Part shown: piece by piece, positions 1-64,000 of the stretch | How positions within the stretch are numbered: position 1 is the stretch's first letter | Layout of the letters: the number at the start of each line of letters is the position of its first letter | Position numbers and translations under genes: made by a program | Notes under the pieces: model-generated | What the model saw: the letters and a program-made list of their open reading frames with translations, nothing else | Told to the model about the DNA's origin: nothing | Databases searched by the model: none | Assembly (NCBI GenBank): GCA_038874135.1 | Contig: JAVZCZ010000001.1 | Location: 800,001 to 864,000, forward strand | Direction of reading: 5' to 3' | Source: Candidatus Woesearchaeota archaeon | Lineage (GTDB): Archaea > Nanobdellota > Nanobdellia > Woesearchaeales > 0-14-0-80-44-23 | Length of the DNA stretch: 64,000 nucleotides

Positions 1-441
1 ATTCTCAGCAACGCCCTTGTTGAGAATTACTTCTGCCCAGAAGACAATTGTAGCAGAATTCTTATTGAAAAAATAAACTCTGCAACATCAACAATCTACT
101 TTATGACATTCAGCTTCACTGAGGATTCTGTAGGAGACGCTTTGTTAAAAAAGAATTCGGCAGGAATTATAATCTCAGGAATATTTGATAGGCAGCAACT
201 TTCCAATTTTTCAGAATATGAAAGACTACTAAATGCGGGAATAGATGTTTCAGCAGACTCTAACAAATACCTTATGCATCACAAGGTTTTCATAATAGAT
301 AACTCAACAGTGATTACCGGAAGCTTTAATCCTACACAGAATGGAAATACAAAAAATGATGAGAACATCTTAATAATTCACAGTCGAGAGATAGCATCTC
401 GCTATGTTGAAGAATTTTTAAATTTGAAAGCTGATAATTAA
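1..441 (+). CDS. Phospholipase D-family (HKD) nuclease/phospholipase, 5'-partial
   Basis: Frame is open from base 1 (…YFCPEDNC…MTFSFT); HHKVFIID…TGSFN…NDEN is the HKD motif. Confidence 0.85.
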   Translation: MLSNALVENYFCPEDNCSRILIEKINSATSTIYFMTFSFTEDSVGDALLKKNSAGIIISGIFDRQQLSNFSEYERLLNAGIDVSADSNKYLMHHKVFIIDNSTVITGSFNPTQNGNTKNDENILIIHSREIASRYVEEFLNLKADN

Positions 442-451
442 AAATATTAAA

Positions 452-1948
452 CTATTTTATCACAACCATGTCGCTTCCAATGTTCTTAAGAAACTCAACT
501 GCAGACTCCAACCTTTCCCTGTTTGAAGAATATAGTGTCAGGATTGGTTCTCCGACATTTACTTGACTGTCCACATGCTTATAGAGGTATATCCCTGCCA
601 GCTTATCTTTGGGAGTTCCAGCTGCTCGGCACACCTGTGCAATGAGCTGGCTGTCAATGTGTGCTATCCTCCCGCTGTTATAGGCAGTCATCGTGTAGGA
701 GAACCTTCCAGGGGAGAGCTCCTTCTCGTCAGGAACTCTTCCCCCCTGAGCTTCAATTATCTCCGTGAATTTTCTGAGAGCCCTTCCAGATTCAAGTATC
801 TCCTTGGCAAGCTTATACCCCTGCCCTTTCTTTGCCTTTCCACCCATTTCTAACAGCTTGGCTGCCATCTTAAGAGATTTCTCTTTAAGGTCCAAAGGCA
901 TTCCCGGCTTGTTCTGAAGTATTCTTAATATATCTCTCATCTCCAACAGGGCACCTATGCCATTGCCTATTGGTTGAGAACCGTCACTCAGCATAACCTC
1001 AAATTTTATATCCAGCGCCTTTCCAATCTCTACAAACATCCTTGCAAGCTTTTTCGCTTCAAATACACTTTCAACCTTAGCACCCTTCCCTACAGGTATG
1101 TCTATCAGCACATGAGTTGCAGAGACGGACTTCTTCTTAGCTATTATACTTGCCAACATCTGCGATGGAGAATCTATCCCCAGAGGATATTCCAGCCTAA
1201 TTATCGTGTCATCTGCAGGTGCCAGAGAAACTGCACCTCCCCAGACGATACATCCTCCAGTTTTCTGAACTATGCTCTTTATCTCATCTACTCCAAAGGA
1301 AACATTTGCTATGACTTCAATAGTGTCAGCAGTGCCGGCTGGACTGGTAATTGCTCTAGAGCTTGTTTTCGGGATTAAAAGCCCCGCCTCAGCCACTATT
1401 GGAACAACAATGGGCGTTGTCCTATTGCCAGCAACACCGCCTATGCAGTGCAAGTCAAATACGGGAGGCTCAAATTTTATCGTTTCCCCACTTTCAACCA
1501 TCGCTTTAGTAAGTGCAATGGTCTCCCTAAGCGTAGTTGGCCTCATGTAGCATGCAGCTATAAAATATGATATCTCGCTTTCTGAAAGGCGATTTTCAAC
1601 GATATCTCTGACTATCTGGCTCATCTCTTGAGGTGTGAGCTCCTTGCCTTCCATCTTCTTTCTTATCAACGACACTGACAGCGGCTTTCCTTCAGGCTGA
1701 ACCTCAACAATTTCGCCGCCCTTACATTTAAGTTTGGAAGCAACCTCTTCAAAAACAGCTATCCTGCCCTTAGGCACAAGCTTTTTGTTCTTAGCTATAT
1801 CAATTATTGCTACAACATCAATCCCCTGCTTCTTTATCAGAACTCTGTCGCCGTAGTGAAGGTCCAGTTTAACCGCATCACTCTCATTCAGCACTACTAT
1901 CGGTGCATCTCCAGTTCCTATGCCTAAAAGCATTGTTCTCAATTTCAT
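452..1948 (-). CDS. deoA: AMP phosphorylase (thymidine phosphorylase family)
   Basis: 498 aa; N-terminal extension plus HCIGGVAGN, KTSSRAITSPAGTAD and GGAVSLAPADD motifs. Confidence 0.92.
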   Translation of the reverse strand: MKLRTMLLGIGTGDAPIVVLNESDAVKLDLHYGDRVLIKKQGIDVVAIIDIAKNKKLVPKGRIAVFEEVASKLKCKGGEIVEVQPEGKPLSVSLIRKKMEGKELTPQEMSQIVRDIVENRLSESEISYFIAACYMRPTTLRETIALTKAMVESGETIKFEPPVFDLHCIGGVAGNRTTPIVVPIVAEAGLLIPKTSSRAITSPAGTADTIEVIANVSFGVDEIKSIVQKTGGCIVWGGAVSLAPADDTIIRLEYPLGIDSPSQMLASIIAKKKSVSATHVLIDIPVGKGAKVESVFEAKKLARMFVEIGKALDIKFEVMLSDGSQPIGNGIGALLEMRDILRILQNKPGMPLDLKEKSLKMAAKLLEMGGKAKKGQGYKLAKEILESGRALRKFTEIIEAQGGRVPDEKELSPGRFSYTMTAYNSGRIAHIDSQLIAQVCRAAGTPKDKLAGIYLYKHVDSQVNVGEPILTLYSSNRERLESAVEFLKNIGSDMVVIK

Positions 1949-1954
1949 CTTAAT

Positions 1955-3037
1955 TCACTCCGCTTCTCCTCGCCAGTATTCATCCTTGTATATCTTTAAA
2001 AATGTTGAGAAAAGGGCAAGTACTACAGGCCCTATAAACACGCCCACAACCCCAAAAAACATTATGCCCCCAACTGTTCCAAACATAACTATCAGTGGAT
2101 GAGTTTTTATCTTGCTGCCAACTATCTTAGGCCTGAGAAGATTGTCAATCGTACTAACTATTATGGCTCCATAAGCAAATATGAATATCCCATTTTTGAG
2201 CATCGCAATATTGTCCATGCTTATTCCCTTTATGACATGGTAAGCAGATATTGGAAGCCAAATTGCTACTGCTCCCATGAATGGAATCAGAGCTGCTATT
2301 ACTGTAAAGAATCCCCAGATGAGGGCTGCCTTGACACCAAACAGGTAGAATCCGAAAGCAGCTAACGCTCCTTGTACAACTGCTATAACTATGTTTCCAT
2401 ATATTACTCCATTCAGAGTCGTAATCACCCTCTTAGCAGCTTCTTTTTTATGACTCTCTTTTATCATCAAAGTGTCCCAAATGGATTTGTATATCTCTTC
2501 CGCATCTCTTAAAAAGAAGAACATGGTAAAGAATATTATGAAAAGGTGAAATGCAACTCCAGGTATTATTTTTATGAGAGAAGCAATGTTCTGAGTAATG
2601 AACGAAGTGAAGTTGGAGATCATCTCAAGTGAGATCTTATTGAATGGCTGCGTATACATAACCTTGCTGATAAGAGAGTAGATGGTGCAGGCTATCTTTC
2701 CATCATCTTTACACCCAACACCGGTATAGCTCTGCTCTATGAACTGTTGGACCACAGCATAAGAACCTGAAAGTTCACTGAGCAGACGATTTATAAGCAG
2801 AACTGATGGGACTGCAATCAAAAGAAATGCAAGCACACTCACAACTCCAGCAGATAAGTTCTTATTGTTAATCCTTCTAAGGATAAACCTGTAAAGTGGG
2901 CTGAAGGTGTAAGAGAATAAGAAAGCCATAAAAATGTCTACAAAAAAAGGTCTTACTATCAAAAAAGAGAGCACTGCCAGACTGCACAGAATGAATATTA
3001 AAAAATACTTAGAAGTGGCTCCATCCCTCTTTTTCAT
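1955..3037 (-). CDS. AI-2E (PerM/UPF0118) family transporter
   Basis: Multi-TM protein; IDNLLRPKIVG, HPLIVMFGTVGG…GVFIGP. Confidence 0.9.
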   Translation of the reverse strand: MKKRDGATSKYFLIFILCSLAVLSFLIVRPFFVDIFMAFLFSYTFSPLYRFILRRINNKNLSAGVVSVLAFLLIAVPSVLLINRLLSELSGSYAVVQQFIEQSYTGVGCKDDGKIACTIYSLISKVMYTQPFNKISLEMISNFTSFITQNIASLIKIIPGVAFHLFIIFFTMFFFLRDAEEIYKSIWDTLMIKESHKKEAAKRVITTLNGVIYGNIVIAVVQGALAAFGFYLFGVKAALIWGFFTVIAALIPFMGAVAIWLPISAYHVIKGISMDNIAMLKNGIFIFAYGAIIVSTIDNLLRPKIVGSKIKTHPLIVMFGTVGGIMFFGVVGVFIGPVVLALFSTFLKIYKDEYWRGEAE

Positions 3038-3065
3038 CCTCGCATTCCCTTTCCTAGTTGAAAAA

Positions 3066-3138
3066 TGGGCCCGCCCGGATTCGAACCGGGGACCTTCTGC
3101 ACGTCAAGCAGACGTCATAGCCTCTAGACTACGAGCCC
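3066..3138 (-). tRNA. tRNA-Val(GAC)
   Basis: Cloverleaf on - strand; anticodon arm TCTGC-TTGACGT-GCAGA; T-loop TTCGAAT. Confidence 0.97.
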
Positions 3139-3225
3139 TCTTTCTAAAACAAACATTCCATCCTTATTTAAATATTTCGCCAAATATCAAAATGTTTAAA
3201 AATAACTGAATATGCTCTCCATCCT

Positions 3226-3311
3226 GCGGGGGTATCAAAGGCTGGTCAAATGAGCGGGACTTAAGATCCCGTCCCCTAGCGGGTTCGGGGGTTCAAATCC
3301 CTCCCCCCGCA
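3226..3311 (+). tRNA. tRNA-Leu(TAA)
   Basis: Acceptor GCGGGGG/CCCCCGC; anticodon arm CGGGA-CTTAAGA-TCCCG; long variable arm. Confidence 0.96.
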
Positions 3312-3356
3312 TTTAACCGATTGTTTTAAAAACAAAGCCAGATTCCAGGAGTTTGC

Positions 3357-3463
3357 GCCTCTGTAGCTCAGTGGTAGAGCGCCACCTTGGTATATTCCGC
3401 AGTCAACCCAGGCTTGGAATTGCAGAAAGGTGGAGGTCGCGAGTTCAATCCTCGCCAGAGGCT
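3357..3463 (+). tRNA. tRNA-Thr(GGT) with 35-nt intron (3393-3427) at canonical 37/38
   Basis: Acceptor GCCTCTG/CAGAGGC; CCACC-TTGGTA[intron]A-GGTGG; intron stem ATTCC/GGAAT; relaxed BHB. Confidence 0.92.
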
Positions 3464-3969
3464 TACTTTACAAATCGGTACATGTTCAGAAAGCTCTTGA
3501 TTGTTGCTTCTATGTCTGCAGTGTCGGAGCTTACTATGTTCTCAAAGTGTTGAGTGTAGTTTTTATAGAAAAACTTGTCGTAAACCGTTCTCATAAAGAA
3601 ATAGAAAGGCGTCTGCTCCCACCTGCCTTCATAATCAGTTTCAAGATAGGAATCAACTTTTACTTCCATTTCACCCTGATTGAGTAAAGCCTTATGCCCG
3701 TCTATCTCAACTTCTACATCCTTAAGGTCTCGTATAATGATTTGAAGCCTTATTACAGATTTGGCATAATCACTCATCTTCTTGAAAGGCATCATGTCTA
3801 TATCTATAAACTTGCCAGACTGTTTAACATGCTCTTCATTCTTTATCTCCCGCCTGTCATACCCTTTCTCTTTTAGCCATTCGTTTATTATCCTGTAAAG
3901 CTCGTTAAAGCTGAAGAGTCCAGAATACTTTATCACACGCCCCTGCACTACAGGCATCTGCTCTGACAT
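3463..3969 (-). CDS. Hypothetical protein, paralog of 3979-4491
   Basis: KYSGLFSFNELY…WLKEKGYD; ATG at 3969 follows an AGGTGA RBS. Confidence 0.8.
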   Translation of the reverse strand: MSEQMPVVQGRVIKYSGLFSFNELYRIINEWLKEKGYDRREIKNEEHVKQSGKFIDIDMMPFKKMSDYAKSVIRLQIIIRDLKDVEVEIDGHKALLNQGEMEVKVDSYLETDYEGRWEQTPFYFFMRTVYDKFFYKNYTQHFENIVSSDTADIEATIKSFLNMYRFVK

Positions 3970-3978
3970 TCTTATCAC

Positions 3979-4491
3979 CTACACCATGCTTCCAGTTCCT
4001 TCCATTCCGAGGTATGCCTTAACATCTTCATAAAATCTTAACACATAATAATAAAGAGGGTCTACATGCTTAAAATCCAAATCCTGTCTCAAAACATACT
4101 TGTCAAAGAACTCCTGCATTTTAATTAAGAATTTGCTTTCATCCCACAAAGTTTTTCCATACTCATCAGGATAATCAGTCTGAACCTTTCCTGAAAAAGT
4201 TATTATCACGCGGGCATCCTGCATCTTCTTCTTTTCCCCATCTTTTATAACCTCAACATCCCTTACGCCGTAAAAGTGAAATTCCACGCTTATAACATAC
4301 TTGACATATCCTGTGATTTTTTTTTCAGCCTCCCAGCTCAGCTCAATCTCAGGAGGCTTGTGCTTATACTTCCTTTCATAAAAATCAAAACCCTCATTTA
4401 TAAGCCAGTTAGACATGAACTTGTAAAGCCCATTTATGTCAAAGATGCCCTTATATTTCAGAACAGTGTTGGGAAGCTTTATCTCTCTCAT
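3979..4491 (-). CDS. Hypothetical protein, paralog of 3463-3969
   Basis: KYKGIFDINGLY…WLINEGFD; aligns by eye with the downstream ORF. Confidence 0.8.
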   Translation of the reverse strand: MREIKLPNTVLKYKGIFDINGLYKFMSNWLINEGFDFYERKYKHKPPEIELSWEAEKKITGYVKYVISVEFHFYGVRDVEVIKDGEKKKMQDARVIITFSGKVQTDYPDEYGKTLWDESKFLIKMQEFFDKYVLRQDLDFKHVDPLYYYVLRFYEDVKAYLGMEGTGSMV

Positions 4492-4559
4492 CAAAACCCT
4501 TTAAAGAAAAGTTTGTTTATAAAAGTTTCCCTATTATTCCAGCAGTGCGCTTCGCATTT

Positions 4560-5102
4560 TTAGAGTTTACTTCTGCACTCAACGCAAACCAGCATGTCTT
4601 TTACTCTGTATAACTTCTTGGCAGGATTTCCGCAGAGCTCGCAAACTGAATTGCTAATTGTCCTTACAGGCTTATGTTCCTCTTCCCTTATCTCAAACTT
4701 TTCTACTATTAGATCAAAAAGCTCCGGCTGTATCTTTAAGATGTCCTTAATTGTCAGCAGCCCGATTATGTTCTGTCCGTCCACTATTGGAAGGTGCCTT
4801 ATGTTGTTGTCCCTCATCTTTATCAGAGCATTGTATATGTCGGCTTCAGGCCCTATTGTTATTAGCTTCTTGACCATCAGCTTCTTCACAGGAACTTTTG
4901 AGCAGTCAATGTTTTGAGCAACTGCCTTTCTGACAATGTCCTGCTCGGTTATTATGCCTCTAAGCTTCTTGCCCTCAGTTATTAGTAATCCCCCAACATG
5001 CTTCTGCTTCATTATCCTAGCACAATCGCAGATGCTGGTTTCAGGACTAACCGTTATGGGCTCCCTAGTCATTGCGTCGCATACCTTATACCCAGTTTTC
5101 AT
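4560..5102 (-). CDS. CBS-pair protein with C-terminal Zn ribbon
   Basis: Two CBS repeats (GIITEQDI, GLLTIKDI); CELC…CVEC. Confidence 0.9.
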   Translation of the reverse strand: MKTGYKVCDAMTREPITVSPETSICDCARIMKQKHVGGLLITEGKKLRGIITEQDIVRKAVAQNIDCSKVPVKKLMVKKLITIGPEADIYNALIKMRDNNIRHLPIVDGQNIIGLLTIKDILKIQPELFDLIVEKFEIREEEHKPVRTISNSVCELCGNPAKKLYRVKDMLVCVECRSKL

Positions 5103-5169
5103 TCTGAGATGAAGTAACCCTCAGATGCTTATAAAGATTATTATAAAATAAAACAACAATAAAAAAGGT

Positions 5170-7038
5170 CTATGCGTTTATTAGAATTTCCATTTTTGGA
5201 CCGAATATTTTTTTTAGAGACTCAAAGCTTTTCTCCTTTATGAACACCACAGGCGCTTTTTCCAGCTTTGCAAGTTCAGAGTCCATCTCTTCAAAGCTGC
5301 TTTCTCTCAACTCAGATATCTCGCCATCCTCATTCACATTTGCCATTTGAACCTTCTTCCCCTCCTGCTCTGTCTTTATTATGAAGGCGGCCTTTTCCAG
5401 CATTATTACTTCTGCATATTTATTTTCATCATACTTTATCTTGATCTTTACTCGTTCAATCTGCTGTACATGGTACCTCTGCAGATATTCTATAACATAC
5501 TTTATAAATTCGGAGAAGGAATTCTTGAGCCTTTGAAGCTCCGCCTTGTCCAGTTTTCGTTCTTCGTAATCTTTTTTTCCCTTGATTATCTCTCTAAGTA
5601 GCCTGCTGAACTTTTCAGGCATCTTTCCAGTGTTAACAAGATGCTTTTCAAACAGTTCGGCAATTTCTTCTTCTGAAGCTTGAGTTATGCCTTCTGTTTT
5701 TAGAATGTCTCTTACAGCGGTTATAGTGCTTTCATATATGCTCCTCATGCTTTCCTCTTCTTTCATCTTGTTTATCTGGCTAAATAGGCGTTGTATCCTC
5801 TTTAGATATGCCTTTGCGTCTGTGAGAAGCTGGTCTATCTCTTTTCCAGTCAGCTCCTTCTTTTCCCCATGCTCAATGTCTTTTCTTACTTTTATATTTC
5901 TCTCTAATATGTCAACATATTTTTCTTCTAGAAGTCCTTCTTTCTTTACAAAGATTTCTCGCATCATCTCAGCAGTTTCTCTAGGAGCTGGCGGTGGCAC
6001 GCCGTACAGCATTAGAGCTGCCTGTGATGGGGTAAGAATTGCATAGTATATGTCTTCCATTCCTATATCTTTCAGTTTCGTCTCAACATGGTTGAGCATC
6101 TGTTCTCCCGTGCTCATAAACATGTCTATTGCTTCCTGAGAGGGCTTTATCCTACCCATCTTTAAAAGCTGCTTCCAAGGCATAAATATTCCTCTATCGT
6201 ATAATGGCACTCCGTCCCTCAACAGGGTGAATATTATTGGATTCGCTTCTCTGAGAGAGTCCCAGAAGTCAGTAAGTATGTACACTTGTATGTTTAGCTT
6301 ATTTTTTATTCCTGTAATCTCTCCGGCTTCTATTCCCATGCTTATTATTATTGCCCTCAGCTTGTCTTTGAGCTCAGCTCTAGTCATTCTCTTAACATCA
6401 GTGTCGTCAATAACAACCCACACGTCAATATCTGAATTCTTAGTTGCCTTCCCCTTAACAAGAGATCCTGCTAATACGTAACTCACTATGTACTTCTCAA
6501 ATTTCTTAATTACCATTGACTTGTGAATTTCTCCAATCTTTATTGCAGAGAGCATTCCATTGTCATAAACTGGCGCCGCCATTGCTATTGTTTGTAAAAG
6601 CTCATATTTACCGTCGTAGCAGGACTGCCACAGCTCTGAAAGTAGCACAGTTTTGGGCACCAGCTTTTCATCTACTTCTCTTGCCATCTGCTCAACTATT
6701 GATGCCAGCTTTAGAGAAAGCTCGTCTTTGCTCATCTTCTTTGAATCAGAATCATCAACTAGGATTAGTAAAGGAAGCTGCTGTTTTCCATCTTTTTTCT
6801 CATCTTCCTTATTTTCAGGCGGGAGCAGTGCTATCCCAACCACATAGTTTGAGAACTTTTCTAAAAGTCTCTTCTTAAACTCGTCAATCTTTCCCTTTAA
6901 TTCCAGAATGTTCTTCTTAGTCTCTTCCGGAAGCTGCGTAATGAGTTTGTCAGTATCATTACTTTCAGCCTGCTGATTAATTCCCATTTTTTGAGAATTA
7001 TCATTTTTTTCTTCTGCCTTTTTCCTTGCCATAAACAT
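5170..7038 (-). CDS. Pol-beta-type nucleotidyltransferase fused to a HEPN-like domain
   Basis: GSLVKGKATKNSDID (GSX10DXD); helical region with RKDIEH (RX4H); degenerate NTase-like N-terminal repeat. Confidence 0.8.
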   Translation of the reverse strand: MFMARKKAEEKNDNSQKMGINQQAESNDTDKLITQLPEETKKNILELKGKIDEFKKRLLEKFSNYVVGIALLPPENKEDEKKDGKQQLPLLILVDDSDSKKMSKDELSLKLASIVEQMAREVDEKLVPKTVLLSELWQSCYDGKYELLQTIAMAAPVYDNGMLSAIKIGEIHKSMVIKKFEKYIVSYVLAGSLVKGKATKNSDIDVWVVIDDTDVKRMTRAELKDKLRAIIISMGIEAGEITGIKNKLNIQVYILTDFWDSLREANPIIFTLLRDGVPLYDRGIFMPWKQLLKMGRIKPSQEAIDMFMSTGEQMLNHVETKLKDIGMEDIYYAILTPSQAALMLYGVPPPAPRETAEMMREIFVKKEGLLEEKYVDILERNIKVRKDIEHGEKKELTGKEIDQLLTDAKAYLKRIQRLFSQINKMKEEESMRSIYESTITAVRDILKTEGITQASEEEIAELFEKHLVNTGKMPEKFSRLLREIIKGKKDYEERKLDKAELQRLKNSFSEFIKYVIEYLQRYHVQQIERVKIKIKYDENKYAEVIMLEKAAFIIKTEQEGKKVQMANVNEDGEISELRESSFEEMDSELAKLEKAPVVFIKEKSFESLKKIFGPKMEILINA

Positions 7039-7145
7039 CTCCTCTATTTTTTCTTACTTTACCACTTACTTTACCGGCATATATAAAGGTTTCCAAACAA
7101 AGTTTTAAATAATCATCTGTCTTCTAACCCTACAGGTGGTTTAAT

Positions 7146-7760
7146 ATGGGAGTTGACTATGCTAAGATTGAGCAGAGGATACTTGACGAGGCACTTCCGG
7201 GAGCCGAAACCTTGGAGTCCTTGATATATGGAGCTTACTATAAAATTCTGGATTCTGATGAGCTGCACTATAAAGAGCACGCATTTGAAGATGTTCATAA
7301 GGATAAACTTGTAAATGAGATTATCAGTAGATTGAAGCAGTTCTTTTTGGCGAAAAACGAGGACTACAAGCAAATGGACAAGGAGCTGTTTGATAAGAAT
7401 TTTAACGATTATATAATGAAAAGCGTTTTCGGTATAACTCCTTCTGAGCTAAGAGAACAGTTCATGGATTTAAAAAGGATAACTCATCAACACATAAGCC
7501 AAATCGCATCCTCAATCTCTAGAAACTATTATTCTTATACAGTGCATTCTGCCTTTTCCGACATTAAAAGTTTAAGTGACATCAAGGGCGCTTTTGACTA
7601 CCTCAAAAACAGCTACAAGTCTTTAGGTATTAATCCTCCAGATTTTGAAAAGAAGATTGCCGAGTCACCTAATAAACTGCCCATGGATATTGTAAAGCAG
7701 CACTACTTAGAGGTTGCAAGCCAGAAGTATGAAAATAAGCTGAAACAGAAGTATTCTTAA
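7146..7760 (+). CDS. Hypothetical protein
   Basis: 204-aa ORF with AGGTGG RBS, divergent from the NTase gene. Confidence 0.75.
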   Translation: MGVDYAKIEQRILDEALPGAETLESLIYGAYYKILDSDELHYKEHAFEDVHKDKLVNEIISRLKQFFLAKNEDYKQMDKELFDKNFNDYIMKSVFGITPSELREQFMDLKRITHQHISQIASSISRNYYSYTVHSAFSDIKSLSDIKGAFDYLKNSYKSLGINPPDFEKKIAESPNKLPMDIVKQHYLEVASQKYENKLKQKYS

Positions 7761-7787
7761 CTTTTAACTTTTGCAGCTAAAATTTTT

Positions 7788-8456
7788 TTATCTTAACTTT
7801 TTTGAAAGCCCGCTGGCTATAAAGCCGAATGGAGCCATGAGCCAGCTTCCTCCTGCAAGTGTTTTCTTTAAACGGATTGCTTTTTCCAATGAAAGGGATT
7901 CTGAAAATGTAGTGTAGCCCGATCCAACTTCAAAAGGGAAGTGCGCATCAGAGCCACCTGTTCTTGCAATTTTGTACTTCTGAGCTGCAACTTCTGCATT
8001 CCTGTTTGCTCCAGGCACTATGTTTCTCGCGTTAAATGTTTCAATTGCATCCACAACTTTAGCTGCCCTTTTGAGATCTCCGCTGAAATTCTTCCTGAAC
8101 CGCGTAAAGGGGTGCGCTATTGAGCAGAGAGCCCCCTGCCGTCTTATCTCATCTATAACATCTTCAAACCTGCCCGGGCGTATCCTCTCATTAAGATAAT
8201 ACGCAAGTATCTCCCCCTTATCAGTAAGGATTTCCTCTCCAATCACAACTTCAAAAGTTTTGTTAGAAAATAGCTTCTTTGCAAGCTTCTTGGCTTCTAA
8301 AGCACCTCTAATCTCGTTGTGGTCTGTTATTGCAATACCATCTAGCCCTCTAATCTTCGCGAACCTCAAAGTGTCTTTAATGCTCTGAAAACTGCATTTG
8401 GAGTAAATCGTGTGGCAGTGAAGATCATACCTAAGCTTTTTCTCATCCGAGTCCAT
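7788..8456 (-). CDS. PHP-domain metal-dependent phosphoesterase
   Basis: DLHCHT, ITDHN, AHPF and GGSDAH motifs. Confidence 0.92.
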   Translation of the reverse strand: MDSDEKKLRYDLHCHTIYSKCSFQSIKDTLRFAKIRGLDGIAITDHNEIRGALEAKKLAKKLFSNKTFEVVIGEEILTDKGEILAYYLNERIRPGRFEDVIDEIRRQGALCSIAHPFTRFRKNFSGDLKRAAKVVDAIETFNARNIVPGANRNAEVAAQKYKIARTGGSDAHFPFEVGSGYTTFSESLSLEKAIRLKKTLAGGSWLMAPFGFIASGLSKKLR

Positions 8457-8540
8457 GCTCGCAGTTTTTCTCAGGTTAAATATAAAACTTGTGCTTCCGC
8501 AAAATTTTTATAACCTTATCAGATAATCAAAAACCTGTGT

Positions 8541-8612
8541 GCGGCCGTGGTCTAGCGGCTATGATTCGAGCTTCCCAAGCTTGCGACCCGGGTTCGAATC
8601 CCGGCGGCCGCA
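8541..8612 (+). tRNA. tRNA-Gly(CCC)
   Basis: Acceptor GCGGCCG/CGGCCGC; anticodon arm CGAGC-TTCCCAA-GCTTG. Confidence 0.97.
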
Positions 8613-8683
8613 TTTTTCACTTCTTAATAGAGAAAAAATTTAAATATTGCACTGTCTAAAGAGTTTTTGTAGGGGGTGTTTTT

Positions 8684-9931
8684 ATGAAAGCTTGGAAGAA
8701 GTTTTTAGTCGGCGCTGTTGTTGGTGGGGCTCTGCTCGTATCAGCTTTAGTGCCAAGCTGTCAGAAGCAGCATTCAAACTTTTACATCCTTGATGAGTGG
8801 GCGGTTATGGAAGGATGCACTTCAAGTTCAAATTTTTCAGCAAAGGGCGTTCCTAAGCTGGAGATGATTGTTAAGCAGCCGGTTGTCTACATAAGGTCTG
8901 AATCTGAGATGGATGATTTGGATTTAAGGTTTGAGCTTCCCACTATTTCAAGTAGGAATTCCGTATTAGTATACCCTCAAGCTTCAGTTTCTGAAAGCGC
9001 TGTTGAGTGGAACAATGTTAAAGTGTTCAGCTCTATTAACAAGGTTGTAAATCCTGCGAAATCAGGAAACTCAGACCTGGACGCTCTGCTAGATGTACTT
9101 GGAGAGACCGATTCAAACATATTAAGTGTCGGTTCAACAAGGTCAAAATTCTTATTTTATGAGGCGGAGCTTAAATTTTCAAATCCGGTCAGAATCTCTT
9201 ATGATAATGAAGAGGTGCGAATAAGAAACATTGCAGATTACACATTAGAAAATTTGGTTTTTTCTGCAGAGTTTCCGACAGGGGAAAGTCCAATCTTCGG
9301 CAGGAACTACTTTGCAACTGCAGCCAAGCTTAATCCTGGAGAGGAGCTTGTGCTTAAACTTTCAGAGAATGCTCCTGAATATTCAATATTTAAGGATGAC
9401 CTAATTAGATTGGGCTTTTCTGAGCGGGAGGCTGATGCATTCGTAAATACTTGGGCTTCAAAGCTTTTAAACCCAGGAATTCAAGGGCGATCTGCACAGC
9501 TGACCTTTAGGATTCCTGAAAAAGAATATGACAAAATAATCCCGTTAAAGGCAAATCCCGTTCCGAAAGATACAAACAGAGCAATGTATGTTCTGTTAGA
9601 TGCTGGCTCATGCCTTAAACCAAGTTCAGAATTATATGAGAAATATGCACAAATACTTCCGGCAGAAGCTCTGGCGCTTCTTAGAAATCCAGATTCCAAG
9701 TGGCAGCTGACTGCAGATCCTGATTATAAGAAGTCAGAGGTAACATGCGAGGCGTGCGGCTGGATATGCTACTCAACACCAGTCCCATTTGAGTATGTTA
9801 TCTCAGGAGATAGAGGAGATCAGCTTGAGATTAGAATTAGAAATGTGCAGTGCTTCGGCAGGGTGCCAATCTTCTATTATAATAGCAAGGAATTTAGGCC
9901 TTCCCTCTCTCTTGAAGATGTGGACAAGTAA
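8684..9931 (+). CDS. Secreted or lipid-anchored hypothetical protein
   Basis: Signal peptide ending LVPSC; KQPVVYI…GFSEREADAFVNTW…PLKANPVP resembles the uncharacterised 'KPVIYLY' family. Confidence 0.75.
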   Translation: MKAWKKFLVGAVVGGALLVSALVPSCQKQHSNFYILDEWAVMEGCTSSSNFSAKGVPKLEMIVKQPVVYIRSESEMDDLDLRFELPTISSRNSVLVYPQASVSESAVEWNNVKVFSSINKVVNPAKSGNSDLDALLDVLGETDSNILSVGSTRSKFLFYEAELKFSNPVRISYDNEEVRIRNIADYTLENLVFSAEFPTGESPIFGRNYFATAAKLNPGEELVLKLSENAPEYSIFKDDLIRLGFSEREADAFVNTWASKLLNPGIQGRSAQLTFRIPEKEYDKIIPLKANPVPKDTNRAMYVLLDAGSCLKPSSELYEKYAQILPAEALALLRNPDSKWQLTADPDYKKSEVTCEACGWICYSTPVPFEYVISGDRGDQLEIRIRNVQCFGRVPIFYYNSKEFRPSLSLEDVDK

Positions 9932-10717
9932 TCATATTGAGAATGAGTATGTGAAGCTTTTTCCAAGGTTTCCTTTTTCCTCTTTCAAATTTTTGTATGC
10001 TTCGTATATTTCTCTTCTCCTTTCCAGCACGAGTTTCATGACTCCCTCTTTGTGTCCAGCGCCTAGAACTGCGATGACTTTTTTTCCAGGATTTGACCTC
10101 ATTATTTCAACTATCCTGCTAGCCATTATCCGATTCCTGTCCTCAACGAGCACTTCATACAAGCTAGGGTACCTCTTCTTAATCTCTTCAACAGCCCTTT
10201 TTACAACTTCATCTTCAGGCACTTTTTCAAGGTCAAGCTGAACATCCTGAGCAATCATTCCGCGCTTAAACAAAATTCCACTAATTAAGTCCCAAGCCAT
10301 TCTGGAAGCCTCTCTAAGCGTGAATCTTCTGGAAAACTCTTTGAGTGTAATTTCAAGGTTTCTATCTATTAAGAAGATTGGAATTTCACGCCTTTTTGCT
10401 TCCATTATTGCAGCCTTCATATCCACGCCAGGAGTAGAGCCTATGCTTTCGCCCAAACGCTTTTGAATTATTCCTCCAATCTTAGCAAAGAGGTATCCCT
10501 TGAAGCCCAACTTTTTTGTATCTGAAAGAGATGGCCCTCTCTTTTCTTCCAGTACGCTCATTAACGCCTGCATCCTGTTTGAGTCCAGTTCTAATGCGCA
10601 GATTTCCGGAGAAAATTCTGAAAACTTGTCCCTTATTAGTTTAGAGGTTGAGGTTGCAATGTGAGAGGTTCCAACTATGAGCAACCTTTTTTTAACATAT
10701 TCTTCTGCCTCGTCCAT
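9932..10717 (-). CDS. TraB/PrgY/GumN family protein
   Basis: IVGTSH, ALELD…R, EDRNRIM, VLGAGH. Confidence 0.9.
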   Translation of the reverse strand: MDEAEEYVKKRLLIVGTSHIATSTSKLIRDKFSEFSPEICALELDSNRMQALMSVLEEKRGPSLSDTKKLGFKGYLFAKIGGIIQKRLGESIGSTPGVDMKAAIMEAKRREIPIFLIDRNLEITLKEFSRRFTLREASRMAWDLISGILFKRGMIAQDVQLDLEKVPEDEVVKRAVEEIKKRYPSLYEVLVEDRNRIMASRIVEIMRSNPGKKVIAVLGAGHKEGVMKLVLERRREIYEAYKNLKEEKGNLGKSFTYSFSI

Positions 10718-10818
10718 TAAAATGGCTTTTTATAGTGCTCATTATAAAGTTTATGCGCAAGATTTAAATAGTAGCAATTAAATAGTCAGCCCATCCAAAA
10801 ATATGGAGGGATAAGGCT

Positions 10819-11112
10819 ATGCTCAAGATGAAGAGGATAAGTGAGATGTATGGTATGAAGGTTTTTACTGATGCTGGCGACTATTTTGGAGATGTAGAAG
10901 AGGCTGTGCTTACCTCTTCCAAGATTTATGGGTGGAGAATAAGGGCAGGCAGGGAGTCATTCCTGGGAAAGATTTTGGGAGGAGGAGCTAAGGGTGTAAT
11001 TGTGCCTCACCACTTTGTTGAGAGTATAGGGGATGTTATGATTATAAGGAAGCTCGCAATACCCAGCTCTGCAACAGAAACAGCAGAGGAATCCCCGCGT
11101 GAAGAGGAGTAA
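10819..11112 (+). CDS. PRC-barrel domain protein
   Basis: GMKVFTDAGDYFGDVEE…VESIGDVMII. Confidence 0.88.
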   Translation: MLKMKRISEMYGMKVFTDAGDYFGDVEEAVLTSSKIYGWRIRAGRESFLGKILGGGAKGVIVPHHFVESIGDVMIIRKLAIPSSATETAEESPREEE

Positions 11113-11148
11113 TTTCTTCTTTTTACCCTGTTCTTCTGTTATCCGCTT

Positions 11149-11628
11149 ATGTCTAAGACGCTCAAATTTTTGAACACTAGAGATGCAAAGGAAGTATTAA
11201 ATATTGTGAAGGAGCAGTGGGGTGCTGATTTAATATCTGAAGGATTTCTTGATAAGTTTGCTCTCATGCAGGACTCAAATAACAACATATTCATAATTTC
11301 TAAAGGAGTCTCAGCGCTCAACAGTGTCAAGCATTTGAGAATTGACTCGGCAGGATTATACTTTGGAGAATTGAAAAATGGTAATCTCAGATTGAGTATT
11401 GAAGGTTCTCAAATTGTTGGCAGGCATGCTTCAAAGAACATAGTTAAACTTTCAAGAGAGGAATGTTCTGAATGGATGAAGGGCAACTCAATTAGAAAAG
11501 ACATCCCATCACACCAAGGGTACCTCATTGTTAAATACGAAAACTATTTTCTAGGCTGCGGCAGAATTAAGGACGGAATGCTCCTAAACTTTATCCCGAA
11601 GGTCAGGCGGGTTTCTGAGCCCTGGTAA
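11149..11628 (+). CDS. NIP7/RsmF C-terminal-like PUA-domain protein (ribosome biogenesis)
   Basis: GLYFGE…RLSIEGSQIVG…LGCG…LNFIPK. Confidence 0.75.
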   Translation: MSKTLKFLNTRDAKEVLNIVKEQWGADLISEGFLDKFALMQDSNNNIFIISKGVSALNSVKHLRIDSAGLYFGELKNGNLRLSIEGSQIVGRHASKNIVKLSREECSEWMKGNSIRKDIPSHQGYLIVKYENYFLGCGRIKDGMLLNFIPKVRRVSEPW

Positions 11629-12451
11629 GCTTATCTGCTTCTTCTAAAATTCTTAAAAGGTTCTCATACTTCAGGTTTTGTATCTTCTTATTGAGTATTC
11701 CCCTTCCAAGAGGGATTCTGCTAACTAGTATTCCAGCTTCCCTCTTTGTTATTTTAAGCATTTTTATGAAGATTTCACGAAGAGCATTCTTAACTAGCTT
11801 ATCCCGCTGCAGGTAAAGCTCTCTAAGAAGGTATCTCTGAAACATAAGCTCAGAGGAGAGTGCTTCTTCAATACTTATTGGCTCGCGCTTCCTCACACTT
11901 ACAAGTACGGTTCTGGCCTTTGGTGCCGGGCTGAATGATTCTGGAAGTATCTCCCTCACGAAGTTCATTCTTAAAAATGCGTCTGCAAAAAGCCCAAGCT
12001 TCGTATTCTTGGCAGCTATCCTATCTGAGAACCTCTTGGGAAGGAGCAATATGGCTTTTTCATATTCTCTTAGGAAGAGTTGGTGCATAAGCGGCTCACA
12101 AATTAGGAATGGCGTGCTGGATATTATTTTGTTGAAATTAATTTTGGATATCACCTTAATTGCATCGCCTAATATCGGCTCTACATAGTCTAAGTGTTGA
12201 ACTTCCTTTTTCAGGATTTCAAATGTTTTAGGTTCAATTTCAACTGCATAGACCTTTTTGCATTTTGGGATGTTCTTAGTAATTGTGCCTATGCCAGCTC
12301 CGACTTCAAAGATAATGTCTTCAGGCATGACTTCCAAGAGCGTTATTATTTCCATTATGTTGTCCCTATTGTTAAGAAAATGCTGATCCATTGACGGATC
12401 TGGACTGAAATGATACCTCTTAAAAATTATGTCCAGCTCATCTTCTTCCAT
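11603..12451 (-). CDS. ksgA: RsmA/KsgA-like rRNA adenine dimethyltransferase (divergent)
   Basis: DQHFL, EVGAGIG, AVEIE and SFSPAPK motifs; motif IV reads STPF. Confidence 0.75.
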   Translation of the reverse strand: MEEDELDIIFKRYHFSPDPSMDQHFLNNRDNIMEIITLLEVMPEDIIFEVGAGIGTITKNIPKCKKVYAVEIEPKTFEILKKEVQHLDYVEPILGDAIKVISKINFNKIISSTPFLICEPLMHQLFLREYEKAILLLPKRFSDRIAAKNTKLGLFADAFLRMNFVREILPESFSPAPKARTVLVSVRKREPISIEEALSSELMFQRYLLRELYLQRDKLVKNALREIFIKMLKITKREAGILVSRIPLGRGILNKKIQNLKYENLLRILEEADKLTRAQKPA

Positions 12452-12499
12452 GCACTCTCACTTTTGTTAGAGAATTTATAACTTTTTCTTTTTAGTAAT

Positions 12500-12904
12500 T
12501 CACGCTTCTCTTATTGTGACTAAAATCCTGGATTTCGGGCTTTTAAGATACTTCACAAGATCTCTTGACATTTGAGAAGCCGCCTTATCAGCCAATACGC
12601 CCAGCGTCCTTTCTGATTCATAGTCACTTTTTCTTATTACAATCTCCCGGTCAGAGCTAAAACTTTTATTCAGCACTGCTCTAATAGTTTCTCTGATGCC
12701 GTTTCCGCATATTTCAATTTCAATCATATGCGATTTTACCATTTTAATGAACTCTTGGATGGCTTCTGGAGAAAAATCAGCGCTGACACCAAGAATGCAG
12801 TCTCCATTCTTAGTTAATTCAGAGTCCTTAGTAAATTCTATTGTTTTTTTATGAGTGGCAAGTATGTTTTTATGTCCAAAGGCGTTAAAACTGACCTGCG
12901 CCAT
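12500..12904 (-). CDS. DUF371 family protein
   Basis: GHKNILATHKKTIEFTKD…GDCILGV…IVIRKS; start set at MAQV. Confidence 0.88.
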   Translation of the reverse strand: MAQVSFNAFGHKNILATHKKTIEFTKDSELTKNGDCILGVSADFSPEAIQEFIKMVKSHMIEIEICGNGIRETIRAVLNKSFSSDREIVIRKSDYESERTLGVLADKAASQMSRDLVKYLKSPKSRILVTIREA

Positions 12905-12914
12905 TTCAAAATTC

Positions 12915-13148
12915 CTACTGCAAAACTTCGTCAATGGGCTTCTTCTTCTCTTCTTTCTTCTGTTCAGACTGCTTCTGCCCAAGCTCAACTCCCAAATCTT
13001 TCAAAGACTTAAGATGCATCTGCATAAGCTGTTCAACTATTGAGAGGGTCTTCAAAAATTCTTCCCTTTCCTTGGCAAGAGTAGCCAAAGCCCCCTTATG
13101 GAATCCAATTTGTTCTTCTCTGCTCATTTCGCCCTTCTTCTCAGCCAT
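12915..13148 (-). CDS. Small coiled-coil hypothetical protein
   Basis: QIGFHKGALATLAKEREE…; operonic between aIF5B and DUF371. Confidence 0.75.
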   Translation of the reverse strand: MAEKKGEMSREEQIGFHKGALATLAKEREEFLKTLSIVEQLMQMHLKSLKDLGVELGQKQSEQKKEEKKKPIDEVLQ

Positions 13149-13153
13149 TTTTC

Positions 13154-14950
13154 TCACACTCCCCATAATTTATTCTCTTTTCTCATCTCCAGAGCAATTT
13201 CTCTCAGAGCCTCAACCTCATCTTCCCTTAAGTATTCCTTATAATTTTTTATCTTTACAAAATCGCTTTCAGGCATAAATGAATATAAAACATCTCCAGG
13301 ATTGAGCTGTCTTCCTATAGTAACACCTTCCAGGCTAACTGCTACTTGTTTGCCCTTAACCGCAGCAGGTATGCTCTGATTTTCCTCCTGTATTGTTTTT
13401 ACTACTGTAACCTTTTTGCCATCCTTCATCAGAGGGGTTTCGGGCTTCAGAGTGCCTAACAGCACTTCAACTCCAACAATTGCCGGATTGCTCTTCCTAA
13501 ATATGAAGTTTGGAAGTATCTGAATCTTGCACGGAGAGGTTATTGAACTCAGAGCAGCTCTTTCCAACTCTTCCTTTCTGGCATCTCTCCACCTTTCAAA
13601 CTCGTCAAGTAGATTATATATTATGTTAGAAGTGATTATCTTAACCTTTGAAGAGTTCAAATACTCTTTAGCCTCCTTGTTAGGTGAGGATTCAAATGCA
13701 ACTATCACTGCATTAAGCGGTTCCCTCTCCAAAGATGCCTCTGCATCTATAACATCGCTTTTAGTAATTGCTCCGAGCCCAACCTTTCTTATCTTTATCC
13801 CGCTGTTCTTAAAGAGGGTTACAACAGCTTCTAATGCTCCCAAATTTGCAGCCTTAACTATTATCCCTTCCTCCTCTGTTTCTATGAATATCTTTTTTAT
13901 ATCCCCCTGAACTTCATCTGATACTATACTTATCTCATTTTCCTTCCTGCATCCTAAAAAGGGCATTCCTGCAAGCATGCCTTCTGTTTCAGAACATTTG
14001 AGGCAAACTGAGGTAGCAGCAACAGCTTCCTCAACCTGCACAAGTTCATACCTTTTATCCTTTCTCGTAGGAGCCTTCTTTTCAAATATAGCTCTCACCT
14101 TAGCAGAAATGGGTCTCTCAACTCCCCCTACAACTATGAAATCTCCTTTTCTTAGAGTTCCATCATAAATTACTGCTTCAACAGTGCTTCCAAGGCCGGG
14201 TTCTTCCTTAACTTCTAAGATTGAGCCTTTAGCGTTTCCCTCAGCAGTGCAGTGAAGTCCTGAGCTTAGATATCTCTGCACAAGCCCCACTATCAAGCTT
14301 AGCAGTTCGGGAATTCCCTCGCCCGTTTTAGCAGAAACTGGAACTATTGCAATCTGTCTTGTAAAGTCCTCAACCCTGTCAAAACGTTCAGAAGCAAAGC
14401 CCATTGCGTACAATCTTTCCACTATGGTGTATATTCTCTGGTCTAGCAGCGCCTGCGTTTCACTACCCTGTTTTGAAATATTTTGTATGAGAAGCTCTTT
14501 AGGCATCGGTTCCCATCCAGGCACCATGTCAATCTTGTTTGCGGCAACTATGAACGGCGTCTTATTTGCTTTGAGAATGCCTATTACTTCCTCTGTTTGC
14601 GGCATGAACCCTTCATTTACATCCACAACTACAACTGCAAAGTCAGCTATTGAGCCGCCCCTCTTTCTCAGGCTAACAAAGGCAGAGTGTCCCGGAGTGT
14701 CTATAAATAGTATCCCGGGAAGGTTGAAATTAATCTTTGACTTGCAAAGTATTGGCTCGCAGATGCTCTTTATGTTCTCTATAGGGATTAAATACGCATT
14801 TATGCTCTGTGTAATCTGGCCTGCTTCGGTCTTAGTTATTGAGCTGCCCATAATTCTGTCTAGCAGGGAAGACTTTCCATGGTCTACATGCCCTTCAAAT
14901 ACGCATATTGGGCTTCTGAGCCTCTTGTTGCTTGGGCACTGCTCTTCCAT
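13154..14950 (-). CDS. infB: Translation initiation factor aIF5B (IF-2)
   Basis: LRSPI…GHVDHGKS, DTPGH, NKID, FRKSNPAIVG. Confidence 0.96.
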   Translation of the reverse strand: MEEQCPSNKRLRSPICVFEGHVDHGKSSLLDRIMGSSITKTEAGQITQSINAYLIPIENIKSICEPILCKSKINFNLPGILFIDTPGHSAFVSLRKRGGSIADFAVVVVDVNEGFMPQTEEVIGILKANKTPFIVAANKIDMVPGWEPMPKELLIQNISKQGSETQALLDQRIYTIVERLYAMGFASERFDRVEDFTRQIAIVPVSAKTGEGIPELLSLIVGLVQRYLSSGLHCTAEGNAKGSILEVKEEPGLGSTVEAVIYDGTLRKGDFIVVGGVERPISAKVRAIFEKKAPTRKDKRYELVQVEEAVAATSVCLKCSETEGMLAGMPFLGCRKENEISIVSDEVQGDIKKIFIETEEEGIIVKAANLGALEAVVTLFKNSGIKIRKVGLGAITKSDVIDAEASLEREPLNAVIVAFESSPNKEAKEYLNSSKVKIITSNIIYNLLDEFERWRDARKEELERAALSSITSPCKIQILPNFIFRKSNPAIVGVEVLLGTLKPETPLMKDGKKVTVVKTIQEENQSIPAAVKGKQVAVSLEGVTIGRQLNPGDVLYSFMPESDFVKIKNYKEYLREDEVEALREIALEMRKENKLWGV

Positions 14951-14983
14951 GCATAAGAGAAATTTTGAGGTGCTTTTAAATCT

Positions 14984-15298
14984 TTACAAAATTTCAGAGC
15001 AGAGCCATCTGTAATATTCTTTATTTGCCTCAGCTTCCATTTTGAGAATGCAGGGAACATCGTATGGGTGAACCTTTTCAATTTCTCTTTTGACACTATT
15101 AAAATTGCTGGCTCTTGTTTTTAATATCAGTGCATATTCCCTTGCGCGCTCAACTCTTCCATTCCACTTATAGATACTGTCTATTCTGAACATATTTGCG
15201 CAGGCGACCAGCTTCTTACTAATTAGCAGCTCAGCTATCTCCTCTGCATTTTTCTTGCTCGGACAGGTAGTGTATGCTAGCACTATATTTTTTCCCAC
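14984..15298 (-). CDS. cutA: Divalent-cation tolerance protein CutA
   Basis: LVACAN…SIYKWNG…HPYDVPCI. Confidence 0.93.
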   Translation of the reverse strand: MGKNIVLAYTTCPSKKNAEEIAELLISKKLVACANMFRIDSIYKWNGRVERAREYALILKTRASNFNSVKREIEKVHPYDVPCILKMEAEANKEYYRWLCSEIL

Positions 15299-15711
15299 TC
15301 TTCAACACCCCCTGGAACTATTTTAAAAACTGGATTTTGCAGTATTCTTCTCTTCTTCTTTAGTTTAATAAAATCTTCTGGACTTCTTCTTTCTAGCTTT
15401 CTGAGCAGGTGTTCATATTCAAATTCTAACTGCCCTCTTTTTGTTTTTATCATTCCTCTTCTTCTTATAATCCTTACCTTTGACCTGTTGAAGAGATAAC
15501 CTCTTCTCCTGCCTTCCATCCACACCTCAGTTAAGTACGCATCAATTGCTATGAGAGGATTTTCTGAATTTTTGAAACGCAAGAGTTGCGGGTGACTTCT
15601 ATACCCTTTTGTTCGTCCCGAAAGGACTTTCTTGGCGAGAAGGCCCTCCCTCCAGAGTGCAACTAAACCCTTCTGATCTAAGTATTTCGGGTGAAGTGTC
15701 CAGAGCCGCAT
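15283..15711 (-). CDS. Pyrimidine-dimer DNA glycosylase (T4 endonuclease V-like) family
   Basis: MRLWTLHPKYLDQKGLVALWREGLLA…GYRSHPQL. Confidence 0.88.
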   Translation of the reverse strand: MRLWTLHPKYLDQKGLVALWREGLLAKKVLSGRTKGYRSHPQLLRFKNSENPLIAIDAYLTEVWMEGRRRGYLFNRSKVRIIRRRGMIKTKRGQLEFEYEHLLRKLERRSPEDFIKLKKKRRILQNPVFKIVPGGVEEWEKI

Positions 15712-15714
15712 TTT

Positions 15715-16212
15715 TCAGTTTAGCAACACTATGAAATAGTTAAGTATTAAAGCGAAGCTCACCCAGAGCAGATATGGGACTAGTAGTAATGCTGCTGTTT
15801 TTGAAGATTTTCTGAAAACGAAGATGTTTATAACTATCATAATCCAGAGGGCAAAAATATCAATTAGGGCAATGGCAGGCTTTCTTAATCCGAAGAATAA
15901 GAATGACCACATCAGATTTAATGCCAGCTGTCCAAAATATGCTGCCAGAGCAATCCTGCTTAGCTCATTCCTTTCCCACAATAAATAAAATGAGATTCCC
16001 ATCATTATGAACAAGGCGATCCACACTGGTGCGAACACCCAATTTGGAGGATTAAAAGACGGCTTGTTAATGCTGAGATACCAGGATTTTAATGAAGAGG
16101 ATGTCATGAGCGAGCCGAGCAGTCCTACAAGCAGAGGTATTGCCAGGGAGATTGCCAACCTTACAGTCCAGCCTAATCTTTCTGTTTTCTTTTTCATTCT
16201 TCCAAACCTCAA
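15715..16212 (-). CDS. tspO: TspO/MBR family protein
   Basis: WYLSINKPSFNPPNWVFAPVW…LLVPYLLWVSFA. Confidence 0.94.
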   Translation of the reverse strand: MRFGRMKKKTERLGWTVRLAISLAIPLLVGLLGSLMTSSSLKSWYLSINKPSFNPPNWVFAPVWIALFIMMGISFYLLWERNELSRIALAAYFGQLALNLMWSFLFFGLRKPAIALIDIFALWIMIVINIFVFRKSSKTAALLLVPYLLWVSFALILNYFIVLLN

Positions 16213-16243
16213 ATAATAATTGGAATAGCAATTATAAATATCT

Positions 16244-17425
16244 TTACATTATATCTTCCTTTACAATCTCTCCAGGCAGCGTGGTCTTATCATTCCAAAT
16301 CTTCCTTCCAGGATAAATGGAAGTGTTTATGCCCGTGTGCACATTGTCCCCTATTATCGTCCCAAACTTTCTTCGGCCAGTATCTATGAGAATTCCCTTC
16401 ACCATTGATTTTATGTTGCCGTTGTCATGTCTGAGATTAGCAGTTATGTTTCCAGCTCCAATATTCACATTGTAACCCAGCACAGAGTCTCCAATATATG
16501 AGAGGTGTGCAACATTAGTGTTGTCAAATATTACAGAATTCTTTATCTCCACTGCATTTCCGATATGGCAGTTGTTACCAATGGTAGTGGAAGCTCTTAT
16601 GTAGCAGTTGGGTCCAATCCTGCAGTTCTCTCCTATCAGGACGGGGCCTTCAATATATGCGCCGCTCTTTACTATGCTTCCTCTTCCTACATGCACTTCG
16701 CCCTTTAAAGTTGCTCCTGGCTCGACAGTTCCCTCAATTTTACCCTTAAGAGAAGAGAGAGCCTTCTCATTTGCTTCTATTATGCTCCAGGGGTATGTTA
16801 TTGGAGTCCAATTGGATGCCTTGACGATTTTCACTCTTTCTTTCAGAGAGAGTTGTGTCACCATTTGAGTAAGCTCAAGCTCTCCCCTTTCAGACATTCT
16901 CTCTTCTTCGTTGAATATTCTTTCATTTAGGATGTAGCATCCGCAGTTTGCAAGATTTGAAGGCGGCTGCTTTGGCTTTTCCAAGATTCCTTTCAAAAAT
17001 CCCTCCTCTTCTATTATGACTCCAAATTCCTGAGGATTCTTAACCTCTGAAGCAAGGATTGTCAGCCCATCTTGAGCGCAGAGTCTTCTAATATCTTCCC
17101 TGTCATACAAGTCGTCTCCCATCAAAACGAGAAACCTTCCCCTGATTAGTTCCTTAGCGGTACCGAGTGCGTTTCCAGTGCCCAGCTGCTCCTTCTGTTC
17201 AGCATACCTTATAGGAATTCCTTTATACTCATTTCCTAGAAGGCTAATTATCATTTCCTTCTTGTAGCCAACAACTATTATGAATTCTGAGACAAATTCT
17301 GAGAGGGCATCTAAGGTGTGAAATATTATCTCTTTGTTGGCAACCTTCAGCATTGATTTAGGCCTCGTGGTTGTCAAAGGGTATGTCCTTGTGGAGTTTC
17401 CAGCTGCTAATATTACCGCTTGCAT
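16244..17425 (-). CDS. glmU: Bifunctional sugar-1-phosphate nucleotidyltransferase/acetyltransferase (archaeal GlmU)
   Basis: ILAAG…R…PK N-terminal domain plus hexapeptide repeats; HLSYIGDS. Confidence 0.88.
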   Translation of the reverse strand: MQAVILAAGNSTRTYPLTTTRPKSMLKVANKEIIFHTLDALSEFVSEFIIVVGYKKEMIISLLGNEYKGIPIRYAEQKEQLGTGNALGTAKELIRGRFLVLMGDDLYDREDIRRLCAQDGLTILASEVKNPQEFGVIIEEEGFLKGILEKPKQPPSNLANCGCYILNERIFNEEERMSERGELELTQMVTQLSLKERVKIVKASNWTPITYPWSIIEANEKALSSLKGKIEGTVEPGATLKGEVHVGRGSIVKSGAYIEGPVLIGENCRIGPNCYIRASTTIGNNCHIGNAVEIKNSVIFDNTNVAHLSYIGDSVLGYNVNIGAGNITANLRHDNGNIKSMVKGILIDTGRRKFGTIIGDNVHTGINTSIYPGRKIWNDKTTLPGEIVKEDIM

Positions 17426-18771
17426 TTTATTCCAACCTCCCTTCTTGCAGCTTCTGCAATGCTGCTTGCAATTCGCTCTATCTCAGCTTCACTTTTCCCC
17501 TCAACCATTATCCTCATGAGATTTTCTGTTCCAGAATACCTTACCAGGATTCTTCCGTCTGGTTTAATGACCTTTTCAAAACTTTTGATTAGGCGCATAA
17601 GCCTAGGCATCTTTTCCAGCGGCTTTTTCTCTCTCACTTCAACATTCACAAGAGTTTGAGGCAGCTTTATTATGCACTTTTTTAGTTCTGAAAGCTTCTT
17701 TCCAGTTATTCTCATTGTTCTAAGCACCTGCAGGGCGGCTATTGTTCCGTCCCCAGTCGTGGAAGCATCCATAAGTATTATGTGCCCCGACTGCTCCCCG
17801 CCAAAATTCAGGTTTTTCCTTCTAAGCATATCCACAACATACCTGTCCCCTACATCTGTTCTTAACACTCTTATGCCGTGTTCCCTCATAGCGATTTCAA
17901 GGCCCATGTTGCTCATAGTTGTGGCAACTATGGCGTCATCCTTTAGGCGCCCCTCCCTCTTGAGCTGTAATGCCAGGATTGCCATCACCTCATCACCATC
18001 AACTAACTCGCCGTTTTCATCACACATTATTAGCCTGTCCGCATCTCCGTCCAGTGCTATGCCTACATCTGCTGCTTCTTCTCTTACACGCTGTATCATA
18101 CCTTCAGGGTAGAGGGCTCCGCAGTTCTGGTTTATGTTAAGTCCATTAGGCTGGTTGTTCAGCACTACGACATCTGCGCCGAGCTCAGATAATATTGCTG
18201 GGGAAATCTTATAGGCAGCACCGTTTGCGCAGTCCAGCACGATTTTTAAACCCTTCAAGGAGATGTTATTGGCTGAGGCCTTTGCAAATTCAATATACCT
18301 GCCAGCGGCGTCATCAATTCTGAAAGCCCTTCCAATCCTTTCTCCAGTTACACCAGAGCTTACACCACCTTTTAGGGCAATCTCTTCTATCCTGTGCTCC
18401 TCCCAGTCGGCAAGTTTGAAGCCATCTCTTGAAAAGAATTTGATTCCGTTATGCTCCGCAGGATTATGAGATGCAGAAACTACGATTCCAGCGTCTGCAG
18501 AAAAACTTCGCACCAGATGGGCAACTGCAGGAGTTGGCATTGGGCCTACGAGGAGCACGTCAGCTCCTGCGGAGCATAGTCCAGATGTCAGGGCGTATTC
18601 TATCATGTAGCCTGAGCGCCTAGTGTCCTTTCCGATTACTATCCTGCTCTTTTTTGAGTAGTTCTTAAAAAATAATCCAGCTGCCCTTCCCACCTTGAGA
18701 GCAATCTCTGGAGTCATAGGGTATGTGTTGGCTATTCCCCTTATGCCGTCAGTTCCGAAGAGCTTTTTCAT
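17413..18771 (-). CDS. glmM: Phosphoglucosamine mutase
   Basis: LFGTDGIRG, SASHNP, DGDADR, GGEQSGH, RYSGTE; ATGA overlap with the HAD gene. Confidence 0.94.
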   Translation of the reverse strand: MKKLFGTDGIRGIANTYPMTPEIALKVGRAAGLFFKNYSKKSRIVIGKDTRRSGYMIEYALTSGLCSAGADVLLVGPMPTPAVAHLVRSFSADAGIVVSASHNPAEHNGIKFFSRDGFKLADWEEHRIEEIALKGGVSSGVTGERIGRAFRIDDAAGRYIEFAKASANNISLKGLKIVLDCANGAAYKISPAILSELGADVVVLNNQPNGLNINQNCGALYPEGMIQRVREEAADVGIALDGDADRLIMCDENGELVDGDEVMAILALQLKREGRLKDDAIVATTMSNMGLEIAMREHGIRVLRTDVGDRYVVDMLRRKNLNFGGEQSGHIILMDASTTGDGTIAALQVLRTMRITGKKLSELKKCIIKLPQTLVNVEVREKKPLEKMPRLMRLIKSFEKVIKPDGRILVRYSGTENLMRIMVEGKSEAEIERIASSIAEAARREVGIKCKR

Positions 18772-19475
18772 TTTAACCACGCTTTTAATGTTTTCCATTC
18801 TAACTTTGAGCGATTTCTAACTATGAGGTCTGCTTCGGAGAAGTTATGGCTTCTGCTAAGGCTGTTTGGAACTGCTATGCATGACATTCCCGCCCTTTTT
18901 GCAGCTATAACCCCAGTTTCAGAATCTTCAAAAACAAGGATTTCGCTTCCTTTTAGGCCTAAACGCTTTGCGCATTTAAGATAAGTTTCAGGATGCGGCT
19001 TTCTCTTCTTTACATCGTCTGCTGTTATTATGCACTTAAACTTTCCGTAAAGTCCTACTTTTTTGAGAAATTTTGTAGTTAACTCAGAATTGGTTCCAGT
19101 GGCAATTCCTAGAATTATTTTTTTTCTTTTCAGTACGCTTATAAGTTTTTTCAGATGAGGGTCCGGGCGAAGTTTAAATCTTTTCAACATCTCTACTGCT
19201 ATTAAGCGTCTCTCTCTAGAGAGTTCTTCCTCGTCTTTTGAGATTCCAACCTCAGCGACCTTCTTTTTTAGAAGCTCTCCTTCGTATCTGCCAACCCAAG
19301 CAATGTACTCTTTTAGAGTTAAATCAGAGCCGTAGCGCCTTAGCAGCTTTCTTGCAGAGTAGAACCAAAGCTTCTCGCTATTGAGAAGCGTTCCATCCAT
19401 ATCAAAGATGACTGCCCTTATTCTCCCGCTGTTTTTTTCTTGAATATTTTTAAGCTTGTTGGATTTCAAAACCAT
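18768..19475 (-). CDS. HAD-family phosphatase (beta-PGM/CbbY-like)
   Basis: FDMDGTL, KPHP, FEDS…G..AA..AGM. Confidence 0.9.
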   Translation of the reverse strand: MVLKSNKLKNIQEKNSGRIRAVIFDMDGTLLNSEKLWFYSARKLLRRYGSDLTLKEYIAWVGRYEGELLKKKVAEVGISKDEEELSRERRLIAVEMLKRFKLRPDPHLKKLISVLKRKKIILGIATGTNSELTTKFLKKVGLYGKFKCIITADDVKKRKPHPETYLKCAKRLGLKGSEILVFEDSETGVIAAKRAGMSCIAVPNSLSRSHNFSEADLIVRNRSKLEWKTLKAWLK

Positions 19476-19598
19476 GATAGCTAGGGTAAATTTGAATTCA
19501 TATTTAAGTATTATTAAAAAAATTATAATACCATTATAAAAAAATTTATAATATTTTTTTGCGATAAAAATAAATGCTGCAAATAAAACACACCATGC

Positions 19599-20189
19599 AT
19601 GAAGCCGGAGTCAAGAATTTTAGGAATAGATGACGGCCCATTCAACAAGTTTTCAGGTTGTAAGAGGGCTTTAGTGGTGGGAGCACTATTTAGGGGCTGC
19701 CACTTTCTGGACGGGGTACTATCCACTACAGCAGAAGTAGATGGTCTTGACGCAACTGCTAACATAATAAACATGATAAAGCGCTCACGATTCTATGCTC
19801 AGATTCGTATAATCCTTTTTAAAGGGATAGCAGTTGGCGGTTTTAACATTTTAGACATAAAAGAGATACACAGGAAAACAAGAATACCGGTGATAATTTT
19901 TATGAGAAGGCTTCCCGATCTTGAAAAGATTAAGGGAGCACTTTCCAATCTGCCCCTCTCAGAAAAAAGATGGCTACTAATAAGAAAAGCGGGAAGGATT
20001 TACACAATAAGAATATTCCACAGGGACTCTGAAAAGCAGGCGTATCTTCAACTTGCAGGCATCAAGCTTTGCGAGGCAGAACCGATAATAAGAGCGAGCT
20101 GCACCCACTCAGCAATTCCCGAACCGCTTAGGATCGCACACATAATCGCATCCGGAATCATTAAGGGAGAAAGTAGGGGTAAGGCATAA
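19599..20189 (+). CDS. DUF99 family (endonuclease V-like) protein
   Basis: ILGIDDGPF, VDGLDAT, GGFNI, PEPLRIAHIIA. Confidence 0.9.
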   Translation: MKPESRILGIDDGPFNKFSGCKRALVVGALFRGCHFLDGVLSTTAEVDGLDATANIINMIKRSRFYAQIRIILFKGIAVGGFNILDIKEIHRKTRIPVIIFMRRLPDLEKIKGALSNLPLSEKRWLLIRKAGRIYTIRIFHRDSEKQAYLQLAGIKLCEAEPIIRASCTHSAIPEPLRIAHIIASGIIKGESRGKA

Positions 20190-20198
20190 ATTTATTAA

Positions 20199-21359
20199 TT
20201 GGCTAAAAATATTCTTTCTCAAATGAAACTTCCTAACTATAATGGGGGAAGCATTCTGAACCTAATGGCATCTATTCAGAACGCGCTCGGAGGAAAATCA
20301 TTATACCCAGAACTTAGACTGCTTCCCTCATCTAAGCTAGCTAGAAAAAAAATAATCCTTATGATAATTGATGGACTTGGGTTTGAATATCTCAGAAGAA
20401 AGGAGAGCTTCCTTAATTCTCACATAAAAGGAAAAATTACTTCAGTGTTTCCTTCCACAACTGCAGCTGCAATAACAACATTCATGACGGGGCTGGCTCC
20501 TCAGCAGCACGCAGTCCCGGGGTGGTTCACCTTTATAAAAGAAGCTGGCGAGGTTGCAATAGTTTTTCCATTCACTACAAGAACTTCTAAGATTCCACTT
20601 CAGAAGAAAGGCCTTACATTTTCCCAAGTTATAGATGTGGACTCCATTTCAAGGAGAATAAGATTCCCTGTAATTTACATCTCTAAAAGTGAGCTTGCCA
20701 GAAGTGGATACACTCGCAGAATGCAGTTTAGTAAGCGGATTGGAGTTTCAAATTTCAGGGAGTTCATATCTAAAATCAGAAAGCAGAGCAATACTAAAGT
20801 GAGGAAGTTGATAATTGCTTACTGGCCCGATTTTGATGCGGTGTGCCACAAACACGGCGTGGAGAGTAAGAATGCTTCTCAGGTTTTCCAGCAAATAGCT
20901 TCAGGGATTAAGAATTTGACTGCTAAGCTTCCGAAGGATTGCGTGCTCATAATAACTTCTGATCACGGCTTAATAGATGCTGAGAAGACAATTCTTTTAG
21001 ATGAGCATCCAAGGCTTAAAGAGTGCCTGAAACTTCCGCTTTGCGGAGAGACGAGGGTAGTGTACTGTTATGTTCATCCTTCAAAGAAGAGCGAGTTTGA
21101 AAGGTATGTCAAGAGCAGAATGCAGAGGTACTGCCAACTCTACACCAGCAGGGACATACTTTCAAGGCACTTCTTCGGACCGTTTAAGCCGAATCCCAAG
21201 CTTAAAAGCAGGATTGGCGACTACATTCTAATTATGAAGGGCAGGTATGCCATGCGTGACATTCTAAATGAGGAAGAAAAAAGAACTAAACTAATTGGCA
21301 ACCACGGAGGAGTTTCTAAGGAGGAAATGTACATTCCGCTAGTACTCTTTCAGAGTTAA
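20199..21359 (+). CDS. Alkaline phosphatase superfamily / nucleotide pyrophosphatase
   Basis: IDGLG, SVFPSTT, D…H..G, TSDHG, GNHGG. Confidence 0.9.
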   Translation: MAKNILSQMKLPNYNGGSILNLMASIQNALGGKSLYPELRLLPSSKLARKKIILMIIDGLGFEYLRRKESFLNSHIKGKITSVFPSTTAAAITTFMTGLAPQQHAVPGWFTFIKEAGEVAIVFPFTTRTSKIPLQKKGLTFSQVIDVDSISRRIRFPVIYISKSELARSGYTRRMQFSKRIGVSNFREFISKIRKQSNTKVRKLIIAYWPDFDAVCHKHGVESKNASQVFQQIASGIKNLTAKLPKDCVLIITSDHGLIDAEKTILLDEHPRLKECLKLPLCGETRVVYCYVHPSKKSEFERYVKSRMQRYCQLYTSRDILSRHFFGPFKPNPKLKSRIGDYILIMKGRYAMRDILNEEEKRTKLIGNHGGVSKEEMYIPLVLFQS

Positions 21360-21360
21360 G

Positions 21361-23289
21361 CTAAATGATGTCTACTTCTCTTATACAATCCTGCACAAGT
21401 GCTTGGCAGTCGTCCATAAGGTTTATTACTTCCTGGTTCTGAGACGCTTTCCTAATCTGCCTTATCCTGTCTATAATCTGTCTGAAGAATCTTATCAAGT
21501 CCCCTTCAGGCATGCTAGTGTTGTCTATTATGAAGAATATATCCTTCTTGTTATAGCAGGGGTAGAGCAGCGCATTAACCTCGTCTATTGCTCTAAACCT
21601 TTTTTCTTTCTTCATCCAGCCGCTCTCTGAAATTCTATGCTTAAGATTGCTTGCAGATTTATTTTTGAAAAGGTTCTTAAATTCAATCTTGTCAGAGCCC
21701 TCATACGCTAAGCACCCTAAGATTAGGAGCACCTGGTAAAGGTTAAGGCGCTTGTAAAAGTTCGTGCCGAATATCTCGCTAGTGATTATCTCATCTGAAT
21801 AAATCTTGGAAGCAAATTCCCCCTTGTCCGTAAGCCCCCCTTCATATATGTAGCCCATCCTTTCAAGCTTTTTCCTTATCCTGTCAAAGGCGTTGTGGCT
21901 CCTGTAATTTCTCATGAGTCTGAACCTTTCACCGTATTGCTGGTATGAACTGAAGCTCTTGCAGAGTATCTCCTGAATTTCCTCTTCGTTGTGATTCTTT
22001 ATAAGATTTAGAACTGTGTTGACAGAAAGGCGAAACTGGGAAACTATGGGATCCTTATCCTCATCAGTTATCTCCTTGAACTTCTTGTAATCAAAGTCGC
22101 GCCGGTCTATCAGCACATAAGCATAACCTTCCTTGTCAATCCCGCGCCTGCCAGCCCTGCCTGCAATCTGAAAATATTCCTTAGATGTTAGATACCTAAA
22201 CTGTATGCCATCATACTTTCTCATTGATTCAAAACAAACCATCTTAGCAGGCATGTTTATGCCTACTGCAAAGGTTTCAGTCACATACAAAACATTTATC
22301 CATCCCTTAGCGAAAAGCTCTTCAACCAACTCTTTAATTACAGGAAGCTCTCCAGCGTGGTGAAAGCCTATGCCGTACGGAAGGGTTCTTCTAAGAATCT
22401 GAGTAGTTTCCAGCTGGCTAACCTCAGGAGGTGCCTGTGCTAATTTCTTTGCTACATACTCTGAAATCTGCGGGTTTGCCTTGAACACATTAGCTTCAGT
22501 AAGCTCTAATGCCATCTTCTGGCAGAGGCTTCTTGAGAAAACGAAGAACAAGCAGGGAATCTTATCTTTAAGGTCCTTAATAACCTGCACGTGGTCTGGC
22601 TTCTGCACAAGATTTCTCTTCTTTTGCTTTCCATGCCCCCGCATAATCCTGTGATAGTCAGGCGCTTCTACAATGTCTCTAACCTCTTCCAGAGTGCAGA
22701 CTCCAAGCTGAAAGTCATAAAAGCCCCTTCTGAGCGGCACCGGCCTAACTGTGTGCTTTATTACTTCCACCTTATGCCCCTTTATCGCTTCAATCCAGGC
22801 TGCGAACTGTTCAGCATTCGGAATTGTTGCAGACAAGCAGAGAAATCTTATGTTTGGCGGGGAAAATATGATTGACTCCTCCCAAACATATCCCCTTTCA
22901 AAATCGTTTATGTAGTGAATCTCATCAAGAACAACATATGAGACCTCTTCTATCATTGGATCCCTTGACAGAACCATGTTGCGATATACTTCAGTAGTCA
23001 TTATCAGGATTGGCGCATTTGGGTTTCTGACTATGTCTCCAGTCATTAAGCCTATGTTTTCTTCTCCGTAATCATTTGAGAACTCCCTATATTTCTGGTT
23101 GGAAAGTGCCTTTATCGGAGCAGTATATATAACCCTTATGCCCCTCTTTAAGTCCCTTCCAATAATGTAGTCTGCAATTAGAGTCTTCCCAGAACCAGTA
23201 GGCGCAGATACAACTACTGAATGGTTTGAGTCAATAGCTCTTATGGCGTCTTCTTGAAACTTGTCTAATCTAAGCCCTTTATATTCCAT
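21361..23289 (-). CDS. Ski2/HelY-like DEAD/DEAH RNA helicase
   Basis: APTGSGKT, PIKALSNQK, DEIH, SAT, TETFAVGINMPA, QIAGRAGRRG. Confidence 0.92.
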   Translation of the reverse strand: MEYKGLRLDKFQEDAIRAIDSNHSVVVSAPTGSGKTLIADYIIGRDLKRGIRVIYTAPIKALSNQKYREFSNDYGEENIGLMTGDIVRNPNAPILIMTTEVYRNMVLSRDPMIEEVSYVVLDEIHYINDFERGYVWEESIIFSPPNIRFLCLSATIPNAEQFAAWIEAIKGHKVEVIKHTVRPVPLRRGFYDFQLGVCTLEEVRDIVEAPDYHRIMRGHGKQKKRNLVQKPDHVQVIKDLKDKIPCLFFVFSRSLCQKMALELTEANVFKANPQISEYVAKKLAQAPPEVSQLETTQILRRTLPYGIGFHHAGELPVIKELVEELFAKGWINVLYVTETFAVGINMPAKMVCFESMRKYDGIQFRYLTSKEYFQIAGRAGRRGIDKEGYAYVLIDRRDFDYKKFKEITDEDKDPIVSQFRLSVNTVLNLIKNHNEEEIQEILCKSFSSYQQYGERFRLMRNYRSHNAFDRIRKKLERMGYIYEGGLTDKGEFASKIYSDEIITSEIFGTNFYKRLNLYQVLLILGCLAYEGSDKIEFKNLFKNKSASNLKHRISESGWMKKEKRFRAIDEVNALLYPCYNKKDIFFIIDNTSMPEGDLIRFFRQIIDRIRQIRKASQNQEVINLMDDCQALVQDCIREVDII

Positions 23290-23313
23290 TCTAACATGTT
23301 AATAGAGAACTGC

Positions 23314-23640
23314 TTAATAATGTTTTGCACTTATAACTATAATCTCGTAAGACCTAAGATACGCTTCAGCATTCTTCTTATCCAGCATGGCATAGTACCT
23401 GTTAAGCCGTAAAAATTCTTCTCTTCCAACTCCAAGAGCGCAATATTCCAAAAGGGTTTCTAAGAGATATTCAATATCTTCAATCTTCCTATCATTCGTC
23501 ATTATTATCCTCTCAATTTTAGAATGAACAAAAGGCATTACACTCTCTGCTTTTCTTCTAACATATTCCAGCTTCTTATCAAAACTTTCAAACTTCTCAA
23601 TTCCCGAAAGGTCAAGGCTTGTTATGTCACAGTGCAGCAT
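23314..23640 (-). CDS. Hypothetical protein
   Basis: 108-aa ORF co-oriented with neighbours; TATA-like sequence upstream. Confidence 0.65.
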   Translation of the reverse strand: MLHCDITSLDLSGIEKFESFDKKLEYVRRKAESVMPFVHSKIERIIMTNDRKIEDIEYLLETLLEYCALGVGREEFLRLNRYYAMLDKKNAEAYLRSYEIIVISAKHY

Positions 23641-23678
23641 GCCAGCAAGTTCAAACCCCTCTTATTTAAATTTAATGT

Positions 23679-24560
23679 TCACTGGCCATGCTCCTCTTCA
23701 AACTCCTGTATGAATTTCAGAAGTTCAGCAGCGTCTTCAAACTCCATAAACTCCTTCTTAGTTAGTGAAGGGACATCTTTGGGCTTATGCCTATCCACAA
23801 TTGCTAATCGGGCGGCTCCTATAAGCCTAGATATCCCCGTTAGGACTGGGCTGGGCTTGTCTCCCAGCTTTGTCAGTATGACCTGCTTCTTCTCCCGCTT
23901 GGCAATCAGGTCAAAAGGCATCCGCCGTGTTTCTACAGCGGAAAATCCTAAAGCGGAGTACTTCCTTGCAAAAACAGACCTGGCTTGAGGATATTCTTCT
24001 AAGGGCTTGTTTTCCAGCCCTTCCCTTTTAAATACAGAACTTCCGAATAGTCTGTAAAGCTTTTCAGCCCTGGAGAGTATGATGGAAGACTTGCCAGATT
24101 CGTATTCTAAGACCATCTTTCTTGAAACTCCCAAGTATTCTGACATCTGGCCTATGGAGATTCCTTTCGCAATTCTAGCCTGTCTTAGCTTCTCAGGATC
24201 AATTGTAACAGTAAGTCCTGCCTTGCTCCTCTTTATTACTGCGTTTTCGCCCTTAAGGCAACGCTTCAGCGTTTTAAGGTTCATAGTCGTGATTCCGAAC
24301 CTTTCGTACACCACGCCGTCCTTCAGTAGGGTGCCAGCTTTATTTGCAACTATGATTATGGGCACGTTCAGACAGGAAGATATCTTTCTAAACTCCTCAG
24401 CCTGGACTTCTGAGATTGAATTTGCATCTTCCAAAACCTTTACAAACAGTATCCTCTCAGAGTCCCTGGCAATTATCTCAAATGGGCCGCTTAGAGTTTT
24501 GACTGTGAACCCTTCACTGAGAAGCGCAAGGCTTGCACTTTCAACTATCTGCTTCTGCAT
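23679..24560 (-). CDS. Archaeal XRE-HTH regulator with nuclease-like domains (COG1395-type)
   Basis: LRQARIAKGISIGQMSEYLGVSRKMVLEYE HTH; PFDLIAK. Confidence 0.85.
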   Translation of the reverse strand: MQKQIVESASLALLSEGFTVKTLSGPFEIIARDSERILFVKVLEDANSISEVQAEEFRKISSCLNVPIIIVANKAGTLLKDGVVYERFGITTMNLKTLKRCLKGENAVIKRSKAGLTVTIDPEKLRQARIAKGISIGQMSEYLGVSRKMVLEYESGKSSIILSRAEKLYRLFGSSVFKREGLENKPLEEYPQARSVFARKYSALGFSAVETRRMPFDLIAKREKKQVILTKLGDKPSPVLTGISRLIGAARLAIVDRHKPKDVPSLTKKEFMEFEDAAELLKFIQEFEEEHGQ

Positions 24561-24646
24561 AATAGATATTAAACCGCTGAAGCTTTAAAAATTTGCTCAT
24601 AATTTGGGTTAAATTTATTAAATGCTGACCAATTTTTAGTTTTGAA

Positions 24647-26413
24647 ATGACAAGACTGGCTGTTGTTAAGAAGGAGAACTGCAAGGGCGGCATAGACTGC
24701 CCGTTCCTGTGCATTTCTGCATGTCCAGTAAATAGAACTGGAAAGGAGTGCATAACCAAGATTAATAGGGATGCTAAGGAGAGCAAGATTCAGATAGATG
24801 AGAAGCTGTGTATAGGCTGCGGAATCTGCGTTAAGAGATGCCCCTTTGAAGCAATCTCAATAATTAACCTTCCTGAAGAACTGGATAAAGAGCCAATACA
24901 CAGGTATGGCGCAAACGGATTCGCTCTATACTCCTTGCCAATTCCAATATTCGGAAAGGTTGTTGGGATAGTTGGCAGAAATGGGATTGGAAAGAGCACT
25001 GCAGTAAGAATACTTGCCGGCGTTCAGAAGCCAAACCTCGGAACTAATGAAGAGAAGGGCTTTGAGGAGTTGCTCAGATTCTTTAAGGGAACAGAAGCAC
25101 AGCTCTTCTTTGAACAGCTCAGGGATGGACAGATAAAGGCAGCTTATAAGATTCAGAATGTTGAAGCAATCCCAAAGCATTACAAGGGCAGCGTGAGAAA
25201 CCTTCTTGAAAGGGCGGACGAGAAGGGAAGACTTGAAGAGGTTTCCAATCTTCTGGGGCTTTCAAAGATACTGGACAATCAGGTGGACAAGATATCTGGA
25301 GGCGAGCTTCAAAGAGTGGCTATAGCCGCCGCCTCTCTGAAGAATGCCAACCTCTACATCTTTGACGAGCCTTCTTCCTTCTTGGATGTGAAAGAGAGGA
25401 TACGAGTCGCTAAGTTCATAAGAAGCCTGGCTGACGAAAAAACAGCAGTTATAGTTGTAGAACACGACCTCATAATACTTGACTATATGACTGATTTGAT
25501 TCACATAATGTACGGTAAACAGGGCATCTTTGGAACCTTATCCTTGCCCAAGACAACACGGATTGGGATCAACATCTTCTTAGAAGGTTTCCTCAGGGAG
25601 GAGAATATCAAATTTAGGGATTATCCCATAAGGTTTTTCGCAAAGCCGCCCGCAGACATAAGAAGGCAGTCGGAGCTTGTTTCCTGGAGAGGTATAAAGA
25701 AGAGGATTGGAAAATTCTCGCTCTCCGCAGATTCAGGAGCACTATACCTGCATCAGACAGTTGGGGTTCTTGGGGAGAACGGCATTGGAAAAACAACTCT
25801 TGTTAAGATATTTGCCGGAGTTGAAAATGCTGACGATGGGACAATCTCAAAAAAGATAAAAGTTGCATACAAGCCGCAATACCTTGAAGCCGACCAGGAA
25901 CAGCTCGTATCAGAAGTGCTCAAAGCTGCTCTTGAAAAATATTCTGCTGAGCTGATAAACCCGCTGGAGCTTAACAACCTGATTTCAAAGAAGCTGAGTC
26001 AGCTCTCTGGCGGGGAACTTCAGCGTGTGGCAATAGCTGAATGTCTCTCCAAGCAGGCAGATCTATACCTACTAGATGAACCTTCAGCCTACTTAGATGT
26101 GGAACAGCGCATGGCAGCAGCAAAGGTGATAAGGGACTTTGCCGAGCGCACTGGCTCAACAGTATTAGTTGTGGATCATGACTTGATGTTCATAGATTAT
26201 TTAGCAGAGCGCCTGATCGTTTTCAGCGGCACCCCCACAGTGGAGGGCTTCGCCTCTGAGCCGCTCTCAATGCGTGATGGAATGAACGCCTTCCTTTCAG
26301 GGCTGGGAATAACTCTGAGGAGAGACATTGAAACGCTACGGCCTAGGATAAATAAGGAAGATTCCAGGAGAGACAGAGAGCAGAAGGCTGAGGGAAAACT
26401 TTATTACGAATAA
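24647..26413 (+). CDS. rli: Ribosome recycling ATPase ABCE1/Rli1
   Basis: N-terminal Fe-S cysteines (CIGCGICVKRCP), two ABC domains, RPRINK. Confidence 0.97.
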   Translation: MTRLAVVKKENCKGGIDCPFLCISACPVNRTGKECITKINRDAKESKIQIDEKLCIGCGICVKRCPFEAISIINLPEELDKEPIHRYGANGFALYSLPIPIFGKVVGIVGRNGIGKSTAVRILAGVQKPNLGTNEEKGFEELLRFFKGTEAQLFFEQLRDGQIKAAYKIQNVEAIPKHYKGSVRNLLERADEKGRLEEVSNLLGLSKILDNQVDKISGGELQRVAIAAASLKNANLYIFDEPSSFLDVKERIRVAKFIRSLADEKTAVIVVEHDLIILDYMTDLIHIMYGKQGIFGTLSLPKTTRIGINIFLEGFLREENIKFRDYPIRFFAKPPADIRRQSELVSWRGIKKRIGKFSLSADSGALYLHQTVGVLGENGIGKTTLVKIFAGVENADDGTISKKIKVAYKPQYLEADQEQLVSEVLKAALEKYSAELINPLELNNLISKKLSQLSGGELQRVAIAECLSKQADLYLLDEPSAYLDVEQRMAAAKVIRDFAERTGSTVLVVDHDLMFIDYLAERLIVFSGTPTVEGFASEPLSMRDGMNAFLSGLGITLRRDIETLRPRINKEDSRRDREQKAEGKLYYE

Positions 26414-26420
26414 GTTATTG

Positions 26421-26822
26421 TTATTTCAAAACATCTTTATGAGTTATTAGAAAGCAAGAGTTTGCCACTACGCTGATGTTATTCCTTCTGCAAAACTCTA
26501 TTGCTTTTTCAGATTCTGAGCCCGGCTGCATCCAAACCCTCTTTATGCCTAGCTCTTTTGTTTCCTTAACTATCTCTTCTGTAACCGATGGCGGAACTAC
26601 TGTTATTACTATGTCGGGTTTTTCAGGCAGAGACTTCAGGTTGGGATAGCACTTTTCGCCTTCAATTGCATGGCAGTTTGGATTTACTCCGAAAACTTTA
26701 AAGCCCGAATTTCTTAAACTCGCATATACCTTAAATCCCCATTTTTCTTTATTTTCTGAGGCGCCAACAACTGCAAATGTTTTTTTTCTGTCTAAAAATT
26801 CTTCATCCACTTTAAACCTCAT
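26421..26822 (-). CDS. CoA-binding domain protein
   Basis: AVVGAS…VWMQPG. Confidence 0.9.
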   Translation of the reverse strand: MRFKVDEEFLDRKKTFAVVGASENKEKWGFKVYASLRNSGFKVFGVNPNCHAIEGEKCYPNLKSLPEKPDIVITVVPPSVTEEIVKETKELGIKRVWMQPGSESEKAIEFCRRNNISVVANSCFLITHKDVLK

Positions 26823-27183
26823 TGTATTTTTTGTTTGAGCCTTTAAACTTTTCAACAGGATAGCGCTGTTCGTTCTTTTTCATCTTTTTTTCAAAAGCTT
26901 CGGAAAGGTCAATATTATAGCGTTGTGCCATTCTTAGTAGATAAAAGAGGGTGTCTGCCATCTCAAAAGCAATTTCTTCCCGCTTTTTTTCATCCATAAA
27001 CATCTGCCTTATCTCTTCTTCTGACTTAAACCTGAAATGTTCTAATAGTTCAGCTGCTTCTGTGCTTACTCCGATTGCCAGGTTTTTAGCGTCGTGAAAC
27101 TGATCCCAGTCCCGTTCCTCGCAGAAATCTTTTACTCTCTTCTTCATCTCAGCTAAGTTTGTTTTTTCATCCATCTCAATCAC
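26812..27183 (-). CDS. MazG-like nucleotide pyrophosphohydrolase
   Basis: ERDWDQFH..KNLA…EAAELLE…EMAD…KNEQRYP. Confidence 0.92.
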   Translation of the reverse strand: MIEMDEKTNLAEMKKRVKDFCEERDWDQFHDAKNLAIGVSTEAAELLEHFRFKSEEEIRQMFMDEKKREEIAFEMADTLFYLLRMAQRYNIDLSEAFEKKMKKNEQRYPVEKFKGSNKKYNEV

Positions 27184-27650
27184 TCAAATATTAAGAGCGT
27201 CTGCTTATCCCTTTCGCCCTGTTTTAGAGAGTATATCAAACCATACCTCTCAGATGCGCATTTCTCATAAGGTGCGCTCTTGTCATATATTATCCGCCAG
27301 TCCGGCTCTTTCATTTCATACAATACTGCTAAGTATTTGCAGGAAAAGTCCGCTTTTGGCTCTATGCCTTCAACTTCTAAAATCCTTACACGGGTGCTGT
27401 TATTCAGACATCTAAAAAGGTCTGCCGTATCAATCTTTATGTCGTAAAAGTTCGGATCTTCTGAGCAGGTAATTGTTGCACCTCTAATTATCCTTTTTAT
27501 TATTTCAGGAGGGAACATCTCAAGGGTTAATTTGATGAATCTCTCTTTTAGCTCTGGGTCATCTGCAAATTCTTCCTGCCATCCTGAAGTGTTTGTAAGC
27601 TCTGAAAGCTTATTCCTAAGCTCTGTTTCTTCTTGTAAGGTTAGTGTCAT
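27180..27650 (-). CDS. Hypothetical protein
   Basis: 156-aa ORF; first gene of an apparent operon with TATA upstream. Confidence 0.7.
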   Translation of the reverse strand: MTLTLQEETELRNKLSELTNTSGWQEEFADDPELKERFIKLTLEMFPPEIIKRIIRGATITCSEDPNFYDIKIDTADLFRCLNNSTRVRILEVEGIEPKADFSCKYLAVLYEMKEPDWRIIYDKSAPYEKCASERYGLIYSLKQGERDKQTLLIFE

Positions 27651-27804
27651 GCAGCTGGTTTTTTCTTCGCATTATTTAAACTTTGCCTGAAACTTTCCGA
27701 AATCTTAGAAAATTTTCACAGGACATTCGGATTCTGCATTGGACTTCTGAGTGCGTTGAAGATTTAAACTCGTTATTACATTTTCTAATTGAGGTGAGAC
27801 ATTC

Positions 27805-28149
27805 ATGAGAGAAAATCTTAAGCAGCTTATGTTGAAGCTTAAAGAGTTTCAGACTGCAAGGGTCAGAATAAATGATAAACATTTTGAAATAAAAAGGGTA
27901 TCTTAGATGTTTATACGAATAGGCAAGGTTATTCTTGACTTTAATGAATATAGAAAAAGAGTTTCAACACTTAAAAAATTCCTGAGTTTAGAACTTAAGA
28001 GCATTTTCAGCAACTACGGTTTTGAAATAAGACAACTTGAATCGCGAAGCTCATACGACCAGCTTATTATGAATATGATTAATCAAGAGTTGGAAATTAG
28101 CGTAAAGATTAAGATGCAAAGATACAAAAAAGAGAATCTGGAAGAATAG
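27805..28149 (+). pseudogene. Hypothetical ORF split by an in-frame TAG (27904-27906), or two abutting small ORFs
   Basis: GAGGTGA RBS, ATG 27805, 33 codons, TAG, then ATG 27907 in the same frame (80 aa). Confidence 0.5.
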
Positions 28150-28165
28150 CTAACAGCTTCAAAAA

Positions 28166-28915
28166 CTAACCCTCTTTAAAGTGGTTTAGAGTCGCCTGAT
28201 TTTTCTTTAAATGCTCAAAAAACCTTGGAGGTTCAACCCGTCTAAACTCAAAGCCTAACTCCTTAAGCATGTGCTCAGCATTCTTACTTATTGAAGGCGC
28301 AGCTAGAATTCCCCTTACTCTCTGAAGCCCCTTATCCCTCCTTATCTTGTCCACATAGCGCGCAAGCTGCGAAACCGCTTTAAAATCAGCAGAGTACCTC
28401 TTCGCTTCAACAACCACTAAAACATTTTCAGAATCGTAACCAAACACATCTATAAAACCATACTTCGTGTGTTCTTCTCTGGAAAGAGGCTTAAAACCTT
28501 TCTCTATAAGCTCCGGATTGCGCATTATCATATCAGACATGTCCCTCTCTGAGCCAACCAACATAAGCTTCTCTCCATCCTGCAAGTTTGAGTGGAATAT
28601 AGAGTATAAGCTCTCCACACTTATATCCAACACTTCCTTTAAAGGAATATTGGAAACTCTAATTTTAATCTCTCCACCTTCAACAGATATGCCGAACTCT
28701 GAACCCTCCTTCATCCAGTTCACAGGAGCTGAGCCGGACGGCTGATGCACCATCATGCTCCCATCAGACTTTATTATGATTATCCTATCACCGGATGCAA
28801 GATAACTTTCAGCCCTGCCAGAATATCTTATTCTACACCTTGCGGTCAGAATTATGCACTCTTTTTTCAGGATGGCCTCCCTCAAATCAGCTGCTGCGCT
28901 TACAAGATTAAGCAT
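28166..28915 (-). CDS. nucS: Mismatch endonuclease NucS/EndoMS
   Basis: YSGRAES, KSDGS..VH, PVNW, GFIDVFG…VVEAKR…QLARY. Confidence 0.95.
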   Translation of the reverse strand: MLNLVSAAADLREAILKKECIILTARCRIRYSGRAESYLASGDRIIIIKSDGSMMVHQPSGSAPVNWMKEGSEFGISVEGGEIKIRVSNIPLKEVLDISVESLYSIFHSNLQDGEKLMLVGSERDMSDMIMRNPELIEKGFKPLSREEHTKYGFIDVFGYDSENVLVVVEAKRYSADFKAVSQLARYVDKIRRDKGLQRVRGILAAPSISKNAEHMLKELGFEFRRVEPPRFFEHLKKNQATLNHFKEG

Positions 28916-28946
28916 AAGGCAAAAATCTCCCTTTCAGAATTTAAAT

Positions 28947-29117
28947 TTATCCCGCTACGTGCACCTTTGAAAAATGTGAGCGGGACCTCTGCCTAACTAT
29001 TACTCCCCTCTTCTCATCAACAAAAACCTCATAGCCTTCAGGAACAGTAAATAAGACATTTTCATCATCCATGCTGTTTATGAGGTCAATCTCCTCTTCA
29101 GAAAGAGGCCTAGCCAT
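28947..29117 (-). CDS. Small hypothetical protein (56 aa), absent from the ORF track
   Basis: AGGTGA RBS; MARPLSEEEIDLINSMDDENVLFTVPEGYEVFVDEKRGVIVRQRSRSHFSKVHVAG*. Confidence 0.6.
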   Translation of the reverse strand: MARPLSEEEIDLINSMDDENVLFTVPEGYEVFVDEKRGVIVRQRSRSHFSKVHVAG

Positions 29118-29122
29118 CTATC

Positions 29123-29317
29123 TCACCTGAACTTAGGACACTTCCTGCACACTTCGGGAGCTTCTTCCCTTTTTGTCTTCTCATTTACCTCTTCGGGACA
29201 ATCAGGAAATGTTCCCTTACACTCGGGAAACCTGCCAGTGCGCATCTCAAATTCCTTCTGCTCAGTTACCCATCTAGGAGTGCCCTTTAACCTCTGTTTG
29301 TGAGTTTTTCTTCCCAT
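29123..29317 (-). CDS. Small Cys-rich hypothetical protein
   Basis: 64 aa; CKGTFPDC…CRKC; GGTGGAG RBS. Confidence 0.7.
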   Translation of the reverse strand: MGRKTHKQRLKGTPRWVTEQKEFEMRTGRFPECKGTFPDCPEEVNEKTKREEAPEVCRKCPKFR

Positions 29318-29459
29318 AAATGCTCCACCCTTCCCACCATAATAATTTTCTTCTTATTAAATCTTTTGATTTTTACTGATTTCATCGCAGGTTTAATATG
29401 AGCACAAATAAATTTAAATATAACATTAAAAACCACAAAACTCTCGAAGAGGTGTTAGG

Positions 29460-30788
29460 ATGCTTTATTTTAGTACTATTCTGGGCAGAAAAATAATTGA
29501 TTCTGCAGAAGAAGAAATAGGCACTCTTGAAGACCTAATCATAATAGATGGAGAAGACGAAGCTGAAGTAGTTGCTCTGGTCTGCAAAAGAAAGACAAGC
29601 CCTTTAAGGATACCGATAAAATTTGTAGATGTTATAGAGCGGGTCATAAAACTTTCAATAAGAAAGGAAAAGGCACTTCTCTTCGGAGAGCCAAATCCGG
29701 ATGAGATTCTTCTAAAAAGTTCAATACTTGACAAGCAGCTCATAGATACTAACGGGGCAAAAATAGTAAGAGTGAATGACATAGCGCTGCTGCATAAGAA
29801 TAATGGCCTCTTTGTTATAGGCGTAGATGCGAGCTTCAAAGGGCTGCTTCGCAGGTTGGGTGTAGGGAGCACAATACCTGCAATTCCCAAGTTTCTTAAG
29901 AAGGGCGGCGAAGTTGAAGTTCCAAATATGATCCCCTGGAAGTTTGTGGCGCCCTTGGAACCAGATCCGAGGCACCTTAAACTTAAAATAGAGCGCGAAA
30001 ACCTGAACAAGATACACCCTGCTGACCTGGCAAACATAATAGGCCAGCTTAGCAGAGAGGAAAGAATTCTGGTAATGAGATCCCTGGATGAAAATGTAGC
30101 TGCAGAAGCTCTTGCAGAGGCAGATCCGGGAATTCAAAAGTCGTTGCTTGAAGAGATGAAGCTCAAGAGGATAAAAGACATTCTGGATAAGATGAGCGCT
30201 GACGAGATAGCAGACCTGCTCTCAATAAGCAACAGGGAAAAAGCAGAAGAAATTTTATCCCTGCTAAAACCTGAAATCTCAGCACAGGTTAAGCAGATAA
30301 TGCAGTATCCTGAAAACACTGCTGGAGCTATGATGTCCACCGACTTCATCTCAGTGCAGATGAATATGACAGCCCAGGAGGTTATTGAAAAGATGAGGAA
30401 GCGTGCTCCCAACAGCTCCCAAATCTACTATATTTATGTGGTGGATTCTAAAGGAAAGCTGGTTGGAGTTCTCTCAATACGCAGCCTGCTCATAGCAAAT
30501 CCTAAAAAGAAGGTAGCTGACTTTATGAATACAGAAATTGCTAAGGTAGAAGTAACTTCTCCAAAACAGCACATAGCAAAGCTCCTATCAAAATACAACC
30601 TACTTGCCCTCCCAGTGGTTGATTCGGAAGGAGTTTTAAAAGGAATAGTCACTGCGCACGATGTGGTTGATGAGCTCATGCCTGATTCTTGGGATAAGAA
30701 GGATCTAAAAAGACAAAGGGTAATCAGCAATGGTACAAAAGATAAATCCTCTAAAAAGAAGGGCCGGGGAGAAAAAGCAAAGAAGTGA
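29460..30788 (+). CDS. PRC-barrel + MgtE intracellular N-domain + CBS pair protein
   Basis: HPADLA…, YPENTAGAMM, LLALPVVD; no TM domain. Confidence 0.88.
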   Translation: MLYFSTILGRKIIDSAEEEIGTLEDLIIIDGEDEAEVVALVCKRKTSPLRIPIKFVDVIERVIKLSIRKEKALLFGEPNPDEILLKSSILDKQLIDTNGAKIVRVNDIALLHKNNGLFVIGVDASFKGLLRRLGVGSTIPAIPKFLKKGGEVEVPNMIPWKFVAPLEPDPRHLKLKIERENLNKIHPADLANIIGQLSREERILVMRSLDENVAAEALAEADPGIQKSLLEEMKLKRIKDILDKMSADEIADLLSISNREKAEEILSLLKPEISAQVKQIMQYPENTAGAMMSTDFISVQMNMTAQEVIEKMRKRAPNSSQIYYIYVVDSKGKLVGVLSIRSLLIANPKKKVADFMNTEIAKVEVTSPKQHIAKLLSKYNLLALPVVDSEGVLKGIVTAHDVVDELMPDSWDKKDLKRQRVISNGTKDKSSKKKGRGEKAKK

Positions 30789-32061
30789 AAGAGCTGAAGG
30801 AGCTGCTTATAAGATACGAATTGGCTTATCCGAGCGCTTCAGAGCATTATTTCTGATGCTATCCCTGGTAGGCCCAGGGCTTATAACAGCATTTGCAGAT
30901 AATGATGCAGGAGGCGTATCTACATATTCTGTGGCTGGAGCAACTCTTGGCTATAATATATTGTGGTCTCTACTCCCTGTTACGGTACTTTTGATAATAG
31001 TTCAGGAGATGTCCGCACGCCTCGGAATAGTAACCGGCAAGGGGCTTGCAGACCTCATAAGAGAGAGATACGGCGTTAAAATAACTCTCTTCTTAATGAT
31101 AGGATTATTTTTGGCTAACATCTCAACCACCATAGGAGACTTTGCAGGGATAGCTGCTTCAGGAGACCTATTCAACATACCCCGCTGGGTGATAGTGCCT
31201 CTTACAGCAATAATTCTACTTCTCATAATGATTAAGGGAGATTACAGAACTGCTGAGAAGGCAATGTTCATCTTAATATTTTTTTATATTACCTATGTTC
31301 TTGCTGGAATAATGGCGAAGCCCAACTGGAGCCTCGCTCTTAAATCAACATTCCTACCAAAAATTGAGTTTACACCAACTTACATATACATACTAGTAGG
31401 TGTGATCGGAACAACTATTACACCCTGGATGCAGTTCTACCTTCAATCCACATATGTTGAAAAGGGAATTTCAGTAAAGGATTATAGATTTGCAAAAGCA
31501 GAGGTAATTCTCAGTTCAATAGTGAGTGACAGTGTAAGCTTCTTTATGATTTTGACCTGCGCAGCCACCCTATACTATGCTGGCATAAGTATAAACTCAG
31601 CTCAGGAGGCAGCACTCGCTCTTAAGCCGCTGGCAGGAGAGTACGCTTATATCCTCTTCGGCGTAGGACTCTTTTTTGCTTCATCAATAGGAGCAATCCT
31701 CGTGCCAGTTTCAACATCTTTCTCAATCTGTGAAGGAATAGGATTTGAAAGTGGCCTTAATAAGACGATGAAGGAAGCCCCAGTCTTTTACGGGCTGCTC
31801 ATAGCAACCGTCGTTATAAGTGCCGGTTTGGTTTTAATTCCTAACCTGCCGCTGATAAAGATAATGGTCTTCTCGCAAGTATTCTCCGGAATGGTTTTAC
31901 CATTTATCATGATTGCAACGCTCAGAATAGTGAATGATAAAAAGCTTATGGGTGAGTATGTAAACTCAAAGGGGTTTAACATAATAGCCTACGCGGGCGC
32001 CTACCTTGTAATACTGATGACAGCATATCTAGTTTATATGTCTGTTCGCACAATAATTTAA
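30730..32061 (+). CDS. NRAMP-family divalent metal transporter (NRMT-like)
   Basis: GPGLITAFADNDAGG, QEMSARLG, GTTITPW. Confidence 0.9.
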   Translation: MVQKINPLKRRAGEKKQRSERAEGAAYKIRIGLSERFRALFLMLSLVGPGLITAFADNDAGGVSTYSVAGATLGYNILWSLLPVTVLLIIVQEMSARLGIVTGKGLADLIRERYGVKITLFLMIGLFLANISTTIGDFAGIAASGDLFNIPRWVIVPLTAIILLLIMIKGDYRTAEKAMFILIFFYITYVLAGIMAKPNWSLALKSTFLPKIEFTPTYIYILVGVIGTTITPWMQFYLQSTYVEKGISVKDYRFAKAEVILSSIVSDSVSFFMILTCAATLYYAGISINSAQEAALALKPLAGEYAYILFGVGLFFASSIGAILVPVSTSFSICEGIGFESGLNKTMKEAPVFYGLLIATVVISAGLVLIPNLPLIKIMVFSQVFSGMVLPFIMIATLRIVNDKKLMGEYVNSKGFNIIAYAGAYLVILMTAYLVYMSVRTII

Positions 32062-32077
32062 TAGTTAGAATCATAAA

Positions 32078-32401
32078 ATGTCTATTATGAACAGAAGAGT
32101 TTCATTTTCAGAAAGGGTTTACGAGGCTACGCGCAGAATTCCAAGGGGCAGAGTTTCAACATATGCAGAAATCGCCCGATTCTTGAAGTGCAGAGCGTTC
32201 CGCGCAGTGGGTAGTGCGCTTCATAAGAATCCTACACCTATGCTTGTGCCGTGTCACCGCGTTGTCAAATCAGACGGCTCAGTTGGAGGCTTTGCATTTG
32301 GCAAGAAGAAAAAAATTCAGCTTCTTATGAAGGAGGGGATTCTAATAAGAGGGGATAAAATAATTGATTTTGAAAAGAAATTCATAAGATTAAAAAAATA
32401 G
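32078..32401 (+). CDS. ogt: O6-methylguanine-DNA methyltransferase (MGMT/Ogt)
   Basis: IPRGRVSTY…RAVG…VPCHRVV. Confidence 0.9.
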   Translation: MSIMNRRVSFSERVYEATRRIPRGRVSTYAEIARFLKCRAFRAVGSALHKNPTPMLVPCHRVVKSDGSVGGFAFGKKKKIQLLMKEGILIRGDKIIDFEKKFIRLKK

Positions 32402-32403
32402 TT

Positions 32404-33348
32404 TCATTCTTTTAGACGGCTTTTTATCTTCTTTATCTCCTTATCCAGCTTCAACCTGTCTAAAAGTTCCTTATACCTATTCCTGATTGTAACCTCAGTT
32501 ACACCTGCAACATCAGCAACTTCCCTCTGAGTGCGCTTCTCTCCGTGGATCAGAGCGGAAACATACAAAGCTGCAGCAGCAATCCCCGTAGGACCCCTTC
32601 CAGAGGTTAACTCTTCACTCTGAGCCTTATCCAGAATTTCAACTGCCTTGCTCTGAGTTTCAGGACTAAGCTTCAGTGCAGAAGCAAACCTGGCTATGTA
32701 ATCGGCAGGGTTAGAAGGTATTATCTTTATTTCAAGCTCCCTAGTTATGAACCTGTATGTTCTTCCAATCTCCTTCTTTTCAATTCCAGAAGCTTCACTT
32801 AGCTCATCTAAGGTTCTCGGTACCTCGTGTCGCCTGCAAGCAGCGTATAGGGCGCCGGCAACTACAGATTCCATAGAGCGGCCCCTCACAAGTCCCTTCC
32901 TAACTGCTAGGGTGTATATTCTCGCTGCTTCCTCTTCAACTGACTTGGGAAGTTTCAGGTAGCTTACAACCCTCTTCAGCTCTGCCAGTGCCAGCTTAAG
33001 GTTTCTCTCTATTGCAGTGCTTATTCTGTACTGCCACTTTCTTAACCTGAAGAATTTGTTTCTAGCCTTTGAGGAAAATTGTGAAAAGTCAGCAGCCCTT
33101 CCGACCTCTGTGCCGAGGCCCTGATCGTACTGCGTGTATGTCATCGGGGCTCCTGAGCGCCTTCTGGATTCTGAATGATCCGAGTCAAACTCGCGCCACT
33201 CCTGGCCAAAATCCATCATCTTGTCGTCAATTACCAGCCCGCAATCCCGGCAGATGACTTCGCCCTTTTCCTTGTTTATGAAAAGGTTTGTGCTCCCGCA
33301 TTCCGGGCACTTTCTTACTGCTTTGCCTTTCAGCATCACATTAATCAC
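32404..33348 (-). CDS. tfb: Transcription initiation factor B
   Basis: CPECG Zn ribbon, EWREF, ERNL, GRGPTG, TEVTIRNRY. Confidence 0.97.
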   Translation of the reverse strand: MINVMLKGKAVRKCPECGSTNLFINKEKGEVICRDCGLVIDDKMMDFGQEWREFDSDHSESRRRSGAPMTYTQYDQGLGTEVGRAADFSQFSSKARNKFFRLRKWQYRISTAIERNLKLALAELKRVVSYLKLPKSVEEEAARIYTLAVRKGLVRGRSMESVVAGALYAACRRHEVPRTLDELSEASGIEKKEIGRTYRFITRELEIKIIPSNPADYIARFASALKLSPETQSKAVEILDKAQSEELTSGRGPTGIAAAALYVSALIHGEKRTQREVADVAGVTEVTIRNRYKELLDRLKLDKEIKKIKSRLKE

Positions 33349-33352
33349 CTTC

Positions 33353-33459
33353 TCGCGCTAAAATTAAGGACTGAATGAAGCTACAATTAGAACTTCCTGC
33401 CGTGGAAATTCTCTGCAGCGACACCCCCTTACCCTTTTATCCACTCAGCCCCTATGCGA
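33353..33459 (-). ncRNA. Candidate structured 5' leader RNA of tfb
   Basis: On - strand: 15-bp, 7-bp and 9-bp stems with many G-U pairs, between the TATA box (~33488-33495) and the RBS. Confidence 0.55.
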
Positions 33460-33570
33460 TAGTTTTAAATACTTAAAACAAAACTACTATTTAAATCTTT
33501 CTATCAATTCTATTTTAAACTTTGATGTTAAAACGCAAGATATTTATTTTTTTACCACTTTCTAATAGAT

Positions 33571-34674
33571 ATGTTATCTGAAATTTTTGAGAAAACCAAA
33601 AGCAGGATGCTCTCTAGCATAGACTCAATAATAGATAACATATTAAGAGAGCGAACTTTGCTTGGCATGACAATACCGAAAGGCAGTATCAACATAGAGC
33701 CAGAATTAGCAGGGGATGAACTGGCATATGTAAATATTGAAGATGCTAAAACTATTCACATAAACTTAGCGCGCATCGTCAGCAGCGAATATGAGCTTCA
33801 CGCTTCCTTAAATGTTGTTTATTCCTTCTTTAAGGTAGTTCAATTTGCAAAACAGAACTCTGAAAACCAACAAGCGAGCGAGCCTGTTAAAGAGAACCAG
33901 CTTTTCATTAAATTTTTAGAAAACCCGCAAGAAGTAATCAAGGGAATAGACCGAGAATATGTTGAAGCATTTAAACGCTCATACGACTTAAAAGCTTTAT
34001 TTGACTTAACAAGACGAGTTGAATTATGGCTGGCTAGCAGATTAGATACTTACAAAGAGGATGCTGAGCAGCTAAAGCTAATACTGACACACGAGATAGA
34101 CCACCTTGCTTTCATGCAAACTAGCTTCTACGAGAGGTTTTACGCGCTCATTCAAGAGTGGAAAAACCTAATGTGTGAAGAACAAAAAAAGGTGATTAGC
34201 CTGTTCTTCTTTAAACCAAGCGAAAAATTAGAACACCTCACACAAATGCTAATCCGCGATTATATCCCAATAGTGCTAAGTGAAGAGTGCAGGGCGTATG
34301 CAATCCAGTACAGCTCATATACCTACAAACAGATCACTAAACCAAATACAGCCCGGAACGACTTTGAAGAGCTCAGAGATAATATTATAAGTACATGCCT
34401 CAATAACTATCTTTACAGCTCCAGCCACGGAATTCTCAGCAGCATTGCGAGGATAATTAGAAGCGTTTACCCGCAAAGTGCGGAGATATCACTTACAACA
34501 ATTCCGAAACTAAGTTGGAACTATAGCAGCTGGGAGAGGCATACAAGAAATCTGCTGCCTAAAATAGCGGACATCCATTCCGAAACAATCCTCACACACC
34601 CTGCACTTTTCGGTTATGCTGACCTAAACGCAAAAACAATTACAGAATACCTTGCCATCCTGGATTGGGATTAA
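33571..34674 (+). CDS. Hypothetical protein with HEXXH motif
   Basis: 367 aa; LTHEIDHL followed by a later EECRAY glutamate. Confidence 0.7.
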   Translation: MLSEIFEKTKSRMLSSIDSIIDNILRERTLLGMTIPKGSINIEPELAGDELAYVNIEDAKTIHINLARIVSSEYELHASLNVVYSFFKVVQFAKQNSENQQASEPVKENQLFIKFLENPQEVIKGIDREYVEAFKRSYDLKALFDLTRRVELWLASRLDTYKEDAEQLKLILTHEIDHLAFMQTSFYERFYALIQEWKNLMCEEQKKVISLFFFKPSEKLEHLTQMLIRDYIPIVLSEECRAYAIQYSSYTYKQITKPNTARNDFEELRDNIISTCLNNYLYSSSHGILSSIARIIRSVYPQSAEISLTTIPKLSWNYSSWERHTRNLLPKIADIHSETILTHPALFGYADLNAKTITEYLAILDWD

Positions 34675-34718
34675 ATCACAATTTTTTTAAATTAAACAAA
34701 TTCCCCTAATCTTTGAAT

Positions 34719-34827
34719 GCCGGGGTCGCATAATCTGGTAGTGCGCCAGCCTGGAAAGCTGGTGCCCGAAAGGGCTTCTGGGTTCAAAACATCTCTGAGC
34801 AGAGATGTGAAATTCCCAGCTCCGGCG
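34719..34827 (+). tRNA. tRNA-Ser(GGA) with 25-nt intron (34789-34813) in the T-loop (59/60)
   Basis: Acceptor GCCGGGG/CTCCGGC; CCAGC-CTGGAAA-GCTGG; variable arm GCCC-GAAA-GGGC; perfect BHB in T-arm. Confidence 0.93.
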
Positions 34828-34876
34828 TTCATTTTTTTCTAAAAAAATTTATACTCTAAAACATGAATATCCAAAT

Positions 34877-35533
34877 ATGAGCAGCATAAGAGAAAATGTG
34901 CAGAAAATACTATCTGAAATACCTCAGCAAGTTTCCCTTCTTGCAGCCACAAAATCTCAGCCTCTTGAAAGCGTAATTGAAGCTATAAACTCGGGAGTCA
35001 GAATAATAGGCGAAAATTATGTTAAGGAAGCAGAGCTTAAGTTTGGAAAAAGTGGCGAAAAAATAAGAAGCATGACAGAGCTTCACATGATAGGAGCACT
35101 TCAAAAGAGAAATGTAGCTAAAGCTCTTAGAATATTTGATGTCATACAGGGAGTCCCCTCATTAGAGGTTGCGCGCGAGATATCCCGAAGGGCAAAAGCT
35201 CCTGTAAGAATCTTCCTTGAAGTCAATATTGCTTCAGAGCCTACAAAGTCCGGATTTAAGCCTGAAGAAGCTAAAAAAGCAGCTCTTGAAATCTCCAAGC
35301 TGCCAAACATAATTTTGGAAGGAATAATGAGCATGCCGCAGGCGAATTCAGAACAGGAGCTCAGAGCTTACTTCAGAAATGCGAAGTTGCTTTTTGAATC
35401 AATAAGAAAAGAGATTCCCTCACTTAAGCACCTCTCTATGGGAATGAGCCAAGACTACAAAATTGCAGTTGAAGAGGGCTCAACAATGATAAGAGTAGGA
35501 ACTGCAATATTCGGAGAGAGAAATAAAAAGTAA
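34877..35533 (+). CDS. yggS: PLP homeostasis protein YggS/PROSC
   Basis: LLAATK, GENYVKE, HMIGALQ, LSMGMSQDY…EGSTMIRVGTAIFG. Confidence 0.94.
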   Translation: MSSIRENVQKILSEIPQQVSLLAATKSQPLESVIEAINSGVRIIGENYVKEAELKFGKSGEKIRSMTELHMIGALQKRNVAKALRIFDVIQGVPSLEVAREISRRAKAPVRIFLEVNIASEPTKSGFKPEEAKKAALEISKLPNIILEGIMSMPQANSEQELRAYFRNAKLLFESIRKEIPSLKHLSMGMSQDYKIAVEEGSTMIRVGTAIFGERNKK

Positions 35534-35536
35534 AAC

Positions 35537-36805
35537 TCAACTCGTGCCCTCCCTCCACTCATCTAAGTATTTCTTCTGCTCAGGAGTCATTGAATCAATA
35601 ACTATGCCGTTAACCTTCAACTCCAGCGCAGCTATGCTATTATCAATCTCAGAAGGAAGCTCAATAACCTTTGCAGGAAGCTTTCCCCTATTCTTAACCA
35701 GGTATTCTACAGCAAGGGCCTGCCCACAAAATGAGAGGCTCATCACCTCTGAAGGATGCCCCTCTGCAGCAGCCAAGTTTACAAGCCGCCCATCTGCACA
35801 GAGATAAACCCTCCTGCCAAAGATTTGAAACTCTTCCAGGAAGGGCCTTATCCTCCTGCTTTTTGAGCTCTTCCTCTTTAAAGACTCAACATCAATCTCA
35901 ACATTGAAGTGTCCCGCATTTGCCAGAATTGCTCCGTCCTTCATAAGCTTCATGTGTTCTAAGCTTATGATTCTCTTGTTACCAGTCGCTGTAATAAAGA
36001 TGTCACCCCTCTTAGCAGCTTCCCTCATAGGCATCACCCTAAAGCCGTCTAGGTGTGCCTGAAGCGCTCTGAACGGATCAACCTCTGTAACTATAACATT
36101 TGCTCCCATTCCCTTAGCCCTTAGAGCAATTCCTTTTCCGCAGTCGCCATAGCCCGACACCACAACAACCTTTCCAGCGAATAATATATTAGTAGCTCTT
36201 ATCACGCCGTCAATTGCTGACTGGCCAGTGCCATAATAGTTATCCACTAGATGCTTTGTCTTGTTATCATTAACTGCAATTACAGGATACTTTAAGGCGT
36301 TGCCCTTTTCCATAGCTCTAAGCCTTATAACCCCTGTAGTTGTCTCCTCACACCCTCCAATCATATTAGGTATCATCTCAGGATGTTTAGAGTGTATCTC
36401 ATTTACCAGGTCGCATCCGTCGTCAATAGTAATCTGTGGGTTGAAGGATATTACTCTGTTGAGGTTTTCATAATACTCCTGAGTTGTTTCTCCCTTCCAG
36501 GCATAGACTCTTATTCCTTCTAATGCTAGTGCAGCGGCTACATCATCCTGAGTGGATAAGGGATTGCAGGAGCAGATTGCAACTTCAGCACCCCCCGCTC
36601 TAAGCGTCCTAACCAGGACAGCTGTCTCTTTTGTAATGTGCAGAGCCATCCCAACCTTTATTCCCTTTAACGGCTTTTCCTTTTGGAACCTCTTTCTTAA
36701 TTCCAAGAGGGCTTTCATGTGGGCTTCAGCCCATTCTATATTTCTTAGCCCCTGCTCTGCAAGGGACATGTCCTTAACCTTGTAATCAGAAAATACCTGC
36801 TGCAT
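35537..36805 (-). CDS. ahcY: Adenosylhomocysteinase
   Basis: [29 protein letters not shown]…GHP. Confidence 0.97.
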
Positions 36806-36864
36806 TTCTTTTCACCTCAGGATTTCGGCTTCTGATCGTGCTTTATTTATTAATCTTTGTATTC

Positions 36865-38073
36865 TCAGCCGTTTCTTAGTTGTATACATTTTACTATCTT
36901 CTTGAAAACCTCTTCTGCGTAATCCTTTTTGTATTTGCTGCACAATCTTTTAAGCTCTTCAGCATTTACTGTTATTTTTTTATTATTTAATAGTTTCATC
37001 CGCGAGATTATGAACTGGCAGAATTGAGTTGTATTGGATGGTTTTTTTGTAAATCTTGCCCTTTCAAAGTCAATCATTTTAAAAGTTCCTTTATTTCCAA
37101 CTATTATATGTTTTGTAGGATGGTGCATCTCCCCCTTTTCAATTTTTAGAGAGTCCAGCCTTCTGCATTCTTTTAATATTCCAATAATTACTTTTAGTGC
37201 TTCTTCCCCACTACACTTTTGTAAGTACTCCTCTATTCTATCTCCTTCTAAAAATTCTTCAACGAGAAACTTCTCTTTCCAAAAAAATAATTTTGGCACT
37301 TTAAATTTTTCTTTTGCTAATATTCCAAGAAATCTCGCTTCATTCTCAATTCTACCCACTGCTTTTGACTCAGGATTCTCTAATTTTACAGCAACTTTCT
37401 TCCCTTTGAAAATTCCCAGGTGTACTACGCCCCTGTGCCCCTTAGCTATCTTTTTCAAAACTCTTATTCCAAGCGATTCCAGCTGCTTCAACTCTTCTGA
37501 TTTTCTTATGAGTAGTGCGTAGAGCTCTTCAAAAGCCACCTTTCTACTTCCCGCCAGCTCGCTTTTGAGAAGGTTATCTCTAATTATCTCTTCAACCCTT
37601 TTTCGTCCAGTTATTGAAGAGAATGCTACCAGTGCTAGCCCATCCCTATTGAGATGCTGCGGAAGTTCAGAGATAAACCTTTCAATTGTTTCATAACCCC
37701 TTTTTCCTCCGCAGAGAGCCATTTCCAGCATGTCTTTCTCAGCATTCTTCTCCTCAGGAAGGTAGGGTGGATTGAATATTATGAAATCAAACATTCCCGG
37801 AATCCTTTCAAAGAGGTCGGATAGCACTGTTCTTATTTGTACTCCGTTCTGCAAGGCATTTTTGCGTGCCAGCTTAAGCGCTTCGGGATTAATGTCTGAA
37901 GCAACGACCTCCCTTACCTTAGGATTTGCGGCAGCAGCTATTGCTAGAATTCCAGAACCCGTTCCCACGTCTAATACACGCCCAAAAGCATACCTGCCTA
38001 CCAGCTCCTGCATCAAGTAAGAATCTTCCTGTGGCTCATAGACATTCTCGCTGAATGAGAGCTTCATAACCAT
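36865..38073 (-). CDS. HemK2-like methyltransferase fused to an archaeal Ser/Thr kinase-like domain
   Basis: VYEPQEDS, DVGTGSG, FNPPY; C-terminal IAKGHRG…VAVK…NEARFL…IDFE. Confidence 0.85.
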   Translation of the reverse strand: MVMKLSFSENVYEPQEDSYLMQELVGRYAFGRVLDVGTGSGILAIAAAANPKVREVVASDINPEALKLARKNALQNGVQIRTVLSDLFERIPGMFDFIIFNPPYLPEEKNAEKDMLEMALCGGKRGYETIERFISELPQHLNRDGLALVAFSSITGRKRVEEIIRDNLLKSELAGSRKVAFEELYALLIRKSEELKQLESLGIRVLKKIAKGHRGVVHLGIFKGKKVAVKLENPESKAVGRIENEARFLGILAKEKFKVPKLFFWKEKFLVEEFLEGDRIEEYLQKCSGEEALKVIIGILKECRRLDSLKIEKGEMHHPTKHIIVGNKGTFKMIDFERARFTKKPSNTTQFCQFIISRMKLLNNKKITVNAEELKRLCSKYKKDYAEEVFKKIVKCIQLRNG

Positions 38074-38102
38074 TAAAACTTAACATTTTATTAAAAATTT
38101 TC

Positions 38103-38642
38103 CTAAGCACGGCTCTTCTTCAAGAACCGAATTATCCTGTCAGCAACCTCTTCTGCAGGAATTTTATCTGTGTTTATCACCAAATCAAAATTCTTCTTAT
38201 CATAAACATTCACGCCATAGTACTTCTTATATCTAAGAGCGTCACTCTCATTTCTCCTTCTTATCCCTTTCAGGGCTTCTTTGAAACTCTTAAACTCTTC
38301 AGCAGTTCTCTTATCCTTCATTATCCTACGGGCAGCTTCCTCATCACTCACATCCAGGAAGACTTTCACCGAGTTTGGAATAAAAAAAAAGCTAAGCCTT
38401 CCATCTATCACAAAGTTGTCTTCCTTGCTTCCAAGCTCCTTCTGGTATTCATCAACGCTCTTATCTGTAAAATCGTTTTCTTCTCCAAGTCTGTTCAGCT
38501 CTTCTAGAGTAATTCCCATCTGTTCAGCCATCTTCCTCCTGAGATCGCCTACGCTGTAGTATCTCAACCCAAGCTTCTGAGCAAGTATTCTACCAACAGT
38601 GCTTTTTCCAGAGCCTGCAACTCCTGAGATTGTTATTATCAC
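38103..38642 (-). CDS. cmk: Cytidylate kinase (archaeal type)
   Basis: ITISGVAGSGKST, VIDGRL, RYKKYYG; GTG start overlaps the upstream TGA. Confidence 0.92.
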   Translation of the reverse strand: MIITISGVAGSGKSTVGRILAQKLGLRYYSVGDLRRKMAEQMGITLEELNRLGEENDFTDKSVDEYQKELGSKEDNFVIDGRLSFFFIPNSVKVFLDVSDEEAARRIMKDKRTAEEFKSFKEALKGIRRRNESDALRYKKYYGVNVYDKKNFDLVINTDKIPAEEVADRIIRFLKKSRA

Positions 38643-39385
38643 ATTACACCACCATACTCCACGCCGAACCATCTGTAAAGGAAGAGCTTAATAACTGCCG
38701 GGACATAAGTCTTAAACGCCTTCTTATAATTAAATTTTGAGCTTCCGCGCCTTCTCACACCCAGTACTAGCGGTATCTCCTTAAATTTGAGCCTCATCCG
38801 AATGATTTTAACGCTACTCTCCAGAGGAGCTTCAAACCCTCTGCTTTTAAGAGATATTCTTTCAGCTGCTTCCTTTCTATAAGCTCTAAAGCCGGAAGTC
38901 ATGTCCCTAATGCCGGACCAGAATATTAAGCGAAATATCCAGTTGCAAACAATAGTTATCGCCTGCCTCCAAGCAGGTATTCCACGCATTCCTCCCCCTG
39001 AGACATATCTTGAGCATATTACCACGTCATACCCCCTTTCTATGTTTCTAAGCATCTCATCCACTTTTGATAGGGGATGCGTCAGGTCAGCATCCATGTT
39101 TATCACAACAGCACCCCTTGCCCTTGAAAAGCCTGTAGAGATCGCTGCGCCCATGCCTAAATTCTTCGCATGCTGAACAAGCTTAAGATTGGAATACTTC
39201 TTCATTAAGCCCTTTACAATCAGGGCAGTTTTGTCAGAAGAGCCATCATCCACTATTAAAAGTTCAAAGTGTCTTCCCTTAAAATAGGCCTCCACCTTAG
39301 CTATAGCTTCTCCTATCGCTTCTTCTTCATTCCACGCAGGTATCACTATTGTAAATTCGGGAACTTTCGCTTTTTGCATGCTCAT
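38639..39385 (-). CDS. GT2 glycosyltransferase (Dol-P-mannose synthase-like)
   Basis: VIPAWNEE, VDDGSSD, MDADLTH, SRY, DMTSGFRAY. Confidence 0.92.
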   Translation of the reverse strand: MSMQKAKVPEFTIVIPAWNEEEAIGEAIAKVEAYFKGRHFELLIVDDGSSDKTALIVKGLMKKYSNLKLVQHAKNLGMGAAISTGFSRARGAVVINMDADLTHPLSKVDEMLRNIERGYDVVICSRYVSGGGMRGIPAWRQAITIVCNWIFRLIFWSGIRDMTSGFRAYRKEAAERISLKSRGFEAPLESSVKIIRMRLKFKEIPLVLGVRRRGSSKFNYKKAFKTYVPAVIKLFLYRWFGVEYGGVM

Positions 39386-41187
39386 CACCACTCCAGCTTG
39401 TAAAAGGCGTAGTACGTAAAATTCGCATAGCTCCAATTTTTAAGGAGTTTTGTCGGAAGGTTAATAGGGCCTGGCTTTATTATTACAAGTTCAGTTCTGG
39501 GAGCATCCTGAAATGCGATGTCCAACCTGGCGTATACCTTTTTGGTTTCTATACCGTTCTCTTTTAGGTATTCTTCATACTGGGGTAGGACTCTCATACA
39601 AGAGTATGAGAGCTCCCAATACGCAGGGTTTGAAAAGTTTTCCCACATCTGAAGGCAGGATTTTGAGTTTGTTATGGTGAAATAATCATAATAAAAGTAT
39701 CTTACATTGTATTTCTTTATCAGCTCCATCTTAAGCGCAGAATTATTTCCATACATAATTACTGCAGCGTCAGCAGCTCTCTGATCAAAATTCACAAACG
39801 GGCTGGCGTGGGTCCTCCTCATAAATACCACTTTTTTTCCAGTTAGGGCGTTTATGGCGAAGGATGTTTCCTCGTGAGGTGTAAGTATTGTTTCATTGTT
39901 TAAAACTACACTTCTTACATAGTAAGCCATTTCCAGCTGTCCCTTCTGCAAGTCGCTGAGCTGAGCCATAGCCAGAGTGTTTGACTGGCTCTTTAAGGAT
40001 TGATTCAGATTCAGTATGAATAGAGTTAAGAAAAAAATTGCAAGTGCTCCTAAGAGGATCTTTGACTTTTCAGCATAGTTGTAAATTATGCTGAGAGCGT
40101 AGAACGCCATTAGCATTCTAAAAAGTGAGAGCACTGGAGCAAATCCGTAATATCCAAAAGATGTATGCAGCAATGGCATTGTTATGTAAGGATGCGTAAG
40201 TCCTATGAATCCTGTGAGAAATACTAAAAGTAGAGGCCAGTTTATCTTTCTCTTTATTATAAACCAGACAATGGTGAACATCACTAAGGCGCTTATAATG
40301 GTTTGAGGTATGCTGGACAGGTCTATGAAAGTATTTTTCAGCGTTTCAGAAATATATTTACCTTCCCCCTGAACGCCGTAAAAAGCGTATTCCTGCCAAG
40401 GGTTAAGCGTCTTTCCATGATAAAAAACAATCAGGGGAGCCCAGTATAGCAGTGCTATGGGAATGCCAACTGCAAATGCGAGCACATATTTCTTGAGTAT
40501 ATTGCCTCTGGTTCGTCCAGAGATTAGCTCTACAGCCAGCATAAGCACCATCAGCAGGTTTATTGAGAGAAATGCTGCCACATGTCCTATTCCCATTATC
40601 CCGTAAATTATTCCGGCAATTAGTGAGCTTTTAGCATTGAACTCCTTTTTGAATAGCAAGAAAAATGTTAATAACATTAGGGGAAGCAGAACAAAAGATG
40701 AGAGGGAAGTAGGCGTAGTTGTGGGCAGGGAAGCAGAGGCGATTGTAAAGAGGAGTGCAATATCCTTCTGCTTGAACACCTTCTCTCCCAGAATGTAATT
40801 CACTATGAGAGAAGCGGAGAATATAATTATTGGGAATAGTATATCAGCTCTGAAGGGGTCAATCGTAAACAGTTTAATAAAGAGCCAGACGAGCAGGTAG
40901 CAGAGCCAGGGGTAGTGCTGCCACTCGTTCAGGTAGTGAGAACTCTTAAATATGGAGCCCCCGTTGTATAGGTGCATTATGTTACCAAAATGAAAGAATA
41001 TGTCTCCCCCGTATAATGGTCCTGGAAGCCAGTTCATCCTGGCTACAATTGAAGTAACATAAATCTGAGATAAGAAGAGAAATGTAATAAATGCCCAGTC
41101 CTGCCAGGACAGCTGCCTGAAAAAGTTTGTTAATGAAACATTAAAACTTTCAGATTCTTCCCCCTTTTCATCTTCAGAAACTTCCAC
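39385..41187 (-). CDS. Multi-pass membrane protein, possible GT-C-fold glycosyltransferase
   Basis: Many TM helices, GGDIFFH loop, soluble C-terminal domain; coupled to the GT2 gene. Confidence 0.65.
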   Translation of the reverse strand: MEVSEDEKGEESESFNVSLTNFFRQLSWQDWAFITFLFLSQIYVTSIVARMNWLPGPLYGGDIFFHFGNIMHLYNGGSIFKSSHYLNEWQHYPWLCYLLVWLFIKLFTIDPFRADILFPIIIFSASLIVNYILGEKVFKQKDIALLFTIASASLPTTTPTSLSSFVLLPLMLLTFFLLFKKEFNAKSSLIAGIIYGIMGIGHVAAFLSINLLMVLMLAVELISGRTRGNILKKYVLAFAVGIPIALLYWAPLIVFYHGKTLNPWQEYAFYGVQGEGKYISETLKNTFIDLSSIPQTIISALVMFTIVWFIIKRKINWPLLLVFLTGFIGLTHPYITMPLLHTSFGYYGFAPVLSLFRMLMAFYALSIIYNYAEKSKILLGALAIFFLTLFILNLNQSLKSQSNTLAMAQLSDLQKGQLEMAYYVRSVVLNNETILTPHEETSFAINALTGKKVVFMRRTHASPFVNFDQRAADAAVIMYGNNSALKMELIKKYNVRYFYYDYFTITNSKSCLQMWENFSNPAYWELSYSCMRVLPQYEEYLKENGIETKKVYARLDIAFQDAPRTELVIIKPGPINLPTKLLKNWSYANFTYYAFYKLEW

Positions 41188-41253
41188 TTTGATATTCCCC
41201 CTAGGGATGAATCAAATTAGAACCTATTTAAATCTTTCCTGAGAATTGCCGCT

Positions 41254-42858
41254 TTAATCCTTCCTCATAATTATTTCAATAACCTCGGCAAAGGCGGGCC
41301 TTGTTATAAGTATTCCTATGGTCAAGCCTACTATTGTAGTTATCGCGAAACCTTTCAGAATGCCCGCCCCGGCAAAGAGCATTGGAAATACTGAGGCAAC
41401 TGATGTGAGATAGTTCCCTGTTATTATGTAAAACGCGTTCTTTATCTTCTCCTTCCAGCTTAGCTTTTTCTTCTCCTCTTTCGCCTCGTAGAGCTCCTCA
41501 TCAGCCATTACTATCTGGTCATCCACATTTGAGCCGACTGCAGCCAGGAGCCCTGCTATAGCAGACAGATCTATGTTCCAGCCTAGCAGTGTCAAGAAGG
41601 CTATTGTGAGGAATATCTCTATAAGTCCTGTAATCATTATCAAGGCGGATATCTTTATCCTACGATAGAAGAGGAAGAGAACTCCTGCGACTCCCACTAT
41701 TGCAACAAAGAAAGTGAGCGCAGTATTCTTCAAGAATTGCTCTCCAAGCGTGGGAGATATTGAAGAAGTTTCCTGCACCTCAAGCTTTACGGGAAGGGAT
41801 CCAGTTACGAGTATCGTCTGAAGGCGCTTCATATTTGCTAAGGCATTATCCTTAGCTTCCTGCATCGTCCTTCCAGAACCGCTTCCAGATATTGCTATGT
41901 CAGTAAACGGCTGGCCCTTAAGCTCAGCTCCTATCCTTAAAGTGTCAACATTCTGGCCGTCAAGGTATAAGTCCAGGCTTTCGTTTAGATATTGTTCTTG
42001 TGATCCAGGCTCGTAAGCTACAGAAAGTTTGGATGTTGCTTCAGCTTGCCTCTTGGCAGCTGCCTGGCTGAGTGTTACTGCAAATCTGAACCTGCAATAC
42101 CAAACCCCTTTTGAATCCTGGCTACAACCTTTAGAAGTGTCTAGACCTGAGCATTCAGCTGTCCTGCACACTCTTACTATGTCGTTTCCTCCCGAGAATA
42201 TTGTTTCATTCCCTATCTTGGCTTCAAATTTTCCCTGCTTGGCTATGAGCTCTCTTATCTCGTCTTCATAGGCTCCTGCTATTTCCACTACGATGTACTG
42301 TTTTCCCTGAAGGTCTGAGACCTTGCTTATAGTTACATCGCTGAGCCCATAAACATTCAGCCTTTCATTCATGCTGTCTATGGTCATGTCTATTTGGTCT
42401 TGAGTTGCGTTCTCTTCAGGTTTTAATATTACTCTTGTTCCGCCCTGAAGGTCCAGCCCCTTTCTTATGTTTGATGTTGGAGCGTCATATACCCTTATTC
42501 CAAGGTCAGGAGCAGCTAAACTTTCATTGTTCTCTGGAACATAAATTAAATATGCGCGCTTGTTGGTAATTATCCTTACACTCGTTCCTGGAAGAACCAG
42601 CTTTTGCGCTTCATAATAGTCCTGAGCGTTTCTTATCTTCTGATTGTTAAACTGAAATATGACCTCTCTAGACATGGGCATAGAGTTTGCTTCAGGACTC
42701 CTCATGCCCGCATTATAGGCAGGACTATTTTCAACTATGCTCCTTATTGCAGCGCCGCTCCTGAAAGGGTTCGGCTGTATAATTATTAGTCCAATGATTA
42801 TAGATGTGATTACTAATAAAACTTTCCAATTGGTAAGTATCTGCCTGACTTTTGACAT
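41254..42858 (-). CDS. secD: Protein translocase subunit SecD
   Basis: GLDLQGG, RLNVYGLSD, GSLP, VDDQIV, GFAITT. Confidence 0.93.
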   Translation of the reverse strand: MSKVRQILTNWKVLLVITSIIIGLIIIQPNPFRSGAAIRSIVENSPAYNAGMRSPEANSMPMSREVIFQFNNQKIRNAQDYYEAQKLVLPGTSVRIITNKRAYLIYVPENNESLAAPDLGIRVYDAPTSNIRKGLDLQGGTRVILKPEENATQDQIDMTIDSMNERLNVYGLSDVTISKVSDLQGKQYIVVEIAGAYEDEIRELIAKQGKFEAKIGNETIFSGGNDIVRVCRTAECSGLDTSKGCSQDSKGVWYCRFRFAVTLSQAAAKRQAEATSKLSVAYEPGSQEQYLNESLDLYLDGQNVDTLRIGAELKGQPFTDIAISGSGSGRTMQEAKDNALANMKRLQTILVTGSLPVKLEVQETSSISPTLGEQFLKNTALTFFVAIVGVAGVLFLFYRRIKISALIMITGLIEIFLTIAFLTLLGWNIDLSAIAGLLAAVGSNVDDQIVMADEELYEAKEEKKKLSWKEKIKNAFYIITGNYLTSVASVFPMLFAGAGILKGFAITTIVGLTIGILITRPAFAEVIEIIMRKD

Positions 42859-42865
42859 GTTTTAA

Positions 42866-43894
42866 TCACTCTGCCTTCTTGTTTGTCTTGCCCTTGCTCT
42901 CAAGATACATTCTGAGTATGCCCACATTCATGAACCAGGTAAATATCATGTCAAAGCATAAGCCTATGAGCATTATGAGCATTATCTGCTTTATCAGTTC
43001 TGATTCTGCTATGAAGTATGCTGCGAGGAGTGCTATTATAGTTGTAAGGGTCATATCCATTCCAGTTCTGAAAGCCAGCATTATGTTCTCATCAAGGGTT
43101 TCATACCTGCCCTTAAGAGCCCTTGCAGTTAGGAGTATGTCAGTTGTTACCGAGTAGCCTATGAGCACGAGCAGTGCGGATATTCCTGCAGTGGACATCC
43201 TCATGTCAAAAATGGATATAACAAATATTGTTCCAACAACATCAAGAAATGCGCACATAACTACAAAGAGAGATGGGATGGGAATTCTGAAATAGAGAAA
43301 TACAGTTAGAGCCATCAGTGCAAACGCTATAACTATTGATACTATGATCTGTCTGAACACTGAAGCTCCCAATGCCGGGCTGACTATCTGGACAGTGTAG
43401 TCTGAATTTTTCAGGTTTGGCATCTCCTGCTCAAGCACCTTTATAATCTGTTCTGCACTAAGTTCTGAACTCTCAATTACCAGTCCAGTAGTTATTCCAG
43501 CACTTTGAAGCTCCCTAACATTAACATCTGTATTTGGATAAACCTTTTGAAGCGCTTCTAATACTGAGCCTCTTCCAATCTCAGATTTGGAAAGCGTGAC
43601 AGCGACTCCACCCTTAAGAGAGATGTCCTTCCGGAAGAGCTCCCCTCTAGCAAGGTATATTCCTGCAATTCCTATAAGGAGCAAAACTGCAAATACAACA
43701 GTGACATAGAAGTTTCTCCTGTAATTTTTTAGATAGGCATTTTTTAGCTTTTCTGAAAGCCCTACCTTAACATGTTCTCTACTATGATGCTTATGCTCCT
43801 CCTCTTTTTTAGACTCAGTTACTATCTCTGCCTCTTTTATCTCTGCTCTTTCAGAGCCTTCTGCCTCGCTCATGGAAAATCTAGAAACCTGCAT
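42866..43894 (-). CDS. secF: Protein translocase subunit SecF
   Basis: ISLKGG, IGYSVTTDILLT, GLCFDMIFTW. Confidence 0.92.
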   Translation of the reverse strand: MQVSRFSMSEAEGSERAEIKEAEIVTESKKEEEHKHHSREHVKVGLSEKLKNAYLKNYRRNFYVTVVFAVLLLIGIAGIYLARGELFRKDISLKGGVAVTLSKSEIGRGSVLEALQKVYPNTDVNVRELQSAGITTGLVIESSELSAEQIIKVLEQEMPNLKNSDYTVQIVSPALGASVFRQIIVSIVIAFALMALTVFLYFRIPIPSLFVVMCAFLDVVGTIFVISIFDMRMSTAGISALLVLIGYSVTTDILLTARALKGRYETLDENIMLAFRTGMDMTLTTIIALLAAYFIAESELIKQIMLIMLIGLCFDMIFTWFMNVGILRMYLESKGKTNKKAE

Positions 43895-43920
43895 CCCTTT
43901 ATAAATTTTCTTATAGCTGC

Positions 43921-44292
43921 TTATGGCTCTATAACGCTTCCATCCTCTGAAAGAGCAACTATGCGCATAGAAAGTCCAAGCTTGAGCACTGCCGAGATTA
44001 GTGCAGTATGCTCCCTACCTTCCCCAGAGATTAGGCAGACCCCCACTTCTAAGTCGGGAATCTTTCCATCTAGGAAACTTACTATCTTTTCAGACATCTC
44101 TCTTATGCTTCCCTCAAAGTTTAGCACCAAGAATTCTGTTTCCTTATCGCTCTTTATCCTCTTTTCATAATTCTGCCTGCCAAACTCATTGGTAACTAGA
44201 AAAACCTTGTCCCAAGGCTCCTTCCTAATTATCTCTCCAAGGGCAGCCCAGCTTCCCCTTCCGCTGCCTAGCACAGCTACCAGAGAGGTCAT
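43921..44292 (-). CDS. Small Rossmann-like protein, possibly a stand-alone CARF-like domain
   Basis: LVAVLGSGRGSW…DKVFLVT…VCLISGEGREHTAL. Confidence 0.6.
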   Translation of the reverse strand: MTSLVAVLGSGRGSWAALGEIIRKEPWDKVFLVTNEFGRQNYEKRIKSDKETEFLVLNFEGSIREMSEKIVSFLDGKIPDLEVGVCLISGEGREHTALISAVLKLGLSMRIVALSEDGSVIEP

Positions 44293-44303
44293 ACAGATTC
44301 CCT

Positions 44304-44783
44304 TTAATCTTCACTTATTTTAAGAACCTTGACTTTAAAGTTTAGCGACTTTCCAGCCAGGGGATGGTTAAAATCCAGAAGTGCAGTTTCCTTCTTCACT
44401 TCCAAAACCTGAGCGTAAAGCCTTCTACCTTGCATGTTGAACATTATCCGCATCCCCCTTTCAGGTTTGAGCTTTCCCTCAAATAAGGCTAGCGGAATCT
44501 CCTGAATGAGGTTTTCATTTCTAAAACCATACGCCTGCTCGGGCTTTAAATGAATCTCCTTCTCAGAGTTCAGATGCATTCCTCTAATTGCCTTCTCAAA
44601 ATCTGGAAGGAGCTCTCCCTCTCCCATCTTGAATACAAGCGGGTTACCATCCTGGCTTCTATCAAAAACTTCCCCATCCTCTAAAGTTCCGATATAACTT
44701 ATTGCAACCCTGCTATGCTCTCCAACAACTTCTTCATTCACACTTGGACTTACGCCCTTTTCCTTACTGATTTTTTTTGCCAT
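44304..44783 (-). CDS. slyD: FKBP-type peptidyl-prolyl isomerase (SlyD-like)
   Basis: YIGTLEDGEVFD, PEQAYG, DFNHPLAGKSLNF. Confidence 0.93.
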   Translation of the reverse strand: MAKKISKEKGVSPSVNEEVVGEHSRVAISYIGTLEDGEVFDRSQDGNPLVFKMGEGELLPDFEKAIRGMHLNSEKEIHLKPEQAYGFRNENLIQEIPLALFEGKLKPERGMRIMFNMQGRRLYAQVLEVKKETALLDFNHPLAGKSLNFKVKVLKISED

Positions 44784-44828
44784 TTTCAATAAACAATCCA
44801 ACTCCTAATTATAAATCTTGTGTATTTG

Positions 44829-44836
44829 AAAGTGAA
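44829..44836. repeat. Left 8-bp target-site duplication AAAGTGAA
   Basis: Identical to 58173-58180; abuts the left TIR. Confidence 0.88.
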
Positions 44837-44848
44837 GGTTCTGTTAAC
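44837..44848 (+). repeat. Left terminal inverted repeat GGTTCTGTTAAC
   Basis: Exact reverse complement of 58161-58172. Confidence 0.9.
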
Positions 44849-44859
44849 AAATGGATTAC

Positions 44860-45786
44860 TCATTTATTTAGAACCTCTGTAAGCTTTACTTGCTTCCTCT
44901 TTTCTAACAACTCATTGATTCTTTTTTCAGCAAGTTTCACATATTCCTTATTAATATCATATCCGACAAATCGACGGTTACTCATTAATGCTGCAACAGC
45001 AGTACTTCCACTTCCGATAAATGGGTCTAAAACTACATCATTTTCAAAAGTATAAAGTTTAATGCATCTTAATGGTAGTTCAACAGGAAAAGGAGCAGGA
45101 TGCCCTACTCTTTTTGCCGATTCTGCTCCAAAAGTCCAGACACTTTTTGTCAATTCTAAAAATTCATCTTTAGTCATTGTTGCCGGTTGGTCATCGTGAT
45201 TGAATCTTGAAAATGTTTCTTTTGAAAAAACCAAAATGTATTCGTGAATATCCCTTAACACAGGATTTTTTGCAGATAACCAACTGCCCCATGCAGTAGA
45301 TGGGCTTGCTGTTGATGCTTTATTCCAAATTATTTCCCCTCGCATTAAAAAACCAAGTTTCTGCATATCTTCAATAATAAAAGAATGAAGTGGGATATAC
45401 GGCTTTCTACCCAAGTTAGCTATATTTATGCAGGCTCTCCCTCCGGGAACAAGAACACGATAAACTTCTTTCCATACTCTTATTAAAAATTCTCTATATT
45501 CACTCAAAGATAAATTTTCATCATACTCTTTGCCAACATTGTAAGGGGGAGAAGTAACCATTAAATGAACACTATTATCTGGCAATTCTTCCATTTTCTC
45601 GCTGGATTTACAAAATACATGATTTATATTTTTATCACTTATTTTATTTTCTACAAAAATGACCTTATCTTTCTCTGTCGATAATCCTTCATAAAGTCGG
45701 CTATTATAAAATTTAGATGAATCATGGTTCATTCTACCCGGAGAGCCGAATTTGCTGGTTTCTGTACCGTTTTTTCTATTTACCAT
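44860..45786 (-). CDS. Type II DNA methyltransferase, beta class (N4C/N6A)
   Basis: VTSPPY, HPAPFP, VLDPFIGSGST. Confidence 0.93.
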   Translation of the reverse strand: MVNRKNGTETSKFGSPGRMNHDSSKFYNSRLYEGLSTEKDKVIFVENKISDKNINHVFCKSSEKMEELPDNSVHLMVTSPPYNVGKEYDENLSLSEYREFLIRVWKEVYRVLVPGGRACINIANLGRKPYIPLHSFIIEDMQKLGFLMRGEIIWNKASTASPSTAWGSWLSAKNPVLRDIHEYILVFSKETFSRFNHDDQPATMTKDEFLELTKSVWTFGAESAKRVGHPAPFPVELPLRCIKLYTFENDVVLDPFIGSGSTAVAALMSNRRFVGYDINKEYVKLAEKRINELLEKRKQVKLTEVLNK

Positions 45787-45804
45787 TTATTTCCCTCATC
45801 AAAT

Positions 45805-46671
45805 TTAGGAATTTTTCTGCTTTTTTTCGTAAGTATTTTCTTTATTAGCAATCTCAATGAATTTACCCAATTCATTCTTTGATCTCATGCCCGCAAAGAA
45901 CATCATATCTTCTTTTAGCAAAGCTAAAAGTTGAGTTTTGAAATCTAAATAAGAATCAAATCTCAAAAATCCTTTTCCTTTTGTTGCTTTTACATTATCG
46001 CCGTTGTTGTCTAATGGCGCAGGATTTAATGACCAGAACCCTTGTATAATCCCATAATTCTTTAAATTATCAACTTTAGAATAATAACTTTTCATTACAG
46101 GAGTATTACCTAAAACAATTATTGGTATTTTTGCTGATTCCAAAGAGGAAATTCTAACAGTTATGCTTTTTCCAATTGCTTTTAGCATACTATCTGAACG
46201 CAATAATCCCGGATTTCCTTGATGTGTCTTAAAGTCACCTAAACATTTTAATGAATATTTGGAATCATTTTTTAGAAGCTCCCAATTCCAAACAATAGAC
46301 ATCTTCACCTCAAAAATAGCTATAATATCTTGTGGTCTCTGAACAACCGAATCTGTTTTGCAAATTGCGACATCAGCAGGAGAACCTTTTGTAAGCTCCA
46401 ATTCTTCACAAACTACATTCCTAACAGCATATGCATTCAAATCTTTAGCAACATCTTTTAGAAGTTCAACCGACCATTTTTCTGTATATGCTCCAATAAA
46501 AGCGTTTCTGCTCTGCAAAGTAGTTTTAGGTCCTTTGTAATTTTTCGGCCAATAGGCATAATATTTCTTGTTTTTTGTAGTGTAAAATAATTGCTCGGGA
46601 GAAGCAACTTCTAAAGATTTTGTGAAAAAATCGATTTCTTGTTCTTTTGTCCATAATTTTTTATCTAGCAT
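45805..46671 (-). CDS. Putative type II restriction endonuclease; C-terminus possibly frameshifted
   Basis: PADVAI…IFEVK (PD-(D/E)xK); lies directly upstream of the MTase. Confidence 0.75.
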   Translation of the reverse strand: MLDKKLWTKEQEIDFFTKSLEVASPEQLFYTTKNKKYYAYWPKNYKGPKTTLQSRNAFIGAYTEKWSVELLKDVAKDLNAYAVRNVVCEELELTKGSPADVAICKTDSVVQRPQDIIAIFEVKMSIVWNWELLKNDSKYSLKCLGDFKTHQGNPGLLRSDSMLKAIGKSITVRISSLESAKIPIIVLGNTPVMKSYYSKVDNLKNYGIIQGFWSLNPAPLDNNGDNVKATKGKGFLRFDSYLDFKTQLLALLKEDMMFFAGMRSKNELGKFIEIANKENTYEKKQKNS

Positions 46672-46819
46672 TTTTCTTACCTTCCCTTTTTATCTCCTCG
46701 ACCATAAAGTTCTCAAATTGCTTTGATACAATCAAACCTTTTTGGTCACAAATATTTTTATAATCCTCATAAGTTTTAGCATCAACGCTTAATGTAATAG
46801 TTCTTTTTCCGTTACCCAT
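46661..46819 (-). CDS. Ribbon-helix-helix protein (52 aa), putative R-M controller; absent from the ORF track
   Basis: GAGGGG RBS; MGNGKRTITLSVDAKTYEDYKNICDQKGLIVSKQFENFM…; overlaps the REase start by 11 nt. Confidence 0.78.
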   Translation of the reverse strand: MGNGKRTITLSVDAKTYEDYKNICDQKGLIVSKQFENFMVEEIKREGKKNAR

Positions 46820-46944
46820 ATTAACCCCTCAATAAATAAACATATTTAAACATATTTATAAACTTTACCTCAAAACTGCGGCAACAACGAATTTTCGCCT
46901 TCGGTATCGTTGCACTAAAATTTTGTCTTCCCTTCTGTCAGAGA

Positions 46945-47103
46945 GCATAACAGCGATTTAATAGTTCTCAGGGTCGGCTTCGCCTAAAACGCCAAGCGTT
47001 TTCCCCTGCTCTCTCAAATTGAAATTTTGGAGGTCGCTCGGCTGGGTTGCCTGCCTCGCTCCAACTCTCAAAATTCAACTTCGTTAAATTCCGTAAGTTA
47101 AGT
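46945..47103 (+). repeat. Integron attC-like site 1
   Basis: GCATAAC-AGCGA-TTTAATAG … CGTTAAA-N8-GTTAAGT, with internal imperfect hairpins. Confidence 0.6.
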
Positions 47104-47286
47104 GAAATAAAAAATGGGTTGCGGGAGTGCCTTCGGCAAAGATTGTCTCGCCTTGCGCGGATATTATAAAACTGATTTTTTCGTTTCCTAACTTTATAGG
47201 ACAGGGCGGTATTTAAACGAAAAGATTAGTAAATTGAGGAAAAAACTTATAAATATGATGATAGGTATCGAAACACGGATGATAAA

Positions 47287-48810
47287 ATGAAGAACAACGG
47301 AGCAAATTTAGGTTTTGAACAAAAACTCTGGCAGGCGGCAGACAAGCTGAGAAGCGACATGGATGCTGCAGAATACAAGCACGTTGTTTTGGGATTAATT
47401 TTCTTAAAATACATTTCTGACTCATTTAAAGAAGTTTATGACGAATTGAAAAAAGATCCAGAAGCTGATCCAGAAGATGTTGATGAATATATTGCAAGAA
47501 GAGTTTTCTGGGTTCCAAAAGAAGCGAGATGGGATTATTTGCAAGCCAATGCAAAAAAACCAGAGATAGGTGAATTAATAGATCATGCAATGGATATTAT
47601 CGAAAGAGACAATCCATCGTTAAAAGGTGTTCTTCCAAAGATTTATGCACGGCCAGCACTAAGTAAACAGCGTCTTGGAGAACTCATAGACATAATCGGC
47701 ACTATTGGTTTAGGTGATAAAGAAAATAAGAGCAAAGATATTCTAGGCAGGGTTTACGAATATTTTCTTGGACAATTTGCGGATGCAGAAGGAAAGAAAG
47801 GTGGTCAGTTCTACACACCGAAATGTATTGTAAAATTACTTGTTGAAATGCTTGAGCCATACAATGGCAGGATATTTGATCCTTGTTGCGGCTCAGGAGG
47901 AATGTTTGTTCAATCAGAAAAATTTGTTGAAGCTCATGGCGGCAAAATAGGAGATATTTCAATTTATGGCCAAGAAAGTAATCAAACAACATGGCGTTTA
48001 TGCAAAATGAATCTTGCAATAAGAAGAATAGATGCAAACATAAAATGGGGCAATTCATTCCATGATGATCAGTTTAAAGATTTAAAAGCTGATTTTATTC
48101 TTGCTAATCCTCCTTTTAACGATTCAGACTGGCGCGGCGAGTTGTTGCAGGAAGATGTGAGATGGAAATATGGTATTCCTCCAAAAGGAAATGCTAATTT
48201 TGCATGGGTTCAGCATTTCATCCATCATTTATCGCCAACAGGGACAGCAGGGTTTGTTCTTGCTAATGGCTCTTTAAGTTCAATGACCTCTAATGAAGGT
48301 GAGATAAGAAAAAATATTGTTAAAGCGGATTTAGTAGATTGCATTGTTGCTCTGCCATCTCAACTTTTCTATAACACAATGATTCCTGCTTGTCTATGGT
48401 TTGTTTCTCGCGATAAAAAAGACAACAAGTTCAAAGATAGACGAGGAAAGATTCTGTTTATTGATGCAAGAAAAATGGGTGTAATGATCGATAGAAGACA
48501 TAGAGAATTAACAGATGAGGAAATAAAGAAAATTGCTGATACTTATCATGCATGGCGTGGAGAAAATAACCTTGAATATAAGGATATTCCCGGCTTTTGT
48601 AAATCTGCCTCATTAGAAGAAGTTGAAAAAAACAATTTTATCTTAACACCAGGCAGATATGTCGGCTTTGAAGAGCAAGAAGAGCCGGAAGAAGTTTTTG
48701 AAGAAAAAATGAAAAAACTAACAGCAGAGCTAAAACAACAAATGGAAGAAAGCAAAAAGCTCGACGAAGAAATAAAAAAGAATTTGGAGAGGTTGGGGTG
48801 GAGGGTTTAG
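47287..48810 (+). CDS. hsdM: Type I R-M methyltransferase subunit
   Basis: [28 protein letters not shown]. Confidence 0.96.
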
Positions 48811-48813
48811 AAG

Positions 48814-49947
48814 ATGATGTATAGAATAAGAAAATATCTAGCTTATAAACAATTCATCCCAACAAAAAAAGATTTAGATTGTGAAAAATTAAAGGAGTTG
48901 ACAAATCAGTTAAAAACAAAAACCTTTGACGAAACTTTAGTTAATATTGCTGAATGGCAAGACAGAAATATAAAATACTGGGATGAAAGAGGAGGCATAA
49001 TTAATTATATACTTATCGTTTCTATAACTATTTTGTCAATAATTATAGGCAATATAAATAATTTTGCTTATTTTTTGTTACTGCTAATACCTTTTTTGAT
49101 AATTGGAAAAGAAACTTTAAACATAATTTTCAATATAATAATTTTAGGCGTATCTCTTTTGTTGCCTTTTGTTTTTTTAATTTTAACTATTCCTTCAATA
49201 ACAATAAGTTCAAATTTTCTAATTTTATTTATTGCATTATCCTTTATTTTGGGTGCGTTTATATCTTCAATTTTGAGTATCTATTTTAAGTATCGTAATA
49301 TCAAAAGGTTTATTCCAGATTTTGACATGGGGGATACTTTTAAATTAAGCTTACCTGTAGAAAAAATATTAAAATATCGACTTTCAATATGTAGAGATTA
49401 TGCAAAATTAACAGCTGCTCTACTTTTAAGCATTTATCCAAAAAACGAAGTTTATTTTTTATTAATACCTTCTCATGTTGCGGTTGGTATTAAAAAAGAC
49501 AATAATATATTTGTTATAGATCAGAAACTACCTATTTTAACATTCAATAGCTGGAAAGAAAAATGGAAAAAAAGATTTAATAAAAAAAGATTAAATATAG
49601 AAATATTTAAGATTTATTTAAAAAATAAAGATATTGAAATTCAACCAATCAAAGAAAAAAATATTATTGAACAAAAAACTATTTTAGATATTAAAAAATT
49701 AAATAAAAATTTATCCAGTCTCTTAAACATAGATGAAGTCAAAGAAAAAAAGAAACCGAGTTTAGAAATACCTATTAAAAATATATTACCCCTAATTCAA
49801 AATGAAGAATTAATTGAAAAATCTTTATTTGAATTTATAAAAAACAAAATCGAAGATGAATTAGTAGGAAATATAAAAAATTTGAAGGGCATTCATTTAG
49901 AAAAAAGAAATGATGACTTGATAATAAAATTATGGTTAAAAATATGA
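48814..49947 (+). CDS. Membrane protein with transglutaminase-like Cys-His-Asp domain
   Basis: TM block, then ICRDYAKL, SHVAVG, FVIDQ; very AT-rich. Confidence 0.75.
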   Translation: MMYRIRKYLAYKQFIPTKKDLDCEKLKELTNQLKTKTFDETLVNIAEWQDRNIKYWDERGGIINYILIVSITILSIIIGNINNFAYFLLLLIPFLIIGKETLNIIFNIIILGVSLLLPFVFLILTIPSITISSNFLILFIALSFILGAFISSILSIYFKYRNIKRFIPDFDMGDTFKLSLPVEKILKYRLSICRDYAKLTAALLLSIYPKNEVYFLLIPSHVAVGIKKDNNIFVIDQKLPILTFNSWKEKWKKRFNKKRLNIEIFKIYLKNKDIEIQPIKEKNIIEQKTILDIKKLNKNLSSLLNIDEVKEKKKPSLEIPIKNILPLIQNEELIEKSLFEFIKNKIEDELVGNIKNLKGIHLEKRNDDLIIKLWLKI

Positions 49948-51170
49948 AACCCCAAAAACCCAAATTCAAACAAACCGAAATCGGAATGATTCCTGAGGAT
50001 TGGGAAGAAACAACAATTGGGGTTATCTGCAATATTAAAAATGGTAAAACTAACACGCAGGATGCTGTAGAGGATGGAGAATACCCTTTATTTGATCGTT
50101 CAGCGCAAATTAAACGAAGTAACAAATTTATATTTGATTGTGAAGCAATAATTGTGCCTGGTGAAGGAAAAGAATTTCTACCACGATATTTTGAAGGGAA
50201 ATTTGATTTACACCAAAGATCTTATGCTATTTGGAAAAAAGAAAATGTTAATCTAAAGTTTGTTTATTATTGGATTCTTAAAAATAGAGATTATCTCTCT
50301 AGAGTTGCTGTTGGTTCTACTGTTAGATCTCTAAGAATTGGTCATTTACAAAGTTTTCCATTAGGTTTACCTCCCCTCCCCGAGCAACGAGCAATTGCAA
50401 AAATTCTTTCTGACCTTGACTCTAAAATAGAACTATTACAAAAAATGAACAAAACACTTGAAACAATCGGCCAGGCAATTTTCAAGCACTGGTTTGTTGA
50501 TTTTGAGTTTCCAAACGAGGAAGGCAAGCCTTACAAGTCATCAGGTGGCGAGATGGTTTATAATGAAGAATTAGGCAAAGAAATACCGAAGGGATGGAGG
50601 GTTGGAGAATTAGGAAAATTTATAGAGTTTGTAAAAGGAAAAAAACCGAAAGTTGTTTTTAATACTGATAAAGAAGGATTACCACAAATACTAATAGACG
50701 TCCTAGAAGGAGGAAAACCTGCTTTTGTAGATCCAAAAGACATGATTATCTGCAATGAAGAAGATATTATTATGGTTATGGATGGGGCAAGCTCTGGAAG
50801 AATAGAAAGAGGATTTAGTGGTGTTTTAGGTTCCACTCTTGCAAAAATAAAAATAAAAGAATTAAATCAAGATTATATTTATTATTTACTGAAGAATAAG
50901 GAACAAGAAATTAAAGAAAATACTACTGGGACTTCCATTCCACATGCAGATAAAAAGAAAATAGAAAAATTTCTTATTGTTATACCGCCAAAAAAAGTTC
51001 TGGATATTTTTAAAAATAAAATCCTTTTAAAACAAATCGCATTAAAAAAAGAGATTAAAACCCTCTCCCAACTCCGCGATTCTCTCCTTCCTAAACTTAT
51101 ATCTGGCAAAATAAGAGTGCCTGCTGAGATGATAAAAGAGATGGAAAAGGAGATTGAAAAATCTACTTAA
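49944..51170 (+). CDS. hsdS: Type I R-M specificity subunit
   Basis: IPEDW…PPLPEQRAIA…IPKGW…LRDSLLPKL; two TRDs; ATGA overlap with the upstream gene. Confidence 0.95.
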   Translation: MKPQKPKFKQTEIGMIPEDWEETTIGVICNIKNGKTNTQDAVEDGEYPLFDRSAQIKRSNKFIFDCEAIIVPGEGKEFLPRYFEGKFDLHQRSYAIWKKENVNLKFVYYWILKNRDYLSRVAVGSTVRSLRIGHLQSFPLGLPPLPEQRAIAKILSDLDSKIELLQKMNKTLETIGQAIFKHWFVDFEFPNEEGKPYKSSGGEMVYNEELGKEIPKGWRVGELGKFIEFVKGKKPKVVFNTDKEGLPQILIDVLEGGKPAFVDPKDMIICNEEDIIMVMDGASSGRIERGFSGVLGSTLAKIKIKELNQDYIYYLLKNKEQEIKENTTGTSIPHADKKKIEKFLIVIPPKKVLDIFKNKILLKQIALKKEIKTLSQLRDSLLPKLISGKIRVPAEMIKEMEKEIEKST

Positions 51171-51184
51171 AAGGAAAGATTTAA

Positions 51185-51223
51185 ATATTAACTAAAGTTA
51201 ATATATATTAACTATGGTTAATA
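51185..51223 (+). promoter_or_regulatory. Tandem palindromic operator of MNT-HEPN pair 1
   Basis: ATATTAACT-AA-AGTTAATAT and TATTAAC-TATG-GTTAATA, 20-bp period, running from the TATA box across the ATG. Confidence 0.75.
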
Positions 51224-51762
51224 AATATAAACAAAAGTTAACATTATTACAACAAGAAATTTTGTCTTTGTTGTTTAGAAAAACAGGATTGTCTTTAAAT
51301 CAGAGACAAATAGCAAAAAATTTAGGAGTTAGCCAAGCAGGTATAACAAAAGCTATTCCATTGTTAGAAAAACTTGATTATGTCAAAATAAAGAAGGATA
51401 AGGAAACTGGCAGATGGTCAATAGAAATAAATCAAAGCAACAGAAGAGTTTTGCAGTTAAAAAGAGTGGAGAACTTAAAAAATATTTACGAAACAGGTTT
51501 TTTTGATTTTTTAGAAAAAGAATTTCCTGGAACAACAATAATTTTGTTTGGCAGTTATTCACGAGGAGATGACACAATAAATTCAGATGTTGATATTGCT
51601 ATTATTGGAACAAAGAGAAAAGAAATTGATTTATCAAACTATGAAAAATTGTTTGAAAGAAAAATAAATCTTAATTTCTACAGCTCTTTTTCAGAAATTC
51701 ATAAAAATCTAAAGGAAAATCTTGCAAATGGAATACTACTAGCAGGAGGATTTGAATTATGA
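51214..51762 (+). CDS. wHTH + minimal nucleotidyltransferase (MNT) antitoxin 1
   Basis: LNQRQIAKNLGVSQAGI HTH; LFGSYSRGDDTINSDVD (GSX10DXD). Confidence 0.9.
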   Translation: MVNKYKQKLTLLQQEILSLLFRKTGLSLNQRQIAKNLGVSQAGITKAIPLLEKLDYVKIKKDKETGRWSIEINQSNRRVLQLKRVENLKNIYETGFFDFLEKEFPGTTIILFGSYSRGDDTINSDVDIAIIGTKRKEIDLSNYEKLFERKINLNFYSSFSEIHKNLKENLANGILLAGGFEL

Positions 51763-52190
51763 GAGACTTTAAAGAATTTGTTAAAGAAGGTGTAGTCAAA
51801 AAACAAAAACCTGACAAATCAAGAGCAGAGTATTTAATTAATGAAGCCAATAAATCTTACAATTTACTTTTAATAAAAATTGAAAAATTAGGTGTTAATA
51901 ATGAAACTGCAAATGATTTAATTAAAACATGTTATGATATTATAATGGAGCTGATCAGAGCAAAAATGCTTTTGGAAGGTTATAATGCATCGGGCCATAG
52001 TGCGCATGAAGCAGAAGTTTCTTATCTTTCATTGATTAATTTTAATGAAAGAGACATACAATTTCTTGATCAATTGAGATATTTCAGAAATGGAATAATT
52101 TATTATGGAACTAATTTAAACAAAGATTATGCCGAGAAGGTTATAGATTTCACAAAAAGGATCTACCAAAAATTGAAGAATCAAAAATAA
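51759..52190 (+). CDS. HEPN-domain protein 1
   Basis: Helical protein coupled to MNT; LRYFRNGIIYYG. Confidence 0.82.
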   Translation: MRDFKEFVKEGVVKKQKPDKSRAEYLINEANKSYNLLLIKIEKLGVNNETANDLIKTCYDIIMELIRAKMLLEGYNASGHSAHEAEVSYLSLINFNERDIQFLDQLRYFRNGIIYYGTNLNKDYAEKVIDFTKRIYQKLKNQK

Positions 52191-52194
52191 AAAT

Positions 52195-52313
52195 ATGTTA
52201 ATATTTTTTTAACATTTGTTAATTATTTTTAACATATATTTTGTGGTTTATTTTTCAAAAGATTTAAATATTAATGTTAATTATTTTTAACATATGTTAG
52301 AAATATTTAACAC
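52195..52313 (+). promoter_or_regulatory. Four-copy palindromic operator array of MNT-HEPN pair 2
   Basis: TGTTAA-N6/7-TTAACA at 52195, 52217 and 52274, plus a variant at 52294; TATA at ~52263-52270. Confidence 0.78.
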
Positions 52314-52806
52314 TTTGAAGCCTTTCTTTGAAGATTGTTATAGACGTATTAATGTTCGCGAATATGCAAGAATTCAAAAAATAAGCCCGCCAACAGCTTC
52401 AAAGATTCTTGAAAAATTGCATAAAGAAGGTTTGCTCAAAAAAGAAGAAGAGAATCTTTATAATTATTATTTCGCAAATAAAGATTCTGAGTTTTTCATA
52501 GAATTATCAAGAATTTATTGGAAAAGAATATTAGAAGATTCAGGATTGTTAGAAGAACTAGAAAAAAATCTGCTAAATCCGATAATTTATCTTTTCGGTT
52601 CTTTATCAAAAGCAGAAGCGAAAGTTGATTCTGACGTCGATTTAGCAATTTTCACGCCAGCAAAAAAAGAAATTAATCTTGAAAAATTTGAAAAACTTCT
52701 AAAAAGGAAAATACAGATTTTTGTTTTTAAGGATATGAAAGATGTAAAAAACGAAGAACTGCTTAAAAATATACTAAATGGTTTCAAAATAAAAGGAAGC
52801 TGGTAA
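52294..52806 (+). CDS. wHTH + MNT antitoxin 2
   Basis: INVREYARIQKISPPTASKIL HTH; LFGSLSKAEAKVDSDVD. Confidence 0.9.
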   Translation: MLEIFNTLKPFFEDCYRRINVREYARIQKISPPTASKILEKLHKEGLLKKEEENLYNYYFANKDSEFFIELSRIYWKRILEDSGLLEELEKNLLNPIIYLFGSLSKAEAKVDSDVDLAIFTPAKKEINLEKFEKLLKRKIQIFVFKDMKDVKNEELLKNILNGFKIKGSW

Positions 52807-52807
52807 A

Positions 52808-53212
52808 ATGGACTGGAAAGAATGTTTAAAACAAAGAATTGCGAAAGAAACAAAAGAAGATAAAAATCTAGTAAAATCTTTATTAGAAACAGCAGAAATA
52901 AAATTAAAGTCTGCTGATTCTTTGACTGATGAATTTTTTATAAGCAAAATCTCTTTATTGTATGATTCTCTAAGAGAAATTCTAGAAGCACTAGCTATTA
53001 AAAAAGGGTTTAAGATTTATAACCATGAATGCTACACGGCTTTTCTAAAGGAGATAATAGGTTTGTCAAGGGAAGCAGATATTTTTAATGATTTGAGAAA
53101 AACTAGAAATGATATAAATTATTATGGAAAAAAACTTGAAAAAGAAGAAGCAAAAGTAATTATAGAAAAATTAAAAAATTTGATTTCAAAATTTAAAAAT
53201 ATAATAAAATGA
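52808..53212 (+). CDS. HEPN-domain protein 2
   Basis: YNHEC…[12 protein letters not shown]. Confidence 0.82.
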
Positions 53213-56200
53213 AAAAAGCACTCTCTGAATCGGATGTTGAGGAATTTGTCTTATCACTTTTGGAAAGCTTGGGCTATGAAATAATAAGAGGTAATAGTGA
53301 GGATTACTTACCAAATGGAAGATATGCTCTAAGACAAAGATATGAAGATGTTGTGCTTGTTAGCAGGCTGCGTGAGGCTTTAAGGAGGATTAATCAACAG
53401 GCTTCAGAAGAAGCGAGAGAGCAAGCAATAAAAGAAATTCAAAGGATAGGAAGTCAAAAACTGATTGTGGACAATGAGACCTTTCATAAGATGCTTACTG
53501 ATGGTATCAGTGTTCCAATTACAAAAGCTGGTGAAGAAAGGCATGTTTTGATTAATTTGTTTGACTTTAAAGATATAAAAAATAACGATTTTCTTGTTGT
53601 TAATCAATTTACAGTAATAGAAAACAATGTTGAAAGAAGACCTGATATTGTTTTGTTTGTTAATGGTTTGCCTTTGGTTGTTATAGAGTTAAAAAATCCT
53701 GCTGATGAAAATGCAACAATTTGGACAGCATACAATCAGTTTCAAACATATAAAGAACAGATACCATCTTTGTTCAAATATAATGAGATCTTGGTTATTA
53801 GTGATGGCATAGATGCAAGAGCAGGCACGATTACTTCTGAACCAGAAAGATTTATGCAATGGAAGACAATAGACGGAGAAAAACCAAAGCAAGGATTAAC
53901 AGAAATAGAGATTTTGATTAGAGGAATGCTCGACAAAGAAAGACTTCTAGATATTGTAAGAAACTTTATTGTTTTTGAAAAAGATAAAGAAACAAAAAAG
54001 AAATTGGCAGCGTATCATCAATATTGGGCAGCAAACAAAGCGTTAGAGTCAACAATACAAGCAAGAAAAACAAACAAGAAAGCAGGTATTGTATGGCACA
54101 CACAAGGTTCTGGGAAGAGCCTAACAATGATATTTTATGCAGGAAAGTTAATTAAAGAGCTCGATAATCCAACAATAGTTATTCTTACAGATAGAAACGA
54201 CCTTGACGATCAGTTATTTGGAACATTCGGCAAATGTCAAGATATTTTAAGACAAAAACCAGTTCAAGCAAACACAAGAAAAGAATTACAAGAATTACTC
54301 AAGGTCTCTTCAGGGGGGATAGTTTTTACAACAATACAAAAGTTTTTCCCAGAGGAAGACAGAGAAAAATATCCTGTGCTTTCCCAAAGAGACAATATTA
54401 TAGTTATAGCAGACGAAGCTCACAGAAGCCAGTATGGTTTTACAGCAAAAATACTAAAAAAAGAGGATAGAGCATTAATTACTTACGGTTATGCAAAGTA
54501 TTTGAGAGACGCTTTGCCTAATGCATCATTTATTGGCTTTACTGGAACCCCTATAGAAAAAGCAGATAGATCAACTCCTGCAGTTTTTGGAAAATATGTT
54601 GATGTTTATGATATAGAACAAGCAGTAAATGATGGTGCAACTGTAAGAATTTTTTATGAAAGCAGATTAGCAAAACTGGAGTTAAAACCAGAAGAAAGAC
54701 CAAAAATAGACCTTGAATTTGAAGAGGTAACAGAAGGAGAAGAGATAGCACATAAAGAAAGGCTAAAGAGCAAATGGGCAAGATTGGAAAAAATTGCTGG
54801 CGCTCCAAAAAGAATAAAAAGAATTGCACAAGATATTGTTAATCATTTTGAACAAAGGCTTTCTGTTCTTGATGGAAAAGGAATGATTGTTTGTATGTCA
54901 AGAAGAATATGCATCGACCTTTATAATGAAATAATAAAATTAAGACCAGCATGGCATAATGAAGATGATGACAAAGGGTTTATCAAAGTCGTAATAACAG
55001 GCTCTGCTTCGGATTCAAAAGAATGGCAAAAGCATATAAGAAACAAAGTCAGAAGAAAGAAAATAGGCGATAACTTCAAGGATCCAGAACATGAAATTAA
55101 ACTGCTTATTGTAAGAGACATGTTCTTAACTGGTTTCGATGCACCGAGTTTGCACACAATGTATCTTGACAAACCAATCAAAGGTCATACTTTAATGCAG
55201 GCAATAGCAAGAGTTAATAGAGTTTATCCCGGAAAGGAAGGCGGTTTAATTGTTGATTATATTGGTATTGGTGCTGAATTGAAAAAAGCCTTGATGGATT
55301 ATACAGAAAGCGGAGGTAAAGGAAAGCCAATATTAGACCAAGAAGAGGCAGTTAAATTAATGCTCGAGAAATATGAAACTGTAAAGGATATGTTTTATGG
55401 TTTTAATTATAAGAAATTTTTTGAGCTTCCACCAAAAGAAAAATTGGCTTTCATACCAAATGCAATAGAACACTTACTAAAAGAAGCAGGGAAAAAAGAA
55501 AGATTTGTAAAAGAAGCCACAGCTCTTATAAAAGCGTTCTCTTTGTCAGTTCCCCACGAAAAAGCTATGAAAATTAAGGAAGAAGTTGCTTTTTTCCAAG
55601 CAATAAAATCGATAATATCAAAAACAATTGAAACCAAAAAAGATGTAAAAGAAAAATATGAAACGGCGATCAAACAGATTATCTCAAAAGCAGTGATCTC
55701 TGATAGAATTATAGATATATTTGAGGCTGCCGGAATTCAAAAACCCGAGCTTTCAATTTTATCAGATGCTTTTTTAGCAGAAATAAAAGAGATGCCTCAG
55801 AAAAACTTGGCGTTTGAAGCTCTAAAAAAATTATTGAACGATGAGATCAAGATAATTTCAAAAAGAAATCTTGTTCAAGGCAAATCTTTCATGGAGATGC
55901 TAGACACAACAATAAAAAAATATACAAATAGAGCTGTAGAGGCTGCGCAAGTTATAGAAGAATTAATAGAGTTGGCAAGAAAAGTTAGAGAAGAAAAAAA
56001 CAGGGGAAAAGAGCTTGGAATGAGTGAAGATGAACTTGCATTTTATGATGCGCTTGAAGTTAATGATAGCGCAGTTAAAATACTTGGTAATGAAACCTTA
56101 AGAAAAATAGCGCTAGAACTAACGCAGATGATAAGAAAAAGTGTTACAATAGACTGGACACAGAGAGAAAGTGTTCAAGCAGAGTTGCGTCTTAAAGTAA

Positions 56201-56307
56201 AGAAAATACTGAGAAAATATGGTTATCCTCCTGACAAAGAGAAAAAGGCAACAGAAACCGTCTTAAAACAAGCAGAGTTGGTTGCTGGAAATTTAGTTGC
56301 TGTTTAA
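53209..56307 (+). CDS. hsdR: Type I R-M restriction subunit
   Basis: [51 protein letters not shown]. Confidence 0.97.
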
Positions 56308-56670
56308 ATACAAAAAATAGATGCTTGGATCAAGTCTGTTGACAGAGGGTTTTATGATGTTCCCTATACTTATCGCAAAGGAACACATCAAGTTTGGGTA
56401 AAATTTAACCCCGACTTCTTTATCAAGATAGGAAAAGACATTATGGTTGTAGAGATAAAATCTGACGAAGCTATCGCCGAAGGAAATAAAGCCAAATTGA
56501 AATATGCTAGAATACACTTCGAAGAATTGAATAAAAAGCAGAAGAAACTTAAATATTATTCCAAGTTCCTTTCCCCACAAGATTTTCTACAATTTTTTTA
56601 AGCCATAAAATCTGGAAATTATGCAGAATATACTAGTAATCTTGAAGCCGAAATTAAAAGGCTAATTTAA
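56308..56670 (+). pseudogene. 3' remnant of a type III Res-like endonuclease domain
   Basis: No 5' end; IDAWIKSVDRGFYDVPY…FNPDFFIK…VVEIKSD…; internal TAA at 56599-56601. Confidence 0.72.
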
Positions 56671-56671
56671 A

Positions 56672-56762
56672 AGAATAGACCTAGAAATTGACGAGCTCGT
56701 CTATAAGATTTATGACATAAACTGAAGAGGAGAAGAAAATAATTGAAGAAAGTTTCAAATAA
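56672..56762 (+). pseudogene. Extreme 3' remnant of a type IIG/Eco57I-like R-M gene
   Basis: RIDLEIDELVYKIYDI, 1-nt frameshift, TEEEKKIIEESFK*. Confidence 0.65.
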
Positions 56763-56891
56763 CGCCGCCCCGTCTTCTAATAAAAAACGAAAAATCTCCT
56801 AAAATTTCCGCCACGATCCATTTTTACTCTCCTCACAGCTTCACTGTTCGTCGGCACGTTGCACTCGTTCGCCCAAATTTCCCCAACAGGA

Positions 56892-56918
56892 AACTTCGTT
56901 AAATCGCATATGTTAGTT
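56892..56918 (+). repeat. attC-like site 2 (right arm only)
   Basis: AACTTCGTTAAAT-N7-GTTA is shared with 47077-47100. Confidence 0.55.
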
Positions 56919-56974
56919 GCAATTTGCCCCCTCGCTACGAAATGGAAAACGAACGGAAGCCCAACTGCAAACGC

Positions 56975-57322
56975 CTAATGCAACTTATCAATACGATTTT
57001 TTAGCTGATTCTTTAAGAATTTATTTAATGCTTCATCAACAGTTCTTTCTTCGGTTACAATTGGTGTGATGTTGCTGTTTACTAAATCTGAATAAATTCT
57101 TTGCCCCATTCCATAACTGATCACAATCTCACAATCTTTTACATTCTTAATCATGGCTGAATGGTCACAACTTCCACACTCGCTAGAGCTTTTACCAATA
57201 TTTTCCCTATAAGTTCTATTAATCACCTTTCCATTTTGAATATCAAACACTACAAAACCCATTGCTCTACCAAAATGGGGAGATATTGTTTTTTTGTCAT
57301 CACTTGCTATTGCTATCTTCAT
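56975..57322 (-). CDS. NifB/NifX-family (FeMo-cofactor-binding-like) domain protein
   Basis: MKIAIAS…SPHFGRA…ISYGMG. Confidence 0.9.
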   Translation of the reverse strand: MKIAIASDDKKTISPHFGRAMGFVVFDIQNGKVINRTYRENIGKSSSECGSCDHSAMIKNVKDCEIVISYGMGQRIYSDLVNSNITPIVTEERTVDEALNKFLKNQLKNRIDKLH

Positions 57323-57653
57323 CTTGTAACCCCCTCCTCTGACAAAAACCTCTGCCTTTTCTTATAAATTTAAAATTTCCGCCCTCAATTTTAAGGGCTT
57401 TTCCATTTACAATAGAATCAGCAATTTTTTTCCTGGCTGATAAAATTAACCTATGAAAAGTTGGCTGTGAAATATTCATTTTTTTGGCACATTCTTCTTG
57501 TTCCAAGCCTTCTAAATCTTTTAATCTTACAGCTTCAAATTCATCAAGAGTAAGAATTGATTCTTCTAAATCTGATACCGGAATTCCTCTCGGCTTAAAA
57601 TAAGTAACATTTGGTTTTGAAAAGATTCTCCTGCAAAGCCTCGGTCGTGCCAT
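57300..57653 (-). CDS. DUF134 (UPF0251) DNA-binding protein
   Basis: MARPRLCR…FKPRG…DEFEAVRLKD…MNISQPTF…ARKKIAD. Confidence 0.93.
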   Translation of the reverse strand: MARPRLCRRIFSKPNVTYFKPRGIPVSDLEESILTLDEFEAVRLKDLEGLEQEECAKKMNISQPTFHRLILSARKKIADSIVNGKALKIEGGNFKFIRKGRGFCQRRGLQDEDSNSK

Positions 57654-57689
57654 ATTATGAATACTTATTCACATTTCTATTTAAACCTT
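57654..57689 (-). promoter_or_regulatory. Promoter/operator of the DUF134 gene
   Basis: ATTATGAATACTTATTCACATT next to CTATTTAAACCTT (TATA/BRE on - strand). Confidence 0.72.
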
Positions 57690-57717
57690 ACGAAAATAAA
57701 AAAGCAAAAGAATAAGC

Positions 57718-57954
57718 TTACTCCATTTCTTTCAATTTTTTCTCTATCTCTTGCTTTTCCAAATCTATTTCTTTGAGCTCTGCTTCGAGGATTTTCTTTT
57801 CTTCTTCTTTCGTTAAGGTTACTTGTCTTCTAAATCCAACTCCTCTTCTGTAACCTCTGCTAAATCCTCTTCGCATTCCATAACTACAAGGTCCAAGTCC
57901 TCTTCCTGTTAGAGGTCCTAAACCTAAAGGTCCTGTACCGTCTTGTCCTGGCAT
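57718..57954 (-). CDS. DUF5320 family protein
   Basis: MPGQDGTGPLGLGPLTGRGLGPC, Gly/Arg-rich segment, coiled coil; GGAGGTG RBS. Confidence 0.88.
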   Translation of the reverse strand: MPGQDGTGPLGLGPLTGRGLGPCSYGMRRGFSRGYRRGVGFRRQVTLTKEEEKKILEAELKEIDLEKQEIEKKLKEME

Positions 57955-57974
57955 TTTGTTCACCTCCTTATGTT

Positions 57975-58013
57975 TAATTATGAATATATATTCATAATTA
58001 CTATTTAAACCTT
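57975..58013 (-). promoter_or_regulatory. Promoter/operator of the DUF5320 gene
   Basis: Perfect 26-bp palindrome TAATTATGAATATATATTCATAATTA next to CTATTTAAACCTT. Confidence 0.78.
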
Positions 58014-58160
58014 TCGGTTTTTCGTGGTGGGGCTTCTAAAATATGGTCTGTTACGCAGAAATAATAATAAATGTTCGATGGCAAAAATTCAGAGCTGTTG
58101 ATTCTGCATAAATTTGGTGATAAAAATGAAGATTTTTAATGTTTAAGGCATCAACATTAA

Positions 58161-58172
58161 GTTAACAGAACC
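58161..58172 (-). repeat. Right terminal inverted repeat
   Basis: GTTAACAGAACC is the reverse complement of 44837-44848. Confidence 0.9.
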
Positions 58173-58180
58173 AAAGTGAA
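58173..58180. repeat. Right 8-bp target-site duplication AAAGTGAA
   Basis: Identical to 44829-44836. Confidence 0.88.
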
Positions 58181-58214
58181 AAAATTTTTAAATAGCTTCA
58201 AAATTCTTTATGTT

Positions 58215-58835
58215 ATGTTATTCCTCTCATTTTCTGAACTGATTGACCTGGTTGCGATGATAATATTCCTCGGTTTAATATTCTGGGACATATTCAGGAT
58301 TCCGCACACATCCTATTCAGCATATGAACCACTTGAAGAGGTCTACCTTAAAAAGAGAAGGAACAATAGAACCTTCTTAGGAATTCCTGCAAGGGACTTT
58401 TGGAACTCAGTAATGATAGTTGCCCCGGCAATAGCTCTTCACGAGATGGCGCACAAATTTTTAGCAAACTCATTTGGTATTCAAGCAGTTTTTCACGCCA
58501 GCTACTTCTGGCTCATATTAGGCTTGATCCTCAAGCTTGTGAGATTTCCATTTCTAATATTTGTGCCCGGATATGTAAGCATATACGGCTCTGGGACACC
58601 CCTGCAGAATGCAGCTGTCGCGTTTGCGGGGCCAGCAGCCAACCTGCTGCTCTGGCTTGGCTCCCTGATTTTATTGAAGAGTCGCATTAGGATTTCCTCA
58701 GATAAAAGGATGCTTCTGGCTTTAAGCGCCAGGGTGAATATGTTTCTTTTCCTCTTCAACATGCTACCCATACCGCCCTTTGACGGCTTTTCAGTCTTTT
58801 CAAACTTGTTTGTCTTGCTGAAAGCGTTTTTCTAA
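58215..58835 (+). CDS. M50 (site-2 protease) family metallopeptidase
   Basis: LHEMAH, AGPAAN, NMLPIPPFDG. Confidence 0.9.
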   Translation: MLFLSFSELIDLVAMIIFLGLIFWDIFRIPHTSYSAYEPLEEVYLKKRRNNRTFLGIPARDFWNSVMIVAPAIALHEMAHKFLANSFGIQAVFHASYFWLILGLILKLVRFPFLIFVPGYVSIYGSGTPLQNAAVAFAGPAANLLLWLGSLILLKSRIRISSDKRMLLALSARVNMFLFLFNMLPIPPFDGFSVFSNLFVLLKAFF

Positions 58836-58846
58836 ATAAAAGAATA

Positions 58847-61315
58847 TCACTTGAAGAAGCTGCTCAAATTTCTCTGCTGTTTTTCTCCTTGCGCGCCACC
58901 TACAAGCTCTTCTTCTTCATATCCGAGAACTTCAAATATGCGCCCTACTGATGGAATTATCTGGTTGCTTATGTAGTATTCAGAATCGTAGCTTCCCTCT
59001 TCAGCTTCTTCAGGAAGCTTAGCCCTGTCCCTTATCCTGCCCTTTCCCTCAACTACTATGTAGGGTATTATTGTGCCCGGGCCAACAACCTTTCTCAGCT
59101 CCTTCATCCTCTGAGCAACAGCCACGTGGGGCCCTACGGAGTTGTATTCGTCTACTCCCTTCTGAAGCTGAGTATATATTATGAGTTGTTCGTTGGGAAT
59201 CTTCTTTTCTTTGAGCTTCTCAATTATCTGTCTAACATATTTGAAAGCGGCTTCTCCTTCTCCTCTTTCAAGTATCATTCTCAGAACCTTGGCTTGAACC
59301 TCCTTTCCTATTATTGACCAGTTTCTCCTTACAGTTTCAAAGCCTCTAATCTTTAGCCTTCCAGAGGCTGAGATTAGGGCGTACTTCTTCTTAGCTCCAT
59401 AGCTTCCAGCCTTTGCTGAAACAAATATTCCCCTGGGGTAAAAGTCCTCAAGCTCCATCTCCATTGTTCCAGGAAGTTCCCTGTTTATCTGGTTTAGGAA
59501 GTGTTCAGCATCCTCTCTTCTCTTATCTCCCAGGGTGAAAAATATTGAGTCCGTATCAGAATATAGTACCTTAAATCCGTTCTCAGTGGCTTTATCAATA
59601 ACTTTCTTTATGTAATACCTTCCATAAGCAGTTATGCTCTTTGCACACTCTATGCAGTACCACCTGGCTGCGAAGAAGCCCATATAGCCATACATTGAAT
59701 TTGCTATTGTTTTTAGAGCGTTCTGCCTAGCGTTCAGCAGCTTTTTGTCGTGCTCATTTGCACCTTTGAGAATCTCTTTTATTCTCATCCTTCTTGTTAT
59801 GAGCTCGTTTATCACAGTAGATATGAAGCCCCGCTTCTTTTTACAGAACCAGTAGTCCAGCTCGGGCACATCCTCTTTTGAGCTACGGCAGCATTCACAG
59901 TTAAGCGTGTCGGGAGATATGTTATGAGTTGTTATTATGCTTGGGTAGAGGCTTCTGAAGTCAAAAACAACTATGTTGCTGTAAAGTCCCGGCTGCGGCT
60001 CAAAGACAAACGCTCCAGGGTAGGTCTGCGCCTTTCTAATCCTAACTTCCTGATGGTCTGGCTTGTTTGGGATGAGCTCGTTAAAGTTCTTCGCCTCTTT
60101 TATTAGAAACCACTCAACTATCTGGCTCGGTCCCATTCTGGAAACTTCAAATGCGGGCATTCCGACAATCTTTATCAGCTCCATAAGGTTTTCCAGCGTC
60201 TTTTCCAGAAGCTTATATGTCAGGGCAGAGTCTTGAAGGTTGTATCTGCAAAAAGCCTCCAGCTCTTCAGGATTGTTATCCCAGGCAGATGCCAGCTTTT
60301 CAATTTCAACTTCTTCCTTTCTCTCATCCAAAAGCTCGGAAGCTACAGAATTAAGGTCTAGGTATGTTGTTTCTAGCCCTCTCGCCACAGTATTTCTCAC
60401 AAACTTAAAGACATCAATGTGAGCTATGCCTACAACTCTGCAAGTGCTAATCTGGCCGTGCGAAACTGCGATTGTGCTGTAGTCCATCCCTATGTCCAGT
60501 TCAACCCTATTCTCTTCTGCCCTCTTTTTAAGGTATGGCAGATCGAAGCCGTCTGAGAAATAGCCTGTTATTATGTCCGGCTTGTGCTCTATAATTACCT
60601 GCTTGAACCTTTCTATGAGCTCCCTTTCATCCTTTACAAATTCTATGTAGTCCTCTTTAGTTTTAAACCTCTTCCAGGTTATTACTTTCTTAAAGTTGTG
60701 CGAGTAGAAAGAGCACATAAGGATTGGATCTTTTTCGGGAATCGCCATCTTGCCCTGCGGGTTGTATGTTTCTATGTCAAAAGCCAGTACTTTCAGTTTG
60801 GGTATTGTCTCTTCTGAGAAACATTTGAGTGCAGATGCTTCAAATACCGGCACTCTTGACTTTCTGTTGACAAATTCGCCTTCTGCTTCGCACAGACAGC
60901 ACGGTACTATCTCATTATCTATCAAAAACTTCTTTGAAAACGGGATGTCTTCCTCAAGCACTGAGAAACCCATCTTTTTGATCTCTTCTGCAAAAGCCTC
61001 TGAATCGGAAGGATTCCTGAATTCAACCCTTACCGCTTCAACTTCTCTGCCTACCAGATTCTTTCTGAAAACTTCAGCTGCACTTATCGTTGCAGTAGTG
61101 CCGTTCTTCCTTGTTATTCTCAGTTCTCTTATACTGCTTATTTTATGTCCGCTCAGTGTCTTTTTATCCTCCGGCACTGCCCAAAAGTAGGGATTAAATT
61201 TTGAATACTCCACAGCAATAGGGTCGCCATTCTTATCCCTTCCATACATTATCACACTTGCCCCTTCCTCCCTTACTTTGCCAGCTATTTCCAGAGGATA
61301 AAACTCAATCTTCAT
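58847..61315 (-). CDS. polB: Family B DNA polymerase
   Basis: FDIET, FDLPYL, DFRSLYPSII, KTIANSMYG, YSDTDS, KKKYA. Confidence 0.97.
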   Translation of the reverse strand: MKIEFYPLEIAGKVREEGASVIMYGRDKNGDPIAVEYSKFNPYFWAVPEDKKTLSGHKISSIRELRITRKNGTTATISAAEVFRKNLVGREVEAVRVEFRNPSDSEAFAEEIKKMGFSVLEEDIPFSKKFLIDNEIVPCCLCEAEGEFVNRKSRVPVFEASALKCFSEETIPKLKVLAFDIETYNPQGKMAIPEKDPILMCSFYSHNFKKVITWKRFKTKEDYIEFVKDERELIERFKQVIIEHKPDIITGYFSDGFDLPYLKKRAEENRVELDIGMDYSTIAVSHGQISTCRVVGIAHIDVFKFVRNTVARGLETTYLDLNSVASELLDERKEEVEIEKLASAWDNNPEELEAFCRYNLQDSALTYKLLEKTLENLMELIKIVGMPAFEVSRMGPSQIVEWFLIKEAKNFNELIPNKPDHQEVRIRKAQTYPGAFVFEPQPGLYSNIVVFDFRSLYPSIITTHNISPDTLNCECCRSSKEDVPELDYWFCKKKRGFISTVINELITRRMRIKEILKGANEHDKKLLNARQNALKTIANSMYGYMGFFAARWYCIECAKSITAYGRYYIKKVIDKATENGFKVLYSDTDSIFFTLGDKRREDAEHFLNQINRELPGTMEMELEDFYPRGIFVSAKAGSYGAKKKYALISASGRLKIRGFETVRRNWSIIGKEVQAKVLRMILERGEGEAAFKYVRQIIEKLKEKKIPNEQLIIYTQLQKGVDEYNSVGPHVAVAQRMKELRKVVGPGTIIPYIVVEGKGRIRDRAKLPEEAEEGSYDSEYYISNQIIPSVGRIFEVLGYEEEELVGGAQGEKQQRNLSSFFK

Positions 61316-61366
61316 AAATCAAATATTTACTTGTGAATATATAAATTTTCTCAATATAAACACGAA

Positions 61367-62176
61367 TTACGGCTTTTGAGCTTCGCTTAGAAATGCGTCT
61401 TTAACTCCCTTATAAACATAAGAAGAGGTTGCCTTTTCAGGCTCATTTGAGAGTGCCTGCTTGTGAGCTTTTTCAGCTGCAAGGTATGCTTCCCTAACTG
61501 AGACCATTCCGTCAGAATTCAAGTCAAGTGATTTGTCTTGAAATGCTTCCCAGAATGTTTTGGAAAAGGTTTTAGATATCGTCTGGTGCTCCTCATCTAC
61601 TGAGGAAATTGCAATTGCATCATACGGAAACTCTTTAAATTCCTCGCTAAATCCTCCGGAGTAACACTGATCTGATACTATGATGGAGAGCCCAGCTCCT
61701 ATCCTCTCAAGATATTCCCTGAGGCATCTTGAGGAGAGCTCGTATTGTGAGAGTTGGAAGGTGCTCTCCCCTTCTCTTCTTCCACCGTGCCCGGTAAGAT
61801 AAACAACAAGTTCGTCATTGTTATCCACAGCATTGTAAAGAGCATTTATCGCGTCTTCCAGGTTTAAAATGCTTGGCTCTGCACAAAAGCTTCTGCCGCT
61901 CGCATCGGGATTTTTGTGAGATATTACTATTATATTTTCGGGTTTAAAACCTTCATTTATTAGACATCTATACGCATTTTTTAAATTTGTCAGGTGTCTA
62001 GCTTCTTTACTGCCGCTCAACAACAAGGCATAATTCTCCCTCAAAGAATGGTTTATCCTGCTCGGATTAAGTGCCTCTTCTAAGCTCATTCCAACAGCTT
62101 CTGGCCTTCCAAAGGTGCAGGTAGCACCCACTGCAAAAACAGCTGCAATCTTTAAGGCTTTCTTCCAGAGGCGCAT
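61367..62176 (-). CDS. Secreted caspase/legumain-like (clan CD) cysteine peptidase
   Basis: Signal peptide; YLTGHGG and SDQCYSGGF dyad; DLNSDGMVS EF-hand-like loop. Confidence 0.82.
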   Translation of the reverse strand: MRLWKKALKIAAVFAVGATCTFGRPEAVGMSLEEALNPSRINHSLRENYALLLSGSKEARHLTNLKNAYRCLINEGFKPENIIVISHKNPDASGRSFCAEPSILNLEDAINALYNAVDNNDELVVYLTGHGGRREGESTFQLSQYELSSRCLREYLERIGAGLSIIVSDQCYSGGFSEEFKEFPYDAIAISSVDEEHQTISKTFSKTFWEAFQDKSLDLNSDGMVSVREAYLAAEKAHKQALSNEPEKATSSYVYKGVKDAFLSEAQKP

Positions 62177-62328
62177 ATGCTCATGATAAGCCGTCTTTTT
62201 TATAAATGTTTCGTTTTGTTGTCATTATAAAATAGTAAAATGATTTGTTTTTTGGGTGTGTTTTTTTGTCCAGTATAAATTCACACAAAAATCTTTAAAT
62301 ACATATATCCTATACGATTTTTAGAAAA

Positions 62329-63414
62329 ATGCTAAACATTTTCAACTTGAACAAACTAAAATATTCAAACAGAACCTCGGAAAAAACTCAATTAGAGGGA
62401 ACTGCAGAAAGCTCTCCTGGCGAAACGGAACCAGGAACTAAAAATGCTGAGAATGTAATTTTGGAGGAATCAAAAATGGAAGAACCAACTGAAAAAAATG
62501 ATGAATCAAATCAAGTGTATGATTTGATAATAATCGGAGGAGGCCCAGCAGGATATTCAGCAGCCATTTATGCGGGAAGGTACAACCTGAAAGCAGTAGT
62601 GCTGACCAAAGAATTAGGTGTCATCTCAGAAGCGCCCGAAGTTGAAAACTATCCCGGAATAGAAAGCATTTCAGGATTTGAGCTTATGCAGAGATTCCAA
62701 AAGCACGCTCAAAAGGTCGGAGTAGAAACCAAGTTTGTAGAAGTTGCAGATGTTAGAAGGGGAATAACACTCTTTTCAGTGACAGATTCCGACGGCAACA
62801 TCTATAAAGGGCACACAATTCTTATAGCAACAGGAACTGAAAAGAGAAAACTTGAAGCTGAAAATGCTGAAAAATATGAGGGAAGAGGAATAAGCTACTG
62901 TGCAACTTGTGACGCAGCATTCTATAAGGACAAAAGAGTAGCAGTGGTCGGCGGGAGTGACAGCGCTGCAAAGTATGCACTGCTGCTCGCAAGCTTTGCT
63001 TCCAAAGTTTATATAATATACCGTGGAGAGAACTTGCGTGCAGAGCAGATGCTCGTGGACAAGGTAAAATCCAATCCCAAAATAGAAATATTGACAAAGG
63101 AGCTCATCTCAAAAATTGAGGGAGAAAAAAGGGTTGAGCGCATAACACTATCCAGCGGAAGGCAGATTGAAATTGATGGCATATTTGTTGCAATGGGCGG
63201 AATCCCAAGCTCTGCACTGGCAAAAAAACTCGGAGTAGAAGTTGACCCCAGCGGTTATATCATAGTTAATAATGAGACCCAAGCAACAAACATTCCTGGA
63301 GTTTATGCAGCAGGCGATGTAACTAAGTTCCCACTAAAACAGATAATAACAGCAGCTGCACAGGGAGCAGTGGCTGCTCATAGCGTAAACGACTTCATAA
63401 AGGAGAGAAGATGA
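62329..63414 (+). CDS. trxB: Thioredoxin reductase (true start may be 62476)
   Basis: IIGGGPAG, SYCATCD, VVGGSDSA, YAAGD; GGAGG RBS before ATG 62476. Confidence 0.93.
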   Translation: MLNIFNLNKLKYSNRTSEKTQLEGTAESSPGETEPGTKNAENVILEESKMEEPTEKNDESNQVYDLIIIGGGPAGYSAAIYAGRYNLKAVVLTKELGVISEAPEVENYPGIESISGFELMQRFQKHAQKVGVETKFVEVADVRRGITLFSVTDSDGNIYKGHTILIATGTEKRKLEAENAEKYEGRGISYCATCDAAFYKDKRVAVVGGSDSAAKYALLLASFASKVYIIYRGENLRAEQMLVDKVKSNPKIEILTKELISKIEGEKRVERITLSSGRQIEIDGIFVAMGGIPSSALAKKLGVEVDPSGYIIVNNETQATNIPGVYAAGDVTKFPLKQIITAAAQGAVAAHSVNDFIKERR

Positions 63415-63761
63415 GAGCCTGCCCCCTTTGCGGAAGTGAGGTCAGCGGCGACTCAAAAACAGGATACTACTGCAAGAGGTGTAACCTCATATTTGACGAG
63501 AGAGAAACAATTTGTGCTCCCGATTCTAAGGTTGAAGAAGCTGAAACCAAAAATTTAGATATAAAAAGCGAAGAAGTTAAAGACAATACGCAAGATGTTC
63601 AGAAATTCATAACCTCCGCCAAAGCAAAGCGCTACCACTTGCCAAACTGCCCATTTGCACAGAAAATACGCCCGGAAAAGAGAATATTTTTCAATTCAGC
63701 CGAAGAAGCAGAAATGCATGGTTACAAGCCTTGCGAGTGCACTCAGAAAATCTCACCTTAA
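63411..63761 (+). CDS. Zn-ribbon + Ada-type metal-binding domain protein
   Basis: CPLC…CKRC; KRYHLPNC…FFNSAEEAEMHGYKPCEC. Confidence 0.8.
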   Translation: MRACPLCGSEVSGDSKTGYYCKRCNLIFDERETICAPDSKVEEAETKNLDIKSEEVKDNTQDVQKFITSAKAKRYHLPNCPFAQKIRPEKRIFFNSAEEAEMHGYKPCECTQKISP

Positions 63762-63970
63762 TAATCTTCAAGCCTGTAAAGCACATAAACCGCTCTTGCA
63801 ATTGCCATAACGCAAAGAAACATCACTACAATGTTCTCTCCCGGAATTCCAAGCCCGAAGAAGGAGTTCTCGCCACGCATATAGGAGCGAAGGCTGGAGA
63901 AAAATATTACCCCAAAAGTGAGTATCAGCACTACAAGCACTTTCACGAATGTCTTTCTGTAGCTTCTCAT
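63758..63970 (-). CDS. Small two-TM membrane protein
   Basis: 70 aa with two hydrophobic helices. Confidence 0.65.
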   Translation of the reverse strand: MRSYRKTFVKVLVVLILTFGVIFFSSLRSYMRGENSFFGLGIPGENIVVMFLCVMAIARAVYVLYRLEDY

Positions 63971-64000
63971 TTTTTATCATCCAAAACAATAGAGAGCATA

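Follow-up and report, generated by a model that had tools for sequence, protein, structure and literature searches.

Insertion sequences of the IS6 family are mostly 700-890 bp long, with a maximum of about 1.8 kb, and the catalogue of the family holds one passenger-carrying member and two MITEs (PMC7986276). Their ends are 15-20 bp long, with a GG tip and CTGTT and caaa motifs; cargo is carried by pseudo-compound transposons built on two directly repeated IS copies, and in one case the IS26 transposase seemed to act in cis only (PMC7986276). Passenger genes enclosed by two IS ends and moved in trans are known from the mobile insertion cassettes (MICs), such as MIC231 of the IS231/IS4 family, which is moved by IS231; these are bacterial, IS4-derived and 0.7-3 kb in size (PMC6199540). 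Cassette loading combined with transposition is exemplified by the mobile class 1 integron in Tn402, and integrons and CALINs have been described in archaea in a paper that makes no mention of transposases (PMC9668308).

The 13.3-kb block described here, from a small-genome hot-spring archaeon, resembles IS6/IS26 in the GG tip and CTGTT present at both of its ends, in its 8-bp duplication and in the cognate NF033587 transposase with the N-terminal zinc finger known from the long clade, but it forms one unit between two inverted ends and has no transposase; caaa is seen at the left end only, shifted by one base, and is missing from the family consensus. As in the MICs, IS ends surround passenger genes without a transposase, whereas this element is IS6-derived, archaeal and multi-operon, and its movement in trans is only a candidate mechanism. 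With mobile integrons and with archaeal integrons and CALINs its family shares the layout repeat, recombinase, attI-like site, cassettes with attC-like hairpins, transposase and repeat, as well as defence and toxin-antitoxin cargo. Unlike in integrons, the family recombinase is XerA-like and the transposase is of the IS6 rather than the Tni type, while the 13.3-kb element itself has lost recombinase and attI and retains two decayed hairpins and blocks of up to 9.8 kb, far exceeding the usual cassette size. We regard it as probable that the block arose by deletion from an archaeal IS6-family unit transposon and, being non-autonomous, amounts to a giant mobile insertion cassette.

The element measures 13,336 bp and holds 13 intact cargo genes (Table 1). 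The perfect 12-bp inverted ends (44837-44848 and 58161-58172) and flanking 8-bp duplication reported in the first-pass annotation are exact as written, and are the sole such pair, at spacings of up to 60 kb, in the 910-kb genome. About 0.23 pairs of this kind would be expected by chance among its 11,460 inverted 12-mers, and exact repeats with a duplication are by themselves modest evidence for insertion. The AT-rich shift claimed at the ends is likewise borne out, GC being 0.320 within the element versus 0.408 genome-wide, with the best change points at 44770 and 58240. The empty slyD/M50 site with a single 8-mer, which that annotation had anticipated, exists in the conspecific strain GCA_038731275: it equals the reconstructed site over 174/174 bases, with flanks 99.6-99.8% identical. 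A TATA-like box lies outside each end of the element, in line with the TATA box on each side that the annotation had noted. The filled site recurs in seven other assemblies or runs, and independent assemblies as well as Logan contigs contain the two junctions, which rules out misassembly. The slyD and M50 peptidase genes are also neighbours in a same-family genome; in a same-genus genome (G001) the assembly is broken at this site. The block is thereby confirmed as a genuine transposon insertion with exact boundaries that is strain-variable within the species, being present in some strains and cleanly absent from another. A near-match to the element end at genome position 211621 lies within an open gene of normal GC and was dismissed as chance.

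Table 1. Features of the 13.3-kb element and its borders, numbered within the window (the whole 64-kb stretch of DNA analysed)
Feature	Position	Strand	Basis or remark
TATA-like box of slyD	44809..44816	-	21 nt beyond left end
Left 8-bp target-site duplication copy	44829..44836	+	single copy in empty strain
Left terminal inverted repeat	44837..44848	+	shortened to 12 bp (family repeats 21-24 bp)
Type II N4/N6 DNA methyltransferase, 308 aa	44860..45786	-	PF01555; PADLOC MTase_II, E 5e-148
Putative type II restriction endonuclease, 288 aa	45805..46671	-	Atlas neighbours named restriction endonuclease
Small DNA-binding-like protein, 52 aa, head of type II operon	46661..46819	-	called gene
attC-like site A, degenerate	46945..47103	+	model R1 18.2 bits, E 0.13; arm motifs; GTT, then family-typical cassette start
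Type I R-M HsdM	47287..48810	+	Pfam, PADLOC
Membrane protein with transglutaminase-like DUF553 domain, between hsdM and hsdS	48814..49947	+	PF04473
Type I R-M HsdS	49932..51170	+	Pfam
HTH-MNT + HEPN-like pair 1, PADLOC PDC-M05-like	51214..52190	+	Pfam, PADLOC
HTH-MNT + HEPN-like pair 2, PADLOC PDC-M05-like	52294..53212	+	Pfam, PADLOC
Type I R-M HsdR, 1032 aa, intact	53209..56307	+	Pfam, PADLOC
PD-(D/E)xK restriction-endonuclease C-terminus, broken relic	56308..56745	+	weak PF19778; Atlas; stops and frame change
attC-like site B	56830..56918	+	model R1 20 bits, E 0.05; 3' arm well kept, 5' arm decayed; then family-typical cassette start
DUF5320 - DUF134 - NifB/NifX-family three-gene operon	56975..57963	-	profile matches
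IS6-family transposase, last 8 codons + stop (KFRAVDSA)	58085..58111	+	C-terminus as in L070 and L110 remnants
Right terminal inverted repeat, full family length	58151..58172	-	12 bp match left end
Right 8-bp target-site duplication copy	58173..58180	+	
TATA-like box of M50 peptidase gene	58187..58194	+	14 nt beyond right end, the family's preferred distance

The exact 12-mer proved too short to be informative, since its matches across 400 order-level genomes stood at control level, and a 20-mer was used instead. The right-end 20-bp sequence recovered 70 GTDB loci, nearly all archaeal, and among them the flanked IS6 transposase that the first-pass annotation had proposed to search for, intact in locus L103 (NF033587, 154 bits against a cut-off of 125) and with an N-terminal zinc domain. 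Complete siblings with 8-bp duplications measure 914, 982, 2772, 2882, 3223, 3807, 4729 and 4920 bp, and the smallest complete one, whose duplication matches at 7/8 positions, 138 bp; a different 8-mer is duplicated at each site. The perfect terminal match extends over 21-24 bp in the siblings versus 12 bp here; an origin of the short left end in recombination at a GTT lying within the repeat agrees with locus L072 and is unsupported for the 13.3-kb element. In a viral collection 15-mer matches to the ends stood at chance level, none being clearly a family end, and a literature search of incomplete coverage returned no description of this archaeal IS6 cargo family. These comparisons place the ends in a widespread archaeal branch of IS6 with zinc-finger transposases.

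Neither Pfam nor six-frame tblastn detected a DDE transposase or tyrosine recombinase encoded inside the element. The absence of an internal transposase gene noted earlier thus holds, but not completely: the last codons of an IS6 transposase survive next to the right end. Loci L070 and L110, which retain longer transposase remnants, are 95-98% identical in DNA over 58084-58172. The broken relic following hsdR was considered as a DDE transposase (56308-56595) and rejected, as it resembles a PD-(D/E)xK nuclease (type III Res tail, TnsA-like fold). Given that cognate transposases passing the NCBIfam IS6 cut-off occur between the same ends, and that the 3' tip of the gene is retained, the view of a non-autonomous element with IS6-type ends is upheld, and the element is supported as an IS6-derived deletion derivative rather than an IS. 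The complete host genome contains a single IS6 remnant, broken and 78% identical to L103, and no intact helper transposase, so the element would now be immobile. A sister element in the same genome was rejected as a helper, its transposase being truncated with four stops and its recombinase interrupted by eight.

These observations bear on the strongest rival explanation, namely that the element inserted autonomously, in cis, by its own transposase and never in trans, the gene being lost later in one deletion. We consider this to have only slightly less than an even chance: it would account for the retained 3' tip, the lack of an intact helper in the host and the many siblings that combine perfect duplications with broken or truncated transposases (L079, L139, L155 and L156), and it accords with the possible cis preference of the IS26 transposase (PMC7986276). 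Against it, both filled haplotypes lack the transposase gene with the same breakpoint, old decay (the relic nuclease and degenerate hairpins) stands alongside a perfect duplication, and the 138-bp and 914-bp elements exist with the same ends and no transposase. This alternative alters only the insertion step, that is the source of the transposase, of the deletion-derivative scenario.

The cargo previously listed (R-M systems, MNT-HEPN pairs and a DUF134 module) is all present, except that the DUF134 operon is not a defence module; it is widespread across the phylum, mostly remote from family ends. The putative endonuclease of the type II operon has no Pfam match, and is 298 aa long in strains with one extra T in the homopolymer at 45821. 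The 52-aa protein, 55% identical to a small gene of the sister element, is probably a ribbon-helix-helix protein. The embedding of accessory genes in type I R-M operons follows a PrrC-type pattern, and the present operon is similar in the interleaving of hsdM, hsdS and hsdR with extra genes and in HsdS domain exchange between strains, but differs in lying in a cassette-like block inside transposon ends. The HsdS specificity domains vary from strain to strain, with both target-recognition domains replaced in a second haplotype (431 aa). Every R-M gene matched by three cargo queries sits in this element or in the sister element.

A further layer, missed by the earlier reading, emerged from the siblings, in which a tyrosine recombinase of non-IntI type is accompanied by an attI-like site and attC-like hairpins. 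In L064, L079, L161, L174, L192 and the sister element, recombinases of this clade end 51-64 bp short of the terminal repeat, and a conserved attI-like motif, whose conservation stops at GTT, lies upstream of the recombinase in more than 20 loci including the sister element; recombinase and motif are both missing from the 13.3-kb element. Hairpins with GTT 28-29 nt from the tip occur at 12/71 ends (null about 1% per GTT), with compensatory changes at 6/8 stem pairs. In the 13.3-kb element two decayed hairpins divide the cargo into three blocks. A hairpin model built without this element matched sites A and B alone in the window, both weakly; the arms of site A pair poorly, neither site rose above background with a generic hairpin detector, and Rfam gave zero matches for the hairpins. 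The cassette start after site A is the one that follows attI-like crossovers in L171, L203 and L214. The XerA-like family recombinase lacks the IntI insertion of about 45 aa, with 18 residues against 63 in VchIntIA, and scores below the TIGR02249 cut-off; given that this insertion has been termed essential for integron function in bacterial work, cassette activity of the family is putative. On these features, the family appears to load genes as integron-like cassettes.

Alternatively, the cargo might have accumulated through nested transposition together with ordinary recombination; the hairpins would then not be cassette sites, and the recombinase would act as a cointegrate resolvase, as TnpI does for Tn4430. 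Cointegrates do arise from IS6 members, for which no resolvase is known (PMC7986276), and the XerA-like character of the recombinase, its missing IntI insertion and the weak hairpins of the 13.3-kb element would fit this alternative. We nevertheless judge it unlikely, as many Woesearchaeota have the same recombinase clade and attI-like motif where terminal repeats are lacking, with downstream hairpins in L171 and L178, sequence changes abruptly after GTT, the hairpins covary and stop at a constant distance from the repeat, and the 13.3-kb element has no internal terminal repeats. Integrated elements typically have AT-rich defence cargo and a short direct repeat, and the block could on that ground be read as a plasmid or virus fragment with the 8-mer as the att core of a tyrosine integrase and the inverted repeat incidental; this is very improbable, as same-end siblings have different 8-mers at every site, which contradicts an att core, transposase codons lie at the right end, no replication or viral gene is found inside and the viral end matches are at chance level. 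A chance repeat or misassembly, despite the chance expectation given above, is refuted by the base-exact empty site, the seven filled assemblies or runs and the GC change points at the ends, and has a negligible probability.

Also not noticed earlier, TATA boxes lie 12-17 nt outside the family ends in 19/81 flanks, versus a mean of 2.5 and a maximum of 12 in shuffled controls, suggesting that the ends land just upstream of TATA promoters. A sigma-70 promoter scan, a model not applicable to archaea, found nothing.

Among strains, two filled haplotypes were recognized, and a SNP mosaic in the flanks suggests that homologous recombination has spread or removed the element. The near flanks of the empty strain resemble those of one filled haplotype more than the two filled haplotypes resemble each other; hence the empty allele may be a secondary loss rather than ancestral. 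The earlier picture of a moving defence arsenal is to be qualified: the element is single-copy and occupies one and the same site in every carrier, and no identical transposase-less element was found at two different sites.

Under the deletion-derivative reading, the ancestor would have been organised like the sister element and L079, in the order left end, tyrosine recombinase, attI-like site, cassettes ending in attC-like hairpins, transposase and right end. The recombinase would, with a likelihood of roughly two in three, have brought in the type II R-M block, the type I R-M/MNT-HEPN block of 9.8 kb and, probably, the DUF134 operon, after which internal deletions may have taken away the recombinase/attI end together with almost the entire transposase. 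A cognate IS6 transposase would have inserted the element directly upstream of a BRE-TATA promoter, duplicating 8 bp, and would probably have done so replicatively, through a cointegrate resolved by host recombination. This transposase may have been supplied in trans by a transient helper, which we rate a little above even, or by the element's own, subsequently lost gene, a little below. The element would today be a fixed-site, immobile defence island that strains exchange through homologous recombination in its flanks and whose specificity changes by HsdS domain exchange. More tentatively, and with rather less than an even chance, the family could represent an archaeal mobile integron: an IS6-type unit transposon inserting at the upstream edge of TATA promoters, perhaps via TBP/TFB-bound DNA, with a tyrosine recombinase lacking the IntI insertion, loading defence operons of about 10 kb, and with transposase-less derivatives of more than 13 kb delivered in trans. 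The 13.3-kb element would then be its largest member seen and the one with a base-exact conspecific empty allele.

Taken singly, the 13.3-kb element would be a dead derivative with no new chemistry. The acquisition of defence arsenals by small-genome DPANN archaea is poorly known, and the strains here differ in both presence of the element and HsdS specificity. With this family the size range of IS6 widens from elements of 0.8 kb to cargo carriers of 13 kb, and two testable questions arise: whether a tyrosine recombinase without the IntI insertion recombines attC-like hairpins, and how a prokaryotic transposase finds the edge of a TATA promoter. If both were true, the family would be an independent archaeal counterpart of the mobile integron, and might serve as a promoter-safe delivery tool in archaea.

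The defence element between slyD and the M50 peptidase gene is a genuine insertion. In the conspecific strain GCA_038731275 slyD adjoins the M50 gene with one copy of the 8-mer, the arrangement that the first-pass annotation had proposed looking for; the junction matches the reconstructed empty site at 174 of 174 bases, and the flanks agree with the window at 99.6-99.8% identity. As the two genes are also neighbours in one genome of the same family, the locus was ancestrally empty. The filled site is present in seven assemblies or runs, some possibly from the same samples as the window, with each junction spanned by Logan contigs, and in all carriers the element is single-copy and at the same site. 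Its perfect 12-bp inverted ends and 8-bp duplication lie exactly where they had been annotated, and no other such pair with a span of up to 60 kb occurs in the 909,956-bp single-contig genome, against a chance expectation of about 0.23 genome-wide. The previously noticed shift to AT-rich sequence at the ends is borne out by a GC content of 0.320 within the element versus 0.408 genome-wide and by the best two change points. The cargo comprises, as annotated, R-M systems with intact reading frames, a DUF134 module and MNT-HEPN pairs, which from their family membership are probably toxin-antitoxin or abortive modules; no transposase or recombinase was found encoded within it.

Features of the defence element, its sister element and related loci
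Feature	Sequence	Coordinates	Description
Defence element proper	window	44837-58172	13,336 bp
GC change points	window	44770; 58240	
Cargo 1	window		type II R-M pair and small DNA-binding gene
Cargo 2	window		type I R-M operon that also holds an embedded DUF553 membrane protein plus two HTH-MNT/HEPN-like pairs
Cargo 3	window		broken nuclease relic
Cargo 4	window		DUF5320-DUF134-NifB/NifX operon
HEPN-like proteins	window	51759-52190; 52808-53212	R-N-x3-YY motif replaces the usual R-x4-6-H in both
attC-like sites	window	46945-47103; 56830-56918	
T homopolymer	window	45821	7 or 8 T, altering the endonuclease C-terminus; 298-aa form overlaps methylase start
HsdS	window; L223 (conspecific)	49932-51170; 4560-5855	target-recognition domains swapped, conserved regions nearly identical
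Mosaic flank variants	window	41584-44584; 58976-59095	among conspecific strains
Sister element	host contig; L002	about 217190-221270; 11189-15271	4.1 kb, decayed
Low-GC island	host contig	about 265000-310000	GC 0.27-0.36, far larger, without ends of this family
MITE	L085	4412-4549	138 bp, bears the defence element's right end (95% identical), beside tRNA-like sequence
Terminal repeat	L105	1006-1076	three tandem 25-bp copies
Transposase-less element	L072	2581-3494	914 bp; SET-domain gene between two hairpins; left end likewise truncated to exactly 12 bp, at a point where the GTTs of a hairpin and of the terminal repeat coincide
IS66-like transposase region	L070	726-2166	upstream of broken IS6 gene

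The 20-mer from the right end recurs at 70 GTDB loci from many phyla, nearly all archaeal, and complete siblings, flanked by 8-bp duplications whose sequence differs at every site, measure between 138 bp and 4,920 bp. One of these, L103 (3,223 bp), encodes an intact 285-aa transposase with an N-terminal zinc domain, which scores 154 bits against an NCBIfam IS6 cut-off of 125 and has 749 homologues with a score below 1e-60. These siblings uphold the IS6 affinity first proposed and, judged by sequence, the ends of the defence element are IS6-derived. Its right 89 bp, 95-98% identical to those of three other loci (L070, at 98%, L085 and L110), contain the stop and last 8 codons of the transposase, and this retained 3' end marks it as a deletion derivative.

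The host carries a second family member, in which the left end is followed by a tyrosine recombinase (a pseudogene with eight stops), an attI-like site, a type II R-M pair, an attC-like hairpin, a transposase remnant and the right end; both end tips are mutated and the duplication is gone. Locus L079 is arranged in this way too, and there the recombinase is intact and the duplication perfect. At six loci, genes of the family's recombinase clade stop 51-64 bp short of the terminal repeat, and a conserved motif ending in GTT, past which the sequence is variable, lies upstream of the recombinase at more than 20 loci, including ones without the terminal repeat. The hairpins have AAC and GTT cores, and 6 of 8 pairs covary; at 12 of 71 ends the GTT of a hairpin is 28-29 nt away from the tip, against a null of about 1%, the constant spacing that cassette entry at a single site would produce. 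A model from other loci finds just two sites in the whole window, both weak, which mark off three cargo blocks, roughly 2.1, 9.8 and 1.2 kb long; the start sequence after each is also found after attI-like crossovers elsewhere. Thus far the sequence patterns make it reasonably probable that the cargo was loaded as cassettes, in which case the recombinase would have driven entry of the blocks. In this XerA-like recombinase some 45 residues are missing at the position of the IntI-specific insertion; hence the family does not fit the definition of an integron (PMC9668308, PMC8138268). The same clade and attI-like motif, without transposon ends, in genomes of Woesearchaeota and others of the phylum (L178, L182-L186, L189, L190, L193-L199) suggest a phylum-wide sedentary integron-like system without IntI.

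Without a transposase, and by its size, the element falls outside the strict IS6 family, whose members are mostly 700-890 bp, with one passenger-carrying member and two MITEs, and whose cargo moves between directly repeated copies (PMC7986276). Lacking IntI it is equally no integron, the archaeal forms of which are described with IntI enzymes and without mention of transposases (PMC9668308). It works like a MIC, known as IS4-derived elements of 0.7-3 kb (PMC6199540), but is built from a mobile-integron-like transposon. A term search of a survey from 2026 on IS elements in archaea (PMC13343696) turned up no passage describing them. To the picture of the family this locus contributes its size, a conspecific empty site exact to the base and cargo that varies between strains.

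The 99.4%-complete host now lacks a helper transposase: its sole IS6 match is the truncated remnant in the sister element, with four stops. The search originally proposed succeeded in sibling L103 and not in the host itself. The observation made at first pass is confirmed and its reading supported with qualifications: the transposase has been lost, leaving its 3' tip, and arrival in trans through another copy's transposase is slightly more likely than loss of the gene in place. The transposase deletion is common to both haplotypes of the filled site, and old decay within the element accompanies a perfect duplication; however, no identical transposase-less element was found at two sites, and in one reported case the IS26 transposase apparently acted in cis only (PMC7986276). 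Loss of the gene after insertion is nearly as probable.

The insertion parts two back-to-back promoters, both left intact, in keeping with the divergent promoter region and paired TATA boxes annotated earlier. Of the 81 flanks tested across the family, 19 have a TATA-like box beginning 12-17 nt beyond the end (0-6 in other equal-width windows; shuffled mean 2.5, maximum 12 in 2,000). The distance is 14 nt at the right end of the defence element and at the left end of the sister element, which lies upstream of the thermosome TATA box. Targeting might proceed via promoter-bound factors or bent DNA.

The two filled-site haplotypes differ across 41.6 to 59.1 kb. In the second, both recognition domains of HsdS are exchanged and the endonuclease gene has one extra T (298 vs 288 aa), a homopolymer difference possibly reflecting phase variation or a plain indel. 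Of this haplotype's variants, the empty strain has 9 of 10 in the left flank and both in the right, and its empty allele could be either ancestral or the product of secondary loss. The mosaic of flank variants among conspecifics shows homologous recombination in this DPANN population. In its present state the element is, most probably, a defence island that no longer moves from its site; homologous recombination in its flanks can spread it or remove it.
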